Source of the DNA: a virus
Taxonomy: Duplodnaviria > Caudoviricetes
Strand: one strand, 5' to 3'
Virus record (IMG/VR): IMGVR_UViG_3300010352_002811
Coordinates: 30,444 to 94,443 of that record
Length of the DNA: 64,000 bases
The first letter of the stretch is position 1, and every line of letters starts with the position of its first letter. The position numbers and the translations under genes were made by a program. The notes under the pieces were generated by a model, which worked only from the letters and a program-made list of their open reading frames with translations, was not told where the DNA came from and did no database searches. This document shows positions 1 through 64,000 of this stretch, one piece after another.

Positions 1-2
1 AG

Positions 3-830
3 AACTTCGGGAATCAGAAGGAAAATGATAATCGTCTTTATCGTCCAAAGATTAAGGATGATGGCACGTTTGAAGGAATCATTCGTTTCGTTCCTTCACC
101 AGACACAGACCTCCCATTCGTGATTGTTTACGACCACGCTTTCCAGGGTCCAGATGGCTCTTGGTTCATTGAAAAGTGCCCAAAGACCCACAACGAGGAT
201 TGCCCTGTTTGTAAGCACGCTTCTAAGGTTTGGAATAGTGGTGATGAGGAAGCTGCTCGTCGGCGTTTCAAGAAGATGACAGTTTATTCAAATATTCTGG
301 TCATCAAGGATCCCCAGACTCCTGAGAACGAAGGAAAGGTTTTCTTGTTCAAGTATGGCAAGAAGATGTATGAGCAGATTAAGAACACAATGATTCCTCC
401 AAAGGATTCTATTGACGAGCCTGTGATGGTTTTTGATTATGACGAAGGTGCGAACTTCAAGCTAAAGATTGCTACTAAGATTATCAATGGTTGGAATGGA
501 AAGAAGACTCCTGTTCCTAATTATGACGCATCTCAGTTCATGTCAGTATCAAAGCTTCCAGACCATGTTGTTGACACTGTTGAGTCCAGCATCTTCCCTC
601 TAAAGCCTTTCGCATCCCGTGACAAGTTCCTTTCAAATGATGAACTTATTGCGAAGCTGAACAAGGTTGAAGGTCTTACTGCTGGTCCAGTTGCTTCAAA
701 GCCTGCTGAGAAGGATCCTCTTTTCCAGTTTGATGATGAAGTTCAGACTGAGAAGAAGCCTGAGAAGAAGGTTGAAAAGAAGGAAACGAAGCCATCTGAT
801 GACGACGATTTCTTCGCACAGTTCAAGTAA
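3..830 (+). CDS. 32: T4 gp32-like single-stranded DNA-binding protein (5' end lies upstream of window)
   Basis: Frame open from nt 3 (..GIIRFVPS..HAFQGPDGSWFIEKCP..DCPVC..NILVIKDP..ENEGKVFLFKYGKK..GANFKLK..NYDASQF); acidic C-tail DDDDFFAQFK. Confidence 0.93.
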   Translation, partial: NFGNQKENDNRLYRPKIKDDGTFEGIIRFVPSPDTDLPFVIVYDHAFQGPDGSWFIEKCPKTHNEDCPVCKHASKVWNSGDEEAARRRFKKMTVYSNILVIKDPQTPENEGKVFLFKYGKKMYEQIKNTMIPPKDSIDEPVMVFDYDEGANFKLKIATKIINGWNGKKTPVPNYDASQFMSVSKLPDHVVDTVESSIFPLKPFASRDKFLSNDELIAKLNKVEGLTAGPVASKPAEKDPLFQFDDEVQTEKKPEKKVEKKETKPSDDDDFFAQFK

Positions 831-851
831 TTCAAAATCTTGTTGATATTC

Positions 852-881
852 AGGCCGGGAGTCAAATCTCGGCCTTTTTTT
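852..881 (+). terminator. Rho-independent terminator after gp32
   Basis: AGGCCGGGA-gtcaaa-TCTCGGCCT followed by T-tract. Confidence 0.85.
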
Positions 882-894
882 ATGAGAGGGTTAC

Positions 895-1770
895 ATGTAT
901 ATACGAAATTTTTATGAAAGCTCCAGAACTGCGAAGAACATCAATTTTGAAAGTATCATTAAGCAAGTTGAGAATCCTGTGAACTATGAAGACCCAAAGA
1001 AATCTCCACTAATTTACGGATTTTCGTATAAAGATGGTGTTGCTCTAAAAGAAAACGCAGTATCGGTTGAATATATTCTTCTTGATTATGAAAAAAGCAA
1101 AACCATAGAAGAATTTATAGAAGAATATAAAGAGTTTCAGTTTTATCTTTACACAACAACAGGGTATAAAATTAAGGATGATAGTGATAGATATAGAGTA
1201 ATACTTCCTTTAGATAGGTCATACACAATTGATGAGTATGAACCTTATTGTAAAAGAGTCAAATCAAAGAACGGGAATTCAGTTCTTTCATGGTTTTTCG
1301 TTGGTTGTGATTTGACTTGCTTTGATATAAACCATGGACAAAGAGTTCCGGCATTTACAGAACATTATAAATTCGTAATAAATGAAGGCCGAAATTTCTC
1401 ATTATCAGACATTCCTGAAAGTTTGATGGACCGATTCAAGAGAGAACTGGCTATTGAAAAACTAAATGAGAGTTCAAAAAAGATTCGTAAATATAAGAAA
1501 ACGGTTGATTATACAAAAGAACAGACTGAAGAATATTTTGAAAATAAGCTTGAAAGAACGTTGATAAGATTGAATTCCGAAAACACGTTCAATTGGAGAA
1601 AAAGCGGAACCGGGCAAGGAACTGACATGTGGTTGTTCAAAGCGGCATCTTCTCTTGTCAAATGCCGAATGAGTAGAAATGAAATAATAGATACGTTATT
1701 GAACTTCACCCACGGAAAACGAAAAAAAGAAATTGAACATAAAGTAGATGAAGCGTTTAGGAGAAATTGA
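895..1770 (+). CDS. Archaeo-eukaryotic primase (PrimPol)-like protein
   Basis: hhLDYE, YxYTT and RYRVILPL motifs typical of phage AEP N-terminal domains; helical C-terminal part. Confidence 0.55.
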   Translation: MYIRNFYESSRTAKNINFESIIKQVENPVNYEDPKKSPLIYGFSYKDGVALKENAVSVEYILLDYEKSKTIEEFIEEYKEFQFYLYTTTGYKIKDDSDRYRVILPLDRSYTIDEYEPYCKRVKSKNGNSVLSWFFVGCDLTCFDINHGQRVPAFTEHYKFVINEGRNFSLSDIPESLMDRFKRELAIEKLNESSKKIRKYKKTVDYTKEQTEEYFENKLERTLIRLNSENTFNWRKSGTGQGTDMWLFKAASSLVKCRMSRNEIIDTLLNFTHGKRKKEIEHKVDEAFRRN

Positions 1771-2526
1771 ATGAAGTTGTATCATGGTGATTGTATAGAC
1801 GTGATGAAGAATATTAAAGATAATAGCATTGATTTGATTGCTACCGATTTGCCATTTGGAGTTGTGAAGTGTGATTGGGACATTGTTGTTCCTTTTGATA
1901 AGCTTTGGAAGGAATATAAAAGGATAATTAAGCCTAATGGAGCGATTGTTCTAAACTCACAACAACCATTCACGAGCCAGTTAATTATTTCAAATCTTGA
2001 TTGGTTTAAGTATTCTTTGATTTGGGACAAGTCACAGGTCACAGGATTTCTCGACGCAAACAGAAAACCGTTGAAGCGGCATGAAGATATTTGTATTTTT
2101 TATAATAAGCAGCCAACTTACAATCCTCAATTCACTCAGGGGAAAGCATATAAAATTGTCAGGAATCCGAAGACTTCAAATTATGGAGAACAGGACGAAA
2201 AGACATCAACCGAAAGCTCTGGGAGAAGATACCCAACATCCATCATTTCCATTCCTCAGAAGCGGGAACAAGGCGGGCATCCAACACAAAAGCCTGTAGA
2301 ATTGCTGGAATATTTGATAAAGACCTATTCTAATGAGGGTGATACGGTTCTTGATTCTACCATGGGTTCGGGGACAACTGGAATCGCTTGCTTGAATTTG
2401 AAGAGAGAATTTGTCGGGATTGAAAAGGATGGAAAATTCTTTGAGATGGCGAAACAAAGGCTAGAATCTCATGAGCAGACAATGTCATCTTCAAACAACC
2501 TAAATAAATTTATCAGAAAGGCGTAG
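1771..2526 (+). CDS. DNA N6-adenine/N4-cytosine methyltransferase (beta class)
   Basis: GDC..DLIATDLPF (motif IV), HPTQKP, VLDSTMGSGTTG (motif I). Confidence 0.92.
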   Translation: MKLYHGDCIDVMKNIKDNSIDLIATDLPFGVVKCDWDIVVPFDKLWKEYKRIIKPNGAIVLNSQQPFTSQLIISNLDWFKYSLIWDKSQVTGFLDANRKPLKRHEDICIFYNKQPTYNPQFTQGKAYKIVRNPKTSNYGEQDEKTSTESSGRRYPTSIISIPQKREQGGHPTQKPVELLEYLIKTYSNEGDTVLDSTMGSGTTGIACLNLKREFVGIEKDGKFFEMAKQRLESHEQTMSSSNNLNKFIRKA

Positions 2527-2527
2527 T

Positions 2528-3262
2528 TTGGATTTTACACTTGTTACATGCTCATACAACACGCCTGAGATAACTTTGAATATGCTAAAATCATGGTTAT
2601 TCAAACACCCTATTGAAAAAACAAATTTGGTGCTGATGGAAAATTCTACAAATGAAGATACTGCTAACATTCTATCATCATTAGGAATCCCCTTTTACAG
2701 AAGACCATCAACCACCCACAGTATCGGTGTTAATGAAGCTTTGAAACTATGTAAAACTAAATACGCATTGCTGGTTGATACAGACATATTATTCAACAAA
2801 AATATAATTCCTCTTCTTGACAAGTTCATTTCTACAAACTATACTTTATTAGGCGAGAGATGTGCTGACCGTGGCCAATTCCATCTCTTCCCAAGAATTC
2901 ACCCGTGGTTTTGTTTCATCAACATCGAGCATCTGAATAAATTTGGTATTTCGTTTCATGACCAAAAAAGAATCGATGAGACGAATAGCAATCAATTTTT
3001 TCAGCACGTTCCATTAGCACCAAATAATGAAAATACCAAATATGATGTTGGTGCGACGATGTATGAAGATGTTGTGAATTCTGGATTGAAAATAGGGAAT
3101 TCGAAATTTGACGATGTTTGGTTCACTCATTATGAAGGTATGAGTTGGTATCAAAAAACAGGAAATGCGCTTCTATCAAAAATTAGAGAAGAACGATTAA
3201 CTCATTACTTAAGAACTGTTAAAACTTTTGAACATATTGAACTGAGAGGAAGGTTTGTTTGA
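2528..3262 (+). CDS. Glycosyltransferase, GT-A/GT2-like
   Basis: TCSYN start, LLVDTD DxD motif; first gene of GT island. Confidence 0.7.
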   Translation: MDFTLVTCSYNTPEITLNMLKSWLFKHPIEKTNLVLMENSTNEDTANILSSLGIPFYRRPSTTHSIGVNEALKLCKTKYALLVDTDILFNKNIIPLLDKFISTNYTLLGERCADRGQFHLFPRIHPWFCFINIEHLNKFGISFHDQKRIDETNSNQFFQHVPLAPNNENTKYDVGATMYEDVVNSGLKIGNSKFDDVWFTHYEGMSWYQKTGNALLSKIREERLTHYLRTVKTFEHIELRGRFV

Positions 3263-4041
3263 TTAAGATACTTACAGGACATTCTTCATACGGGGGCTCT
3301 ACTACAGCTTTTATAAACTTAACAAACCTATTTAATAAGAATGGTATTGAATGTAAGCTGTATGGTCCTCACGAATGGCACTTAACAAAATGTAATGCCG
3401 GTATGATAAATTCTGTAGAAATAAATCCAGACGATACAGTTATTGTTCATTATTTGAATATACCTACTCGTATTCAATGTAGAAAAATGATTCTTAGTAT
3501 TCATGAATTCTCTAGCATTTTTAACGTACAAACATTAAATCTAAGCGTGTTTGACTCATTTCATTGCGTGAGTGATAAAGTCAGAGAAGAACAGAATATT
3601 ATAAGAAACTATGAAATAATTACAAATGTTATGGACGACTTGAAGCCAAATAAAAAGAATGATGATAAAGTAGCAGGAATTATAGGAACAATACACCCGA
3701 TAAAGAATGTTCACGTATCTTTGCGACGCGCTTTGAATGATGGTATGAAGAAAATATATATTTGTGGCAATGTTGGAGATGCCGAATACTACAATACAAA
3801 AATAGTCCCATTCTTACAAGCTTGGCCCGGAAAAATAAAGCATTTGGGATATTGTGAAAATAAACAGACCATGTATGATTTGTTAACAGATGTATACCAT
3901 AGTTCTGAATTTGAAACGTGGGGGTATATAAAAGCTGAATGCGCTCTCACAAATACAACATACCACGGAAATGAGAAAACTGATGGAGTGTTGTATATGA
4001 ATAATGATGAAATACTAACAAGATGGATGAAAATTATATGA
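3259..4041 (+). CDS. Glycosyltransferase, GT-B/GT4-like
   Basis: GGSTTA N-terminal loop, GTIHPIKN, SEFETWG..AE (E-x7-E-like). Confidence 0.7.
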   Translation: MIKILTGHSSYGGSTTAFINLTNLFNKNGIECKLYGPHEWHLTKCNAGMINSVEINPDDTVIVHYLNIPTRIQCRKMILSIHEFSSIFNVQTLNLSVFDSFHCVSDKVREEQNIIRNYEIITNVMDDLKPNKKNDDKVAGIIGTIHPIKNVHVSLRRALNDGMKKIYICGNVGDAEYYNTKIVPFLQAWPGKIKHLGYCENKQTMYDLLTDVYHSSEFETWGYIKAECALTNTTYHGNEKTDGVLYMNNDEILTRWMKII

Positions 4042-4811
4042 ACGATATATTTTCGGATGCTTGCTATGTTATACAGCATCGCGATCATTCAAAAAATCAT
4101 GACAGAACTCGTAATTTAATACAGGTTCTAAAATATGTTCGCAGTATATCAAAATACATTGAAATTCTTATTATTGAACAAGATACAAGCAAATCATCTG
4201 AACTTGAAACTATTGCGGCGGAATATAATGTCAAGTATGAATTTTTATACAATCCGGGACTATTCAATCGTAGTTGGGGATTTAACTTTTCAACAAGAGT
4301 AACTGATAAGCAGAAATTGGTGTTTGCTGATAATGATATGCTAATTGATAATGAGTGTTTTATTCAAAGTGTTACATTGCTAGATATATTTTCAATAGTT
4401 AGGCCGTATAATGGATATTCTAATGATTTAACCGAAGAACAAACACTCGCATATATATCTACTAAACAAATTGGCCAGGGAATTATTAGAAATATTCACA
4501 ACTTGTCTGGTGGGGTTATATTGTTTAATAAGACTACGTTTGAACAAATCGGAATGTTTGATGAACGGTTTGAAGGTTGGGGTGGAGAAGATGATGAGAT
4601 GATGTTGAATATTCAAAAATATGCTACCGAAGGTTCCGTCACTGTAGCCACATTAAATCACCCAATAACACATCTATATCATTCTAGAGAAATTTATGAT
4701 GGGAACTCTCAGCCAAATTATAACAAAAATGTCTCATATATAACAGATGGTAACAGAAATTTCGGAATTATAAAACTTGGAGATGTTAATAAATATAGGG
4801 GGCTACCATGA
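4038..4811 (+). CDS. GT7/GT2-type galactosyltransferase-like glycosyltransferase
   Basis: FNRSWGFN, FADND, FDERFEGWGGEDD, HLYH; start placed at ATGA overlap 4038. Confidence 0.8.
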   Translation: MNDIFSDACYVIQHRDHSKNHDRTRNLIQVLKYVRSISKYIEILIIEQDTSKSSELETIAAEYNVKYEFLYNPGLFNRSWGFNFSTRVTDKQKLVFADNDMLIDNECFIQSVTLLDIFSIVRPYNGYSNDLTEEQTLAYISTKQIGQGIIRNIHNLSGGVILFNKTTFEQIGMFDERFEGWGGEDDEMMLNIQKYATEGSVTVATLNHPITHLYHSREIYDGNSQPNYNKNVSYITDGNRNFGIIKLGDVNKYRGLP

Positions 4812-5551
4812 GTGATTTTTCAATAGGTATAACAACATTCAAACGTAGGGAGCAATATTTATATTCTTTAGTCAATAATATTCGTAATCAGACAAATAGA
4901 GATATATTAATTACAATAAATCAAGATTATAAAGAACCAGCAGACTTCGGTTATATTAACAGAATTTATAAATTTGTTTCGGAGTTTGATAATATTTTTG
5001 TATTTGTATTTCCTACATTTACATCATTATCAAAAATGTGGAATACTATTATTATAAATTCGCAGACAAAAACAAATTTGATTTTGAACGATGATGTTGT
5101 TATATATGATAGGTTTTTCAATTCAATTAACAATATAGATGTTGATAGCTGTGTAAAAATAAACAATACCTTTGGGATGTTTTTTATAAATAAAACTTGT
5201 GCTATTAACTTAAATTTTTTTGATGAACGACTTCTTGCGTATGGAGAAGAAGATGGAGATTTTGTTTGGAAATACGAAACGACGTATAAGAAGACTATTC
5301 CAACAATCTATAATAATCTTATTGAAAATGTTCAGGAAGGTTATAGAGTTGAAAATAAATTGTCTAAGATTGATTTGGGTCATCGTTTGGTTCCCCGTTT
5401 TAATAGAGAATTGATTCAAAAAATGTATAAACCAACAAATTCAGGAGTGTCAGGTATGTTTGGAAGTCCATCATATAAAACAACCGAATTTCCAGACTAT
5501 AAGCAATATCCATACGAAATGTTTAAAGACGAAAATTTTGGTAACTTGTAG
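4808..5551 (+). CDS. GT2-like glycosyltransferase
   Basis: ITTFKR, LNDDV, FDERLLAYGEEDGDF. Confidence 0.7.
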   Translation: MSDFSIGITTFKRREQYLYSLVNNIRNQTNRDILITINQDYKEPADFGYINRIYKFVSEFDNIFVFVFPTFTSLSKMWNTIIINSQTKTNLILNDDVVIYDRFFNSINNIDVDSCVKINNTFGMFFINKTCAINLNFFDERLLAYGEEDGDFVWKYETTYKKTIPTIYNNLIENVQEGYRVENKLSKIDLGHRLVPRFNRELIQKMYKPTNSGVSGMFGSPSYKTTEFPDYKQYPYEMFKDENFGNL

Positions 5552-5558
5552 GAATAAT

Positions 5559-6368
5559 ATGCGTATTAAATTATTTTGTAATTGGACCTCGTGTTTTAAC
5601 TTGCGAGAAGAATTTAAAAAATATTTCAAGAACGAATACACGTATGATGATTTAGAATTTGTTACGGAAAATCAAGAATATAATATTGTCATAAATTATA
5701 CAAACGAGAATATTGATTTAAAAAAAACAATTTTGTTTCAGTGGGAACCTATAACTACAAGAAATTCCTGGCCATTTTTGTTTTCAAATCCAAATCCTGA
5801 AAATTTCTTAAGATGCTATGATATCAAAAATCATCACAATATTGTTTGTTGGTATTTTAATAAAACATATACTGAATTACAGAACGAAACGATTTTAAAA
5901 ACAAAATTATTTTCAGGCATAGTGTCGAATTTATCAAATTTGGAAGGCCATTACTTTAGACGGTGCTTTGTCGAAAATTATTTAATGAAATTGCCATATT
6001 ATGAACATTATGGTAGAGGATATACTGAAATACAAGATAAAACAGAAGGTTTGTTTCCATTTAAGTACACATTTAGTTGTGAAAATAGTTTTGAGAGAAA
6101 TTATTTTACTGAAAAAATAGTTGATTCGATAATGTCGGAATGTGTTTGCTTTTATGATGGATGTCCTAATATTGGAGATTTTTTTCATAAGGATTGTTTT
6201 ATTAAAATCGATGTTAAAGAACCACAAGCTTCAATTAAAATTATTCAAGATAGTATTTATAACAACGAATATGAAAAAAGGATTGATAATATTCGGAAGG
6301 AAAAAACCCGAATTTTGAACAGTATGAATTGGTGTGAACTTGTAAAAGAAGCATTGGACGAAGCATGA
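5559..6368 (+). CDS. GT10 (alpha-1,3-fucosyltransferase)-like glycosyltransferase
   Basis: FKYTFSCENSFERNYFTEKIVD..YDGCPN matches GT10 signature; ATG 5559 behind AGGA SD. Confidence 0.75.
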   Translation: MRIKLFCNWTSCFNLREEFKKYFKNEYTYDDLEFVTENQEYNIVINYTNENIDLKKTILFQWEPITTRNSWPFLFSNPNPENFLRCYDIKNHHNIVCWYFNKTYTELQNETILKTKLFSGIVSNLSNLEGHYFRRCFVENYLMKLPYYEHYGRGYTEIQDKTEGLFPFKYTFSCENSFERNYFTEKIVDSIMSECVCFYDGCPNIGDFFHKDCFIKIDVKEPQASIKIIQDSIYNNEYEKRIDNIRKEKTRILNSMNWCELVKEALDEA

Positions 6369-7318
6369 AGATATTGTTTCATGATAATTCTTTATCTTTT
6401 AGAGGCACAACAATCGCCTTGTATGATTATGCGTATTACAATCAAGAAATATTAGGAAATGAAAGTGTAATAACATATAATATCAATGATGTAAATACAA
6501 ATCAACGGGTTTTGGAAAAATTTAAAAAGCATTTCAATGTTGTCGCGTATGATAATTTTTCAGAAGTTGATAACATTTTACAAAAAGAAATGTGTGATAA
6601 ATTATATATTATAAAATCAGGAGAAACGAATTATCAAGTATCCAATTGCCGGGATACATTAGTTCACGCTGTTTTTCCTCAGAGCATTTCTCAAAAACAT
6701 GGAACTCGTTACGCATTTGTTTCGGAATGGTTATCAAAAGTATGTTCAAATTACAGTATTGATAATGTTCCTCATATGATAAACATGGCAGATACTAATG
6801 ATACTCTTAGATCCGACTTAAATATTGGACGTGATGATTATGTATTTGGTAGATATGGAGGTTATGAAACATTCGATATTGATTTTGTTAAGGCGGAAAT
6901 TATACATAGCTTAAATACATATAACAATTATTGGTTTGTTTTTATGAATACTGAAAAATTTATAAACCATCCGAGAGTTTTATTTTTACAAGCAGATAGC
7001 GATATGATGATTAAACGTAAATTTATAAACACTTGCGATTTTATGATTCACGCTCGTTACCAAGGAGAATCATTTGGACTATCCGTTTTGGAATTTGCTT
7101 GTTTAAATAAGCAAATAATAACATATGGAAGCTCGCCAGAAAATTCACATTTGATGTATCTTGGAAACAATTGTTATATTTATAATAATGCGACAGACCT
7201 TAGATATATTTTTGATAATGTACAAAAAAATCAATTTGATACATACTATTTGAATGATACATTCTCCCCTAGAGTAATTATGGAAAAATTCAATAAAGTT
7301 TTTCTGGAAAATTTATGA
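6365..7318 (+). CDS. GT-B glycosyltransferase
   Basis: RGTTIALYDYA, GRYGG, HARYQGESFGLSVLE. Confidence 0.7.
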   Translation: MKILFHDNSLSFRGTTIALYDYAYYNQEILGNESVITYNINDVNTNQRVLEKFKKHFNVVAYDNFSEVDNILQKEMCDKLYIIKSGETNYQVSNCRDTLVHAVFPQSISQKHGTRYAFVSEWLSKVCSNYSIDNVPHMINMADTNDTLRSDLNIGRDDYVFGRYGGYETFDIDFVKAEIIHSLNTYNNYWFVFMNTEKFINHPRVLFLQADSDMMIKRKFINTCDFMIHARYQGESFGLSVLEFACLNKQIITYGSSPENSHLMYLGNNCYIYNNATDLRYIFDNVQKNQFDTYYLNDTFSPRVIMEKFNKVFLENL

Positions 7319-7941
7319 TCGTAATATCTACAAAATATACAGATAGATTAATATTAAAAGATTGTTTAGAACGGATATGTGAGTTTTATCCAAATGAAAA
7401 AGTTGTAATTGTTGATAGTAATTCAAAAGATATGAGCTTTATACATTCGGTTGATGTATTTGATAAAATATACAATAATCTAAATTATGATACTGGAGCT
7501 TATTACAAAGCATTTATAAAATATCCTAATGAGCCACATTATATGTTCATACATGATAGTTTAATGATAAATAAATTTTATGATTTTTCAAGTATCGATC
7601 TTAAGCCCATACGTCATTTTAGAATACAGGAAGATTCTACTTCAGATTTCACAAGACATATATGTTCAACAATTGGGATAGAATATGAATATTGTTATGG
7701 TTGCTTTGGACCAATGTTTATTTCAAATAATGAAATAGCTCACAACACATTCGTTAAACTCACAACAAGTATTTTGCCAAGCAATAAAATAGAAGCTATG
7801 GCTTATGAAAGAATTTTTGGACTCATATTCAAATCGCTTGGAAAAGAAATAACTTCATCATTTCAGGGAGAACATATTATAGACCCTTATGGTCCATTTG
7901 ATGAGACTTATTTCTCTAAAATTTATTTGAATAGACAATAA
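7315..7941 (+). CDS. Putative glycosyltransferase (GT-A-like)
   Basis: VIVDSNS, YDTGAY, FIHDS, YERIFG; within GT island. Confidence 0.5.
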   Translation: MIVISTKYTDRLILKDCLERICEFYPNEKVVIVDSNSKDMSFIHSVDVFDKIYNNLNYDTGAYYKAFIKYPNEPHYMFIHDSLMINKFYDFSSIDLKPIRHFRIQEDSTSDFTRHICSTIGIEYEYCYGCFGPMFISNNEIAHNTFVKLTTSILPSNKIEAMAYERIFGLIFKSLGKEITSSFQGEHIIDPYGPFDETYFSKIYLNRQ

Positions 7942-7955
7942 TTTTAGGTACAAAT

Positions 7956-8669
7956 ATGAAATTATCATCAGGAAAATTAGCGTTGTGCTTATCAGGCCAG
8001 CCAAGATATTTGGATGTTGGTTATAATTCCATAAAACAATTATTAGATTTTTATGATATAGATGTTTTTATTCATACATGGTACGATGAAGATTTAGTAG
8101 GCCAGCAGTATGAAATGCCTGAGTTATTACGATATAATAGGCGTTGTATTCGTGAGAAAAATGTTATTGATAATATAAAAATGTTGTATTCTCCTAAACA
8201 AATCATACATGAACCAAGTAGAATTTTTGAAACATATGACGCAAATTATGGATTGTGCTTACCTAATTCGGTTCATAGCATGTTTTATTCAATATATAAA
8301 TCAAACGAATTGAAGAAATTATTTGAATTTGAGAATAAATTTACATATGACGCGGTTATACGTTGCCGTTTCGATATTGTCATTGAAAATTTTTTATTAG
8401 ATGATATAGACACAAGTAAATATTATGTTAGTGGCGAGATACATAGGTCCGGGCAATACAATATACCAAATGACCAATTTTGTATAAGTTCCTCTTCAAA
8501 TATGGACCTGTATTCGAATTTATTTAACAATCTTGAACAGTATTACAAAAATGGGTTTCGTGAATTTGTAGGAGAACGGTTACTGTCTTATCATATAACA
8601 ACTATTAACAATAAACAATTTGACTTCTCTGAAAATAAATTAACAATAAATATCGTTAAGAATGGATGA
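7956..8669 (+). CDS. Putative glycosyltransferase-like protein of viral sugar islands
   Basis: ALCLSGQPR, FIHTW, SMFYS, IRCRFD, NDQF, GERLL motifs. Confidence 0.55.
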   Translation: MKLSSGKLALCLSGQPRYLDVGYNSIKQLLDFYDIDVFIHTWYDEDLVGQQYEMPELLRYNRRCIREKNVIDNIKMLYSPKQIIHEPSRIFETYDANYGLCLPNSVHSMFYSIYKSNELKKLFEFENKFTYDAVIRCRFDIVIENFLLDDIDTSKYYVSGEIHRSGQYNIPNDQFCISSSSNMDLYSNLFNNLEQYYKNGFREFVGERLLSYHITTINNKQFDFSENKLTINIVKNG

Positions 8670-8672
8670 CCT

Positions 8673-10061
8673 ATGAAAAAATTAATTATATTTGACCTTG
8701 ATGGAGTGATTATTGATTCAAGGCAACTTCATTATGATTGTCTAAATAAAGCATTAGCAGAGGTTGATTTAAGATTTATAATTTCTGAAGAAGAGCAACA
8801 TACAATTTATGATGGGCTTCCTACAATGAAAAAATTGGAAATGCTGACAGAATATAAAAATCTTCCAAGAAAATTCCATCAACAAATATGGACTCGTAAA
8901 CAAGAAATTACTACTGCTTGCTTACTAAATGATACGAGTAGAGACGATAAACTTATAAGCATTTTTAAGTATTTGATATCTAAAGGTGTTGAAATTTGTG
9001 TAGCATCAAACTCTATAAGAAATACAATTGATATAATTTTAGAATCTAAGAAAATAAAAACATATGTCTCTAAAATAGTTTCGAATGAAGATGTCCATTA
9101 TCCAAAACCAAATCCTCAAATGTATTTACACTGTATGTCTCATTTTGGAATATCCCCTAAAGAGACAATTATCGTTGAAGATTCTTATGTTGGGAGACAG
9201 GCAGCATTCATGTCAGGTGCTATCGTAATGCCTGTAAAAAACTCAACGGAAGTGACTCTTGAACGAATTAAAAGTTATATTGAAACTGGAGAAGATATAA
9301 AAATGAAATGGGAAAATAAAAACTTAAATGTTCTAATACCTATGGCTGGAGAAGGTTCAAGATTTTCCAAAGCAGGGTATACATTTCCAAAGCCATTAAT
9401 TGATGTATTTGGAAAGCCAATGATTCATAAAGTTGTAGATAATATCAATATAGATGCGAATTACATATATTTGATAAGAAAAGAGCATAATGATAAATTC
9501 AATATTTCATCAATGTTAAATCAAATCACTCCAGGATGTAAAATTGTTGAAGTTGATTCTTTAACTGAAGGCGCTGCGTGTACTACGTTGTTAGCAAAAG
9601 AGCATATTGATAATGATATGGAATTGCTTATTGTAAACTCAGACCAATATATGAAATGGGACTCGGGAGAATTTTATCATTCTATAAACAATCCGAATAT
9701 AGATGGTTCTGTTATTTGTTTTGAAAACTCACATCCAAAATGGAGTTATGCTAAGACAGATAATTTTGGAAATATTGTTGAAATCAAAGAAAAGGAAGTT
9801 ATAAGCAATAAAGCAACAGTCGGTATTTATTATTGGGCGAAAGGTTCAGACTATGTTAAATATGCTGAACAAATGATTTCAAAAAATATAAGATATGGAC
9901 AAAATTTTAATGGCACTGGAGAGTTTTACGTAGCCCCAGTTTATAATGAAGCAATCAGTGATGGAAAGAAAATAAAAACATTCATGATTGATAAAATGTA
10001 TGGATTGGGAACTCCGGAAGATTTAACAACATTTCTAAGGGAGACGGCAAATGAATCTTGA
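8673..10061 (+). CDS. HAD phosphatase fused to sugar-phosphate nucleotidyltransferase
   Basis: N-term FDLDGV..KPNP..VEDS (HAD); C-term IPMAGEGSRF..PKPLI..NSDQ..GLGTPEDL (NTP transferase). Confidence 0.88.
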   Translation: MKKLIIFDLDGVIIDSRQLHYDCLNKALAEVDLRFIISEEEQHTIYDGLPTMKKLEMLTEYKNLPRKFHQQIWTRKQEITTACLLNDTSRDDKLISIFKYLISKGVEICVASNSIRNTIDIILESKKIKTYVSKIVSNEDVHYPKPNPQMYLHCMSHFGISPKETIIVEDSYVGRQAAFMSGAIVMPVKNSTEVTLERIKSYIETGEDIKMKWENKNLNVLIPMAGEGSRFSKAGYTFPKPLIDVFGKPMIHKVVDNINIDANYIYLIRKEHNDKFNISSMLNQITPGCKIVEVDSLTEGAACTTLLAKEHIDNDMELLIVNSDQYMKWDSGEFYHSINNPNIDGSVICFENSHPKWSYAKTDNFGNIVEIKEKEVISNKATVGIYYWAKGSDYVKYAEQMISKNIRYGQNFNGTGEFYVAPVYNEAISDGKKIKTFMIDKMYGLGTPEDLTTFLRETANES

Positions 10062-10362
10062 TAGTTTTGTGAAAGGATGGATTGTTGGTGATTTTTCTCC
10101 AGCACTACTCAAATCTAAAGATATCGAAGTTGGAATTAAAAAATATAAAACTGGCGATTTTGAAGCGAAACATGTTCATAATTTGGTAGATGAGTATACC
10201 ATAATTGTTTCAGGTATAGTTGAAATGGATGGTGTGAAATATAGTGAAAATGATATTGTATTTGTTCCAAAAGGTGTTCCTACAGATTTCAAATGTTTGG
10301 AAAATTCAATCACTGTGGTTTTGAAAACTCCGTCAATACCATCAGATAAACAAGTTCTATAA
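10051..10362 (+). CDS. Cupin-fold protein (sugar isomerase/epimerase-like)
   Basis: KGWIVGDF..HVH..EY..IVSG cupin motif; coupled to the HAD-NTase gene. Confidence 0.65.
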   Translation: MNLDSFVKGWIVGDFSPALLKSKDIEVGIKKYKTGDFEAKHVHNLVDEYTIIVSGIVEMDGVKYSENDIVFVPKGVPTDFKCLENSITVVLKTPSIPSDKQVL

Positions 10363-11076
10363 CGTCTTAAAAATAAAATCCTGTTTATATAGCGGGATTT
10401 TTGTTTTTTTAGTTGTGTGTGAAATGACGTGCTTATGAAAATCTTCAAGCCAATCCAATGTTTTTATTCCAAATCTAATTCTCAATTCATCATACAAAAC
10501 ATAACAAAGCCACGCGGCATCAACAATATCACTTGTCGGAGAACATCCTTTAGGGTTTCTCTTGCCTTTATTCTTCCCTCTAATGTATACCGGTATCTTT
10601 GGTAAATCCGATATGTCAAAGTTCAAAAACAATGGTTCTTTAATAAGCGAGTCAAACATATCTGTCTTTTCAGCTTTACCAGACCCTGTAGCAAATTGTT
10701 TGTTTTGTAATGGACTTATTAATCTAATCTTAGTTCCATTCCGTATCAATTGAAATTTAATTAATGAACACCATTCCGATATCTCACAAAGACTTCCATT
10801 AGCTCCGAACGCATAGTCTTCAATTGCCGCATATTCACAATCTTTAATAAATTCGGAAACATACTCAATCATTAACAAACTTCTATTATAAAAATCAAGT
10901 TCGTTATCATAGGAAATTATGTCTTTGTACTTGGGAGGTTCAAAGTCTTTTTTCTTAGGAACGTCATATCCAAGAAACCCAAGCCGTTTGATTTCTACAA
11001 TTTCAAAAGACTCGTCAAGAACAAACTTCACGAATCCTGTTGACCTTGGAGATGAATCTATTCCGAGTATGTTCAT
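10357..11076 (-). CDS. RuvC-like Holliday junction resolvase
   Basis: ILGIDSS..TG, AAIEDY, K.FATGSGKAEK, SDIVDA. Confidence 0.8.
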   Translation of the reverse strand: MNILGIDSSPRSTGFVKFVLDESFEIVEIKRLGFLGYDVPKKKDFEPPKYKDIISYDNELDFYNRSLLMIEYVSEFIKDCEYAAIEDYAFGANGSLCEISEWCSLIKFQLIRNGTKIRLISPLQNKQFATGSGKAEKTDMFDSLIKEPLFLNFDISDLPKIPVYIRGKNKGKRNPKGCSPTSDIVDAAWLCYVLYDELRIRFGIKTLDWLEDFHKHVISHTTKKTKIPLYKQDFIFKTL

Positions 11077-11697
11077 TTATTTCCTATAATAAGTGTTAAA
11101 TGTTGTGTTTGTTAATCCAGCATCAACAATCTTAGCTTTACCGTCAACAATTCCCCAACTACTAATACGAACCAAATCTCCATATGGCATATCATAATTT
11201 ATCATCAAATCCGCCACTTTATTTACTATACTATCTTCGTCTTCCCAATATTTCTTAGATTCGTCAGGAACCTTTTGTAGTCTTCCATCATAATATAGTT
11301 TAACATCGGTTAGAGCTTTTCCAAATGTTTTGAAATCCAAACCTGTCAATGTTTTGAATTCTGATGGTTTTATCTTTGTTCCTTTTTTCACAATCAGCCA
11401 ATAACAATCATCATTATCATCGCGGTCTTTCAATTCAGGTACCAATTCAGGATACATTCTTTGTAAGCCGTAGTCTCCATCAGTTAGATTTTGTTCCAAT
11501 CCTTTTTCATTCTTAGCAAGTTTTAGAACATATCCATCTTCAAGATCGAATACAATTCTTGACGAACCTTCTCCAAGCTTTTTTAGAAATTTTTTAGCAT
11601 ATTGAATCTTTTTTGAGAACGATGACAAGCTGTCCAATACTTTAGTATCAAATTTTTCTTCATTCTCAAGTAAAAGAATATAGTCGGTGAACTTCAT
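11077..11697 (-). CDS. Protein-kinase-like protein with capsid-targeting-like N-terminus
   Basis: MKFTDYILLLE tag; LGEGSSRIVF glycine loop, VLK lysine, DL..SSWG, IVDAG (DFG-like). Confidence 0.55.
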   Translation of the reverse strand: MKFTDYILLLENEEKFDTKVLDSLSSFSKKIQYAKKFLKKLGEGSSRIVFDLEDGYVLKLAKNEKGLEQNLTDGDYGLQRMYPELVPELKDRDDNDDCYWLIVKKGTKIKPSEFKTLTGLDFKTFGKALTDVKLYYDGRLQKVPDESKKYWEDEDSIVNKVADLMINYDMPYGDLVRISSWGIVDGKAKIVDAGLTNTTFNTYYRK

Positions 11698-11957
11698 TAG
11701 AATCCGCCAGTATGTTCCTTAGAATAGTCAAACGCAGCTTTTAGATTAGAAACAATCAAATCACACTTCTTGATAGCATCTTCAATGTGCTTCTCTACTT
11801 CAGACTTGTTAGTAGAATTCTTTGCTCTGGTAATAGCTTCAGCAAGTTCCTTCACAATGATTTTAGAATTCTTGATGTTGTTCGAAACAATCTTGTCTTC
11901 AGAACCTTCACAAACAAGTCCAAATAGTTTTTCAGCAGTTTCTAGATTATTTTCCAT
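11697..11957 (-). CDS. Small helical late protein (possible head-internal protein)
   Basis: ATG at 11957 behind GGAG SD; MENNLETAEKLFGLVCE. Confidence 0.55.
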   Translation of the reverse strand: MENNLETAEKLFGLVCEGSEDKIVSNNIKNSKIIVKELAEAITRAKNSTNKSEVEKHIEDAIKKCDLIVSNLKAAFDYSKEHTGGF

Positions 11958-11961
11958 TTTT

Positions 11962-12135
11962 TTAGTCTCTCCATGATAAAAGGTCAAGAGCAGCATTTCG
12001 GGTTTTTGTTACATCTACCTCGGATTCCTTCTTCTTACGTGCTTCTTCCTTGGCAGACTCTTCCTTCAACTTTTCGATTGTGACTTTACGAATCTTCTCA
12101 GCCTCAATGATAAAGTCAAATTGGTCGTTATTCAT
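11962..12135 (-). CDS. 57-aa charged late protein absent from the ORF track
   Basis: Manual translation MNNDQFDFIIEAEKIRKVTIEKLKEESAKEEARKKKESEVDVTKTRNAALDLLSWRD; GAGGG SD and minus-strand TAAATA upstream. Confidence 0.6.
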   Translation of the reverse strand: MNNDQFDFIIEAEKIRKVTIEKLKEESAKEEARKKKESEVDVTKTRNAALDLLSWRD

Positions 12136-12154
12136 ATATATTCCCTCTTACCAT

Positions 12155-12176
12155 TATTTAGCAATCTCCCTAAATA
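12155..12176. promoter_or_regulatory. Back-to-back T4-type late promoters (TAAATA)
   Basis: TATTTA at 12155-12160 (minus) and TAAATA at 12171-12176 (plus) between divergent genes. Confidence 0.65.
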
Positions 12177-12198
12177 GTTTTATAACGGAGATTGAAAA

Positions 12199-13398
12199 AT
12201 GATTGACACTAAAAAGTTGCTTGGATATTTGAATCTTCTCGCAGAACTTGTTGAGAAGACCAAGGGTGATACAGAAACAAAATCAACTACCAGCCCAATT
12301 ACTAAAGAAACTACTATTGAAAACATTGGCAAAGCTTACTACACTATCAAAGTCAAGACTCGGCTTTTGAAGGAAATTGCTGACGCTGTTAAAAAGGCTG
12401 AAGAAATCAAGGACGACGCATCTGAAGAAGATTGGAAGAGTTTGCTAATTTCTGTTGATAATTTAGTTAACATAATTAAAACATCTGCTAAGGAATTGAA
12501 GGACCACAAAGAACTTTTGAAGACAAATGAAAAGATTGATGGTCTAACTCATAAAGTCATTGTAGATATGTACGGTGCTGATAGAAACGCTGAACATGTT
12601 GCTCGTGATGATGACTATTCTAAAGAAAAAGATGAGAAGAAAAAGGAAGAAGACGACTTCAAAAAGAGCCTTGAGAATGCGTACATGAAACTTATGGAAA
12701 AGCTCGCGAAAGTTGGCGAATCTATTTGGACAGTATTCCGTGACACTACTTATCGTTCTGTTGATGAAAAAAATGACAATGAAAAGAAGGTCAAGCTTCT
12801 CGATTCCATTCTAAAGAAGCTGAAGAGAGAAGTTCCATCCGAAGAGATTTCAGATGATGAAGCCAAGAAACTCCTTCAGTTGGTTGTTCGTCTCCGGGAA
12901 AATTCTATGGGAACGGATTATTCTGGCGCTGTTGACACTCTAACAAAAGCGGTAGCAAAGCACATTCAGAAGGCAGCAGTCAAGAATGAAAGCGAAACAT
13001 TTGACATTGAAATGCTTCTCGAAACCGCTGGAAAAGGAAAGAGAATCGCGGTTTCTTATGAGACTTGGAGCGAAGAAGATGTTGATGATGGCGACACAGA
13101 CGACCGTGGATGGGAAGATGAAGAAGGTGTTGATTTCACAGACGAAGACGACCCTGTAAAAGAAGCCATCTCATTCCTAAAGGAGAAAGGTGCTACCAAC
13201 GCATCTTCAAGTCATTTCGGAAAAGGAGTCTGGTATTCTTCTGAAGATGATGTTGATATGAAGACCGGAGATCGTACAATTTATTCATATCATCTCTATG
13301 GTTGGACAAAAGATGAAGAGCAGAAGATTTTCGATGCCATTGTGAATAAAAAGGCTCTAACAGAATCCTACTACGACGCTGCTAACTGGCTTCTGTAA
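12199..13398 (+). CDS. Acidic late protein, probable head-internal/polyprotein
   Basis: Late promoter plus GGAG SD; repeated L/I-x-E sites (LLAE, MLLE, LTE); distinct C-terminal domain after MLLETA. Confidence 0.45.
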   Translation: MIDTKKLLGYLNLLAELVEKTKGDTETKSTTSPITKETTIENIGKAYYTIKVKTRLLKEIADAVKKAEEIKDDASEEDWKSLLISVDNLVNIIKTSAKELKDHKELLKTNEKIDGLTHKVIVDMYGADRNAEHVARDDDYSKEKDEKKKEEDDFKKSLENAYMKLMEKLAKVGESIWTVFRDTTYRSVDEKNDNEKKVKLLDSILKKLKREVPSEEISDDEAKKLLQLVVRLRENSMGTDYSGAVDTLTKAVAKHIQKAAVKNESETFDIEMLLETAGKGKRIAVSYETWSEEDVDDGDTDDRGWEDEEGVDFTDEDDPVKEAISFLKEKGATNASSSHFGKGVWYSSEDDVDMKTGDRTIYSYHLYGWTKDEEQKIFDAIVNKKALTESYYDAANWLL

Positions 13399-13419
13399 GT
13401 TCTTTATAAATCATGATTC

Positions 13420-13445
13420 AAAGGCGGGACAAAATCTCGCCTTTT
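13420..13445 (+). terminator. Rho-independent terminator
   Basis: AAAGGCGGGA-caaaa-TCTCGCCTTTT. Confidence 0.8.
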
Positions 13446-13504
13446 CTATTTCTAAGAATTTATTCGAGGCATTCTTACAAGCTACTATACTAAAAGGAAC
13501 AGCG

Positions 13505-14452
13505 ATGGCTCTAACGAAATTTGTCCAGAAAAGCACGACCAAGACCGGACCCACACTAGTATTCGACTGTCATAATTTGATTTTCAGAGTTTTGTTTGTC
13601 GCTGTATCCCAATCAAAAAAATTCCATGAAGATATAAATGAAACAAATTATTACTATTGGAAATACCTGTTCGTTAAATCAATGATCACAACAATCAAGC
13701 AATTTAGTCCAAAAGATGTCATCATGGCACTAGATTCAACTTCATGGCGGAAAGAAATTTATCCACAATATAAAGCAAATAGAAAAGCCTCCAGAGATTC
13801 TTCCTTGGTTGATTTTGATAAGTTCTTCCCGGTGCTCGAAACATTCCTTCAAGAACTCCAGGAATTGCTGTCAAATTACTGCTGGCTAAAAGTTGATAGG
13901 TCGGAAGCAGATGATATCATGGCTATCTTATCAAAAGAAATTCCATCAAACGTCATCCTCGTTTCTACAGACCGAGACCTAAATCAACTCCTTTCACTCC
14001 CAAATGTAAAACAATACAATCCAGTAGACAAGAAATTCGTCAACCTAACAAACCCAGAACAAGCTCTTCAAATTAAATGCCTGACTGGAGATAAAGGTGA
14101 TAATATTCCAGCTATCATGCCTAAATGCGGTCCAGTAAAAGCCGCGAAATTCCTCAGCGAAGGTCTAATAACAGTCACCTCAAATTCAATACTTATGGCT
14201 AATTATACTAGAAATAAACAACTAATCGATTTCAATTTCATCCCCATCGACATCCAAAAATCTATAAAAGAATCATATCATAAATATTCCTACAAACCAA
14301 TTGAAGGAAGGAAAATTTTTAACTTTTTCGTCAAACATAAAATGTCATCCATGCTTGACGAAATGACTGACTTTGTCGATATAGTTAAAAATACTAGCTC
14401 AAAATGCGAATCTACGAACCAAGAGCATATGAACAAGGAACATATAATCTAA
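13505..14452 (+). CDS. rnh: T4 RNase H-like 5'-3' exonuclease/flap endonuclease
   Basis: WRK..YP.YKANR, EADDI, STDRDL.QL, GDKGDNIP. Confidence 0.92.
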   Translation: MALTKFVQKSTTKTGPTLVFDCHNLIFRVLFVAVSQSKKFHEDINETNYYYWKYLFVKSMITTIKQFSPKDVIMALDSTSWRKEIYPQYKANRKASRDSSLVDFDKFFPVLETFLQELQELLSNYCWLKVDRSEADDIMAILSKEIPSNVILVSTDRDLNQLLSLPNVKQYNPVDKKFVNLTNPEQALQIKCLTGDKGDNIPAIMPKCGPVKAAKFLSEGLITVTSNSILMANYTRNKQLIDFNFIPIDIQKSIKESYHKYSYKPIEGRKIFNFFVKHKMSSMLDEMTDFVDIVKNTSSKCESTNQEHMNKEHII

Positions 14453-14904
14453 CAAATCCAGCAAAATATTTCGGAAGCAAAACACCAAAATATAAATCAA
14501 GCTTCGAATTGAGATTTATGGAATGGTGCGATAAAAATAAAAACGTTATCAAATGGGCATACGAACCATATTACATTGATTATATATTCTGTAAACCACC
14601 AAACTTCCCGGATTGGGTCGAACAATTGGTGGACGGAAAACAACACAAATACTTCATCGACTTCCATGTAGAACTCATAGACAATAACGGAAATAAAAAA
14701 ATATACCTCATAGAAATCAAACCAAAATCACAAATGAGAGAACCTAAAGAACCTAAAAAGAAAACCAGAGCAGCCGTCAAAAGATTCGTGAACGCTATGA
14801 AAGAATATGCGAAAAATGTGTGTAAATGGGAAACAACGAAAATACACTGTAAACGAAAAGGATTTGAGTTTTTTATTTTGAATGAAGATAATCTGTTTTT
14901 TTGA
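14404..14904 (+). CDS. T4 gp4-like head completion nuclease (TnsA-like)
   Basis: YKSSFELRFM.WCD....V.KW.YE, HKYFIDF, LIEIKP..Q, N..KW. Confidence 0.85.
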   Translation: MRIYEPRAYEQGTYNLTNPAKYFGSKTPKYKSSFELRFMEWCDKNKNVIKWAYEPYYIDYIFCKPPNFPDWVEQLVDGKQHKYFIDFHVELIDNNGNKKIYLIEIKPKSQMREPKEPKKKTRAAVKRFVNAMKEYAKNVCKWETTKIHCKRKGFEFFILNEDNLFF

Positions 14905-14934
14905 CAGACCAATTAAAAAGGAGAAAAAGAGAAA

Positions 14935-17900
14935 ATGACGAGAGAAGATGCGATCAAAAATAGTATCGTTTATTTTGAAGGTGATGAATTGGCAGCAACA
15001 GTTTTTGTTGACAAGTATGCGCTAAGAGACGAGGATGGAAATATTCTTGAATCTACTCCTGACGATTTACACAAAAGACTTGCTACAGAATTTGCTAGGA
15101 TTGAAGGAAAATATCCAAATCCAATGACAGAAGATGAAATATTTAATTTGTTAAAGGATTTTGATAAAGTAGTTCCTCAAGGTTCTCCAATGGCAGGTAT
15201 TGGAAACTCTTCTCAATTAATGAGTATTTCAAATTGTTTTGTTGTTGGCTCTCCAGAAGATTCTTATGGCGGTATTCTAAAATCTGACCAAGAATTAGCA
15301 CAAATTTATAAGAGGCGCGGCGGTGGAGGTATTGATATTTCCACAATTCGCCCAAAGGGATTGAAGACAAATAATGCGGCAAAGACTACAGATGGGATTG
15401 GAGTATTTATGGAAAGATATTCCAATACCTGCCGTGAAGTTGCCGTTCAAGGCCGCCGAGCAGCTTTGATGATGTCAATCTCGGTACACCATCCAGAAGT
15501 TGAAACATTTATTAATATTAAACGAAACAAAACAAAGGTTACAGGGGCAAATATTTCTGTAAGATTGACAGATGCTTTTATGACGGCTGTTAAAAATGAT
15601 ACTGAATATGAACAGCGTTGGCCAATTGATTCAGATTCTCCACAAATTTCTCGTAAAGTAAATGCTCGTAGAATATGGAATCAAATTATTGAATCCGCTT
15701 GGGAATCTGCCGAACCGGGAATTCTTTTCTGGGATAATGTTTTGAATAATGGAACTGCTGATGCGTATCCTGAATTCAAGTCAATATCAACAAATCCATG
15801 TTTAGTTGGGGATACAAAAGTTTATGTTGCTGATGGTCGGGGAATTGTAACTATAAAAGAACTTTCAGATGCTGGTGAAGATGTTGATGTTTTTTGCTAT
15901 GATTCTGAAAACAACGTGGTAATTCGAAAGATGCGTCATCCAAGAGTAACAGGCCATAATGAGAAGATTTATAAAGTAACATTTGATGATGGAAATTCAG
16001 TAAGGACTACAGGAAATCACAAATTCCAATTAAAGAGCGGTGAATATAAGGAAGTTAAAGATTTACAGTTCAATGACCAGTTATCCACAATTGTTAGATT
16101 TGAAGATTCAATAGCGTATAAATTTGATACTCGTAAAACTTCAAAATATAGTCATTATTTTTGGATTGATAATGATACAAAAATAAAAACAGAACATCGT
16201 TTAATTGCGGAAAATTCTTATGGCGATATTGATGGCCTTGTAATTCATCATATAGATTTTAATTCAAAGAATAATGCTCCAGACAATCTAAAACCAATGA
16301 CACGCGAAGCTCATGACAAATATCATGGCGAAATGATGCGTGGAGATAACAATCCAATGCGTAGAGCAGCTACAGAATGGTCGGATGAAAAAAAGAAGGC
16401 ATATTCAGAAAATATGTCAAAAGTAAAGTCTGGTTTCGGAAATGGCCATGTGTATGAAATAACAAATGACGAAATAAAAGAACATGCTGTTAAATTTACA
16501 CAGCAATTAGGTAGGCGTTTCTCTTCAAAGGAATGGCAAGTGTACGCTAAAGAAAATTCTCTTCCTAAATTGTTTACAAAATTCCGCCAAACTGAAGAAT
16601 ACACAAATCCTGTGGAATTGAGTTTTGTCGCGGCCAAAATAGCTGGATTAGAAAACCAGAATTATGACACACGCCTTCTTGAAACTCAGGCGAAGGCAGA
16701 AAGTCAAGGATACGAAACAAAGATTGAAAATTCTGAAGTTTTGGTTAAGAAGATTTGTGAAGTTTGTGGTGAAGAATTTTGGGTATCATTCTGGAATCGT
16801 GAGCAGGGAATATGTTCAATTAAATGCTCAATGGTTTATCTAAATTCTAATTCTGAACGAACAGCTAAACGAGTTGCTGCTACCAAAAAAACATATTCTG
16901 AAAAACAAGAAATTACAAAAAATAAGATTCTTGACGAATATACAAGATTGAAGGCAATTCTTGGAAGAAAACCAATGCTAAAGGAATTGGAAAAATCTTG
17001 TAAGGAAAATAATATTCCTATTAGACTAAGAACAAAATACGGATTTAAGTCTTTTGATGAAATTCAAGAAAAAGCTGAATATCACAATCATAGAGTTGTG
17101 TCGGTTGTTGAAGATGGATATGAAACAGTTTATAATGGAACTGTAGATGATTTTCACAATTTCTTCGTCGGTGGATTTGCTCTGAATGATGATAGAAATA
17201 GTGTTATATTTTTGAATAACCGGCAGTGTGGGGAACTCCCATTATCAAAAACAGATTCGTGCCGCTTGCTAGCTATGAATGTGTTGGGCTTTGTAAAGAA
17301 CAAATATTTAGAAACTTCTTATTTTGATTGGGAAGAATTTGATATTGTTTGTAAAAAAGCTCATAGATTAATGGATGATATTATTGATATTGAGCTTGAA
17401 CATGTTGAGAAGATTATCAACAAAATTCAAGATGACCCTGAAAGCGATGAAGTTAAGAGAACTGAACTGATGTTGTGGAATAGTATTAAAGAAGCATGTA
17501 TGTCCGGTAGACGGTGTGGTATGGGAATAACTGCTCTTGGTGATGCTCTTGCCGCCCTTGGAATTAAATATGGAACATCCGAATCTATTGAACTGGTTGA
17601 GAAAATTTATAAGTCTCTTGAACTCGCCGCTTTCAAATCAACAATTGAATTGGCGCGGGACAGAGGAGCATTCCCACGTTATGAATACGAACTTGAAAAA
17701 AACCATAAGTTCATTTCAAAGATTATTGATAATTTGCCAGAAGAATATCAAGAAATGTATAAAATGTATGGACGCAGAAATATCGCACTAACAACTACCG
17801 CACCTACAGGAACAGTTTCTTTAGTAACTCAAACGTCTTCAGGAATCGAGCCAGTATTTAGATTGTCATATAAGCGTCGTAAGAAGTTAAATCCTAATGA

Positions 17901-18813
17901 AAATGTAGAACCTGATTTTGTTGATGATGTTGGAGATAAATTTATAAATTATACAGTTTATCACCACGAATTGAAAAATTGGATGAAAATTACAGGCGAA
18001 ACGGATGAAACAAAATCTCCTTGGTTTGGCGCTACTGCCGAAGATATCGATTGGATGGCTTCAGTTGATTTACAAGCGGCTGCTCAAAAATGGGTGTGCG
18101 CTTCAATTTCAAAGACCTGTAATTTACCAAATTCAGCAACCAAGGAACTCGTAGCAGATGTTTATATGCGAGCTTGGGAAACTGGATGTAAGGGGTTCAC
18201 AGTATACCGCGATGGATGTCGAGACGGAGTTCTTGTTACAAATGAATCAAAGAAAGAAGAAACTAAATTTGAACAAAAAGATGCTCCAAAACGACCAAAC
18301 GAACTTGAATGCGACATCCATCATATTAAGGTGAAGGGAGAAAATTGGATAGTGTTTGTTGGCTTGTATGATGGCAAACCTTATGAAACTTTCGCTGGAT
18401 TGTCTAAGTTTGTTTCGATTCCAAAGAAGGTTGCAAAGGGAACTCTTATAAAGCACAATACTAAGAAATCAAACGGGTCTTCAATATACGATGTTTCTTA
18501 TGTTGATGATGGAAATTTGGTTGAGATTAAGGATATTGTAAAAACTTTTGAAAATCCAACAGAAGGGGAATTTACAAGATTAATTTCATTGGCACTGCGG
18601 CATGGGACTCCAATACAATTCCTAACAGAGCAATTACAAAAAGATGAAAATAGTGATATGTATTCATTTAGTAAAGTTATTGCTCGTGTTTTGAAAGTGT
18701 ATATTAAAGATGGTATCAAGGTAAAGGCGGTTTGCCCAAATTGTGGGGGGACTTTGATTTATCAAGAAGGATGTCTTCGATGCCTAGACTGCTCGCACAG
18801 CAAATGCGGATAA
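14935..18813 (+). CDS. nrdJ: Class II (B12-dependent) ribonucleotide reductase, intein-containing
   Basis: SNCFV, RRAALM, GANISV, SAEPG, TNP[intein]CGE, TTAPTGT, SISKTCN, KGFTVYRDG; C-terminal Zn ribbon and terminal KCG. Confidence 0.93.
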   Translation: MTREDAIKNSIVYFEGDELAATVFVDKYALRDEDGNILESTPDDLHKRLATEFARIEGKYPNPMTEDEIFNLLKDFDKVVPQGSPMAGIGNSSQLMSISNCFVVGSPEDSYGGILKSDQELAQIYKRRGGGGIDISTIRPKGLKTNNAAKTTDGIGVFMERYSNTCREVAVQGRRAALMMSISVHHPEVETFINIKRNKTKVTGANISVRLTDAFMTAVKNDTEYEQRWPIDSDSPQISRKVNARRIWNQIIESAWESAEPGILFWDNVLNNGTADAYPEFKSISTNPCLVGDTKVYVADGRGIVTIKELSDAGEDVDVFCYDSENNVVIRKMRHPRVTGHNEKIYKVTFDDGNSVRTTGNHKFQLKSGEYKEVKDLQFNDQLSTIVRFEDSIAYKFDTRKTSKYSHYFWIDNDTKIKTEHRLIAENSYGDIDGLVIHHIDFNSKNNAPDNLKPMTREAHDKYHGEMMRGDNNPMRRAATEWSDEKKKAYSENMSKVKSGFGNGHVYEITNDEIKEHAVKFTQQLGRRFSSKEWQVYAKENSLPKLFTKFRQTEEYTNPVELSFVAAKIAGLENQNYDTRLLETQAKAESQGYETKIENSEVLVKKICEVCGEEFWVSFWNREQGICSIKCSMVYLNSNSERTAKRVAATKKTYSEKQEITKNKILDEYTRLKAILGRKPMLKELEKSCKENNIPIRLRTKYGFKSFDEIQEKAEYHNHRVVSVVEDGYETVYNGTVDDFHNFFVGGFALNDDRNSVIFLNNRQCGELPLSKTDSCRLLAMNVLGFVKNKYLETSYFDWEEFDIVCKKAHRLMDDIIDIELEHVEKIINKIQDDPESDEVKRTELMLWNSIKEACMSGRRCGMGITALGDALAALGIKYGTSESIELVEKIYKSLELAAFKSTIELARDRGAFPRYEYELEKNHKFISKIIDNLPEEYQEMYKMYGRRNIALTTTAPTGTVSLVTQTSSGIEPVFRLSYKRRKKLNPNENVEPDFVDDVGDKFINYTVYHHELKNWMKITGETDETKSPWFGATAEDIDWMASVDLQAAAQKWVCASISKTCNLPNSATKELVADVYMRAWETGCKGFTVYRDGCRDGVLVTNESKKEETKFEQKDAPKRPNELECDIHHIKVKGENWIVFVGLYDGKPYETFAGLSKFVSIPKKVAKGTLIKHNTKKSNGSSIYDVSYVDDGNLVEIKDIVKTFENPTEGEFTRLISLALRHGTPIQFLTEQLQKDENSDMYSFSKVIARVLKVYIKDGIKVKAVCPNCGGTLIYQEGCLRCLDCSHSKCG
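15799..17226 (+). mobile_element. 476-aa intein with HNH homing endonuclease at the NP/CGE active site of NrdJ
   Basis: Starts CLVGDT, block B TGNHKF, HHIDFNSKNN..NL HNH, block F VYNGTVDDFHNFF, ends NNRQ before Cys+1. Confidence 0.92.
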
Positions 18814-18832
18814 CCGGATAGATAATTCTAAT

Positions 18833-18866
18833 AAACCCAATTTCAAAAGAGTTGGGTTTTGTTTTT
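18833..18866 (+). terminator. Rho-independent terminator after nrdJ
   Basis: AAACCCAATTT-caaaa-GAGTTGGGTTT then T-rich run. Confidence 0.7.
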
Positions 18867-18873
18867 ATAAATA
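18866..18873 (+). promoter_or_regulatory. T4 late promoter TATAAATA
   Basis: Exact T4 gp55 consensus, followed by AGGAG SD and ATG 18894. Confidence 0.8.
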
Positions 18874-18893
18874 CTATCAAACAGGAGAATAAA

Positions 18894-19520
18894 ATGAAGT
18901 TTAATGAATATGTTAACGTGTCAATGGTTTGCTCTGAACTGCTTGAATCTGTTGAGGAAACTTCTCTTCCAACAATGTGCGAATCTCTCGATCTCATGGA
19001 GCAGGAATTGAACGAACTTTTTGGACTTGGAAAGGTCGCTGAAAAGCTCAAGAGTCTGGACACCAAGGCTGATGAAAAGGTTGAAGACATCAAGAAGAAG
19101 GGCAAGGAATTTGCTTCCGACGCCAAGTATGTTGCTAAGAATCTTGGACAGGAAGCTAAGGAAAAGTGGGCGGATGCTAAGGAAGTTGCTCAGTCTCACA
19201 AGGAAATCGCGGTTGCTGCGAAGGACAAGCTCGTTTCTCTATTCTCAAAGTCTCAGAGTGCTTTTAAGGACATTTGGGGAGCCATTTCCAAGGAGAATCT
19301 TTCGGACGATCAGAAGTCAGTTTTGGCGGATCTTGCCATAGCTCAGCAGAAGATGACCTCCGGAAAGTTTTTGAATGGCGATGATTCTGTCAAGGTTCTA
19401 GCCGCGATTCTTGCTGGAAAGGGCTCGGTTCCATCATCCAAGAAGTATCTCACCAAGCTTGAAGAGTTGAAGGCAATTCCTGGCATCGCGACTGTTCGGG
19501 TTTCTGCTCGCGTTAAGTAA
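18894..19520 (+). CDS. Abundant late protein, probable head-internal protein
   Basis: MKFNEY tag, multiple L-x-E sites, Lys/Ala-rich, AAG/GCT codon bias like gp32; own terminator. Confidence 0.55.
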   Translation: MKFNEYVNVSMVCSELLESVEETSLPTMCESLDLMEQELNELFGLGKVAEKLKSLDTKADEKVEDIKKKGKEFASDAKYVAKNLGQEAKEKWADAKEVAQSHKEIAVAAKDKLVSLFSKSQSAFKDIWGAISKENLSDDQKSVLADLAIAQQKMTSGKFLNGDDSVKVLAAILAGKGSVPSSKKYLTKLEELKAIPGIATVRVSARVK

Positions 19521-19542
19521 GATTGATTGAAATTGTTTGAAT

Positions 19543-19571
19543 GAAGGAGAGTCATTTGATTCTCCTTTTTT
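19543..19571 (+). terminator. Rho-independent terminator
   Basis: GAAGGAGAGTCA-tt-TGATTCTCCTTTTTT. Confidence 0.8.
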
Positions 19572-19587
19572 GTTCATAAATAATTAC

Positions 19588-20460
19588 ATGAAGTTTAAGA
19601 ATTTTTATTTGACTGAGTCTTTGGAAAAAGTATATCATGCTTTAGATGTTCATCAAATGATTTCTATTTTGAAGAACAATTCATTAGAACTATCTCCAAA
19701 TGTTTCAAAAGTTGAGACAGAGATGGGAGCTGATACATATTATTATTTGTCAACTATGAGAAACAAATCAGGTTCATATTTCCTTGGGGTTTCTAAAAAT
19801 ACAAAATATCCAATGAAGGATGTTTATTTTGAAATTGATTATGATTATTTGAAATCAAAGATGAAATCTGCTCCAGTTGATTATTGGAAAGCTGGACGAA
19901 AAGACAGTGAAGAAGAGGAACGTTTTTGGTCAGATGAAGACCACATTTCGGATGTTTCTAAATTCATCAAAAAGATTAATGTGTTGCTGATGGATTCTTT
20001 GTCAGACGAAGCCCGAAAGAAGCATATTGTAAATTTATACTGGCAAGCTAAGATGCGAAACATTCCAATTTTCTTTTATGACAATCCTCAGAATTTTGTG
20101 CTTGGTAAGAAACCATTAGATTTAAATTTTGATAATGATTATAATTTTGAACACCCTAAATCAGAATATGTTAACGATTTAGACGCTATCAATAAACTTA
20201 TGAATGATAAAAAATTGGATGGGAAAGAAGTTAAAAGATTGAAAGATGTTATGAGATATGATGTGTATCGTTCGGATTTTATTGGGGCATTAACTCGCGA
20301 AGTTCATGGTAGTAGGAAAATGTTAACATCTGTAAATCGCGAATATATTAAAGATTTTATTGATTTGATGAAGAAATATAAGAGAAAAACTGTAAAAGAA
20401 TTTGTTGACAATGATGTTCTTGATAAAATGATTGAACGAAAACTTTTACATAGGAAATAA
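19588..20460 (+). CDS. Capsid-targeting-tagged hypothetical protein (possible ART-like fold)
   Basis: True start MKFKNFYLTES, 5 nt after TAAATA; VYH..YLST.R..EEEER pattern. Confidence 0.55.
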   Translation: MKFKNFYLTESLEKVYHALDVHQMISILKNNSLELSPNVSKVETEMGADTYYYLSTMRNKSGSYFLGVSKNTKYPMKDVYFEIDYDYLKSKMKSAPVDYWKAGRKDSEEEERFWSDEDHISDVSKFIKKINVLLMDSLSDEARKKHIVNLYWQAKMRNIPIFFYDNPQNFVLGKKPLDLNFDNDYNFEHPKSEYVNDLDAINKLMNDKKLDGKEVKRLKDVMRYDVYRSDFIGALTREVHGSRKMLTSVNREYIKDFIDLMKKYKRKTVKEFVDNDVLDKMIERKLLHRK

Positions 20461-20462
20461 AG

Positions 20463-21392
20463 ATGGGATTCAAACAATTTTATCTTTTGGAGTCTGGACA
20501 AAAACTAATTGGTTACCATTCTACCAATTCTAAATTTGAAGCATTTGACCATAAGTTTACAGGCCATGTTGGATTTTATTTTACTCCAGAAAAATATTTT
20601 GAACATCCTGAACATAAAAATTCCACACTTGATTATTCTAAAGGTAAAAAGTACACGTTAAAATGCGAACTAGATATTAAAAATCCAATTCCTAATGACG
20701 TGTTTGTAGATGTCATGAACAAGGCTTTTGGTGGAAATCCTAGAAAAATGGCTATAGAACAATTCAAAAAACTTGGATATGACGGATATATTGCCAAAGC
20801 TCAAATTTGGGTGTTTGAACCAGAGCAGATTAAAATTGTAGATGCTGTTGATAATGAAATAAACGAAGCGCCAATTATTGATGACCGATATGGTGAAACA
20901 GCAAAAATGCCAATATATACAAAACCGGAAATTGGAGGATTCTATACAAAATATAAAGAATCAAAACTTTTTAAAAAAATAGATAATATTGAGATGCGAA
21001 TGTTAGATTATATAAAAGATGAGATATATCTTTATTATGTTGTGAATGGAAAACCTGCCGCTGTTTTAGTTTACAAATTCCTTGATAAAAAAGCTAAAGA
21101 TTTCAACAAATATCCGATGGTAGGATGGATGTACACAACTCCCGAATATTTGAAAAAAGGAATTCAACAAGAGCTTCATAATTTTCTAATGGCATATCAT
21201 AAAGGCATTTTGGTTGATACTACATTATCCCCGGAAGGATTTAAGTTTTACAAGAAATGGGCGGAACCATTTTACACATATTCTTTTGATAATGATGATA
21301 CTTATAGCAAAATAAAAAAAGTTGATTGGAACAAAGTAAAAAGCAATCGTCATGAAAGATTTGTTATTCTTAAAAATGAGGTGGACGATTGA
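20463..21392 (+). CDS. Tagged two-domain protein: ART-PolyVal-like plus GNAT-like
   Basis: MGFKQFYLLES; GYHST..F..FD....GFYFT..L.IKNP..GYDG; linker EINEAP; TPEYLKKGIQ acetyl-CoA motif. Confidence 0.6.
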   Translation: MGFKQFYLLESGQKLIGYHSTNSKFEAFDHKFTGHVGFYFTPEKYFEHPEHKNSTLDYSKGKKYTLKCELDIKNPIPNDVFVDVMNKAFGGNPRKMAIEQFKKLGYDGYIAKAQIWVFEPEQIKIVDAVDNEINEAPIIDDRYGETAKMPIYTKPEIGGFYTKYKESKLFKKIDNIEMRMLDYIKDEIYLYYVVNGKPAAVLVYKFLDKKAKDFNKYPMVGWMYTTPEYLKKGIQQELHNFLMAYHKGILVDTTLSPEGFKFYKKWAEPFYTYSFDNDDTYSKIKKVDWNKVKSNRHERFVILKNEVDD

Positions 21393-21697
21393 GTTTCAAG
21401 AAGCTTTATCTAACTGAATCGGAACAACCTCTTCAATTTTCATTATCAAAGAAATTGAAAGTTGAGAAATTCGAATTCAGAAAAGACGGAACAAACTTTA
21501 TCATAAAAACGTTAACTCTTCCAGAAATTAATGTTAAGCTTGGAGATGGTGTTCGAGCAATGTTGGAAATTTATTCATATTGCGATAAAAAAGGTTATGA
21601 TGTTGTTCTAGATTGTAATTATCAGCAGTTTGTAGATTCTGTTGGTTTAGATTATTATGTTGAAGGAGTTAGAGTTCAAGTAGCGTTGGTTCTTTAA
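21389..21697 (+). CDS. Tagged small hypothetical protein
   Basis: MSFKKLYLTES, TTG start overlapping upstream stop. Confidence 0.55.
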   Translation: MSFKKLYLTESEQPLQFSLSKKLKVEKFEFRKDGTNFIIKTLTLPEINVKLGDGVRAMLEIYSYCDKKGYDVVLDCNYQQFVDSVGLDYYVEGVRVQVALVL

Positions 21698-21708
21698 TAA
21701 ATAACTAT

Positions 21709-22659
21709 ATGAACTTCAAAACTTTTTATTTGACAGAATCTGAAAATACTCATCTTGGTTATAAAATTGTAAACTATGATGGAAAACAAGCATACTCAAT
21801 CGCAGACAATAAAGTTAAATATTCTCTTAAAAAAGGAACAATTGAAACTGGGAAAATATATCTAGGAACCTCGGAGAAATACGCTCGAGCTTATTACTCA
21901 ACAGAATCTTCAGACCCAGATGACCCACAAGAATTACTTTTGGTATATGAAATCAATCCATCTGATATTATACAGGGAAATCTAGAAGACAAAGACCAAC
22001 TGACAGGTGGTAGTGAAATTATAGTCAGAAAAGCAAAATTAAAATCTGCTTATAATATCACGAAAAAAGAATATATTATTGAAATGCCATCTATTAACAA
22101 ATCAAATTCTGGCTGGTCTGAGAGTCCTGATCATTGGTCCGGAATTCAAGATAGATATAAATTAACAAAATTAGTCAAAGAATATAAAATTGGAAATACT
22201 GTATACCAGATACGTCAGAATAAAAGTAAAAATATTCTAGATGTATATTGTCTATCTTCAGAATTGTTATATGGAAATTCTAAAATAATTGGAGTTCTAC
22301 AGTTAAATAAATTAGACACAGATGATAGTATAAAACTTAAACGATTGAAATATCCAAAAATTTCATGGGTTGCTGTTCGCCCGGAATATAGAAATAAAGG
22401 AATTGCTTCTGGATTATATATTTCTGCTATAGATTATTTCGGTGGCCTTGTTTCAGATTCTTCTTTAACCAAACGCGATGATGGCTCAGGTTCATTAAAT
22501 GTTTGGACGTCTCTTCAAAAATCAAAATATGTTTATGCTTTTGATGGTGACAATTTTAAAGAACTTGATTCGCATGATATTGGTTCAGACGAATATCACA
22601 AATCAGATATTCTATTTGTCGCGTCTGAAAATAAAATCAAAGGAGCTATAGAAGAATGA
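21709..22659 (+). CDS. Tagged two-domain protein with C-terminal GNAT acetyltransferase
   Basis: MNFKTFYLTES; linker YIIEMP; VAVRPEYRNKGIASGLY GNAT motif A. Confidence 0.65.
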   Translation: MNFKTFYLTESENTHLGYKIVNYDGKQAYSIADNKVKYSLKKGTIETGKIYLGTSEKYARAYYSTESSDPDDPQELLLVYEINPSDIIQGNLEDKDQLTGGSEIIVRKAKLKSAYNITKKEYIIEMPSINKSNSGWSESPDHWSGIQDRYKLTKLVKEYKIGNTVYQIRQNKSKNILDVYCLSSELLYGNSKIIGVLQLNKLDTDDSIKLKRLKYPKISWVAVRPEYRNKGIASGLYISAIDYFGGLVSDSSLTKRDDGSGSLNVWTSLQKSKYVYAFDGDNFKELDSHDIGSDEYHKSDILFVASENKIKGAIEE

Positions 22660-23558
22660 GATTTTTAGAATTTTATCTATCAGAAGCCTCTCAAGAATAT
22701 AACATTGCTAAGACCCTGGCTGAAAAATTATCAAAGTTATTAGATGAGATAGAATATTCAGCAGAGAAGAATCCAGATTATCTTAAGAAATATAAATATA
22801 GTAATTCAGGACATTATCATATTCCATTAAAAGATTTTATAAAGAAAATAAACTTTCCAGAAGATTCGGTTTTTTCTCACTTGAAAGATGGGAAATTATA
22901 TCTTGAATATGGATATCGTGATGATTCAACAACACCATACCTATTAGCGGTTACTAGAGAAGATGGACATACATATAGAACAAAAGCTGGAGCATACTTT
23001 GACCAAGACAAATATTTTCTTGGAATTCATTTACCATTTATTGACCCAAAAACCGAACTTCCATATCAAGGATTTAGAACTCACTGGAAAAATCTTCTGA
23101 TACATGAATTAACTCATTATATTCAAGATTCTAAAGATTCGTCTAAATATGGCACATCAACATTATCATCAGAAGAATGGCATAAAGATAAAAAAGAACA
23201 AGAAGCGTATTTACATGAATTATACTCTCTATTTCAAAATTGGCTATCTGAAGAACTGTCAGACTTGAAGAATTTGCGAAATGATACAGAATACAAAAAA
23301 TCTGATATTCCTGAGTATGTAAAAAAGAATAATAGATTGGTTGACTTATTTTCTTCAGAAGAGATGTTTGAACGAAAATATCCAGTTGGTGAGATTTTGT
23401 TAGATAATGATAAACAAAAGAGAAGAATAAATTATCTTGCCGGAAATTTGAAAGATGTTTACAAAAAGTTTATTCATGATACATATATTGAATTGAAAAA
23501 AGAATTCAGGAACGTTCTACCTACTAAGAAATTAAGTTATTCGGGAGTAAAGAAGTGA
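22656..23558 (+). CDS. Tagged zincin-like metallopeptidase
   Basis: MRFLEFYLSEA; LLIHELTHYIQ (HExxH) with downstream EQEAY. Confidence 0.7.
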   Translation: MRFLEFYLSEASQEYNIAKTLAEKLSKLLDEIEYSAEKNPDYLKKYKYSNSGHYHIPLKDFIKKINFPEDSVFSHLKDGKLYLEYGYRDDSTTPYLLAVTREDGHTYRTKAGAYFDQDKYFLGIHLPFIDPKTELPYQGFRTHWKNLLIHELTHYIQDSKDSSKYGTSTLSSEEWHKDKKEQEAYLHELYSLFQNWLSEELSDLKNLRNDTEYKKSDIPEYVKKNNRLVDLFSSEEMFERKYPVGEILLDNDKQKRRINYLAGNLKDVYKKFIHDTYIELKKEFRNVLPTKKLSYSGVKK

Positions 23559-24241
23559 TGTTCAAAGATTTTTATTTTCTTGAAAGTCTCCAAATTTCTT
23601 TATCCAAAAAAGCTTGGGATAAGTTGTCTTCTGAAGCTCAACAAGCTATAATATCTTGGGAAGCTTCTAATTGGGTTGGTGGAACTTTAGAAAAACATAT
23701 AAAGGCGAATGACTCTGTCGCAAAAGAAATAAAACAAGTAATGAAACCAATTCTAGATTCTATAAAAGGTGATACCGTAACGCTTTATAGAGGGGCAACC
23801 AAGGAAATAATGGACGAACCAAGATTTTTACAGTCTTGGACTTCTTCAGAAAAAGTTGCGAAACATTTTGCCGGATTAAGTTCAAGTCAAACAAAAGATA
23901 TTCCATTAACTTATCCAACATATACTCAAAAAGAAATTGATGATGTTGTTGAAAAATTTAATAAAACAGGTTATGTTAAATTTGACAATCAATATTTTAT
24001 AGTTGACAAAAAGAATCCAAAATATTACAACATATATGATAAAGAACGAAATCTTGTAACTGATAGCGAAACGAGCGAATTCAGAAATAACATAACTTCC
24101 AGTTATGATGAACGAATAGATTTGAACAATAAACGAACCAAAGACAAAGTCGTACTAAAACGAACATTTGATAAAAACAAAATCATCTGGATATCTAACA
24201 ATCTAGATTCTAAAGAATATATTGTCAAGGTAGATGAATGA
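23555..24241 (+). CDS. Tagged ADP-ribosyltransferase-like protein (R-S-E type)
   Basis: MFKDFYFLES; TLYRG, SWTSS..VA..FA, C-terminal KEYIV. Confidence 0.6.
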   Translation: MMFKDFYFLESLQISLSKKAWDKLSSEAQQAIISWEASNWVGGTLEKHIKANDSVAKEIKQVMKPILDSIKGDTVTLYRGATKEIMDEPRFLQSWTSSEKVAKHFAGLSSSQTKDIPLTYPTYTQKEIDDVVEKFNKTGYVKFDNQYFIVDKKNPKYYNIYDKERNLVTDSETSEFRNNITSSYDERIDLNNKRTKDKVVLKRTFDKNKIIWISNNLDSKEYIVKVDE

Positions 24242-24256
24242 CCCATAAATAGTTCT

Positions 24257-25768
24257 ATGAATAGTGACACTCTTTATAGAACGCTTTACCTACTTGAAAA
24301 TGACATTGCTAGGCTGGACGAAGCATTAGACCAGCAAAAGATAGATTCATTAACATCTCTTCTTCCATCGGCTACAGCAGATTCAATTATTCAGCTTCAT
24401 AAACAAAATAATGATAATGGTGTTATGTCTCAATTGAATTCATATCTAAGAACTGCGATTGGTAAAAAGGCTTCGTCCATTGATGATGCTATAAAGATTT
24501 TGAAACAAGATAAGTCCGAAATCACTTCAATTACTAATATTTTACTTAGAGCATCAATGCCAAAAGACCAAGTTGATAAAATGACAAGTGTTGAAAAAAG
24601 AAGAACTCTGAACACACTCGCAGAAAAAAGCGGAATTAGCACAAAAGGAAAACCCACTGCTGAGGTAACAAGCGCGTTAAGTAATGTTCTTGCTGTTAAA
24701 AAGGCATCTCAAGATAAAACAACATCAGCTACAGGAGAATTTAATAGAACCAAAAATGTTCAAGCAACTGAACCATTCCCCGGCAAGCGTCAAATTTTCA
24801 TAAACAATTACAAAAAGACATTAGCTCTTGGATGGCCTGGAGAACCTATTAAAGTTAAAGGTGGAACCGCAGACAATCCCGAAATTGAGCAAACTGTTGG
24901 CAAATTAATTCCATTCAATGTTGGTGCTAAAATTGGAACAAAATTGACAAACGCAATTCCAGGCACAAAAGTTCTTCCTCTCTGGATAAAAACTGCGAAG
25001 AATTTGGTTTATAATAAGTTCAAGCAAGACCCAACAGGTTTGAAGAAGTTGCTTGACGCTGTAAATGATATAATTGAAAAGAATAAGCAGTACAAATTAT
25101 CTAAGCGTGTTGGCTTTAGAGATGTTTTCAAATCTTTAGGAAATTCATTCTTAGCTAAGTTTGGTGCTAGTGATAAGGATTTGGCTGTATTTAATTGGCT
25201 CGTCACAAAAGCCGTTGGTATGGACATTTTTGAATTCCAGAAACTCATTCTCGAAGAAGTCATGTCAGCAATAGATATGACAGATGAACGACTTTTGAAA
25301 ATGGAAAATGTTGCTAAAGGTTTGAAGAGAATGTTTGAAAGAGCCCCTGAAGCGAATAAGTTTTCAATCTCTTCATTAAAATCATCTCAATCTTATGATG
25401 GTGGGTATAAAGTTTGGTATGTAATCAAATCAAATGTCAAACCTCCAACAACATCAACAATTGCGAGCCCTATGGAATTTTATCTTAGAATGCTTGAAGA
25501 ATATATTAAACTTCCTGCTGGTAAAAAGTGGACAGAAGTGCCATCTGAAAAAGATATTAGAAATGAACAAATTAAATTGAGAGATTATAGCATTGGTCGC
25601 TCAAAAGAAAAATATTCTTATGATGATACTGAAGATGGTCCTTTGAGTTGTGTTGATGAAGAGAAACAAGGAGACAAATTGATAGGAAAACAGTTTATGT
25701 ACCCGGTCTTCTTGGAACGAAATGGCCTTTATATTTACGTAACATATAACCCGGAGAGAGAAGAATGA
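24257..25768 (+). CDS. Tagged late hypothetical protein
   Basis: TAAATA-N5-ATG; LYRTLYLLEND..LDEA. Confidence 0.5.
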   Translation: MNSDTLYRTLYLLENDIARLDEALDQQKIDSLTSLLPSATADSIIQLHKQNNDNGVMSQLNSYLRTAIGKKASSIDDAIKILKQDKSEITSITNILLRASMPKDQVDKMTSVEKRRTLNTLAEKSGISTKGKPTAEVTSALSNVLAVKKASQDKTTSATGEFNRTKNVQATEPFPGKRQIFINNYKKTLALGWPGEPIKVKGGTADNPEIEQTVGKLIPFNVGAKIGTKLTNAIPGTKVLPLWIKTAKNLVYNKFKQDPTGLKKLLDAVNDIIEKNKQYKLSKRVGFRDVFKSLGNSFLAKFGASDKDLAVFNWLVTKAVGMDIFEFQKLILEEVMSAIDMTDERLLKMENVAKGLKRMFERAPEANKFSISSLKSSQSYDGGYKVWYVIKSNVKPPTTSTIASPMEFYLRMLEEYIKLPAGKKWTEVPSEKDIRNEQIKLRDYSIGRSKEKYSYDDTEDGPLSCVDEEKQGDKLIGKQFMYPVFLERNGLYIYVTYNPEREE

Positions 25769-25965
25769 AATTTAGCGAATATGTTGAAATGATTAATACC
25801 ACTGAAGTTAATGAAGATGACAATCCACAGCAATTGGCTCAAATCAAAGCTATTGACTCTCAGATTGATGCGAAGAAAAAGCAGATTGAATCTTTGAATA
25901 AGCAGCTCGCCCAATTGGTTCAGAAGAAAGCATCTCTTGGGGGAATGGTTGATAAGGAACTGTAA
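25765..25965 (+). CDS. Small tagged coiled-coil protein
   Basis: MKFSEY..VNE, heptad Q/K-rich helix. Confidence 0.55.
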   Translation: MKFSEYVEMINTTEVNEDDNPQQLAQIKAIDSQIDAKKKQIESLNKQLAQLVQKKASLGGMVDKEL

Positions 25966-27089
25966 TGTTTTCTGACAGCTATCAGTTTTTATTCGAAGCT
26001 ACTCCATTAAAAAATAAGGGATTTGTAACAGAAGCTCTTGTTGCTATTGCTATCTTTCTAAAATTTAAGAAACGCGGAGATAAAGTTTTTTACTCCGACA
26101 TTGAAAAATATATCAAGTTTCTAAGAACAATTTATACTGTAGGCTCTTTGAAACAAAATGGCGTCACAATTCATGAAAATTATGCCATGGTCAAAGATTC
26201 GGAAGATAAGAATATTAAAGATAAACTACGATTGAAAATAAAATTGATGAATCGGTCTTTGGAATATTTAATGGGCCATCCAGGAACTACAGAATTCGAT
26301 CCTGAAAACCATCGTTATTCTCTTGATTTTGGAGAAGAAATGTATTCCGTCGCCGCATTTGTTAACTCTGACCATGTTGCTAATTATGTTAAAAAGGTAA
26401 TTACAAATAAAGAGAAAAATATTATTGAGATTGCTGCGGATGGATTATCAAATAACAATTCTGTAAAAACTGATGTCTGGGTTGAAGTTGATGGCAAGAA
26501 AATCCCAATGTTTGACTTTTCTATTAAAACAAGAAACACTCAGCAATTGTCTCAACATGATAACGCTGATAAAAAAGATAAGCAAATAAAGTTTTGGAAT
26601 GACTTGTGCGGAATTGATGTTTCTTCGTATTTTAGAAAAACTGGAGCAGAATCTTTGGAAGATATAGATGATTACTTCAGGTACATTTGCTCAAAGATGG
26701 AAAAGCAGTTGACAACCCAGAGAGCGGATGCTACCTTTGTTACAAGATTGGCAGAAGGAATCAAAAATTCGGCCACTCTTGGAAATGACGTCATTCTGTT
26801 GTCGATAGATGGTACGACAAAAGGAAAATTCCGAACATTTGGTTTCAAGTCATTTGTCGAAGCATTGGTTGAAACAGGAATTGACTTGAGTTGTAAGATG
26901 TCTCCCGAAGTAAATAAAGAAGGTTCAAAATCAAAACAAACTTGGTTGAAAATCTACGACAGTTCAGACGAATCACCCTCTGGAGTTCTTGTAAAGATTC
27001 GTTACAGGAGCGACAGAACCATGACCGCTATCACCATTGAAAAAGGACCACTGCTTGAACGACTCACGGAACTCATGCCAGCGTTTTGA
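25965..27089 (+). CDS. Tagged PD-(D/E)xK-like nuclease
   Basis: MFSDSYQFLFEA; G..TE helix, KTDVWV...FSIK catalytic-like pattern. Confidence 0.45.
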   Translation: MFSDSYQFLFEATPLKNKGFVTEALVAIAIFLKFKKRGDKVFYSDIEKYIKFLRTIYTVGSLKQNGVTIHENYAMVKDSEDKNIKDKLRLKIKLMNRSLEYLMGHPGTTEFDPENHRYSLDFGEEMYSVAAFVNSDHVANYVKKVITNKEKNIIEIAADGLSNNNSVKTDVWVEVDGKKIPMFDFSIKTRNTQQLSQHDNADKKDKQIKFWNDLCGIDVSSYFRKTGAESLEDIDDYFRYICSKMEKQLTTQRADATFVTRLAEGIKNSATLGNDVILLSIDGTTKGKFRTFGFKSFVEALVETGIDLSCKMSPEVNKEGSKSKQTWLKIYDSSDESPSGVLVKIRYRSDRTMTAITIEKGPLLERLTELMPAF

Positions 27090-27582
27090 TTTGATTGCCG
27101 CAATGACTTATGATAGAGTCATAGGTAATGGCTCCCAGCTTCCTTGGCACATTCCAGAAGAGCTAAAATTCTTCAAAGAAATGACGACCAACAAGACTCT
27201 TATCATGGGAGCGAATACACTAAAGTCAATTGGGAAAACTCTACCAAACAGAAATCATGTTATCATTTCTTCAAAGCCTCAATCTGAATTTGATTCTTTT
27301 GGAAATGTTGCTGTGTGTAATGATATCAATTCAGCAATTACCAAGGCTAAATCTTTCAGAACAGATGTTTTTGTAGTTGGGGGTTTGAGTATTTACAAGC
27401 AATTTCTCGAAACAAATATCTGCGACTCTTTGATAATTTCATGGATTAAAGATAAGTATGCTGGAGATGTTATTTTTCCCAATTTGATTCATTACCCATA
27501 CAAGGTAGATTCTATTGTAAAAGAATCTTCCGAATTCATAACAATGAGATACATCCGAAATGATAATAAACATAGACGTTAA
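27037..27582 (+). CDS. frd: Dihydrofolate reductase (start uncertain)
   Basis: LIAAM..DRVIG....LPWHIPEELKFFK..T...IMG..T..SIG..LPNR, VVGG..IY. Confidence 0.92.
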   Translation: MKKDHCLNDSRNSCQRFDLIAAMTYDRVIGNGSQLPWHIPEELKFFKEMTTNKTLIMGANTLKSIGKTLPNRNHVIISSKPQSEFDSFGNVAVCNDINSAITKAKSFRTDVFVVGGLSIYKQFLETNICDSLIISWIKDKYAGDVIFPNLIHYPYKVDSIVKESSEFITMRYIRNDNKHRR

Positions 27583-28210
27583 AAATAGGAATGGCGAAGG
27601 AACTATAAAACTTCCCAGGTATTTGATTTCTGAAAAAGAACAACCAATCGGAGTTGTGTTTGGAAAGTTCTCGCCTTGGACTGGAGAAAATGGCCACGCA
27701 CGTTTATTAAATTTGTTGAAGAAAAACGGTATTAATAAATTCTACATTGTATCTCCAAAGCGTGATGATAAGATTGCTGAAAAATACGACGCTAATATTT
27801 TTTCTCCAGAAGCAAGGAAGAAAATTGTAGAACGAGTTGTTACAGATGATGGCTTCCTTGGTTATATTCAAGCAGATTCAAATAACATAATGGGTGTGAT
27901 TAAAGAACTTATTCATAAAATCAAACGCCCTGTATTTGTTGTTGGTCCTGATAGAGAAACAATGTTTGATAGGCACTTTGTTATTTTTGGACACGAACCT
28001 GTTAAAGATTCTAATAACAAGGATTTTGGAAAGCCGGAAGCACTTGTTTATACTGGACCGAGAGAAGTTTCCGGAACTCTTGTTAGGAAATCTTTGGTTG
28101 AGAATGATTTTGAAACATTCACAGACTTGACGAAATATGATAAAGAAACATTTGAATTTATGCGAAATCTGATGACAAAAAGTTTCAAGCAATTTTATGG
28201 AGGCAAATAA
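27560..28210 (+). CDS. HIGH-superfamily (cytidyltransferase-like) nucleotidyltransferase
   Basis: VFGKFSPWT..GH, VVGPDR, VSGTLVR. Confidence 0.7.
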   Translation: MIINIDVKNRNGEGTIKLPRYLISEKEQPIGVVFGKFSPWTGENGHARLLNLLKKNGINKFYIVSPKRDDKIAEKYDANIFSPEARKKIVERVVTDDGFLGYIQADSNNIMGVIKELIHKIKRPVFVVGPDRETMFDRHFVIFGHEPVKDSNNKDFGKPEALVYTGPREVSGTLVRKSLVENDFETFTDLTKYDKETFEFMRNLMTKSFKQFYGGK

Positions 28211-29409
28211 TGGGCGGGAATCTTAAGATTGGAAACATTGCGGCTGACAAGCTTCAAATCTCCGAAATGAATACGAAAGACGTTGATGATTTGAAAACCA
28301 GAATCAAGAATGGTCTCGTTGAATTTTTTAATAACATGTCAAATTTCAATCTGTTCTGGATGGATTACACAAAGCTAATTCAAAACAATGAAGTGTTTTC
28401 AGGTTCTTCAAAACATTTCTTCACCAAGGCCGTAAAAGAATTCTCAAAGGTTAAAAAGGCTATTGGTGATATTGACATCCAATTCCCGAACACTTATGAA
28501 AATGAATTGATTGAATATATTGAGAGAAGTTCGGGGTTAACATTTGGGGAATTGAAGCTTGTTGGTCTTGGTGGTCGTTCTCCAATTCAGACAAACACCC
28601 TGTTCACCGACATTCCTACAGGTTTGAATGTTCAGATTGATTTTGAGCCGATTGATTTCAAAAACAAAGTTCCTAGCCAGTTTGCCAAGTTTTCGCATTC
28701 ATCGGACTGGAATGATTTGGAAGAAAGCATCAAGGGAGTGTTTCACAAATTCATGATTCGGGCCTTGGTTGCTAGAGAACGAATATCAAACATCTATTTG
28801 GTCACTTCATACAATCCTAAAACTTTCAAGTGGCGAGTTTCTAAAAAAGAAGTAGAAGGAACAAACATTCAAGGATTCTCGGTGGACAAGGGAGTTCGGA
28901 TTAAATATGAAAGAGCAAGAAATCGTCATGGAGCAGAATTCTTCGTATCTGAAAATGGAGATGAATTCCCAAGCAAAGAGAATGGCACAAAACCAGCATA
29001 TATAGAAACTGACACTAAAACGTATGATTACATTAAAGATATCTCAAAAATTGCTACAATATGCTTCGGTGTAGAGTTAAATGCTTCCGAACTTGATAAA
29101 TTTGGTTCGTTTGTCGGATGCCTTGAATTGATTAACAAATATATTCCAAATGACACAGATTACATTGAGGAAGAGTTTTTCAATCATCTGTTCGGAAAGT
29201 CTGCTCAAGAAATCGAACAAGGTGAATTTGTTGATGGAATAAATGAGAATGATTTCTACACAAAGTTCCGAGCATATAAGAAATTGATGAAAGAGTTATT
29301 TGGAATTGATGTGAATGACTTGAATGAAATTGAACCAGTAAGACTAAGCATTATTAAACAATTCTATAAAAATCTAGAAAGTAAGAAAAATGGAACAGAC
29401 AAAACGTAA
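28210..29409 (+). CDS. DNA pol-beta-superfamily nucleotidyltransferase-like protein
   Basis: MGGN start; FSGSS..IGDIDIQ, NVQIDF, KGVFH. Confidence 0.6.
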   Translation: MGGNLKIGNIAADKLQISEMNTKDVDDLKTRIKNGLVEFFNNMSNFNLFWMDYTKLIQNNEVFSGSSKHFFTKAVKEFSKVKKAIGDIDIQFPNTYENELIEYIERSSGLTFGELKLVGLGGRSPIQTNTLFTDIPTGLNVQIDFEPIDFKNKVPSQFAKFSHSSDWNDLEESIKGVFHKFMIRALVARERISNIYLVTSYNPKTFKWRVSKKEVEGTNIQGFSVDKGVRIKYERARNRHGAEFFVSENGDEFPSKENGTKPAYIETDTKTYDYIKDISKIATICFGVELNASELDKFGSFVGCLELINKYIPNDTDYIEEEFFNHLFGKSAQEIEQGEFVDGINENDFYTKFRAYKKLMKELFGIDVNDLNEIEPVRLSIIKQFYKNLESKKNGTDKT

Positions 29410-30199
29410 AGGAATTAAATATCTCACAGGAACAAACCAAATATCTGATAAAGAGTTTGTTAAGTTTCTTCTAAGCATTCCTGAAAAAAAATTAACAAAT
29501 CAAAATTCTTCAATCTCAGAAAAGCTTGATGGATTTGGATTTCGTTTTGGATATGATGGAAGATTTTTTGTAGAATCGTCTCGTTCAGGCCCCGTGTATG
29601 AATCAGGAGTGTTTAATTCTTATACCGAAAAGAAATTTGGAAAAAAGAACGCCATTTCTGAGGCGTATGAATCTCTGTTTGAAAATCTTGGAAGAAATGA
29701 GAAAATCCAAGAAATATTGAAAAATCATCAGAATGAAAAACTTGTCTGCGAATGCTTGTATACAAATCTTGGAACGGTTGACCAAGAACGAATTAGATTT
29801 GTAAAAACTTGGTATGATATTGATAAACTTGGAACATTCGCTACATTCGGGTTTATCAAAATTGTGGATGAAAACGGAAACGAAATCCAATCAAACATTT
29901 TCCAACAGCTTCAAAATATAAGTGATGACAACATAAAATTTGTAGATTCGACACTAAAAGAATATGATATTTGTCTTAATTGTGAGTTGAAAGAGTTTGA
30001 CAATATTTTAGAAACGTATGGTAGACAAACAATTCTTTCGATGCTACAATCAAAGAAGAAAGCTAGCTGCCTGACACAGTTGGATTCGGTTAGAAAAATG
30101 GTTGAATGGAAGCTGAAACAAATGCTGAAATCTGGAATTCTTGGAGATGTTGAAGGATTCGTAGTTAAGAAAGATGACACAATTTTCAAAATACTATGA
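29390..30199 (+). CDS. ATP-dependent ligase-like (RNA ligase-type) nucleotidyltransferase
   Basis: SEKLDG (motif I KxDG), VCECLY, EGFVVK..FK (motifs IV/V). Confidence 0.6.
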   Translation: MEQTKRKGIKYLTGTNQISDKEFVKFLLSIPEKKLTNQNSSISEKLDGFGFRFGYDGRFFVESSRSGPVYESGVFNSYTEKKFGKKNAISEAYESLFENLGRNEKIQEILKNHQNEKLVCECLYTNLGTVDQERIRFVKTWYDIDKLGTFATFGFIKIVDENGNEIQSNIFQQLQNISDDNIKFVDSTLKEYDICLNCELKEFDNILETYGRQTILSMLQSKKKASCLTQLDSVRKMVEWKLKQMLKSGILGDVEGFVVKKDDTIFKIL

Positions 30200-30333
30200 A
30201 AATAAAACTAAAGATTGAAAAATTAATTTATACAAACATTACAGGAAACTTGTTATATTATTATCAGTTTTCTAGATGGCCTTCTTGGTCGCAAACCGGA
30301 AGGATTCGTCGTAACAAATTTAATATAGGCTAA
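30196..30333 (+). CDS. MK(I/V)-family small basic protein (45 aa)
   Basis: Manual translation MKIKLKIEKLIYTNITGNLLYYYQFSRWPSWSQTGRIRRNKFNIG; ATGA overlap. Confidence 0.5.
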   Translation: MKIKLKIEKLIYTNITGNLLYYYQFSRWPSWSQTGRIRRNKFNIG

Positions 30334-30338
30334 TTCAA

Positions 30339-30494
30339 ATGAAAATACAATTTCATATAGTTTCTTCACAAACTTATTTCTCATTAAGTTCTACAAATTT
30401 TAGAATATACTAAAGATATTACTTTACCCGTGATAGATGTAACCGGCGCAGGTATTCATTCAACACATTAAAAAGAATTAGAAAATATGCTTAA
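30339..30494 (+). pseudogene. MK(I/V)-family gene with internal TAA
   Basis: MKIQFHIVSSQTYFSLSSTNFRIY*RYYFTRDRCNRRRYSFNTLKRIRKYA*; TAA at 30411; end overlaps next ATG. Confidence 0.45.
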
Positions 30495-31008
30495 ATTAAA
30501 CGAAAATAAAAAAATATATTGTATTTCTGATACACATTTCTATCATCAGCGTATATTGGAATTCTGTTCTCGTCCATTTTCAGATTACAATGAGATGAAC
30601 AAAGTATTATTCGAAAATTGGAATAATACTGTAACAGATGATGATATTGTTTTATTTCTTGGAGACTTTGTTGTAGGTTCTTCTCAATACGGAATTCCTA
30701 AGAGACAAGCATCAGAAACCATTTACAAGAACTTGGCTGGAGAAAAATACTTCATTCTTGGAAACCATGATGACAAGAGATGTTCAATGTTTCTCCCTGA
30801 ACTTGTGGAGACGTTTGAATATCGCGGGAATTCTTTTACAATTTCTCACCATCCTCTTGATTTGTTTGCTACTGATTATTTAATTCACGGGCATATTCAC
30901 AACTCTCCACATGAAATCAGAGAAAACAAACGAGCTTTTAATGTTGGTGTGGAAGATATTGAATATAAACCAATTCTCTTGGATGAGATTTTGGAGAGAA
31001 TTGGATGA
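30487..31008 (+). CDS. Calcineurin-like metallophosphoesterase
   Basis: SDTHF, LGDF, GNHD, HHP, IHGHIH, NVGVE. Confidence 0.9.
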   Translation: MLKLNENKKIYCISDTHFYHQRILEFCSRPFSDYNEMNKVLFENWNNTVTDDDIVLFLGDFVVGSSQYGIPKRQASETIYKNLAGEKYFILGNHDDKRCSMFLPELVETFEYRGNSFTISHHPLDLFATDYLIHGHIHNSPHEIRENKRAFNVGVEDIEYKPILLDEILERIG

Positions 31009-31172
31009 CAAGAGAACAACGATATGAATATATTCGATGGAGCAATAACATTCGAATATCAAAACAGGGAAATAAAATTGTTTTCAAATGTAAGACTGTT
31101 GCGGATTTCGTAAAAGATGACATTTCTGCTTTTATGAATAAATGGATGATATCACGAAAGGAAACTAATTGA
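31005..31172 (+). CDS. 55-aa hypothetical protein absent from the ORF track
   Basis: MTREQRYEYIRW...RKETN; overlaps both neighbours. Confidence 0.45.
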   Translation: MTREQRYEYIRWSNNIRISKQGNKIVFKCKTVADFVKDDISAFMNKWMISRKETN

Positions 31173-32293
31173 AAAAAGGATTATATTACGAGAAATCAAA
31201 TGTCAAGGGAATGGGATGTCTATATTATTATTTTGGGCAATCCTCGAATGTCGAAAAGTTAGGTGAACGAGGTCTTTCACATTACGCAGAGCATCTAATT
31301 TGTAAGTCGTTTGACCATCTACTCCCAAAGATTAAGGCTCTTGGGATTTCATACAATGCTGCTACATATGATAATTTTGTCATTTTTTATTGGCACGGAC
31401 TTGATGAAAATTTGAAAATGCTTGAACCTGAGTTGAAGAATATTTTGTCATTTACTCCAACAAAGGAACAATTCGAATCTGAGAGAAATATCATTCTTCA
31501 GGAATATGCTGAGAACTTTTCTGACCAAGGGTCTATTTGGGATAACATTAAACGCAAGTATTTCAATTATTACAGTCCAATTGGCGCAAAATCCGATATT
31601 GAGAACGTGACATATGAGAAGATGTTGAAGTTCCTGGAACGTTTCAAGAACCCAACATCAATCATTCGAATCACCAGCAATAGTAAGAAGAATGTCAAAG
31701 CGATGTATTCTGATGTTAAGTTTAAGAATGAAATGAAACATGCGAATCCTGGAAAGACTGAGTTTGTTCAAGAAGGAGATTCAACATTTCCAAAGTCAGG
31801 AATGATGGCTGAATGGCTTGATATTACGAACAAGATGGATGTGTGTGAATTGAATTTTCTATCAATAATGTTATCTTCTGGTCTTGATACTCCATTTTAT
31901 CAAGAAATCAGAGAAAAACGAGGACTTTGTTATAGTTTAGGTTCGTTTTGTATTGAATTTCAAGGAAAGAGTCTTTGGTATTTTATTGCCAATACGACTT
32001 CCGAAAATGTATCCGAAATTCAAAATGTTGTTTATGATATGTTGAGAAATCCAGAAGTATACATTACACGAGATTTGTTTGATTATACATTAGAATCTCA
32101 AAAGAATATTATAATAAAGACAAATATTTTGAACTATCAATTTGGAAATATTATTCAGATTATTGAAGAACATAAGGCTGAAAAGGTTATTAACACTATT
32201 ACATACGAAAGAATCCTTGAAATTGCCAATATGCTGAAGAATGAAATCCCAAACATTCATTCTGCTTCATATGGAGAAACGATGAATTTTTGA
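31169..32293 (+). CDS. M16 (insulinase-family) peptidase
   Basis: GLSHYAEHL (HxxEH), YNAAT, ERNIILQE, EIREKRGLCY. Confidence 0.88.
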   Translation: MKKGLYYEKSNVKGMGCLYYYFGQSSNVEKLGERGLSHYAEHLICKSFDHLLPKIKALGISYNAATYDNFVIFYWHGLDENLKMLEPELKNILSFTPTKEQFESERNIILQEYAENFSDQGSIWDNIKRKYFNYYSPIGAKSDIENVTYEKMLKFLERFKNPTSIIRITSNSKKNVKAMYSDVKFKNEMKHANPGKTEFVQEGDSTFPKSGMMAEWLDITNKMDVCELNFLSIMLSSGLDTPFYQEIREKRGLCYSLGSFCIEFQGKSLWYFIANTTSENVSEIQNVVYDMLRNPEVYITRDLFDYTLESQKNIIIKTNILNYQFGNIIQIIEEHKAEKVINTITYERILEIANMLKNEIPNIHSASYGETMNF

Positions 32294-32313
32294 AAACTTA
32301 ATGAATTGATAAC

Positions 32314-32344
32314 AAGAGGGCGACCACATGGTTTCCCTCTTTTT
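32314..32344 (+). terminator. Rho-independent terminator
   Basis: AAGAGGG..ACCA/TGGT..CCCTCTTTTT. Confidence 0.65.
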
Positions 32345-32368
32345 CGCATGAATTCCAAAGGAGAAAAT

Positions 32369-32857
32369 ATGGAAACAACAATATATTTTTCGAAGATGCG
32401 AGATGGAGTCAAAATCCCATCAAAGAAAGATGAAAACGCTGGATATGATATCTATGCGAACTTTGAAGAAGATAGCATTACAATTATGCCTCATGAAACG
32501 GTAATGATTCCTACAGGCTTGGTTAGTATGTTTGATAAGGAATTTTTTGTTGAAATTATGGAGCGCGGTTCTACAGGGTCAAAGGGAATGGGTCGTCGTT
32601 GTGGTGTGATTGATTCGAATTATCGTGGAGAATGGTTTATCGCAATTACAAATCACAATACAAAAGCGTTATGTATTACTAAAGATTTGAATAAGAAAAA
32701 CAACGATTATGTAACATATTATCCATATTCAAAAGCCATTGCCCAAGCTGTTATTCTACCTGTTCCTAAGACGAATGTTGTCGAACTTGAACTTTCCGAA
32801 CTTCTTTCCAACACAACTGATAGAGGAGATGGGAAGCTAGGTTCTTCTGGGAAGTAG
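32369..32857 (+). CDS. dut: Trimeric dUTPase
   Basis: AGYD, IPTG, RGS, GVIDSNYRGE, IAQ, RGDGKLGSSG; ATG 32369 behind AAGGAG. Confidence 0.93.
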   Translation: METTIYFSKMRDGVKIPSKKDENAGYDIYANFEEDSITIMPHETVMIPTGLVSMFDKEFFVEIMERGSTGSKGMGRRCGVIDSNYRGEWFIAITNHNTKALCITKDLNKKNNDYVTYYPYSKAIAQAVILPVPKTNVVELELSELLSNTTDRGDGKLGSSGK

Positions 32858-32937
32858 GTTGACTTAACGAGGCTATTCTTCCATGATAGGATTTAGTGAG
32901 GGAGAGAACAAACCCCTCAGAATAAAAGGAACCTAAC

Positions 32938-33138
32938 ATGGAATATAAGCTAATCGCAGACTCAAATTCAACCAAGCTTTCTGAGCAGGTAACACAAGCC
33001 CTTGAAGAAGGCTTCGAACTTTATGGACAGCCATTCACTCGCGATGGTTTTTACGAAGAGCGGTCTCGTGGAGAATCAAGAGGAGAGTTTAATTATCGTC
33101 CCCTATTCTGCCAAGTTGTTGTCAAGGGGGCCAAGTAA
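32938..33138 (+). CDS. DUF1737-like small protein
   Basis: YKLI......LSEQV..AL.EGFELYGQP...FCQVVVK. Confidence 0.65.
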   Translation: MEYKLIADSNSTKLSEQVTQALEEGFELYGQPFTRDGFYEERSRGESRGEFNYRPLFCQVVVKGAK

Positions 33139-33842
33139 TGAAGTCAGTATCATTTAATAAGGAAGTGCTTTCTCTTGTAAATGAACTGGCTTCCATCAAT
33201 CAGTCAATCAAGCTTTTTAAGGATAATGGAAAGGTTGTTATTAAGACTCAGAATCCACAAGAGACAATCGCATACATTCTAACTACGGAAGATATGTCGT
33301 TTGATTTTGATGGAGATGAGATTGCGTTCTACAATTATACAGACTTCTATAAGTGGATTTCTACTCTGAATGCTACCTCTATGTCTCAGGATGATAATGG
33401 AATGCTTCAGATTGGAAATGGTCGTCAGAAGGGTCTTTATCAAACATCCGACACCGACATTGTTAAGGGTGGACGATTTGACATTGATTTTGGTGAACCT
33501 GATGCTACTCTTGTTCTTTCTGTTGATGACCTAAAGGAACTCCAGAAGCTTCGGTCGCTGGTTGCCAAGGAAGGAACTAATCTCAAGATTTCTTTCTCTG
33601 AGAAGACTGCCCACATTGAGATTTCAAGCACAGAGTCAAATAATGTTGTCGAAACAGACATTGCTCTTGAGAGGACTGTTGAGGAAGATTTCTCGCTTAG
33701 GATTTCCGATGAGTTTCTAAGCACAATTCCTACGAAGTATTCATACCGTGTTGATGTTCTTCAGGCTGGACTCGTTCGCCTTTCAATGAACAACGATATT
33801 GGTGTTGATGTTGAGATTTATATTGCGGAGGTTGAAGAATAA
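33138..33842 (+). CDS. 45: T4 gp45-like sliding clamp
   Basis: LASINQSI N-terminus, IAFYNYTDF, acidic, C-terminal YIAEVE; upstream of clamp loader. Confidence 0.75.
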   Translation: MKSVSFNKEVLSLVNELASINQSIKLFKDNGKVVIKTQNPQETIAYILTTEDMSFDFDGDEIAFYNYTDFYKWISTLNATSMSQDDNGMLQIGNGRQKGLYQTSDTDIVKGGRFDIDFGEPDATLVLSVDDLKELQKLRSLVAKEGTNLKISFSEKTAHIEISSTESNNVVETDIALERTVEEDFSLRISDEFLSTIPTKYSYRVDVLQAGLVRLSMNNDIGVDVEIYIAEVEE

Positions 33843-34429
33843 TGGAAGAAAACGAAAACTTAGAATTGTCGCAAGTTCAGTACGAAGATGATACGTATGA
33901 ACCGGGAATTGTTGAGTCTGGGGAACAGTATTCTGGAATCAAGGACACTACAGTTCTTCTAAATCCAACAACCGGAGAAACAATCGACCTTGATACACTT
34001 TCTCCATTTGAAAGAATCAAGTACGTTTCACTAAGAGAAGGTAAGACAATCAACGACCCTGATCCAAAGTGTAAGCATTGCTATGGTCGTGGATATGTAA
34101 ACATTGACGCTGTAGATAATATTCCAACTCCTTGTAAGTGTTTGTTCCGCGATTTTTATAAGCAGAATCCTCATTTTAATGTGAGTATGCCGTCTTATAA
34201 TCGCAAGGCTCGTCGGGCTATGGAACGCGCATCAAAGAAGAAGACTGTTTCAAATCCAGCACTTGAGAAGAGACAGAAGAGGATGAATGATTTGATGATT
34301 AACAAGATTCGTCAAATGCTCGCTACGGAAGCTCCTGAAAATGCTGAAATTGAACAGATTACAGAAACGGAAGTTGCTTCTGAGGTTGTGACGCCTGTTG
34401 AGCAGGAAACCAAGGAGACTGTTGAGTAA
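33842..34429 (+). CDS. Hypothetical protein with DnaJ-like Zn finger
   Basis: CKHCYGRG...PCKC; NRKARR. Confidence 0.55.
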   Translation: MEENENLELSQVQYEDDTYEPGIVESGEQYSGIKDTTVLLNPTTGETIDLDTLSPFERIKYVSLREGKTINDPDPKCKHCYGRGYVNIDAVDNIPTPCKCLFRDFYKQNPHFNVSMPSYNRKARRAMERASKKKTVSNPALEKRQKRMNDLMINKIRQMLATEAPENAEIEQITETEVASEVVTPVEQETKETVE

Positions 34430-35364
34430 TGTCAAAACAGGCTACTTATTCTCTATACACTGAAAAATACAGACCTCAGAAAATCGACCATTGTATCCTC
34501 CCAACAGAGCATAAGACAGCTTTTAAGAAGATTGTAAAGAGTGGAGATGTTCCAAATCTCCTTCTTTACTCTTCTTCTCCAGGAACAGGCAAGACCACAG
34601 TGGCGAAAGCTATTTGTGGTGAAGCTGGGGTTGATTATCTTTACATTAATGCTTCAAAAGATACAGGTATCGATGTTCTGAGAAATAAGATAACTCAGTA
34701 TGCTTCTGGAAAGTCATTGTCGGGAAAGAAAAAGGTTGTGATTCTGGATGAGGTGGATGGTTCAAACAACACACAGTTCCAAGCTGGTTTGCGAGCATTT
34801 ATTGAAGAATTTCACAATAGTTGCCGATTCATTCTGACTTGTAATTATGTGAACAAGATTATAGAGCCTCTTCGTTCTCGTTGTCAGGAATATGATTTTA
34901 ACGTAACGACAAAAGATATGAGAACTGAGATGATTCCAAAGATTGCAGATCGTCTTGAGAAGATTTTGAAAGCCGAAGATGTTACATATGAAGATGGTGT
35001 TTGTCAGAAGCTTGCTGAAACACTTTTCCCAGATATGAGGAAGATGTTGACGACGCTTCAGCAATATTCTCTATCTTCAGGGCATATTGACGAAGGAATT
35101 TTTAGGCTTGAGACAGTTGAAGAAGAATTTTATGAATATGTGCTGAACAATCAATTCTTAAAAGCTCGCCAGTTCGTGATTGATTCTGGTTATAACTTTG
35201 AAGATTTGTATATCGCATTGTATCGGAATCTTGTCCCTCGGCTTCCAAAAGAAAAACAAGGGCAGGCAATTTTGACGATAGCTGATTGGCAATATAAGGC
35301 AAGCTTCAGCGCAGATAAAGAAATCCCATTTGCGGCACTTCTTTTGGATTTGATGAACATATGA
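34429..35364 (+). CDS. 44: T4 gp44-like clamp loader ATPase subunit
   Basis: EKYRP, SPGTGKTT, ILDEVD, RFILTCN, PLRSRC. Confidence 0.95.
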   Translation: MSKQATYSLYTEKYRPQKIDHCILPTEHKTAFKKIVKSGDVPNLLLYSSSPGTGKTTVAKAICGEAGVDYLYINASKDTGIDVLRNKITQYASGKSLSGKKKVVILDEVDGSNNTQFQAGLRAFIEEFHNSCRFILTCNYVNKIIEPLRSRCQEYDFNVTTKDMRTEMIPKIADRLEKILKAEDVTYEDGVCQKLAETLFPDMRKMLTTLQQYSLSSGHIDEGIFRLETVEEEFYEYVLNNQFLKARQFVIDSGYNFEDLYIALYRNLVPRLPKEKQGQAILTIADWQYKASFSADKEIPFAALLLDLMNI

Positions 35365-35699
35365 TTAATAATTTGGATGAGTTGAAGACATATTGTAACA
35401 CCATTACAGTTCCGTTATTGAGGGCTGAAACTTTATTGGTGCCGTGGAAAGAAACAACTTCTCAATTGTTTAGCATAGTCTCGATGGCTAATTATACTAT
35501 AACGTCAATTTCGAATTATAAGTTATTCGTCGCTGGAGAATACAATATTACCATGCGAATAACGATTGATATTTTCTCAAACAAATTCAAATGGTTTGTT
35601 GACTCTCATGAAAGAGAATATGAGTTTGGAACTGAGGATTTTGAGAAAGATTTTTTGGCAGTTATAACAAATGGAGTTTATCAATGGCATCGAAAGTAA
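35361..35699 (+). CDS. Hypothetical protein
   Basis: Coupled ORF in operon. Confidence 0.5.
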   Translation: MINNLDELKTYCNTITVPLLRAETLLVPWKETTSQLFSIVSMANYTITSISNYKLFVAGEYNITMRITIDIFSNKFKWFVDSHEREYEFGTEDFEKDFLAVITNGVYQWHRK

Positions 35700-35932
35700 C
35701 AGAATATACAGGTGGTAAGAAGAGAGTTCTTGAAATTTCTCTAGCAAATGGTACAACGATGAAGCTGAAAATTGTTAAGGCTACGAAGTACGAAACAACA
35801 CTATCATCAAACACGTCTCTAAGTCTTGAGCAAAATCAGGATGGGACGTATAGAATTAGTTTTGGTTCGGGATTGCTAGGTAATTTGGATGATATTGTTT
35901 CCATCAAGTTAGTTAAGCAGGATTTCGAATGA
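35684..35932 (+). CDS. Hypothetical protein
   Basis: GGAG SD, coupled ORF. Confidence 0.55.
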   Translation: MASKVTEYTGGKKRVLEISLANGTTMKLKIVKATKYETTLSSNTSLSLEQNQDGTYRISFGSGLLGNLDDIVSIKLVKQDFE

Positions 35933-36195
35933 CCCCAGAAGAATTCCATATCTCTAAAAAAGATGGGATTTATCTATTCGCATCTTCAGAGTGTAAGAAA
36001 TGTGAACAGCAAAAAAAGCTGATGACTCATATTTCTTACACACTTATTGAATGCGAACTAGACCCTGAATTAATTTACCAAAACTACAATGTTGATTTGA
36101 TTCCAGTTGTACGTGTTTATAAGAATGGTGAGATTGTTTTTGAAAAGATATTGTCCGGAAGTGATAAGCTAGAAGAGATTTGGAGTTATGTTTAG
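35929..36195 (+). CDS. Thioredoxin-like protein
   Basis: FASSECKKC, cis-Pro IP, YKNG. Confidence 0.7.
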   Translation: MTPEEFHISKKDGIYLFASSECKKCEQQKKLMTHISYTLIECELDPELIYQNYNVDLIPVVRVYKNGEIVFEKILSGSDKLEEIWSYV

Positions 36196-36430
36196 AATTG
36201 TAGTTTGCTTCTCTCATAAGTGTCATACATGTTTTGACCATATTAAGAAACTTCAATCTTTATTTGATTTGGAATTAATTGATATGGATGAGAATCAAGA
36301 CATGTATGAGATTATGAATATTGAGAAAACCCCCACAACAATATTATACAAAAAAGAAAATGAGTTGTGGAGGAAAGAAGGAATGTTTTTTGATTCGCAA
36401 ATTAATGACATGCGAAAGATGATGAAATGA
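36188..36430 (+). CDS. Thioredoxin-like protein
   Basis: CHTC, IEKTPT..WRKEG. Confidence 0.7.
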   Translation: MFRIVVCFSHKCHTCFDHIKKLQSLFDLELIDMDENQDMYEIMNIEKTPTTILYKKENELWRKEGMFFDSQINDMRKMMK

Positions 36431-36699
36431 AAGTTAGATTTGTTGTAGATAATAAACAAACATCAAATATCAACATTATTAAAATTTGGTGCCGTCGAAA
36501 AACAGATGTTGATTTTGTTGATGTGAACGTTCCTTGTTTTATTACAGAACGAGGTGTTGCGGCTCAAGCATTTACGAGAAAATTCAGAAATATTGACGAA
36601 GTTGTTCACGAATTCCGCAGATACAAAGTTGTTTATATTTACAATCCACCATATGAAACCATAAATTTACTAATAACATTACGATACTATGGAGAATAA
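36427..36699 (+). CDS. MK(I/V)-family small basic protein
   Basis: MKVRFVV start, ATGA overlap. Confidence 0.5.
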   Translation: MKVRFVVDNKQTSNINIIKIWCRRKTDVDFVDVNVPCFITERGVAAQAFTRKFRNIDEVVHEFRRYKVVYIYNPPYETINLLITLRYYGE

Positions 36700-37036
36700 C
36701 ATGTTACAATCCCCAAAATATTACAGAGAATTAGCACTTCAAGATGAAACGATTGAAGAAACTCTGAATGAGATTTTCACTCGGCTTGTTTTGATGGAAC
36801 ATTTCCAATTTGTTTTTACTGATAACAGATTAGAAATTCCTATCAAAGTTCTTAATATTATTCAAAAAGAGAAAATTGAATATCTTGAAGCTCGGATTAA
36901 AAAGATGATGAATATATTACATAGTAAGGGATTTGTAATTAACAAATGCGAGGATGGTGAATGGGCAGTTCCGAAAATTCCGCAATATTCAATGTATCAA
37001 CCTCTAACTATTCAAAAATATTATATAGAACTATGA
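36689..37036 (+). CDS. Hypothetical protein
   Basis: Coupled ORF. Confidence 0.5.
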   Translation: MENNMLQSPKYYRELALQDETIEETLNEIFTRLVLMEHFQFVFTDNRLEIPIKVLNIIQKEKIEYLEARIKKMMNILHSKGFVINKCEDGEWAVPKIPQYSMYQPLTIQKYYIEL

Positions 37037-37401
37037 AACTTATCGTAGCATATGGCCGCCCAGGTTCAGGGAAAACCACGAAACTGAAATCTCTTCAAGG
37101 AACATATTATGATTTTGATACTCCAGATAAACGGAAAACTGTAAAAAAGTTCATAGAAGATTTACCAGATGGAACTCATATTATTGATTTTTTTCTAACT
37201 GATGTAAATGATTTTGTTGAATTTTTTTTCAAAAATCACCCAATCGCACTTTTGGAGATATATGAATTCGATACCCCAATCGAAATTTGTTTAGAAAGAG
37301 ATTTTGGTAGACGAACAAAGTCTTCAGAAGAATTAATAACAAAAATGGTTCTTGAGAAAATAAGCGAACGAGAAAACTTAACAATATACAAAGGAAATTA
37401 A
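37033..37401 (+). CDS. P-loop kinase (polynucleotide-kinase/AAA_33-like)
   Basis: MKLIVAYGRPGSGKTT, IID, TPIEICLER..R; start at ATGA overlap 37033. Confidence 0.7.
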   Translation: MKLIVAYGRPGSGKTTKLKSLQGTYYDFDTPDKRKTVKKFIEDLPDGTHIIDFFLTDVNDFVEFFFKNHPIALLEIYEFDTPIEICLERDFGRRTKSSEELITKMVLEKISERENLTIYKGN

Positions 37402-37402
37402 A

Positions 37403-37792
37403 ATGTCAAGATGGAATAACATATGTGGAAATGACGCTTTTGAGAAATTTAAGGGTAAGACAATCACAGAAGTTATCAGAGATGGAAATGAACAAATAAC
37501 ATTTAAGTGCTCTGATGGTTGGGAGTTTTATACACTTCATGTCCAAGATTGCTGCGAGTTTGTAGTTATTGACGAATCAAAAACTTCAGATTTTTCAGAT
37601 ATTATAGGACATACAGTTACATCTGTTGACGTGATTTCGGATTCGGAAGAAGATGGCTGCGGAAGTAGAACAATCACCAAATATTTTATTAATACAGATA
37701 AATCCCCTGGAGCATATATTATTACTTGGGATGGAGAATCAAATGGCTATTATTCCGAATCTCCTAAGTTTTACGGAAAGGAACCTAAATGA
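37403..37792 (+). CDS. Conserved phage hypothetical protein (QDCCE/NGYYS family)
   Basis: H.QDCCE.V and W.GESNGYYS motifs. Confidence 0.65.
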   Translation: MSRWNNICGNDAFEKFKGKTITEVIRDGNEQITFKCSDGWEFYTLHVQDCCEFVVIDESKTSDFSDIIGHTVTSVDVISDSEEDGCGSRTITKYFINTDKSPGAYIITWDGESNGYYSESPKFYGKEPK

Positions 37793-38514
37793 TTAAGTTT
37801 GTTATTGCTAGGCATGATACTGATGGATTTGATGCGTTTTTCAACAAATCAAAGTTCAAATTCAATCACCCAATTGTTCACATCACCAACGAGCATTTGA
37901 CTCAGAACAATTTACCAAATAGTATCTTTCAAAAATACAATCTCGGAATTGAATATTACCAAAACAACGGTCTTGATGATAATGATATTGTAGTATTTTG
38001 TCATGCTGATGTAACGGTTCTTGATGAAGCTTATAATGAAAAGTTGGAATACGCATTTTCAAAATTAAATATAGATGTTGCTGGAGTTATTGGAACCACG
38101 CATTTGTTTGATTCTGCTGGCTGGTGGTTGTGTGATCAGCAGTTTCATCGTGGTCATTTGATTCAGTGGCAAGATGATACGAACAAATATCACATGAATA
38201 GAGTCGCTGGCAATTTTACAGATTTGGCAGTTGTTGATGGATTGTTCATGGCAGTTCGTGGTTCTCTTTTGAAGAAGCAGAAGTTTGATGTTGAAACATT
38301 TCCAACATCTTATGATTTCTATGATTATGATTTTTGTTTAACTGCTCTTGAGAACGGTTCGAATGTTGGAGTGCTTGATATTTTGGTTGAACATAAGTCA
38401 GCAGGTATGGGAATTTTTAACGAATCTTGGAAAAATAATAAGGATATTTTTATAAACAAGTGGATTAACAAGGGGTATCAATTTCCAATTTCTGTCAATT
38501 CGTTTAAGCGATAA
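37789..38514 (+). CDS. GT2-related glycosyltransferase
   Basis: KYNLG, FCHADV, GVIG, VDGLFMA, FYDYDFC, HKSAG. Confidence 0.75.
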   Translation: MIKFVIARHDTDGFDAFFNKSKFKFNHPIVHITNEHLTQNNLPNSIFQKYNLGIEYYQNNGLDDNDIVVFCHADVTVLDEAYNEKLEYAFSKLNIDVAGVIGTTHLFDSAGWWLCDQQFHRGHLIQWQDDTNKYHMNRVAGNFTDLAVVDGLFMAVRGSLLKKQKFDVETFPTSYDFYDYDFCLTALENGSNVGVLDILVEHKSAGMGIFNESWKNNKDIFINKWINKGYQFPISVNSFKR

Positions 38515-38541
38515 ATATTAGTATATTATGAGGATTTGCTA

Positions 38542-39363
38542 GTGCTTGAATTTCTTTCGACAATCTTTGGAGCATCTAATTTAATTTCATATGTCGTTAC
38601 CCCGATTTTAATATTTGTTTTTGTTTTTATTGTTTGGGCAGTTTCAATGTTAACAAATAAACCGTTCAAGATGAATTTGGGGATAATTGATTTAAGTTTT
38701 CCTGGAAGAAAGGATAAGGCTCCAAAAGAAACTCCTGAAGTAGTTCCGCCGAATGAATCTACTCAAGCAAATCAAAATCTTTTAATATACAAGCTACAAA
38801 GTTTTATTACAGAAAAACAGAAGCAAATATTCAAAACTCAGCAAGATACTATTGTTCGTCAGATGAATTTTGTTGATGAGAAGATTGTTGAGATTCGGTC
38901 AATGTATGTGGAAGAATTTGCGAAATTGCTTAAGAGAAATAATGAGAGCCATGTTGATGTTAGAAATCACCAAGAATTCAAAAATTATAAAATGATGATA
39001 GATTTGATGCTTGAAGATATTAAACAAAAGACATTCAAGAAATCAATTAAGCAAAACCACCTTGCGGATATCACTATGGACCTTTGGGAATCATTTATTG
39101 ACCAAAAAGTTTCAGTGACACATGCTATGATTAAGGACTATTTTGATAACAACTACCCAGACGATATGAGCATTGATAGAGTTGATGTTGATGAAGCTAA
39201 TGATAGAGTTTTTGATAAATGTCGTTACCTTTTCACACTTTCATATCGCAGAGCTAGAGAAATTGCTATTGAGACGAGAGCTAGAGTTCATTATATTGAA
39301 GACGAGATTGAGAGAGAAATTAGAGACGGAAACATTCACTTCAACAAATTGGATGACGAATAG
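38542..39363 (+). CDS. Late single-TM membrane protein (holin-like candidate)
   Basis: TAAATA at 38512; GAGGA SD then GTG; hydrophobic ILIFVFVFIVWAV followed by helical soluble domain. Confidence 0.4.
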   Translation: MLEFLSTIFGASNLISYVVTPILIFVFVFIVWAVSMLTNKPFKMNLGIIDLSFPGRKDKAPKETPEVVPPNESTQANQNLLIYKLQSFITEKQKQIFKTQQDTIVRQMNFVDEKIVEIRSMYVEEFAKLLKRNNESHVDVRNHQEFKNYKMMIDLMLEDIKQKTFKKSIKQNHLADITMDLWESFIDQKVSVTHAMIKDYFDNNYPDDMSIDRVDVDEANDRVFDKCRYLFTLSYRRAREIAIETRARVHYIEDEIEREIRDGNIHFNKLDDE

Positions 39364-39374
39364 AAAGGATATTT

Positions 39375-39764
39375 GTGGCATTAAAGCTGTTTGATTATTG
39401 GACAAATTTAACAAGTAAGAAAATTCAATTAAATCAGGAATGCCGGGAGGATGTTAATGGTTATTCTCCTTATATGATAAATCGGCTGGCATCTATGATA
39501 AATCTTTACCTACCATTGGCTGCCGAAGCTGGTAAATATGATATTCCAAAAGATATTCATTACAATCTTTGGTTTAATTCTCTTCCGAAACGATACATAA
39601 AGTTCACATATCTAAAGAAAAGTAAGGAAGACGATTCGGAAGATGTTGAGAATAAAATTGCTGAGTATTATGAATCAGGAACAAGAGATACAAAAGTCAT
39701 CATGAACATGCTTTCAAAAGAACAAAAGAAAGAGATTTGTAAAAAATTTGGAGGCAGAGTATGA
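39375..39764 (+). CDS. 62: T4 gp62-like clamp loader small subunit
   Basis: LFDY..LT..K, YSPYMINR..S, LPKR...YLKK, IAEYY, LSKEQ..EI..GG. Confidence 0.75.
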   Translation: MALKLFDYWTNLTSKKIQLNQECREDVNGYSPYMINRLASMINLYLPLAAEAGKYDIPKDIHYNLWFNSLPKRYIKFTYLKKSKEDDSEDVENKIAEYYESGTRDTKVIMNMLSKEQKKEICKKFGGRV

Positions 39765-40300
39765 GTGACTTTTATCCAAGGAATCATTTCGTTCCATTGG
39801 TTACTAAAAATAGAGACGTTCTTGTTGGGTATCTGCGAGCAATGTCAATGTTCGATCTAGGTGATTCGATGTTTGATTATGTTCTTATCATGTCATCCGC
39901 CAGATTTAATGATATTCTTCCCGGAAATGTTCGTCGTAGGAACTTGACCATTGAAGAACAAATTCAAGCAATTGTTGATTATAGAGTCGCAATGTTCCTC
40001 CACGAAAACGAAGATGAAGAGAGTGAAGAAGATTTTGAAACAGAAGAACCATTCCTAAAACTTCACTGTGAATGTGGAAATTATCATGAGTTTGAAACAG
40101 AAGCAGACATCCCAAAGACTCCAATGGTTTGTGAAATGTGTGGTCGTCATTTAATAGATTACACAAATAAAGAAGATTCAGAGTTTATATATGATGGAGA
40201 CGAATCTAAAAACTTGGATTTTCATGAAGTTATGGAATTGATTTTTGGAGAACAGTTTGAAGATGATGATTTAGATGATGGTAAAGATGAAATTGAATAA
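39761..40300 (+). CDS. Acidic Zn-ribbon hypothetical protein
   Basis: CECG...CEMCG. Confidence 0.55.
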   Translation: MSDFYPRNHFVPLVTKNRDVLVGYLRAMSMFDLGDSMFDYVLIMSSARFNDILPGNVRRRNLTIEEQIQAIVDYRVAMFLHENEDEESEEDFETEEPFLKLHCECGNYHEFETEADIPKTPMVCEMCGRHLIDYTNKEDSEFIYDGDESKNLDFHEVMELIFGEQFEDDDLDDGKDEIE

Positions 40301-40308
40301 ATAATGAT

Positions 40309-42417
40309 ATGAGCAATTTTAATTCTTTTTATAACGATGGCGCGAACTTTTTGATTGAACAGTTTCTTTTGATTGAAGGAAAAGAAACAAACATTCTGAA
40401 TGGCCTTCTTGAGAAAAAGAAGCCCTTGAGATTTTCTAAAACAATGATTGATTTGGTTCAAGATTCTCCTGAAAAGATTAATACTGCTACTACATTTATC
40501 CCTGTATCTGATAAAATAGAAATGCCTCCAGAAAAATCTCCGGGTGTCACGTTATTTGTATCAAAAAAAATAATTAGAGAATCTGGAGACAAAAATCGTT
40601 ATACAACAAAAGGTTCTGATGCTCAAGCTAGAGGAATATTGATAGCTGAAGGTGATTATGATTTGACCCGAAAGAAAGTCCTAGCTCGTTTGAAAGGATG
40701 GGAGTCAATCACCTTGAAAAATGAGGACACTGGAACTGTTTTTGAATTCGTTGCCAAGGCGGGAACTTTAGAGAAATATGTCTATGGTGCTGGTTCAATT
40801 TCTGGAGAGACTAAAGAAATTGATTCCGAAACTGTGAAAAAAGCTGAGAGTGAATTTGAAAAGAAATTGACTGAACAGAATATCCCTACCGAAGCATGGA
40901 CTGGAGCACGACAAGAAGCAATTCAAGCAGTCGGTCTCGTTATTGATTCTGAAAAAATATTTGATAAGCTCCTTGGAATCCTTTATGGAACCGATGATGA
41001 GTTTGAAGATGTTGATTTTGATAAGGTTCATGAAGATAATAAGTTCAGAAAAGTTGTTCAGCCTTTGATTGATGCGATGAAGACCAATGACGCTTCGGAT
41101 GATTTGGAATATTTCATCAAGCAATCAAACAATGAAAAATTCCGGGTGATGGACTGGATTCAAATAGCTCGGTTGATGCTCGGAAGCTCAATGTTCTTCA
41201 AATCAATCGTTTCTAATAAAATCTCAAATCCGCACATTTTACACCAATCAATATCAGAATTTAGAAAACTAACTTCAAATGATGCTGAAGAATCTAACAA
41301 GCCATCAACTGCCGACGCCGCAATTTCCAATGTTCCGGCTGATAAATTGCTTGACCTGATTGAAAAAAACGAATTGACTCCAAATGAAGATGGCTCAATT
41401 ATCGTTGGTGAGAATCTAGCAACATTCTATCAAATCTCATTCAAACGTGACGCATCTTCTCAAATTGGCGCAGTTACGTCATTCATCGCGGCAAACTACA
41501 AACTTCAATCAAGAGAAGAAGCTGGAAAAGAACTTGGCGAATCTGTAATTGTTGAAGGTATCTTATCATCAATCAAGAAAGGCGCAGAACAGATAAAGAA
41601 TATTGGTAAAACTCTAATTACAAAAATTGTTGAGTTTGTTAAGAATAGTACAAAATGGTTTAGAAATTTCGTAGCTTCATTATCCTCAAATTCAAACAAG
41701 AACAAGAACAAATACGCTGTTGAGTTGTTTGGAAATATTCTCACTGAAGCCGAAACCTCTTATGATGAACTTGTTTCTAAATTTGATGCATTATCTGAAT
41801 CTGAGAAAATTGAATCAGCGAAAAACGCTATGAAAAAAATAAACGTTGTTCTAAAATCAATTGAAACAAAGATGAATAATGTCAGAAATTGCCGTGCGCT
41901 TATTGATTTCTTCACAGTTGATTCGGTTGGAAAAAACACATTCAATGCTCTTGTTGGAAATTATACAGTTGCGAAAACTCTTGAATCTATGATAACTGAA
42001 ATGAATGAACCTGAGAAAGTTATCAAAGGAATTACTGATATTCTCGCCCATGCTCTATTCGGAAAAACAAAACTTCCAATATATATCGTATACACTGCTG
42101 ATGGTGAAGGCGAAATAAAAGAACCTGCGTTGCTCTCTGAAAAATCCAAATTCAAATCAGAAAAAGTCAAATCAATCAGTTCGAATTTGAATGATGAAGT
42201 TCCTTTGATGTTTTTCTTAGCACGAGAAAATTCAAATCAAGAAAATGCTGGAACCTATCTCTACAAACTATACACATTATCAGAAATTATAAAAACTGAA
42301 AATGATATTGATTTCAAGATGATGGAATATAGAATCGATACAGGAAATCAAATTGTAATAAAAGCTACGACTGAAAAAACAATGGAACAAGTCTATTCAG
42401 TCATTTCAGGAATTTAA
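40309..42417 (+). CDS. Large tagged late protein with PD-(D/E)xK-like core
   Basis: TAAATA-N5-ATG; FNSFY..QFLLIEG; QE helix, STADAAI...YQISFK; internal IVEG and LTEA sites. Confidence 0.45.
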   Translation: MSNFNSFYNDGANFLIEQFLLIEGKETNILNGLLEKKKPLRFSKTMIDLVQDSPEKINTATTFIPVSDKIEMPPEKSPGVTLFVSKKIIRESGDKNRYTTKGSDAQARGILIAEGDYDLTRKKVLARLKGWESITLKNEDTGTVFEFVAKAGTLEKYVYGAGSISGETKEIDSETVKKAESEFEKKLTEQNIPTEAWTGARQEAIQAVGLVIDSEKIFDKLLGILYGTDDEFEDVDFDKVHEDNKFRKVVQPLIDAMKTNDASDDLEYFIKQSNNEKFRVMDWIQIARLMLGSSMFFKSIVSNKISNPHILHQSISEFRKLTSNDAEESNKPSTADAAISNVPADKLLDLIEKNELTPNEDGSIIVGENLATFYQISFKRDASSQIGAVTSFIAANYKLQSREEAGKELGESVIVEGILSSIKKGAEQIKNIGKTLITKIVEFVKNSTKWFRNFVASLSSNSNKNKNKYAVELFGNILTEAETSYDELVSKFDALSESEKIESAKNAMKKINVVLKSIETKMNNVRNCRALIDFFTVDSVGKNTFNALVGNYTVAKTLESMITEMNEPEKVIKGITDILAHALFGKTKLPIYIVYTADGEGEIKEPALLSEKSKFKSEKVKSISSNLNDEVPLMFFLARENSNQENAGTYLYKLYTLSEIIKTENDIDFKMMEYRIDTGNQIVIKATTEKTMEQVYSVISGI

Positions 42418-42440
42418 TTATCTACTCTGAAAGGTAAAAT

Positions 42441-43100
42441 ATGAAAACCGTGGTGCTCGTATCCGGAAAACTACAATCTGGTAAAAATACATTCGCAGAC
42501 ATTTGTATTGATATGCTTAAAAACAAATATTCTGTCTCATATGATTATTTCGCCAGATTGCTCAAAGAACGATGTAAAGAAGATTTCAAACCATTAGTCG
42601 ATTATGTAAATTCACTAAACCTGGAAGAACTTCACACGATTGGTGATAATTGGTTTGAAAATAAAAACAAGCTGACAAGAATCCTTTTACAAATTTATGG
42701 TACTGAAGTTTTCCGAAATAGAGTCGATCAAAATTATTGGGCGAATGAACTCGTTAAAAATATCAAAAATTCAAAAAGCGATATTATATTCGTGACAGAT
42801 GTAAGATTCCCGTCAGAAATAACAGCACTTGAAAATGAAATCATGAATGTTGTCAAAGTTAGAATAAACCGAACTCTTGATAGAACAGATGTTGTGAATG
42901 AACACGAATCTGAAAAAGCTCTAGATGATTATTCTAACTGGAACTATGTCTATCAAAATGACGGGACTCTTGAGCAATACCAAACATTTTGTAAACAAGT
43001 ATGCGAACATTTGATTGCGCTTCAAAATGAAACAAGTGAAAATAAGAAATTCCAAAATGAAACAAGACTCTATGAACAAATTGGTATGTTTCAAGAATAA
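42441..43100 (+). CDS. dNMP kinase (T4 gp1-like)
   Basis: SGKLQSGKNT, FA..LK, R.LLQ.YGTE.FR, VTDVRF..E, HESE. Confidence 0.88.
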   Translation: MKTVVLVSGKLQSGKNTFADICIDMLKNKYSVSYDYFARLLKERCKEDFKPLVDYVNSLNLEELHTIGDNWFENKNKLTRILLQIYGTEVFRNRVDQNYWANELVKNIKNSKSDIIFVTDVRFPSEITALENEIMNVVKVRINRTLDRTDVVNEHESEKALDDYSNWNYVYQNDGTLEQYQTFCKQVCEHLIALQNETSENKKFQNETRLYEQIGMFQE

Positions 43101-43163
43101 TTAATTGGCACGACGTTTGCTCTTATATGATGTGGCTTGAATGCCGTAATATAGGAGAAAATA

Positions 43164-43463
43164 ATGTTTAACTTTGATATTGAAACTGTTGATTATAAAG
43201 TTGTTGCGAATGATGAACGAACTGAACTTCTTGTTTATTTGCCAGGAGTTAGAAAAGAAGATGTTTCTGTTGAACTTGATTCTTATCTGACCGTCAAAGC
43301 AAAAAATAAAATCGGTTATTCTAAATGGTCGTTCGAAAAAAGTTGGAAGATTGGTGAGGGTGTTGATGTTGAAAAAATTTCATCTTCCTTGGTTGATGGA
43401 GTTCTTTCAATCACCCTCCCAGCAGCCGAATCTAACAAACCAAGAAAAATACGGGTTGACTAA
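43164..43463 (+). CDS. Small heat-shock protein Hsp20
   Basis: LPGV.KEDV.V, F..S, I.S.L.DGVL.ITLP, PRKI.V. Confidence 0.9.
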   Translation: MFNFDIETVDYKVVANDERTELLVYLPGVRKEDVSVELDSYLTVKAKNKIGYSKWSFEKSWKIGEGVDVEKISSSLVDGVLSITLPAAESNKPRKIRVD

Positions 43464-43484
43464 AATCTTCCAAATGACTATCTT
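43456..43484 (+). promoter_or_regulatory. Sigma70-type promoter with TCTTCCAA box
   Basis: TTGACT-17 nt (aaaaTCTTCCAAatgac)-TATCTT. Confidence 0.6.
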
Positions 43485-43487
43485 GGA

Positions 43488-43522
43488 GAATGGGTTGGGA
43501 ATCCTCAGCCCATTTCTTTTTT
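43488..43522 (+). terminator. Rho-independent terminator
   Basis: TGGGTTGGG-aat-CCTCAGCCCA then TTTCTTTTTT. Confidence 0.7.
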
Positions 43523-43544
43523 GGAGGAATTCCCTAACTGTGAT

Positions 43545-43808
43545 ATGAAAATTCAATTAAAAATATCAACAAATGCCTGGATTCATTCAATTCATACCAT
43601 TCAATACAATTCCAACGTTATTTCAATTAACATACGAAGAGGTGATGGAATATTTTGTCATGTTGGAATTACGGGCGTCAAAAAGATTCCGAGAATAGAT
43701 GGCTTGACAATAAAAGGATACCGAATAATTACAAAAATAAAACGAAAACATAGAGAATTCCAAAAAGAAACTAATAAAATGCTAAAATTAGTCAGGTTTG
43801 AAAATTAA
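43545..43808 (+). CDS. MK(I/V)-family small basic protein
   Basis: MKIQLKIS at ATG 43545. Confidence 0.55.
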   Translation: MKIQLKISTNAWIHSIHTIQYNSNVISINIRRGDGIFCHVGITGVKKIPRIDGLTIKGYRIITKIKRKHREFQKETNKMLKLVRFEN

Positions 43809-43816
43809 AGGAATGT

Positions 43817-44053
43817 ATGAAAATTGTAGCAAAAATTTCGGAGTTCGCAGAAGATATTAGAGGCTCTTTTGAATTTTCTGTTCAATCAAATACCGTAGAA
43901 GCTATACGAGTATATGATGATGAAAATATTGATTATAAGAAAGTTAGGAAATTTATAAAATCTGCGAGACTTGGAAAAATAGATTGGAAATTGGATGATG
44001 AGTTATATAATTCTGTAGTTATTCCAGAACATTTTTATAGAACTAATATATGA
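43817..44053 (+). CDS. MK(I/V)-family small protein
   Basis: MKIVAKIS; AAGGA SD. Confidence 0.55.
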   Translation: MKIVAKISEFAEDIRGSFEFSVQSNTVEAIRVYDDENIDYKKVRKFIKSARLGKIDWKLDDELYNSVVIPEHFYRTNI

Positions 44054-44271
44054 AAATACAATTAAAAATACAATTAAAAATAACTAAATCTAAGCTTGAT
44101 ATTTTTAATTTTATTGGAAAGACTATTCGTAAAACAACATTTGTAATAAGAGCATATCAGGAAAGTTGTTTTATAATGGATGAATCCTGGGTTAAAATGT
44201 CAAATTGGAAATCCTTACGTTATTACTCCAGAATAAATCATCTAAAACAGAAAATACTTAGACTAAAATGA
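44050..44271 (+). CDS. MK(I/V)-family small basic protein
   Basis: MKIQLKIQLKI (tag duplicated in tandem). Confidence 0.55.
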   Translation: MKIQLKIQLKITKSKLDIFNFIGKTIRKTTFVIRAYQESCFIMDESWVKMSNWKSLRYYSRINHLKQKILRLK

Positions 44272-44345
44272 AAATCTAATTAAAAGTTATGGATGAAGAT
44301 AATGAATATGCTGATTTTCGCATAAAATTGAAGATTCTGTTTTAA
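44268..44345 (+). pseudogene. Decayed MK(I/V)-family gene
   Basis: ATG AAA ATC TAA TTA AAA GTT = MKI*LKV, one base from MKIQLKV. Confidence 0.45.
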
Positions 44346-44360
44346 TAAGGATGTATAAAA

Positions 44361-45248
44361 ATGAACATTGAAGAACAACAATATTTGAACACTGTAAGAA
44401 ATATCATCAACAATGGATATGAACAAGATGATAGAACGGGAGTCGGAACATTCACAGATGTTGGTGTTCAGATGAAGTTCAATCTCAGAAATTCAACACT
44501 TCCATTGATGACTTCACGCAGAACTTTTTATAGAGGTGCGATTGAAGAACTCCTCTGGCTTCTTCGTGGTGAAACTGATATTACTTCATTGAAAGAAAAG
44601 AACATTCATATTTGGGATGGAAACACAACCAAAGAGTTTATTAAGAACCGAGGACTTGAAGGAATTGTACCGGAAAATTCTGTTGGAACTCTCTATGGTT
44701 TTCAATTTCGAAATTGGAATGGCGATTGGATTGAATGGAGAGACAATCATAACAGAACCGGAATCGATCAGTTGAAAAAGATTCTTGATTTGATGAAAAA
44801 TGACCCCGGAAGCAGAAGAATCCTCGCATCCAATTACAATGTCGGACAAACTCAAACAGGTGTCCTTGAACCTTGTCACGCATTATATTCATTCAATCTT
44901 GACGAAAAAAGAAAAGAACTTCATTCACTTCTTTGGATGAGGTCTGCTGATATGTTATGTGGAGTTCCGTTAAATATATTACATGTTAGTATTATGGCTC
45001 ACATCTTTTCAAAAATGATTGGGTATGAAGCAGCAACATTTACATTTCAAGCAGCCAACGCACATGTCTATAAAAATCATGTTCCCGATGCTTTGGTACA
45101 GATTGATAGAGAACCATTTGAATTCCCAAAGATTGACATTGTGAAAGATGTCAAAACGATTGAAGATATTGAAAGTTTGGCATTTGAAGATTTTAAGATT
45201 ACTGGATATAAGTATCACGAACCTATAAAGTATGAGATGGCAATATGA
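44361..45248 (+). CDS. td: Thymidylate synthase ThyA
   Basis: DRTGVGT, EELLW.LRG, IWD, YGFQFR, SRR, LEPCH, RSAD..GVPLN, HVY. Confidence 0.95.
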   Translation: MNIEEQQYLNTVRNIINNGYEQDDRTGVGTFTDVGVQMKFNLRNSTLPLMTSRRTFYRGAIEELLWLLRGETDITSLKEKNIHIWDGNTTKEFIKNRGLEGIVPENSVGTLYGFQFRNWNGDWIEWRDNHNRTGIDQLKKILDLMKNDPGSRRILASNYNVGQTQTGVLEPCHALYSFNLDEKRKELHSLLWMRSADMLCGVPLNILHVSIMAHIFSKMIGYEAATFTFQAANAHVYKNHVPDALVQIDREPFEFPKIDIVKDVKTIEDIESLAFEDFKITGYKYHEPIKYEMAI

Positions 45249-45490
45249 AAGTAAGATTAATAATTGTTGAACATGAATTTAATAAGGGAGATTATCAACT
45301 TATCGCGTCTTATAATATTCCTGGAAAAAATATGATAAATTTGTCAAACTGGCTCAAAGGATATGTTTATGCTATTAATGACAAAAACAATGTTCAGAGA
45401 ATTATAACATTTTCTTTTAATGATAATATAAGAACAGTTATAAAAACTGGTATCGTGCTTGATAAACTTAAAATCGAGACTATCCTATGA
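45245..45490 (+). CDS. MK(I/V)-family small protein
   Basis: MKVRLII; ATGA overlap; paralog of next ORF. Confidence 0.55.
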   Translation: MKVRLIIVEHEFNKGDYQLIASYNIPGKNMINLSNWLKGYVYAINDKNNVQRIITFSFNDNIRTVIKTGIVLDKLKIETIL

Positions 45491-45726
45491 AGATAATTTT
45501 CAATATTAAAAAAAACCCATATAATGATACAGATTATATTGTTATGAATTCTCGTAAAATTGAGACAGGCGGAACATGCATTTTTAATTTTACCCCATCT
45601 TACGGCGGATATGTCTCATTTGAAAGTTCTAAAAATTACATAATCTACAACTTCAATAACCATATCAGAGATGTTATGAAAACTTTTAGATTACATAGAA
45701 AATTAAATTTCAAAACGAGAATATAA
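45487..45726 (+). CDS. MK(I/V)-family small protein
   Basis: MKIIFNI; shares GYV..II..FN..IR.V.KT..L..KL with previous ORF. Confidence 0.55.
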   Translation: MKIIFNIKKNPYNDTDYIVMNSRKIETGGTCIFNFTPSYGGYVSFESSKNYIIYNFNNHIRDVMKTFRLHRKLNFKTRI

Positions 45727-45929
45727 TGAAAATACGATTAACCATAAGAAAATATGATAGCTCGTCATACATATTAAGAACTAACAAAACATTTAGAATA
45801 AAATCTTTAGATTGTAGAAAATTTAGAAATGTGATGAAGCTGGAACAAAAATATAATGATGTAATAAAAGAACTTGGATACTTGGGAAAACGATGTGAAA
45901 TAGAAAAACGTTCGGCAGGGGTATTATGA
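45726..45929 (+). CDS. MK(I/V)-family small basic protein
   Basis: MKIRLTI; TAATG overlap. Confidence 0.55.
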   Translation: MKIRLTIRKYDSSSYILRTNKTFRIKSLDCRKFRNVMKLEQKYNDVIKELGYLGKRCEIEKRSAGVL

Positions 45930-46120
45930 AAGTAAAAATGAAAATTGGCGCGGATTATTTCGGCACATTAAATGGTTTTTATTTTCATGATGCCGACTAT
46001 AGAAAACTAAGAACATTTTATCGTTACAAGTTTAAGTTAAATGAATTAAAAACATTGACGAAACAAGTTCAAACAGAATATAATGAGCTTACTAAGTATT
46101 TTATTACAGGACGGTTATGA
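45926..46120 (+). CDS. MK(I/V)-family small basic protein
   Basis: MKVKMKI; ATGA overlap. Confidence 0.55.
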   Translation: MKVKMKIGADYFGTLNGFYFHDADYRKLRTFYRYKFKLNELKTLTKQVQTEYNELTKYFITGRL

Positions 46121-46344
46121 TGAAAGTAAAATTCAGAATATATAAATATCCAAATCTTTTTAGACTTGAAGGAAATTATAGATACGAAAATGGTATTTAT
46201 ACAAATAGTATTCTTAATAATTTAAATCCAAAAGCATTGAGAGATGAAAATAGGAGCTTACTAAAAATAAAACAGTATGAGAATTTAATTGAACAAGAAG
46301 AATCTAAGTTAATTAAAAACCGGAAGCATTTATATGAAAGATAA
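46117..46344 (+). CDS. MK(I/V)-family small basic protein
   Basis: MMKVKFRI; ATGA overlap. Confidence 0.55.
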   Translation: MMKVKFRIYKYPNLFRLEGNYRYENGIYTNSILNNLNPKALRDENRSLLKIKQYENLIEQEESKLIKNRKHLYER

Positions 46345-46347
46345 TCT

Positions 46348-46536
46348 ATGAGCATTCCAAATTTCGAAACAATGACAGTAGACGAAGCGATAAAATATTG
46401 TTATCGTCATCAAAAAGATTATGATGGAGATGTTGGACGAAGGGAGTTTGATTGCCTGATTGCTATTTTAGAATCAGGAACTATCAAGCCATCTGAATTG
46501 CCTGATTATGGAATGGATTACAAAGATGAGCCATAA
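46348..46536 (+). CDS. Small acidic hypothetical protein
   Basis: ORF track; unrelated to flanking basic ORFs. Confidence 0.55.
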   Translation: MSIPNFETMTVDEAIKYCYRHQKDYDGDVGRREFDCLIAILESGTIKPSELPDYGMDYKDEP

Positions 46537-46681
46537 AGTCAGACTAAAATTTCATACTTATTGGTACGGCATGACGGAATACCATTATAAGTTTTATGGT
46601 TATTTCGAATCCATGAAAACTTGGGTCTCGAAAACAAAACCAACGAAGAGATTCTGGAAACTTAAAAATCGTTGGGGGTGA
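46526..46681 (+). CDS. MK(I/V)-family-like small basic protein (51 aa)
   Basis: Manual translation MSHKVRLKFHTYWYG...KRFWKLKNRWG. Confidence 0.45.
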   Translation: MSHKVRLKFHTYWYGMTEYHYKFYGYFESMKTWVSKTKPTKRFWKLKNRWG

Positions 46682-46767
46682 ATATGAAAGCGCAGATGAG
46701 GCTATATAAAACAATGTTACTCGTTATTGTTCATAGAATTCATAAATAGTTTCAAGAGGACTATTAT

Positions 46768-47643
46768 ATGAAATTTAGAGAATACCTTGAACAGTTTTTA
46801 TCAGAAGCAGAAGAACTAATTCCTGCTGAGTCTCAATTCAAATCAGAGACAGATTCTTCCGAGACGGTTGACGCGGTTGGGGAAGTTGGTGTTGAAATGG
46901 TTCCCGTGGCCGAAGTACCAAAAGATGCTGTAGATATTGAATCCGAATCTGCTGAGGCGAAATGGATTCTGAAAGGCGCAAGAACTCCAGAAGATGCTTG
47001 GGAAGAATACAACAAACACTATATCCCAAAACTCATGATGAATACTGTTGAGACTGCTGGTATTGGAAAAGGGCAGTTCTATACTTTGGGCATCACTTCT
47101 CTAAAATCCGGCAAGTTGGGAAATGCTGAAACTCACGATACTGAAAAAGATGATGAGAAACTTTCCCGAAGCAAGGAACGCGAAGCAAGAGCTAAAGCAT
47201 TCCTTTTGATTGGACAGTGCCGAGTGAAAGATATTGGTGTGATGGAAGGTTTTCATAAGCCATTCGTTCTCGGAGTTCGTATTAAACTAACCGGGGATTC
47301 TGTTAAAAAGAAGATTGGAACTTGGTTGGAAAAGAAGTTGTCCAAGCTAGATTCGTCAAAAAAGAAATTCAAGCACATCAAAACTATGACAAATGATTTT
47401 GACACAGTTCTTGGTGAAAATGAGTTCGCGGTTCCTGTTCACTGGATTCCAAGACTCAGAGAAGCAATTGAGAAGAACGTTTCCCGGAAGCACGTTGAGG
47501 CTGAGCAGGAAAAAGAAAAGGCTAAAGAATCTGGTGAGAAATATGTCGCTCCAAAATCTACCCACGTTGCTTTCGGAACTGAAGGACGCATTAAAGTTGG
47601 TGAGCGTCATTCAATAAAACTCCCTCCTCTCGGAAAACGATAA
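46768..47643 (+). CDS. Tagged late protein, probable head-internal protein
   Basis: TAAATA 46743 plus GAGGA SD; MKFREYLEQFLSEAEE; acidic N-terminus, basic C-terminus. Confidence 0.55.
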   Translation: MKFREYLEQFLSEAEELIPAESQFKSETDSSETVDAVGEVGVEMVPVAEVPKDAVDIESESAEAKWILKGARTPEDAWEEYNKHYIPKLMMNTVETAGIGKGQFYTLGITSLKSGKLGNAETHDTEKDDEKLSRSKEREARAKAFLLIGQCRVKDIGVMEGFHKPFVLGVRIKLTGDSVKKKIGTWLEKKLSKLDSSKKKFKHIKTMTNDFDTVLGENEFAVPVHWIPRLREAIEKNVSRKHVEAEQEKEKAKESGEKYVAPKSTHVAFGTEGRIKVGERHSIKLPPLGKR

Positions 47644-47654
47644 ACCTTCAAAAC

Positions 47655-47706
47655 AATCTTTGGAAGAATTTTTCATCTTGACAGGATTTCTTCCAAAGAT
47701 TATCAT
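47655..47706 (+). promoter_or_regulatory. Sigma70-type promoter enclosed by a perfect 14-bp inverted repeat
   Basis: AATCTTTGGAAGAA (47655-68) / TTCTTCCAAAGATT (47688-701); TTGACA 47678, 17-nt spacer, TATCAT 47701. Confidence 0.7.
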
Positions 47707-47765
47707 TTCTATAACGAATCCAAGAATTGTTCCAAACATCATTTCAAAATCCTGAAAATGCGAGC

Positions 47766-47794
47766 TTGACTTGGAAGAAAGATGAGGCTATACT
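47766..47794 (+). promoter_or_regulatory. Sigma70-type promoter with TTGGAAGA box
   Basis: TTGACT-tggaagaaagatgaggc(17)-TATACT. Confidence 0.8.
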
Positions 47795-47799
47795 TAAGC

Positions 47800-48813
47800 A
47801 TGAAGATGAAAGACGGCTTAGATTTATCTTACAACGACGTGCTAATTGACCCGAAGGTCTCGACCATTTCTTCCAGATTTGGTGTTGAAGTTAATCCATT
47901 TTACGAAGGGCATTCTCTACCAATCGTCTCTGCGCCAATGGATTCAATTTTCTCAAAGTCATTCGCATCATCTTGTTCGAATCGTTTGTTTGTTATCTTT
48001 TCTCACAGATTCCAAACGATTGAACAACAGATTACAGATATCACTAATGGAGCAAATGGAGCAGTAATTGGATTAAATTCTCCAGACGATGAGATTGAAC
48101 GCTATATAAATGCTGGAGCTAAACATATTTTGATTGATGTTGCGAATGGTGGAAATATTGCTGTCAGAGAAAAACTTAAGTCTATTCAAAAATATAGGAA
48201 TCAAGTTTTTCTTTGGGCTGGAAATGTGGCAAACGCGGAATGTTTCAATCTAATTAAGTTCTTCTGTGATTATATTCGCGTAGGAATTGCTTCAGGATTT
48301 GCTTGTTCTACAGCTACTAACACAGGTATCTCAAGAGGAATTATTTCATCTATTATTGATTGTCGAAATTCATACAACACGAGCCACCAACTTTCTGTTA
48401 AATCATCTGCGAAAATTGTTGCGGATGGTGGAATCAAGACTAATGGAGACATTTGTAAAGCGTTGGCGGCAGGAGCACATCTTATTATGATTGGAAAACT
48501 GTTCGCAGCATGTCCAGAATCAGGCGCTCCAGACAAATACGAAAATGGAATTTATTATAAGCGTTATCGTGGAATGGCTTCTGCTGAGGTAAACAAGACA
48601 TCCGGCAAGCAAAAATATTCTATTGAAGGAGAATCTGGTTGGGTTCTTCGTTTATCACCAGTATCAGAATTTTTGGACAATCTTGAATCAAATCTTAGAA
48701 GTTCAATGAGTTATGTTGACGCGCACAATCTCGAAGAATTCTATGACAAGACAACACTAGTCAAGATTTCACAAAGCGTCTTCTTGGAAAAACAAACCCA
48801 CTTCAACTCATAA
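47800..48813 (+). CDS. IMP dehydrogenase/GMP reductase family protein (no CBS domains)
   Basis: SYNDVLI.P, PIVSAPMD, IDVANG, AGNVA, RVGIASGFACST, VADGGIK..GDI.KALAAGA, YRGMAS, IEG, LRSSMSY. Confidence 0.88.
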   Translation: MKMKDGLDLSYNDVLIDPKVSTISSRFGVEVNPFYEGHSLPIVSAPMDSIFSKSFASSCSNRLFVIFSHRFQTIEQQITDITNGANGAVIGLNSPDDEIERYINAGAKHILIDVANGGNIAVREKLKSIQKYRNQVFLWAGNVANAECFNLIKFFCDYIRVGIASGFACSTATNTGISRGIISSIIDCRNSYNTSHQLSVKSSAKIVADGGIKTNGDICKALAAGAHLIMIGKLFAACPESGAPDKYENGIYYKRYRGMASAEVNKTSGKQKYSIEGESGWVLRLSPVSEFLDNLESNLRSSMSYVDAHNLEEFYDKTTLVKISQSVFLEKQTHFNS

Positions 48814-48835
48814 ATCTTCCAAATAAAACAAACAC

Positions 48836-48864
48836 TTGACTTGGAAGAAATCACTCGCTATACT
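48836..48864 (+). promoter_or_regulatory. Sigma70-type promoter with TTGGAAGA box
   Basis: TTGACT-tggaagaaatcactcgc(17)-TATACT; inverted TCTTCCAA at 48815. Confidence 0.8.
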
Positions 48865-48884
48865 TTAGACATGGAGAACAAACA

Positions 48885-49481
48885 ATGACATGTGCTTGCC
48901 ATAAGGATTCTAACAAAACCGCTACGTATTATTACCTTGAGTTTGTTGGATTTACTGAACAAAAAATTGATACTTCTAAGCTTCTTGGCGAAACTGATGC
49001 TGGTGAAGAGTGGAAGGAACAGTCAAATCCATTCGGTCTCGGGAAGAATATGAAGATTCCTGTTGGTGATTTTTTCTCAGAAATCGTGATGTCTGATTCT
49101 GGTCTGTTCATCCCTTCTGAAATTCATGATTATTTGAAGGCATCATACAAGCTAAACCGAGTTCAAATCACTCTAATTCGCGAACTTAGCTGTGATGAAT
49201 TTGATGCTGAAATGAAATATAAGGCTACCAAAAAGAAGATTATGGGAGCTATGAATGCCGCAATTGAACACGAAAAGAAGAATGCAGCACAGCCAGCGAA
49301 GGTAGACATTCCCCACGATTCGAAGTCTGAGCTTGAACAACTTTTCGCACAGACAGAAAGTGGCCGTCTTCATGTTATCGCTCCTGATGCTGATGAACCT
49401 GAAGTAGAACGGCCAAAGACTCAGGAAGATTTTGAGAATGGTGATTTCGGAGATTTCAAGTTTGATGATGAGGATGAATAA
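48885..49481 (+). CDS. Acidic hypothetical protein
   Basis: GGAG SD behind strong promoter. Confidence 0.6.
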   Translation: MTCACHKDSNKTATYYYLEFVGFTEQKIDTSKLLGETDAGEEWKEQSNPFGLGKNMKIPVGDFFSEIVMSDSGLFIPSEIHDYLKASYKLNRVQITLIRELSCDEFDAEMKYKATKKKIMGAMNAAIEHEKKNAAQPAKVDIPHDSKSELEQLFAQTESGRLHVIAPDADEPEVERPKTQEDFENGDFGDFKFDDEDE

Positions 49482-49738
49482 TGCCAATTTATGAATATGG
49501 TTGCGAAGATTGTAAGCATGAAGAAGAGATTTTCCACAACAAGCCAATCAGCGAAGTTGTGGACCCTTCCGAATGCCCAAAATGCGGAAGTAAGAATTTC
49601 AAGAGACTTATGCCATCAAGCTTCCTGTTTGACGTGGTTGATGGATTTATGTATAATGGCGGACGAAAAGATTATAAGTCCAGAATGAGTTTAGAAGACC
49701 AAGTAAAAGTTGTCGAAGGAAAGAAAGACCCATATTAA
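49481..49738 (+). CDS. FmdB-family Zn-ribbon protein
   Basis: MPIYEYGCEDC..CPKCGS..KRLM. Confidence 0.85.
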   Translation: MPIYEYGCEDCKHEEEIFHNKPISEVVDPSECPKCGSKNFKRLMPSSFLFDVVDGFMYNGGRKDYKSRMSLEDQVKVVEGKKDPY

Positions 49739-49998
49739 TGAAAATTCGTTTTGATGTTTGTAATACATCGGATGAAAACGAGATTCCTACAAATCAGACG
49801 AATCTTATAGTATGGGCTTCGCCGGTCCAACGAGGATGGTTTTTGTTCGCATATTCCGCGTTACATAATAACAAAACATTTAATAACCAACCCGCCAGCA
49901 TATTTTCTTGGAATGATAAAAAACAACATCTTAAACTATTAAATAAACGTTTCTTCAAAAAATATAATTACTCTTTTAGAGAATCGTACCACATATGA
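49738..49998 (+). CDS. MK(I/V)-family small basic protein
   Basis: MKIRFDV; paralog of 50033 ORF. Confidence 0.55.
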   Translation: MKIRFDVCNTSDENEIPTNQTNLIVWASPVQRGWFLFAYSALHNNKTFNNQPASIFSWNDKKQHLKLLNKRFFKKYNYSFRESYHI

Positions 49999-50032
49999 AA
50001 ATTAGAATATAAAACAACACAAGGAAAAATTT

Positions 50033-50290
50033 TTGAAAATAAAAATGGTTGTTAGATTATCCGATTCTCAAAAAATATTGGATGATAATGAAACTCATCT
50101 AGTGTTCCGAAATTATTTAGAATCCCCGCCCTCAACTGACCGGGGATATTTCTTAAAAGCTTATTCATTTTTACATAACTATTTTTCAACACACGGCGAA
50201 CTAAAACAAAAATTCAAGTTTGTCAAAAAATTAAATTCAAGATATTTTAGAAAAGTTGGATATGTTATTAATCCAAATTTTCCAAACTAA
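50033..50290 (+). CDS. MK(I/V)-family small basic protein
   Basis: MKIKMVV (TTG start, AAGGA SD); shares N.T.L..RG.FL.AYS.LHN..LN.R.F.K..Y with 49738 ORF. Confidence 0.55.
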   Translation: MKIKMVVRLSDSQKILDDNETHLVFRNYLESPPSTDRGYFLKAYSFLHNYFSTHGELKQKFKFVKKLNSRYFRKVGYVINPNFPN

Positions 50291-50379
50291 TGTTAATAGC
50301 ACCTCGAAACAATCAAATTCAAATGCCTGTATGAATTTGATTTAATATCCAGGCAAAACCAAAACATAGGAAACTATAC

Positions 50380-51012
50380 TTGAGCAAGACAACCCTAGAT
50401 AACATTGTAACCCAGACAAAGACAAATTCACGGAGCCGTTCAAAGCTTCTGAATATTGGAATTGATATCGATAACACCCTTTTTAACCTACCTATCATTG
50501 AATACATTAACAAGACGTATAATGAAAACTATAAGGAACGAGATATTCGCGATTGGGAGTTTTCGAATTTCCCGGAGCATATTAGAAATGATATCTTCGC
50601 GCAATTCAAGAACCCCGAATTCATGTGTCGTCTACGAAGCATCTATGGAACTTATCAGACTATTCGCGATTGGCATTCGGTCGGCCATCGCATTTACCTG
50701 ATTACAAAGCGCGATCTGGGACTGCGAAATGAAACCGAATCTCAAATTCATCGTGAGTTCCCTGGTATCATCTCAGATGTCGCCTTCGTTGGGAATGATG
50801 ATAAGAAGGCCGCACTAAAGTATTATCGTATCAATCTATTCATCGATGATTACCATGTCGAAGATTCGCTTGACCTGAATATTCCTACTTGGATGATTAC
50901 AAATGAAAGCACTCATTATAATCACTCAAAGAGGGCCGATTCAAGACTGTCTCAGGCCGCTGCTCTTCGTCATGTGAGGCTTTTTGATGACTCTCGCGCT
51001 ATTATTCATTAA
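50380..51012 (+). CDS. HAD 5'(3')-deoxyribonucleotidase-like protein
   Basis: IGIDIDNTL, LITKR, K....FIDD. Confidence 0.8.
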   Translation: MSKTTLDNIVTQTKTNSRSRSKLLNIGIDIDNTLFNLPIIEYINKTYNENYKERDIRDWEFSNFPEHIRNDIFAQFKNPEFMCRLRSIYGTYQTIRDWHSVGHRIYLITKRDLGLRNETESQIHREFPGIISDVAFVGNDDKKAALKYYRINLFIDDYHVEDSLDLNIPTWMITNESTHYNHSKRADSRLSQAAALRHVRLFDDSRAIIH

Positions 51013-51175
51013 TTTAACGATTCTTGTACTATTGCTTGTTATCTTCAGGGCACTTATTGTTCTAAATGATAAGATTGATATAGTACAAAAATCCGTTGTC
51101 GAATTTCTAAAAGCCTGTCAAGCGGGAATTAGAAAACCACCATCACACAATCCATAACAAAGGAAACTCATACAA

Positions 51176-52390
51176 ATGCCAAATATCGCTGAAATCAAGG
51201 AAGTAATGCGTCACACTCCTGTAGAACAAGCAACTCTTCTACAGGGGCCGCATGGTATCGGTAAGTCAGAAGTTCTAGCACAAATGTTCATCCCCAAGAT
51301 TGCTCAGTTGACTGATCCGAAGACCGGAGCACTTCTGTTTGAGGCTGATGGAACAACTCCTGTAATGGGAGATGTCAACAACAGTCTTGGATATGATCGG
51401 CTTATCACTCTTTTCCTTGGCCAAGCTGCTGATGCTGGTGATATCATAGGTCTTCCTACACGAATTCCTGCTGTTATCAATGGAGAAGAAACATTCGTTA
51501 CTGAATTCGCTCCTCCTAAGTGGTGGCCAAGGAATGAAGATGAGAAGATTGTGATTCTCCTTGATGAACTAAATCGTGGTAAGCCAGAAATCATGCAGTG
51601 TGTGATGGACATGGTTCTCAATCGCAAGCTGAATGGGCGAAATCTTCCCAAGCACACCAAGATCATCGCGGCAATGAATCCTCTTGATGATGGTTATTAT
51701 CAGGTGGAAGAACTTGACCCTGCGTTCCTTGATCGGTGGAATGTTTATGATTTCACTCCTTCAAATGACGAATGGCTTGAATGGGCATTTAACAACAAGA
51801 TTAATAACCTTGTTCGCACATTTATTTCATCACATCCTGACCATCTTGACCCTCCATCTTCCAAGGATGCGTCGGCCAAGTCGGGTGTTGTGTTCCCTTC
51901 TCGTCGTTCTTGGGCTCGTATTTCAACCATTCTAAACAACTCTCCGGAACTGAAGGATGCTAAGAAGGTCAAGGATCTACAGACCATGATTATTGGAATT
52001 GTTGGAAACCGTTCTGCTTCAGCATTCGTAAAGTTCATCCGCGAAGTTGCTCACAATCTTCAGCCGGTTGACATTCTCGAGAAGTGGGATGATAAGGTTC
52101 AGGTGACTTGTTCGGCTATGCAGATCTTTGACCAGATGCAACTCAATACAAACATTGAGTATTGGATCAAGGATAATTTCAGCAAGCTCAAGTCTTCCAA
52201 GGAACGTACTACGATGGTTGCTAAGAATCTTCAGAATTATCTTGAGACAATTTCTCCGGAAGTTGCCGCAGATTTCTTTGATCGGTTCTCACGCGCATTT
52301 AACGATAAGCAGCAGTGGCCTTCGATGATCATTGCCGCAAATAAGACAATGGGTGACCGTTTCGTAAAGGTGATGCGCGGCGACGTGTAA
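51176..52390 (+). CDS. MoxR-like AAA+ ATPase
   Basis: GPHGIGKS, DIIGLP, LLDELNR, IIAAMNP, LDPAFLDR, PSRRSW. Confidence 0.88.
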   Translation: MPNIAEIKEVMRHTPVEQATLLQGPHGIGKSEVLAQMFIPKIAQLTDPKTGALLFEADGTTPVMGDVNNSLGYDRLITLFLGQAADAGDIIGLPTRIPAVINGEETFVTEFAPPKWWPRNEDEKIVILLDELNRGKPEIMQCVMDMVLNRKLNGRNLPKHTKIIAAMNPLDDGYYQVEELDPAFLDRWNVYDFTPSNDEWLEWAFNNKINNLVRTFISSHPDHLDPPSSKDASAKSGVVFPSRRSWARISTILNNSPELKDAKKVKDLQTMIIGIVGNRSASAFVKFIREVAHNLQPVDILEKWDDKVQVTCSAMQIFDQMQLNTNIEYWIKDNFSKLKSSKERTTMVAKNLQNYLETISPEVAADFFDRFSRAFNDKQQWPSMIIAANKTMGDRFVKVMRGDV

Positions 52391-52399
52391 TTACCTTGT

Positions 52400-52430
52400 G
52401 AGGAGAGGTGAAATATTCCTCTCCTCTTTT
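52400..52430 (+). terminator. Terminator-like hairpin between AAA and vWA genes
   Basis: GAGGAGAGG-tgaaatatt-CCTCTCCTC-TTTT. Confidence 0.75.
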
Positions 52431-52456
52431 CATTTAATTTGTATGAAAGGGGCGAA

Positions 52457-53827
52457 ATGGCCGACATAAATTTAGCAAAAAAGAGGATGGACAAAATCGT
52501 TGTCAATTGGTTCGTACAAGAGCCAATGCTTCTGGGTGTCTGGTCCCTTTGCGAAAAATACGCCGATAAGAACACGGAAACTATTGGAATTGATTCTCGT
52601 TCCACTCCTGTCTGTATTCGGTACAATCCAAACTTCATCAATTCTTTGAACGACGAAGTTTTGGAACACACGCTTGCGAATCAATGTTTCAAGATTCTTC
52701 TTCGTCACACAACAACACGTTTGAAGAATCCAAAGGAAGTCGCTTCTCTTGCTTCTGACATCACTGTGAACCAGATGGCGATGAAGAACATTCCTAACAT
52801 TGATGGAATTTTTGATGTTCTACCAATGCCTGAGAAGTTTGGATTCGAAAAGGGTTCTCACTACGAAAGGTATTATCGTCTTTCAATGGACAATCTGGAA
52901 GACACTCAAGAAAATATCACGAAAATGTTTGGAAAGCAGAACCAGCAGAGTTCACAAGATTCTGACGAAGGCGATTCTTCTCCTGGGGATGGTTCTGGTG
53001 ACGGCGAAGGAGAGGGCGTTGGAAGTGGTGAGGGGCAACCTGATCCAAATGCTCAACCTTCTGGTAGTAATAGTTCTGAAAAGGCAGAAAATGGAAATCC
53101 TGTTGACGAAGACGGGTTTCAGAAGATGGACAGCCAGAAGGATGCCATTAAGAAGATGATGGATCCTCGCGGCGAAACCAACAAGAATTGGGGAGAGAAT
53201 TCCCTTCTTGATGCCGATGTTCAGAATATGGTGAATGAGAAGAAGGGTTCCTCGAAGATGTGGGGAAAGTTCACTGCCGATTTCATGGGAGAAATTGTCG
53301 CGGCGAACACTCCAAAGATTTCTTACAAGGAAATCATTCGCAGGTTCAACACTTCAATCACAACCACGGCTACGCTTCCTTCACGCAAGAAAGCCAATCG
53401 TCGTTTTGACCTTGAGGCTCCTGGCCGCATCAGAATTTACACAACAAAGGTAATTTTTGCGGTGGACGTGTCGGGGTCAATGTCGGATGAAGATTTGGCA
53501 GAGGGCTTCGCAGTCATCAACTCGGTTTGTTCAAAGGCGTCTGTCGAATATGTTCTTTTTGATACAGAAATTAAGCTGATTGAAAAGAAGATGAAGAAGG
53601 CCAAGAACAGTTTCAAGGTTAAGGGTCGTGGAGGTACGGACTTTGAAATGATGTGCCGATATGCTGAAAAACAGAAGGCGGACGGGCTGATCATTTATAC
53701 GGATGGGTACGCTCCTGCTCCAAATCCACCAAAGGGCATGAAGGTTCTTTGGCTGATGAATGGAAAGGGTAACAAGCCTCCTGTTGATTGGGGATATTGT
53801 GCTACATTGGATCGCCACGAATCGTAA
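52457..53827 (+). CDS. DUF2201-type metallopeptidase-like/vWA protein
   Basis: YNP.F..ILLRH..R, A.D..VN; acidic linker; AVDVSGSM MIDAS, GRGGTDF, YTDGY. Confidence 0.85.
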   Translation: MADINLAKKRMDKIVVNWFVQEPMLLGVWSLCEKYADKNTETIGIDSRSTPVCIRYNPNFINSLNDEVLEHTLANQCFKILLRHTTTRLKNPKEVASLASDITVNQMAMKNIPNIDGIFDVLPMPEKFGFEKGSHYERYYRLSMDNLEDTQENITKMFGKQNQQSSQDSDEGDSSPGDGSGDGEGEGVGSGEGQPDPNAQPSGSNSSEKAENGNPVDEDGFQKMDSQKDAIKKMMDPRGETNKNWGENSLLDADVQNMVNEKKGSSKMWGKFTADFMGEIVAANTPKISYKEIIRRFNTSITTTATLPSRKKANRRFDLEAPGRIRIYTTKVIFAVDVSGSMSDEDLAEGFAVINSVCSKASVEYVLFDTEIKLIEKKMKKAKNSFKVKGRGGTDFEMMCRYAEKQKADGLIIYTDGYAPAPNPPKGMKVLWLMNGKGNKPPVDWGYCATLDRHES

Positions 53828-53834
53828 ATAACTT

Positions 53835-53860
53835 AGAGAGGATGAAATATTCCTCTCTTC
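53835..53860 (+). repeat. Hairpin nearly identical to the one at 52400
   Basis: AGAGAGGA-tgaaatat-TCCTCTCT. Confidence 0.6.
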
Positions 53861-53874
53861 ATGGAATTTTATAA

Positions 53875-54765
53875 TTGAAGAACGCTGAACGAGAAAATCT
53901 TGACAAATATTACACAAAATCGTCTGTAGCAAAATTCTGTTACGATGCTTATGTTGATTTTTTGTCAAGCAAGATTGTTGGAAATGTTTTGTTTGTTGAG
54001 CCATCCGCAGGTTCTGGGTCTTTTCTGAATCTAATTGAATATACAAAACTTGGATTTGACATTGTTCCAGAGAATTCCAATATTGTTAAGCTTGATTTTC
54101 TAAAAGATTCGATAAAGAAATATATAAAAAGTAAGAATGTTTTTATAATTGGCAATCCTCCATTTGGTATTAAGTCTAAACTCGCGATTGATTTTCTTAA
54201 CACATCATTAAAATATTCGAAATATGTTGGATTCATAGTTCCAATTCAATTTAGAAAATACGGAGTTCAGAGAAACATTAAACAAAATGCTAGGCTCGTA
54301 CTTGACATTGATTTAGATGATGATTCGTTCACTTTTGCTAATTCTGATTACAATGTTTCTTGCTGCTTTCAAATCTGGACCACTGACAAAATTGGAACGG
54401 ATTTGCGGATAATAAAGCAACCTGATGTAGAACATTCGGATTTCAAACTATTTCAATACAATGCTACAGTTCAAGCTGAGAAATATTTTGATTATGATTG
54501 GGATTTTGCGGTTCTTCGTCAAGGATATGGTGACTTTTCGGAAAAATATTACAAGACTGATAAATTAGACAAAAAGAAACAGTGGATTTTTTTCAAAGCG
54601 AAGAACAAGAAGATTTTGGATAGATTGATGAAATTGGATTTTGTTAAACTGTCTGAAAAGAATACAAAAACTAAAGGCTTTGGAAAACAAGACGTGATTA
54701 AAGAATATGTTGAATTATATGGAGTTTACAGTCCTATAAAGAAATTTTTTAAGCAAGGAGTTTGA
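53875..54765 (+). CDS. DNA N6-adenine methyltransferase (gamma class)
   Basis: DKYYT, VEPSAGSGSF, IGNPPFG. Confidence 0.85.
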   Translation: MKNAERENLDKYYTKSSVAKFCYDAYVDFLSSKIVGNVLFVEPSAGSGSFLNLIEYTKLGFDIVPENSNIVKLDFLKDSIKKYIKSKNVFIIGNPPFGIKSKLAIDFLNTSLKYSKYVGFIVPIQFRKYGVQRNIKQNARLVLDIDLDDDSFTFANSDYNVSCCFQIWTTDKIGTDLRIIKQPDVEHSDFKLFQYNATVQAEKYFDYDWDFAVLRQGYGDFSEKYYKTDKLDKKKQWIFFKAKNKKILDRLMKLDFVKLSEKNTKTKGFGKQDVIKEYVELYGVYSPIKKFFKQGV

Positions 54766-54766
54766 A

Positions 54767-55672
54767 ATGAAACGTATTTTAGTTCTTCCTGGCGGTGGAG
54801 CAAAGGGAACATTACAACTTTATTCAATTTGTCATCTTGAGAAGTTGTTGAATTGTAAGGTTTCAGAATATTTTGATTTAATTGTTGGGACGTCTGTTGG
54901 TGGTATAAATGGAGCAGTTATGTCTTCTGGATTGATAACTGCTTCAGATTATTACCCTCAATTTAAGAACGTGTGTAGGAAGACGTTTGTTAAGAATTAT
55001 TTAACTCGTCCTCCATTGCTTCGTCCAATTTATTCAAGAAGTTATATTCAGAATTTTGCTTATCAGATGTTTGGAAATGGTTTGATGAATTCTTCGAAGA
55101 CCAAGCTGATGATAACTGCCGTGTCTGAATGTGACGAACGAACTCACTTTTTCAAATCGTGGGAACTGAAGGACGGAAGAGAACCAATTGTAGATGTTAT
55201 TTCGAGAACATATGCCGCGCCATTTTATTTTGGGCATGTTATTGATGATGAGAACCGACAAGTTTGGTTAGATGGCGCTACTGGAGTTAACAATGATGCT
55301 ACAGATTTCGCATATGTAGAAGCTGGACGCCAGGGATGGGATGACTTTAGCATTCTTGTCATTGGAACCGGGTATTCGAAAAACGGCACAGATTCTTTCC
55401 GAGAAGCAAAGGATTCGTCTCAACTTTCCCAAATTTTGAAATATGTGTCGCCGGTTTCTGGAGGTCTTGCTCGAGTTCAGTTTGAGGAGCAGCAGAAATT
55501 GCGATATGAAACTTTGGCGGAATCTGTCAAGGGGTTTTCTTACAATTATGTGAACGTTGAGATTCCAAAGAGCCTTGACAAGATGGACGCGGTTTCCTAT
55601 CTTAATGACTATGAAAAGTATGGAGATAATATGAACTCTCAGCTTGATGAAATTTTCAAGAAGGCTTATTGA
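54767..55672 (+). CDS. Patatin-like phospholipase
   Basis: GGGAKG, FDLIVGTSVGG, APFYF, LDGA, IGTG. Confidence 0.9.
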   Translation: MKRILVLPGGGAKGTLQLYSICHLEKLLNCKVSEYFDLIVGTSVGGINGAVMSSGLITASDYYPQFKNVCRKTFVKNYLTRPPLLRPIYSRSYIQNFAYQMFGNGLMNSSKTKLMITAVSECDERTHFFKSWELKDGREPIVDVISRTYAAPFYFGHVIDDENRQVWLDGATGVNNDATDFAYVEAGRQGWDDFSILVIGTGYSKNGTDSFREAKDSSQLSQILKYVSPVSGGLARVQFEEQQKLRYETLAESVKGFSYNYVNVEIPKSLDKMDAVSYLNDYEKYGDNMNSQLDEIFKKAY

Positions 55673-56391
55673 TGGACCATGTAAATAAAGCAAAAAAGTT
55701 CATCGCGTTCGTCAATAAAGATGGACGTGATAGGTATTGGATTAATGGAAATTTTCCTTGGGCCGAAGATGGGCCAACGTTATTTCCATATGATACAAGA
55801 GAACAGAAGAAAATTGCCGATGAAGTTTCGGAAAAATTGGTTTGTTGGAGTGAAACCGGGGATATTGAAGGGGTCATTTTACAGCCAGTTGGTGAAGTTT
55901 TTCTGATTCATAACAAGAAAGCATCTGGCCATATTGTTGATAAGTATGATAAGATTTTCGAACAACAGAAGCAAAAACAGTTAGAAGACAACAAACATCG
56001 AAAGAAGAAATCGGATGAAAATCACTCTGAAATGGATGGAGAATCATGCGATGGTGGGCCTGGATTGGGAGGAACCGAAGAAAGCGTTCATGCCGATACA
56101 GATAATACTGAAGCCAATCGTGCGAACAGGACTTCCAGTAATATATCGAAAAAGAATGAAATAAATAATGAAAATAAGACTGGTGGTTCTGAAGTTCCAA
56201 GCATTCCGGGAAATAAGAAACTTCCCAAGGGTGCTGATACCAATAATGTCGTCAAGACTGAAAAGGTGGAACCAAAGCGTTCGCCATTAGAATTGAAGCC
56301 AAAAGTTGTAGAGAAGCCGAAGAAGGAATCGCTTGCGCCTTCAAAGCCTGTCAAGAAAAGCAAGTTAAACAAACTAATAAAGGAAAAATAA
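55669..56391 (+). CDS. Hypothetical protein with disordered C-terminus
   Basis: ORF; ends KSKLNKLIKEK. Confidence 0.55.
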   Translation: MMDHVNKAKKFIAFVNKDGRDRYWINGNFPWAEDGPTLFPYDTREQKKIADEVSEKLVCWSETGDIEGVILQPVGEVFLIHNKKASGHIVDKYDKIFEQQKQKQLEDNKHRKKKSDENHSEMDGESCDGGPGLGGTEESVHADTDNTEANRANRTSSNISKKNEINNENKTGGSEVPSIPGNKKLPKGADTNNVVKTEKVEPKRSPLELKPKVVEKPKKESLAPSKPVKKSKLNKLIKEK

Positions 56392-56393
56392 AA

Positions 56394-56576
56394 ATGAAGA
56401 ATATTGCTCTTGTTGCTCTCACCCTAGCTACCATCGCTCTTGTTGCTTGTAATGCTAAGACTTCTAAGGATGCTGCTGATTCGACCAAGGTTGACACCAC
56501 AATTGTTGACACTGTTGCCGCTGATTCTGTTTCGGATTCAGCAGTTGTTGATTCTGTAGTCGATTCCGCAAAGTAA
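56394..56576 (+). CDS. Small lipoprotein
   Basis: Signal peptide MKNIALVALTLATIALVA-C (lipobox), then D/S/T/V repeats. Confidence 0.8.
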   Translation: MKNIALVALTLATIALVACNAKTSKDAADSTKVDTTIVDTVAADSVSDSAVVDSVVDSAK

Positions 56577-56579
56577 GGG

Positions 56580-56619
56580 GTTGTGGAGAGGGAGATAACA
56601 TCAAACTCTCCAACTTTTT
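56580..56619 (+). terminator. Possible Rho-independent terminator
   Basis: GGAGAG..CTCTCC followed by AACTTTTT. Confidence 0.5.
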
Positions 56620-56841
56620 ATGAACGCTGGAACTCTAATTGAATTTTTGAAAACCGTTCCACCAACAGCAGAAGTCGTAATTTGTAAAAACAACAAATAT
56701 GAGATTTTTGCTCCAGTTGAAAAAGTTGGGCAGGGAATGTTTGTCCCATTCGAAGAACCACCATTCAACGGAAATATTGGTGAAATGAGGGTTGCTCGAG
56801 TTGGAAAAGAAAATTGTGTATTTTTAATTTCCCCAGAATAG
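56620..56841 (+). CDS. Hypothetical protein
   Basis: M....LIE.L...P..AEVVI N-terminus common in phage small proteins. Confidence 0.55.
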   Translation: MNAGTLIEFLKTVPPTAEVVICKNNKYEIFAPVEKVGQGMFVPFEEPPFNGNIGEMRVARVGKENCVFLISPE

Positions 56842-56850
56842 GAGAATATC

Positions 56851-57036
56851 ATGGTTCGTTGGTCTTACGTTCGTCCTTTCACAATTGCTAAGGATGTTTC
56901 TGGAATTTATGTCGGGGTTACCTCAGACAAGCGAAAGATTTATAGTTATTGCCGCGATTCAGAAGATGCGTATAACAAGTTGAAACCCGCTTTGAAGCCA
57001 TCCGAAACTTTATCATACGTTTACAAGGATAAGTAA
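56851..57036 (+). CDS. Hypothetical protein
   Basis: AGGAG SD. Confidence 0.5.
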   Translation: MVRWSYVRPFTIAKDVSGIYVGVTSDKRKIYSYCRDSEDAYNKLKPALKPSETLSYVYKDK

Positions 57037-57422
57037 TGGGTTGTTTTGATACTGTCGAGTTCAAGAATCCTCCAAGAATTTTGAAACGACTGTCTAGAAT
57101 TTTGAATGGAACTGGATATGATTTTGATTTCCGGTTCCAAACAAAGTCTCTAGGAAGTGGAATGGATTATTTTGAAATTGATGAAGACGGAATGTTCTCA
57201 TCAACAACGGTAGACTGTTCAAAATTCTCTGGAACGGTTCATGCCTACGAATTCATATCTGAGGAAATTTGGATCGACATTTTGGTCACTATAAATAATG
57301 GTAGATTCGTCAATTTGAAAATAACAAATATCTCAATCCCTGATCATTGTTACAGATTTATCAAACTACATGATGTTTATGACGAAGATTTAAGGAATGT
57401 CCACAAACTCAAACGGAAATGA
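57036..57422 (+). CDS. Conserved phage hypothetical protein (MGxFD..FQTK family)
   Basis: MGCFD, FQTKSL, F.G.V..Y motifs. Confidence 0.6.
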   Translation: MGCFDTVEFKNPPRILKRLSRILNGTGYDFDFRFQTKSLGSGMDYFEIDEDGMFSSTTVDCSKFSGTVHAYEFISEEIWIDILVTINNGRFVNLKITNISIPDHCYRFIKLHDVYDEDLRNVHKLKRK

Positions 57423-57697
57423 AACGGGTAGAAATAGAATCTGATATAAATCCATTCTTTGATGCGACAGAGAGATTTCTTATAAAGTTCCGAACGTATG
57501 ATGAACGAAAACAACTTTATGAGAAATATCAACAGCTTTATCGGTCAGAAGAAATAAATAGTCTACATTTGTTTGAAGAATATTTAATAGAAGTAGATAT
57601 GTTGTCAGAATTTCCGTTCATCACAATAACACCTAAGCAAGAACTTTTAGAAAGATTAAAAAATGCGATTGAATTTTTTGAAAACTCAGTTCTATAA
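57419..57697 (+). CDS. Hypothetical protein
   Basis: ATGA-coupled ORF. Confidence 0.5.
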   Translation: MKRVEIESDINPFFDATERFLIKFRTYDERKQLYEKYQQLYRSEEINSLHLFEEYLIEVDMLSEFPFITITPKQELLERLKNAIEFFENSVL

Positions 57698-58274
57698 ATT
57701 CGAAAAATGGTATGATGATTTCAGATATCGTGTGTTTGATTATTTCGAGAAGGTTCGGTTCAATTCGTGTGGGTTTGATTTTTCTGAAGCTGATGGGGTG
57801 ACATGGTTGAATTCATTTCTAACAGCGAATAAACAGTATGGAAAAAAACATTGGTTTCTAAACGGCACATTCAAAACAATCATTTGGATTCTTGATTTCC
57901 CATATAATGTCCGGTTATATTGGCGCGATTTCAAAAATTTCATCGCTCCAGATTCATTTGCCAAGGTTGATGGAAAACACATTCGGACTTCTGACGGAAA
58001 TTACAGCACGTTTGAAGACACTGCGATGTTTGTATTGTTTGAAAAATTTAGGCAAGTGTTTGAAGAAACGTTTGAACGAATGGGATATGATAATTTAGCA
58101 GAATATGATAAACTGAGTCAAAACGTATATCTTCGCCAAATTCAATTATATCGTTGGTGGCTTTGGAGAAGAAATCTAAATATTGATGACCTTGATTTGG
58201 ACGCTCAAGACGAACTGACCAAAACAGAAAGACAAAATGTTCGGGAGCTTCTTGAAATCTCTGGTTGGATTTAA
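57663..58274 (+). CDS. Aromatic-rich hypothetical protein
   Basis: ORF; LY.WW..R and terminal W motif seen in phage proteins. Confidence 0.5.
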   Translation: MRLNFLKTQFYKFEKWYDDFRYRVFDYFEKVRFNSCGFDFSEADGVTWLNSFLTANKQYGKKHWFLNGTFKTIIWILDFPYNVRLYWRDFKNFIAPDSFAKVDGKHIRTSDGNYSTFEDTAMFVLFEKFRQVFEETFERMGYDNLAEYDKLSQNVYLRQIQLYRWWLWRRNLNIDDLDLDAQDELTKTERQNVRELLEISGWI

Positions 58275-58291
58275 TATTCGTAGGTGCTTAA

Positions 58292-59152
58292 ATGTCAAAA
58301 CTAAACAATTTCTTAAAAAATAATGACCATGAATGTTCTTACAAATTAATATATTCACCATTAACATGGCTCGGCGGCAAATCGAAAGTATTAACACATT
58401 TTATAGAGCATACAAAAACTTCCGGAACGTTTTATGATGTTTTTGGGGGTTCGGGAGTTGTTTCATTTAACGCAAGGGCTAAAAAAATTGTATATAATGA
58501 TATTAACAACGATTTAGTTAATTTCTTTAAGTTTGTTTCGGATAAATCATTTATTACAATTCTTAATGGATTGTATGAAAATAATTCAAAAGAAAAATAC
58601 TTATCTATAAGGAAAGCATTTAATTTGTCCGAATATGATGTTACCAGGGCGGCAATGTTTTTATACTTAAACAAATGCTGTTTTAATGGATTATGTAGAT
58701 ATAGCAAAAAAACCGGGTTTAATTCGCCCCCTGGAAATAATTTTGAAAAAAAGAAAACCCCTAAGTTGCTGATACGTGAGTTTCTTAAAAATATTGAAAA
58801 GAAAAATATTAAATTCACAAACTTAAGTTATATGGACGTTTTGAAAAATGTAAAATCGGGGGATGTTGTATATCTCGACCCTCCTTATTTACCATCGGAT
58901 GAATTCAAAACAATGTTTACTAATTATTCGTCTGGTGGGTTTACATATGCTGATCATTTACAGCTTGTGTCGGAAGCTAAACGTTTAATGCGTCTTGGTG
59001 CTATTGTTATAATAAGCAACAGTTCTACAACATTTACGAAAAATTTATACAAGGACGCTAAACAAATAATTGATATTGAAGTTGCCCGTTCAATATCAAG
59101 TAAATCTAACGGGCGAAAGAAAGTAAAAGAGCTTATAGCTATATTCAAATGA
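58292..59152 (+). CDS. dam: Dam-family (alpha class) DNA adenine methyltransferase
   Basis: W.GGK, DVFGGSG, NDIN, FLYLNK..FNGLCRY...GFN.P, YLDPPY, ISNS. Confidence 0.9.
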   Translation: MSKLNNFLKNNDHECSYKLIYSPLTWLGGKSKVLTHFIEHTKTSGTFYDVFGGSGVVSFNARAKKIVYNDINNDLVNFFKFVSDKSFITILNGLYENNSKEKYLSIRKAFNLSEYDVTRAAMFLYLNKCCFNGLCRYSKKTGFNSPPGNNFEKKKTPKLLIREFLKNIEKKNIKFTNLSYMDVLKNVKSGDVVYLDPPYLPSDEFKTMFTNYSSGGFTYADHLQLVSEAKRLMRLGAIVIISNSSTTFTKNLYKDAKQIIDIEVARSISSKSNGRKKVKELIAIFK

Positions 59153-59162
59153 AAGGAATGTT

Positions 59163-59666
59163 ATGGCAGGTGTTGATACAGCCGTGTTTAATGGAACGGC
59201 TTATGAAGAACGAATTGAGGCTAATCTAAAGGCAATCATCAAAGATATTAATTCGGGTTCAAGATACATATATGAATTAAAACCACAATATTCATATTCT
59301 TGTGGATGTGCCAAGTTAAATAAAAGTGGGAAGCGGAAAATAGATTTTGCGATATTAAAGAACTCGGTACCTATAATTTTTATTGAATTAAAAACTCAAT
59401 TTATTCCAGGAACTGTTAGAGAAAAACTTCCAATGGTAAATGAAGAATTTAAGAGCCTTATAAAAGAAAAATATTCTGCGGAACAATATATTTTGTTGAC
59501 AGAAACCTCAGAACAATTTTATGGATACCAGGTGTTCAATAAAATGCTACAAGATGAAAAAGATAACGATGTTGCATCCAAGATAACTCATTTTAATAAT
59601 AAAGAAACGGAATTCTTTGAGTTTATTAATAACTATCTGAAGGATGATGAACATGCCAATTGCTGA
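59163..59666 (+). CDS. PD-(D/E)xK restriction-endonuclease-like protein
   Basis: G..YE helix, KIDFAI, FIELKTQ..GT..EKL; directly after dam. Confidence 0.6.
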   Translation: MAGVDTAVFNGTAYEERIEANLKAIIKDINSGSRYIYELKPQYSYSCGCAKLNKSGKRKIDFAILKNSVPIIFIELKTQFIPGTVREKLPMVNEEFKSLIKEKYSAEQYILLTETSEQFYGYQVFNKMLQDEKDNDVASKITHFNNKETEFFEFINNYLKDDEHANC

Positions 59667-59850
59667 TTACAAAGACGAACAGACAGGAGAAATATTTGAA
59701 GTTCTAATAAAATCTGGACCAATCCCTGATGAAGTGATAAATGATAAAACTGGAAACGTCTCTAAGAGAATTTTTTCAGGTAACGTAGGATTTGAATTCA
59801 AAGGAAGTGGGTTTTATGAAACTGAATATAAGAGAAAAACTCCTAACTAA
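59653..59850 (+). CDS. FmdB-like protein lacking cysteines
   Basis: MPI.DY...G..FE..KRIFS...F.FKGSGFY.T.Y. Confidence 0.7.
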   Translation: MPIADYKDEQTGEIFEVLIKSGPIPDEVINDKTGNVSKRIFSGNVGFEFKGSGFYETEYKRKTPN

Positions 59851-60643
59851 AGAAGAGGAATTTGAAATTTTTAATAAGTATCGTCTTTTAGAAAATGCTT
59901 ATAGAAAAACAAAAGACGAGAATAAGAAGCAGCAAATTATTGACGTAAGAAATAAACTAAAGAATGAGATTTTCAACAAGAACATTGGCCTTGCTTTGGT
60001 AATGGCACAGAGAGCACGGCATAAGATTAAAGAAATTGTTGAAACTGATGATTTAATTCAATATGCTAGCTTCGGATTACTTAACGCGATTGATAGGTAT
60101 GATGTTTACTCAGGATACCGATTTTCAACATACGCCACCAAAGTTATTGAAACAAACATATTGCGAAAGTCATTAGATGTTAGCCGTGTTGTTAGAATTC
60201 CCCAAAAGGTTTATTCTGAATATTCTACAGTAGCAAGAAAGTTGTTTCAACGAAATACTGATGGAGAATGTAAACAAATAGCTGATGTTGCTGATGAATT
60301 AGGTAAGTCTTCAGAATATGTTGCGTCGGTTGTTAACTTAGTAAAATCAACAGAGACTACTGAAGAAGCGGTAATTGAAAAAGAGAATAACTATCTTAAA
60401 GAATTCGATGAACATTTCCTAGCACAAGATATAACGAAAAGTCTGGAATGCCTGAATGATGCTGAACGATATATTATTGTCAATTACTTTGGGCTTGATG
60501 GACATGTGGCAATGACTTGTGATGAACTCGCAAATATTCTCAATGTTACAAAATCAGCAGTTAGCGCTCGAATGAAACATATCATTGAAAAACTGAAGGA
60601 CGGAAAACTTCTGACTCATTGGAGATATTATGAAGCAGGTTGA
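59816..60643 (+). CDS. Sigma70-family RNA polymerase sigma factor
   Basis: LLTKEEE, N.GL...A, DLIQ...GL..AIDRYD...GYRFSTYA, R.VRIP, region 4 L..L...ER.II...FGL HTH. Confidence 0.9.
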   Translation: MKLNIREKLLTKEEEFEIFNKYRLLENAYRKTKDENKKQQIIDVRNKLKNEIFNKNIGLALVMAQRARHKIKEIVETDDLIQYASFGLLNAIDRYDVYSGYRFSTYATKVIETNILRKSLDVSRVVRIPQKVYSEYSTVARKLFQRNTDGECKQIADVADELGKSSEYVASVVNLVKSTETTEEAVIEKENNYLKEFDEHFLAQDITKSLECLNDAERYIIVNYFGLDGHVAMTCDELANILNVTKSAVSARMKHIIEKLKDGKLLTHWRYYEAG

Positions 60644-60836
60644 ACGAAGTGCCTCTGGAATTTTTTTGATTGAGAATGAACCCGATAAAGAAATTCGAGA
60701 AAGTCCAGGAGGTTATTTCTTTGAGAAGAGTCGGAAATCAGAACTCATCAGATTGAAACAAAAAGAAGAAATTCAAGAAGTCCGAAAGGTTTCTTGGGTT
60801 TCAAAGATTCTTAGTTGGTGGAGAAATGAAGATTAG
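60630..60836 (+). CDS. Hypothetical protein
   Basis: GGAG SD; C-terminal amphipathic SWVSKILSWW. Confidence 0.5.
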   Translation: MKQVERSASGIFLIENEPDKEIRESPGGYFFEKSRKSELIRLKQKEEIQEVRKVSWVSKILSWWRNED

Positions 60837-61005
60837 GTGGAATTTTGCCGCAGATGATGACCAAAAAAGGTGGGCATTATTTTTTAACAAACGATATGTT
60901 TATGTATTTCCAGGTTGGCCATTTGCAAAATATTACGAAGACCGACTAAAATATAACATGTTTACTAAAAATTTCTTCAGGCGAATGGCAAAAACATATG
61001 AATAA
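60826..61005 (+). CDS. MK(I/V)-family small basic protein (59 aa)
   Basis: Manual translation MKIRWNFAADDDQKRWALFF...FTKNFFRRMAKTYE. Confidence 0.5.
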   Translation: MKIRWNFAADDDQKRWALFFNKRYVYVFPGWPFAKYYEDRLKYNMFTKNFFRRMAKTYE

Positions 61006-61023
61006 ATTGAAAGAATATATCTC

Positions 61024-61206
61024 ATGACTAAAATAAGTTTTCGGGTTCGGAAAATGGATTTTTATAAAGGAAATAATTGGATGTTTTGCGTATCATCAAA
61101 ATCTCAAATTATAACAAATTTTTACAATAAAGAAAACAAAATTCAAAGAACCTCAATATGCCCACACGAGTATAACTTTTTCAAACGAATGAAAATTAAG
61201 GTTTGA
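61024..61206 (+). CDS. MK(I/V)-family-like small basic protein
   Basis: MTKISFRV..; ends NFFKRMKIKV, similar to NFFRRM of previous ORF. Confidence 0.5.
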   Translation: MTKISFRVRKMDFYKGNNWMFCVSSKSQIITNFYNKENKIQRTSICPHEYNFFKRMKIKV

Positions 61207-61231
61207 CTTGGAAGAATTGATTGACTATATT
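61203..61231 (+). promoter_or_regulatory. Sigma70-type promoter with TTGGAAGA box
   Basis: TTGACT-tggaagaattgattgac(17)-TATATT; GGAGG SD follows. Confidence 0.75.
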
Positions 61232-61250
61232 CATTGGCTGGAGGACCGCT

Positions 61251-61712
61251 ATGAATATTTTTGTTTTGGATGATGATTTTGAAAAGAATGCCGAGTTTCA
61301 ATGTGACAGGCATGTTGTTAAAATGATTACAGAACAAAATCAAATTCTATCAACATGTCATTGGATGACAGGTGGCTCTGCCAAATACAAGCCAACTCAT
61401 GTAAATCATCCTTGTAATGTTTGGGTTCGAGAATCTTTGGATAATTATGTTTGGCTTTGTTGGTCAACCAGTTTTCTTTGCCGGGAATATTCTCATCGTT
61501 ATGGTAGAACTCATGCTGGAGAAAATATTGTTAAAGAATTAAGTAAGAATTTTCCAGAACTACCCATAAAAGGTTTGACTTCATTTGCTCAAGCTATGCC
61601 AGAACATTATAAAAATGAAAATGCCGTAATTGCTTATAGAAATTATTATATGGGCGAAAAACGACATATCGCAAACTGGAAAAATAGAGAGGTTCCGGAA
61701 TGGTTCGAATGA
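61251..61712 (+). CDS. Pyrimidine-dimer DNA glycosylase/DenV-related protein
   Basis: MNIFVLD, CDRHVVKM..E..Q.LST.H, YKPTH.NHPC..W, AQAMP, AYR.YY..EK, W..R..P.W. Confidence 0.75.
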   Translation: MNIFVLDDDFEKNAEFQCDRHVVKMITEQNQILSTCHWMTGGSAKYKPTHVNHPCNVWVRESLDNYVWLCWSTSFLCREYSHRYGRTHAGENIVKELSKNFPELPIKGLTSFAQAMPEHYKNENAVIAYRNYYMGEKRHIANWKNREVPEWFE

Positions 61713-61879
61713 GAATTACGAATTTTGGATTAACCGTGTATATTCCGAATGTTGGGTTAGATAATAAAGGACTTAGCATAGATTTAGATTATTTCAAAGC
61801 TCCGGAATTTTATGGTTCTTCATATGTTAGACCATCAGAGCGCAAATTTGTTTCCAGAATGACGAAGTGGTTTACATGA
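61709..61879 (+). CDS. MK(I/V)-family-like small protein (56 aa)
   Basis: Manual translation MRITNFGLTV...RKFVSRMTKWFT; ATGA overlaps at both ends. Confidence 0.45.
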   Translation: MRITNFGLTVYIPNVGLDNKGLSIDLDYFKAPEFYGSSYVRPSERKFVSRMTKWFT

Positions 61880-62016
61880 AAATAACTCTCGCAATGACAA
61901 ATTTTGGAGTTTACAGAAGTTATACAGAAATATATTCTTATTATGACATTTCAATTAATCACATTCCACCTCGTTTATATTTCAAAAAGAGGTGGCGACG
62001 AATAATTAAAACTTGA
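61876..62016 (+). CDS. MK(I/V)-family small basic protein (46 aa)
   Basis: Manual translation MKITLAM...YFKKRWRRIIKT. Confidence 0.45.
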   Translation: MKITLAMTNFGVYRSYTEIYSYYDISINHIPPRLYFKKRWRRIIKT

Positions 62017-62482
62017 TTAAATCCCAAGCGGCTACATATTTTTCAAGTTCATCAATCCGGTTCATCCACCCATTTAGGAATACTTTTTGAGACGCATCAT
62101 TTTGAACAATCTTATTATAAAAAGCTCTGCGAAGTTCTATCAGTTTTCCCACATTTCCTTTTGCTATTGAATGATATTTCTTGGCACGATTGCTTCCAGA
62201 ATTCACACACAGGTCAAAAAGAACACAAGCATATTTACCATCAAGTTTATCACAATCAATAACATTCCAATAACGGGTTTTGTAAATAGTCTTAACTTCA
62301 TCATCCGTTATTTCAAAAACATCTTTAGGTGGTAGTTTCAGAGATTTTCTATAGTCATTAAATGTGCTTTGTGTAACTCCGTATGACGTTCTGCCGCCCC
62401 TGTCCATTTTATTGTCAACCTTACCACCTTCACGCTTTAACACAAATCCAATACTCTTCTCCCAATCCAAACTATCAGCCAT
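62006..62482 (-). CDS. Glycoside hydrolase family 108 endolysin
   Basis: REGG.VD...DRGG.T.YGVT, IY..RYW, FD..VNSG, F..GW.NR; minus-strand TAAATA at 62503-62508 and GGGAG SD. Confidence 0.92.
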   Translation of the reverse strand: MADSLDWEKSIGFVLKREGGKVDNKMDRGGRTSYGVTQSTFNDYRKSLKLPPKDVFEITDDEVKTIYKTRYWNVIDCDKLDGKYACVLFDLCVNSGSNRAKKYHSIAKGNVGKLIELRRAFYNKIVQNDASQKVFLNGWMNRIDELEKYVAAWDLIKF

Positions 62483-62536
62483 AATTTATCTCCCGTTTTA
62501 ATTATTTATTTTGATATATATTTTTAGAGGAACAAT

Positions 62537-62998
62537 ATGAGAGAAAAACAACTATCATCAGGGTTTCTAATTAGGTCTGGAGGAAAATTTCTTTTAGCTA
62601 GGTCTTATGCTGGTCCGAAGGCAACTCCCGCTTCAGACAAATGGACGATTCCTAAAGGGCATGTTGAGCCGGGAGAGTCAACCATTGAAGCAGCGTATCG
62701 GGAAACTTTGGAAGAAACTGGGTTAGATTTGAAACATTTGAGTTATGTGAATGTTTGGAATCATTTCTCCCACATATATTCAATGAGAAATAAAGATGTT
62801 ATCGTGTTTTTCTGCGATGATGAAAGTGGAATGCTTCAAGATGAGGTTTTGAAATGTTCTTCTTTTGTAGACGATGACCCAAACTATCCTGAAATTGATG
62901 CTTATAAATGGGTTGATATAAAAGAAGCAAGATTGTTGGTCGCCAGAAGCCAGCAAGAACTGTTCTCCAAAAAGATGCCGTGGAATAGAGAATCATAA
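62537..62998 (+). CDS. NUDIX hydrolase
   Basis: W.IPKGHVEPGESTIEAAYRETLEETG Nudix box; PEID..KW. Confidence 0.92.
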   Translation: MREKQLSSGFLIRSGGKFLLARSYAGPKATPASDKWTIPKGHVEPGESTIEAAYRETLEETGLDLKHLSYVNVWNHFSHIYSMRNKDVIVFFCDDESGMLQDEVLKCSSFVDDDPNYPEIDAYKWVDIKEARLLVARSQQELFSKKMPWNRES

Positions 62999-63006
62999 AT
63001 AAACAT

Positions 63007-63573
63007 ATGAATCATTTCAAAACAAATTATTTACTTGAAACAATTGAAGTTAAAAAAAAGCGCATTATGATTATTATGCGTGGTTATCCGGGTTCTGGAA
63101 AATCATATGCTGCAAAAGAACTAGCTAAGAAATTAAACGCGGTTATTTGTTCTGCCGATGATTTTTTCATGAAGTCGGGGAAATATGTTTTTGATGCTTC
63201 CAAACTAGGACTCGCGCACAAAACATGCCAAGAAAAAGCTTATAATACTATGGTTGATGGAAAGAATCTCATCATCGACAATACAAATCTGAAATCAAAA
63301 GACTGTGAATTTTATGTTGATATGGTTTCGGAATCAAATGAATTTACAAATAATGAATATGCTGTTTCTGTAATTACGCCATCATATAACGATATTGAAA
63401 CCGCTATAAAACATCGCAAAAATCAAGACGATGGTAAAAATATCCCTGAAGATAAAATGAGATTGATGGATAAGACAATGAAAGAAAATGATGTTGAATT
63501 CGAACTCAAAAATAAATTCAAAGATGTTAAATTTATAAAAGAGTCGGATATTGATAATTGGCTCCATAAATAA
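63007..63573 (+). CDS. Tagged P-loop kinase (AAA_33/N4BP2-like polynucleotide kinase)
   Basis: TAAATA-N5-ATG; MNHFKTNYLLE; MRGYPGSGKS, SADDFF, AH..C, IIDNTN. Confidence 0.8.
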   Translation: MNHFKTNYLLETIEVKKKRIMIIMRGYPGSGKSYAAKELAKKLNAVICSADDFFMKSGKYVFDASKLGLAHKTCQEKAYNTMVDGKNLIIDNTNLKSKDCEFYVDMVSESNEFTNNEYAVSVITPSYNDIETAIKHRKNQDDGKNIPEDKMRLMDKTMKENDVEFELKNKFKDVKFIKESDIDNWLHK

Positions 63574-63577
63574 CTAT

Positions 63578-64000
63578 ATGAAATTCTCTAAATTCTATCT
63601 GACTGAAAATGCTGTTGAAAAATCAAAAGTTTTTAAGGATTTGAAAAACATCCTGTCTGGGTTTCAGCAAAAAGAACCAAGCGAAATCAAAGAAAGACCA
63701 AAGGGCGTCGTCATCAAATTTTCTCCTGTTGGTTCTTGGACAACATTCGTCTCTAATTTGAAAAACAATCTCAAAGGTTATCGATTTTTAGACACCAAGT
63801 CCGATAAAGACCAATTGGCTTTCAAAAACAATTCTCTGCTGTTCTGGACTCGTCTTGTTGGAAATGATGCGTTTGTCTATGTTACGAATCAATCAAATCT
63901 AAAAGAACCTGATTGGGGCGAAGAGGTTGAGACCGAACCCGAAGAAATTGAAACCGAGCCAGAAGAAGCTCCAGCAGAAGTTCCCGAACCAACAACATAA
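63578..64000 (+). CDS. Tagged late hypothetical protein
   Basis: TAAATA-N5-ATG; MKFSKFYLTEN; acidic E/P tail. Confidence 0.55.
   Translation: MKFSKFYLTENAVEKSKVFKDLKNILSGFQQKEPSEIKERPKGVVIKFSPVGSWTTFVSNLKNNLKGYRFLDTKSDKDQLAFKNNSLLFWTRLVGNDAFVYVTNQSNLKEPDWGEEVETEPEEIETEPEEAPAEVPEPTT

Follow-up and report, generated by a model that had tools for sequence, protein, structure and literature searches.

As judged from sequence profiles and a structural model, about 120 small ORFs of a T4-like jumbo phage and seven of its relatives are one lineage-specific, very divergent domain family and not unrelated bodies. Besides an N-terminal motif, they share a second element ~50-65 residues downstream of it. 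The account that we consider probable as a whole is that of a single sheet-plus-helix family, with the motif as strand 1, whose genes come and go in the manner of an accordion and which would constitute a kit of putative early host-directed binders.

The window, a stretch of 64,000 nucleotides (positions 30,444 to 94,443 of IMG/VR record IMGVR_UViG_3300010352_002811), contains all the N-termini picked out by a sequence-only reading, ten within 43545-46749 and nine elsewhere. The enrichment test suggested by that reading gives a clear answer: the 94-kb contig has 96 MK-starting ATGs on its + strand, of which 14 fit the expression MK[IV]x[LFM]x[IVLF], a count that includes one site twice (46117/46120), an out-of-frame chance match at 56168 and one 177-aa protein, against 0.6 expected at a chance level of 0.6% per MK start; on the - strand, 0 of 31 fit. 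Per 10 kb, the array loci of the clade hold 4-15 motif ORFs, and those of relative L028, which has a variant start, 0.8; the figure for unrelated viral loci with GC contents of 16-44% is 0-2.6, the exception being a 1.3-kb locus with a single match. The motif is real, and AT-richness does not account for it: an effect of AT-rich start context alone, the objection raised from the outset, is contradicted by the unrelated AT-rich viral loci, which are nearly devoid of the motif. It is encoded by many synonymous codons and lies at the start, or 1-4 residues from it, in most members. A sister lineage starts with M-N-K-I in its place; some array genes of relatives encode a strand of this kind 10-22 residues into the protein, and some open with an extra amphipathic segment of the M-F-D-F-F-K-K-K type. 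We abandoned the notion that selection on the start codons favours stops in the two alternative frames, since ATT (35 cases) is not clearly favoured over ATA (32) at motif position 3. Proteins bearing the motif are confined to ~40-105 aa, with a median pI of 9.65 and a composition rich in K, R, F and Y; among long proteins with known domains it was not found, except for the one 177-aa ORF. Other proteins of the same phage carry a separate, capsid-targeting-like leader, M-K-F-x-E-[YF].

The second element is an amphipathic helix of basic character in which one Arg is near-invariant (consensus [NST]-[WPY]-K-x-h-R-K-h-h-[KR]-[LI]), present in 51 of 106 members against 5.8 +/- 2.3 in shuffles (maximum 15). 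Relative to the helix Arg, position -3 is basic in 66% and position +4 is K or R in 87% of alignment A3, K at -3 and K/R at +4 both standing outside the rule by which that alignment was selected. An HMM search across related phages had also been proposed by the first reading; a profile built from the relatives alone places window members as the top 8 of the 1176 ORF segments of the contig. When the first 8 residues are kept fixed and the remainder is shuffled, the bodies of 10 window members beat the shuffles (p 0.003-0.02, HMM from other phages only), and 7 of the 17 intact window candidates tested give no significant body score. Mutual identity is under 20%, pairwise BLAST connects few members, and the net charge of the protein middle ranges from -10 to +5. 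Divergent bodies can have paralogous neighbours, as had been noticed: for 26 of 66 members (9.4 expected) the best body match is to another ORF of the same phage, in 20 of these cases one within 600 nt. The F-[FY]-R-R-M subgroup, exemplified by 49738, may be a separate family.

The AlphaFold2 model of the 45245 protein (pLDDT 73, pTM 0.44), built on an alignment whose column identity is 11%, predicts four strands and a helix (62-74), the motif forming strand 1, in line with the beta-strand that the sequence-only reading had envisaged. Taken with the shared helix, this predicted fold would therefore make the motif the first strand in a single family of highly divergent domains. Its alternating hydrophobics probably pack against the C-terminal amphipathic helix, as the model suggests. 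A homodimer prediction for 45245 (score 0.00) gives no verdict and counts neither way, and the model of the 49738 subgroup is poor (pLDDT 56). The best structural match of the 45245 model is the TriTu immunity protein (PDB 7zhm; Z 6.1, rmsd 3.0, 71 aligned; Foldseek TM 0.51, E 0.87; identity 11%), which implies neither homology nor function because the score falls in the range of a common arrangement. Other matches are an AP2 tandem (Z 5.2, rmsd 5.3, 69 aligned), chain 6k4y_M of a sigma appropriation complex, which we take to be the MotA C-terminal domain (Z 4.4, rmsd 2.8, 65 aligned), and an arm-type integrase domain (Z 4.0, rmsd 3.9, 68 aligned). Searches of members against Pfam, PHROGs, PADLOC and PDB sequences return no credible family, Foldseek against BFVD and PDB nothing at E<=0.001, and the ESM Atlas low-confidence models and no feature matches; no description of the family was found in the literature. 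No described family or solved structure corresponds to these proteins.

On the + strand, a putative sigma70-type promoter at 43456..43484, assigned from the consensus only (TTGACT-17 nt-TATCTT, with the TCTTCCAA box of this phage in the spacer), heads a first array, the thymidylate synthase gene and a second array; a similar promoter occupies the equivalent position in strain L009 and in L029 and L030. The first member is 87 aa long (43545..43808; body p 0.007). The next, of 78 aa (43817..44053), clusters with a family member and carries the helix motif YKKVRKFIK, which better explains its weak match to the T4 late coactivator gp33 (12.3 bits against a profile cut-off of 25, E 0.16), an assignment that was rejected. 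The 73-aa member at 44050..44271 has a 12-nt tandem duplication within its motif; its middle is replaced in L009, and the gene is missing from L007 and L078. A pseudogene at 44268..44364, absent from the earlier list, has a stop at codon 4, an internal deletion and a frameshift, and is represented in L009 by an intact 71-aa copy. Thymidylate synthase (44361..45248), the core gene between the arrays, has its stop overlapping the ATG of the modelled 81-aa member (45245..45490). The tandem paralog of the latter (79 aa, 45487..45726) precedes members of 67 aa (45726..45929), reduced to a 4-codon stub in L079, 64 aa (45926..46120), and 74-75 aa (46117..46344, the motif starting at 46117/46120). Within the array lies an unrelated acidic 62-aa ORF (46348..46536), a non-member missing in L009. 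A probable member at 46526..46681 has no significant body score; its KVRLKF strand had been placed correctly, its true N-terminus being MSHKVRLKF in a protein of 51 aa. At 46684..46749 is a 21-aa remnant, where L009 has another remnant, which contains the helix motif and whose last codons are identical. Among the genes neighbouring the arrays of relatives are a PARG-type hydrolase and a nucleoside deoxyribosyltransferase. Among 106 members, the start overlaps the upstream stop by 4 nt in 44, 11 nt in 13 and 1 nt in 9; most members overlap other members and not, as first described, core genes. GC content is 28%, and Shine-Dalgarno sites are weak.

Elsewhere in the window, also on the + strand, are a short probable member with the N-terminal motif only (45 aa, 30196..30333), a 24-aa remnant with the motif (30339..30413) and a doubtful 90-aa member with a positional ortholog in L077 and no significant body score (36427..36699). 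The member at 49738..49998, of the F-[FY]-R-R-M helix subgroup, occupies a locus kept in most relatives examined, in 1-3 copies; its tandem paralog (50033..50290) needs a TTG start, and L009 has a single gene here. Members of 59 aa (60826..61005; FFRRM helix, body p 0.013) and 60 aa (61024..61206; FFKRM helix, body p 0.003) are followed by two probable ones without significant body scores, of 59 aa (61700..61879, probably beginning at 61700 rather than at 61709 as noted before) and 46 aa (61876..62016). The window total is 10 members with significant bodies and 6-7 probable ones; the initial size range of 45-90 aa fails for 46684 and 30339, both remnants.

Member orthologs are under purifying selection, yet turn over fast. 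Their dN/dS is 0.27-0.48 against 0.05-0.13 for core genes, in pairs picked by identity and hence biased toward lower values, and frames are intact across diverged orthologs. The history of the family includes tandem duplicates, pseudogenes, gene loss and middles replaced between conserved ends. In three strain contigs, at two array positions, whole genes have been deleted in register between shared first codons: L080 has lost three genes at an 11-nt microhomology, so that 45926 now joins the thymidylate synthase stop directly, and the junction in L007 and L078, which may share one origin, lies at an 18-nt repeat. Crossovers fall in the first 11-18 nt common to members; since ATGA coupling and frame survive, the strand-1 codons double as a gene-accordion joint, at which whole genes drop out in register. 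The L079 deletion is out of register, and start-positioned deletions may be the sole tolerated kind rather than a favoured one. The resolved array breakpoints lie at coding starts or inside genes; a promoter-bounded deletion is found in this phage at an IMPDH-family gene. The sequence-only picture of an undescribed, expanded, coupled and rapidly changing microprotein repertoire holds.

The carriers are a genus-level clade of uncultured T4-like jumbo phages, one relative's contig being 305 kb long, and syntenic loci in most relatives give 5-14 regex matches each. A profile search of 1.84 billion proteins retrieves clade members only, plus its top match (P0045), a 1290-aa repeat protein discarded as spurious. 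The family occurs in relatives with 78-80% capsid identity and was not seen in fragments of relatives at 44-63%. Both results are bounded by the weakness of the profile and by contigs that are fragments. GTDB scans for the host are uninformative; one relative's protein lies in a Bacteroidota-labelled bin, and consensus sigma70 promoters argue against a Bacteroidota host.

The late promoter TAAATA was found upstream of 0 of 121 members, and the genes would be expressed early from sigma70-type promoters. Our best guess is that the members are putative host-directed binders of early infection, built from a constant core and a variable face. The constant basic stripe (K-3, R0, K/R+4) would bind one common acidic or phosphate-bearing surface and the variable sheet would pick differing host targets, so that the repertoire would form a kit of binders for host takeover or anti-defence that differs from strain to strain. 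A fuller proposal, decidedly unlikely in our opinion, is a variable-binder system in which the strand and Arg-helix core would dock all members on one partner, an exchangeable beta-sheet would read host proteins, and the coding ends would serve as homology arms swapping middles and adding or dropping genes in register.

A possible but unlikely role for the same family is that of nucleic-acid-binding regulators of phage or host genes, akin to AP2, WGR, PC4 or the MotA C-terminal domain. The basic, K/R/F/Y-rich composition and the conserved helix stripe are compatible with it, as are the middling matches to the AP2 tandem, 6k4y_M and the arm-type integrase domain (Z 4.0-5.2), although all these scores are at common-arrangement level and no Pfam match accompanies them. 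AP2-type domains contact DNA through a basic sheet, whereas the sheet region here is neutral on average (-0.45), and the three-gene loss in L080 suits accessory effectors better. The 35-copy expansion of phage G was likewise proposed to consist of transcription factors (PMC7824862).

The sequence-only reading had proposed, besides a strand that would complete a partner fold, that unrelated proteins share an independent address tag serving packaging, export, degradation or docking. The position of the motif near the start, the few BLAST links and the existence of a separate capsid-targeting-like leader in this phage would suit a tag, but the shuffled-body test, the helix at a fixed distance and the narrow size range speak against a detachable motif; the 177-aa ORF aside, no long known-domain protein carries it, and some relatives' genes have the strand inside, which leaves this explanation very improbable. 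We give as little credit to a membrane-targeting helix that would make the members peripheral inner-membrane proteins, with a role in, e.g., envelope control or superinfection exclusion: aromatic residues accompany the basic, amphipathic character of the helix, and some relatives' genes start with the M-F-D-F-F-K-K-K-like segment, but a near-invariant Arg, not K/R, suggests a specific contact, and the hydrophobic face is, in the model, probably required to cover the sheet. Untranslated or neutral filler, arising from AT-rich start context and slippage, would fit the low GC, the weak Shine-Dalgarno sites and the pseudogenes and remnants; it is scarcely credible given dN/dS below 1, intact frames in diverged orthologs, two protein-level motifs and negative-control loci nearly without the motif.

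A large share of jumbo-phage genomes consists of small ORFans, which tend to be viewed as unrelated singletons. Here, ~120 of them reduce to a single scaffold whose conserved surface, the helix Arg, can be tested and whose mechanism of turnover is visible; they offer a panel with which to examine whether a common scaffold is diversified by phages toward a multitude of host targets. T4 internal proteins are small and polymorphic and have a common short N-terminal capsid-targeting sequence. The putative binders resemble them as small polymorphic proteins with a common N-terminal motif, and differ in having neither a hydrophobic-x-Glu cleavage leader nor a late promoter; the capsid-tag-like leader of this phage sits on other proteins. 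The TriTu immunity protein, like other small beta-meander-plus-helix domains, compares with the model at the level of a common arrangement; no toxin partner was identified beside the members. In T4, the dmd-tifA segment is amplified via 6-10 bp microhomology (Srikant et al. 2022, PMC9391042); there too microhomology recombination alters small-gene copy number, and the genes concerned have an anti-defence role, the one proposed here. TifA is a single characterised antitoxin with varying breakpoints.

The nearest published cases are the zinc ribbons of phage G and the shuffling of PeSL cassettes. Bacillus phage G harbors a lineage-specific expansion of ~35 zinc-ribbon proteins (Iyer et al. 2021, PMC7824862), again a single small domain multiplied in a jumbo lineage, with a proposed function in both. 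The domain here is another one, without conserved cysteines; mutual identity in this family is under 20%, and its gain and loss between strains are documented. Group 2.2 of the same study carries a MoxR-vWA pair, which this T4-like phage also carries. The hyperplastic regions of T4-type phages are shuffled at PeSL promoter-terminator cassettes (PMC2839356, PMC4122927), and in both systems small non-essential ORFs behind sigma70-type promoters are inserted, deleted or replaced via short repeats. Unlike in PeSL regions, the ORFs here are paralogs and recombination joins them at the very beginning of the coding sequence rather than at a regulatory cassette, none of the resolved array breakpoints lying at promoter-stem-loop cassettes. 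Conserved start codons can thus fill the role that PeSL cassettes play in T4-type phages.

The N-termini listed in a sequence-only reading were all found in the sequence, and the strict motif, MK[IV]x[LFM]x[IVLF], opens 14 of the 96 MK starts on the plus strand and none of the 31 on the minus strand, for an expectation of 0.6% per MK start. The array loci of the clade contain 4-15 strict-motif ORFs per 10 kb, whereas unrelated viral loci, equally or more AT-rich, contain 0-2.6. These control loci, together with the many different synonymous codons encoding the motif positions, contradict an AT-rich start context (ATGAAAAT) as the sole cause of the motif. Because of this codon variety, and since one sister lineage opens M-N-K-I-x-L-x-I instead, the conserved entity is the peptide, not ATGAAAAT. 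Most of the listed ORFs stand as members or probable members, except 46684 (21 aa) and 30339 (24 aa), which are remnants, and 36427, which is doubtful. A pseudogene member at 44268 was absent from that list, and the ORF at 46348 was discarded as unrelated.

Seven relatives were retrieved via the thymidylate synthase and a clade-specific gene; their arrays lie at the same loci as in the window phage, but their member content differs. The set compiled from the phage and its relatives (106-121 ORFs) encodes basic proteins (median pI 9.65) with abundant F, Y, I, K, R and N, at a GC content of 28%. Towards the C-terminus, 51/106 members have a second motif, hydrophobic-R-x-hydrophobic-x-K/R, against 5.8 ± 2.3 in shuffles; 14/106 show a variant helix motif, F-[FY]-R-R-M, against 1.5 in shuffles. 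In an alignment of 62 members, selected for the presence of h-R-x-h, the Arg is found 49-69 residues from the start. The selection rule did not cover K at -3, W/P/Y at -4 and K/R at +4, yet all three show enrichment. An HMM trained on the relatives alone ranks window members as the top 8 of the contig's 1176 ORF segments. Compared with shuffles retaining the first 8 residues, ten members score significantly better (p 0.003-0.02), among them every one of the eight intact genes of 43545-46344; seven other candidates do not. The AlphaFold2 model of 45245 obtained with the family alignment (pLDDT 73, pTM 0.44) exhibits strands 3-9, 17-23, 39-45 and 51-57 and a helix 62-74. No long protein of a known family was seen to carry the motif, and in some relatives' array genes a similar strand is preceded by a 10-22-residue extension. 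These observations lead us to the conclusion that the motif forms strand 1 of a domain common to the members, probably packing against the C-terminal helix. The body scores, the downstream motif and the absence from long known proteins speak against the independent address tag suggested earlier.

A 177-aa ORF upstream of the window (contig coordinates G000:C1:25309-25842, 5134 before the window start) opens with the strand motif and has a helix, QIRKYYKL, near residue 40; without a clear family-HMM score, it is possibly a family domain fused to another. Conserved array genes at L010:7592, L012:11886, L028 and the array ends of L030/L033 possess an N-terminal amphipathic segment (M-F-D-F-F-K-K-K-like) followed by a K-I-x-I-x-I strand, and may be membrane-anchored forms.

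The array family is real. Its profile, a weak one, retrieved, from 1.84 billion proteins, clade members only, bar one spurious repeat protein. Members are present in relatives at 78-80% capsid identity; none was seen in more distant ones, of which fragments were covered. As first proposed, this is not a described family: family libraries, PDB sequences and Atlas clusters hold no match, and no account was found in the literature. A sister phage (G003, 63% capsid identity) shows a parallel expansion at L111:6115-7331, where another small-protein family, marked by an E-K-I-L-x-x-P-x-Y-like motif at the C-terminus, forms a tandem array.

Pooled dN/dS values, biased low as the pairs were picked by identity, are 0.48 for members against 0.10 for core genes (window and L009), 0.27 against 0.09 (L030 and L033) and 0.27 against 0.05 (L031 and L077). 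Members are under selection and evolve fast. The relative L029 holds no counterpart above 35% identity, and its core genes are 52-87% identical. By a rough z threshold, the best body match lies within the same phage for 26/66 members (9.4 expected), 20 of them at most 600 nt away, pointing to tandem duplication.

The rapid turnover supposed from the sequence is already visible between strains of 96-99% identity, whose arrays do not hold the same genes. In L080, 45245, 45487 and 45726 are missing. The crossover lies in 11 nt, TATGAAAGTAA, common to the beginnings of 45245 and 45926, and 45926 is thereby left overlapping the stop codon of thymidylate synthase. L007 and L078 lack 44050, with a joint inside an 18-nt repeat common to 44050 and the following member. 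The junction letters of the two strains are not identical, but both deletions may have a single origin. In L009 and L078 an additional paralog precedes 43545 and begins with the same 10 nt. The L009 allele of 44050 matches at both ends but not in the middle, and this strain also has the 44268 pseudogene in intact form. An out-of-register deletion in L079 left a stub. Assembly artefacts are an unlikely source of these junctions because usual assembly k-mers are longer than the 11-18-nt joints. T4 recombines at 6-10-bp microhomologies (PMC9391042); in these arrays the conserved strand-1 codons provide one in-frame microhomology site per gene, retaining the ATGA overlap. We regard the family and its turnover as highly probable parts of the overall reading.

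Two other rearrangements were observed. L009 lacks an entire IMPDH/GMP-reductase-family gene (window 47766-48864; L009:9054-9069), the breakpoints being two promoter copies starting TTGACTTGGAAGAA, at 47766 and 48836; this loss of a cassette is promoter-mediated and PeSL-like. At L029:7529-9392, an IS607-like element (resolvase and TnpB-like gene) interrupts the relative's array 2.

The 94-kb contig belongs to a T4-like myophage with a capsid protein that shares no more than 35% identity with those of the best-ranked cultured phages; one relative's contig reaches 305 kb. The JGI samples are presumably digester sludge and landfill leachate. A 60-aa lipoprotein-like ORF (56394-56576; signal peptide, Cys, DSTKVDT repeats), retained in L029 and with a similar ORF in L032, is a possible clue to the host. 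The phage encodes a MoxR-type ATPase and its vWA-peptidase partner, a pair known from group 2.2 jumbo phages (Iyer et al., PMC7824862), and its own sigma70-like factor (59816-60643, phrog_351, E 1e-34) with two members directly downstream. By consensus, a sigma70-type promoter at 43456, retained in three relatives, leads array 1, and no late TAAATA element directly precedes any compiled member; expression would be early or middle.

Structural matches of the 45245 model, namely the TriTu immunity protein (Z 6.1, rmsd 3.0, 71 aligned), an AP2 tandem (Z 5.2, rmsd 5.3, 69 aligned) and type III chaperones (Z 4-5), are generic. The helix carries a constant basic stripe and the charge of the middle region spans -10 to +5. 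These features, with dispensability and fast change, favour host-directed binders with a common core, the best-fitting and on balance probable reading; a host-effector role as such is only slightly better than an even bet. The main rival, in which members would be nucleic-acid-binding regulators, seems improbable. Members adjoin a small FVFGSNLAGRHG-type gene, which we take to be macrodomain-like, and a PARG-family gene (G000:C1:20474-20830; L030/L033 arrays), whose products are possible ADP-ribose-removing counter-defence enzymes.

The array family is not gp33, an identity considered for 43817. A capsid-targeting-like leader (M-K-F-x-E-Y/F ... L-x-E), different from the array family, begins many proteins (18894-25965; 46768-47643, plus strand; 63578-64000). 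Compared with known systems, the arrays differ from PeSL cassettes in not being bounded by PeSL, and from capsid-tagged proteins in having no capsid tag. They work like the hyperplastic-region accordion (PMC2839356) and, as the 35 zinc ribbons of phage G (PMC7824862), represent a lineage-specific expansion.
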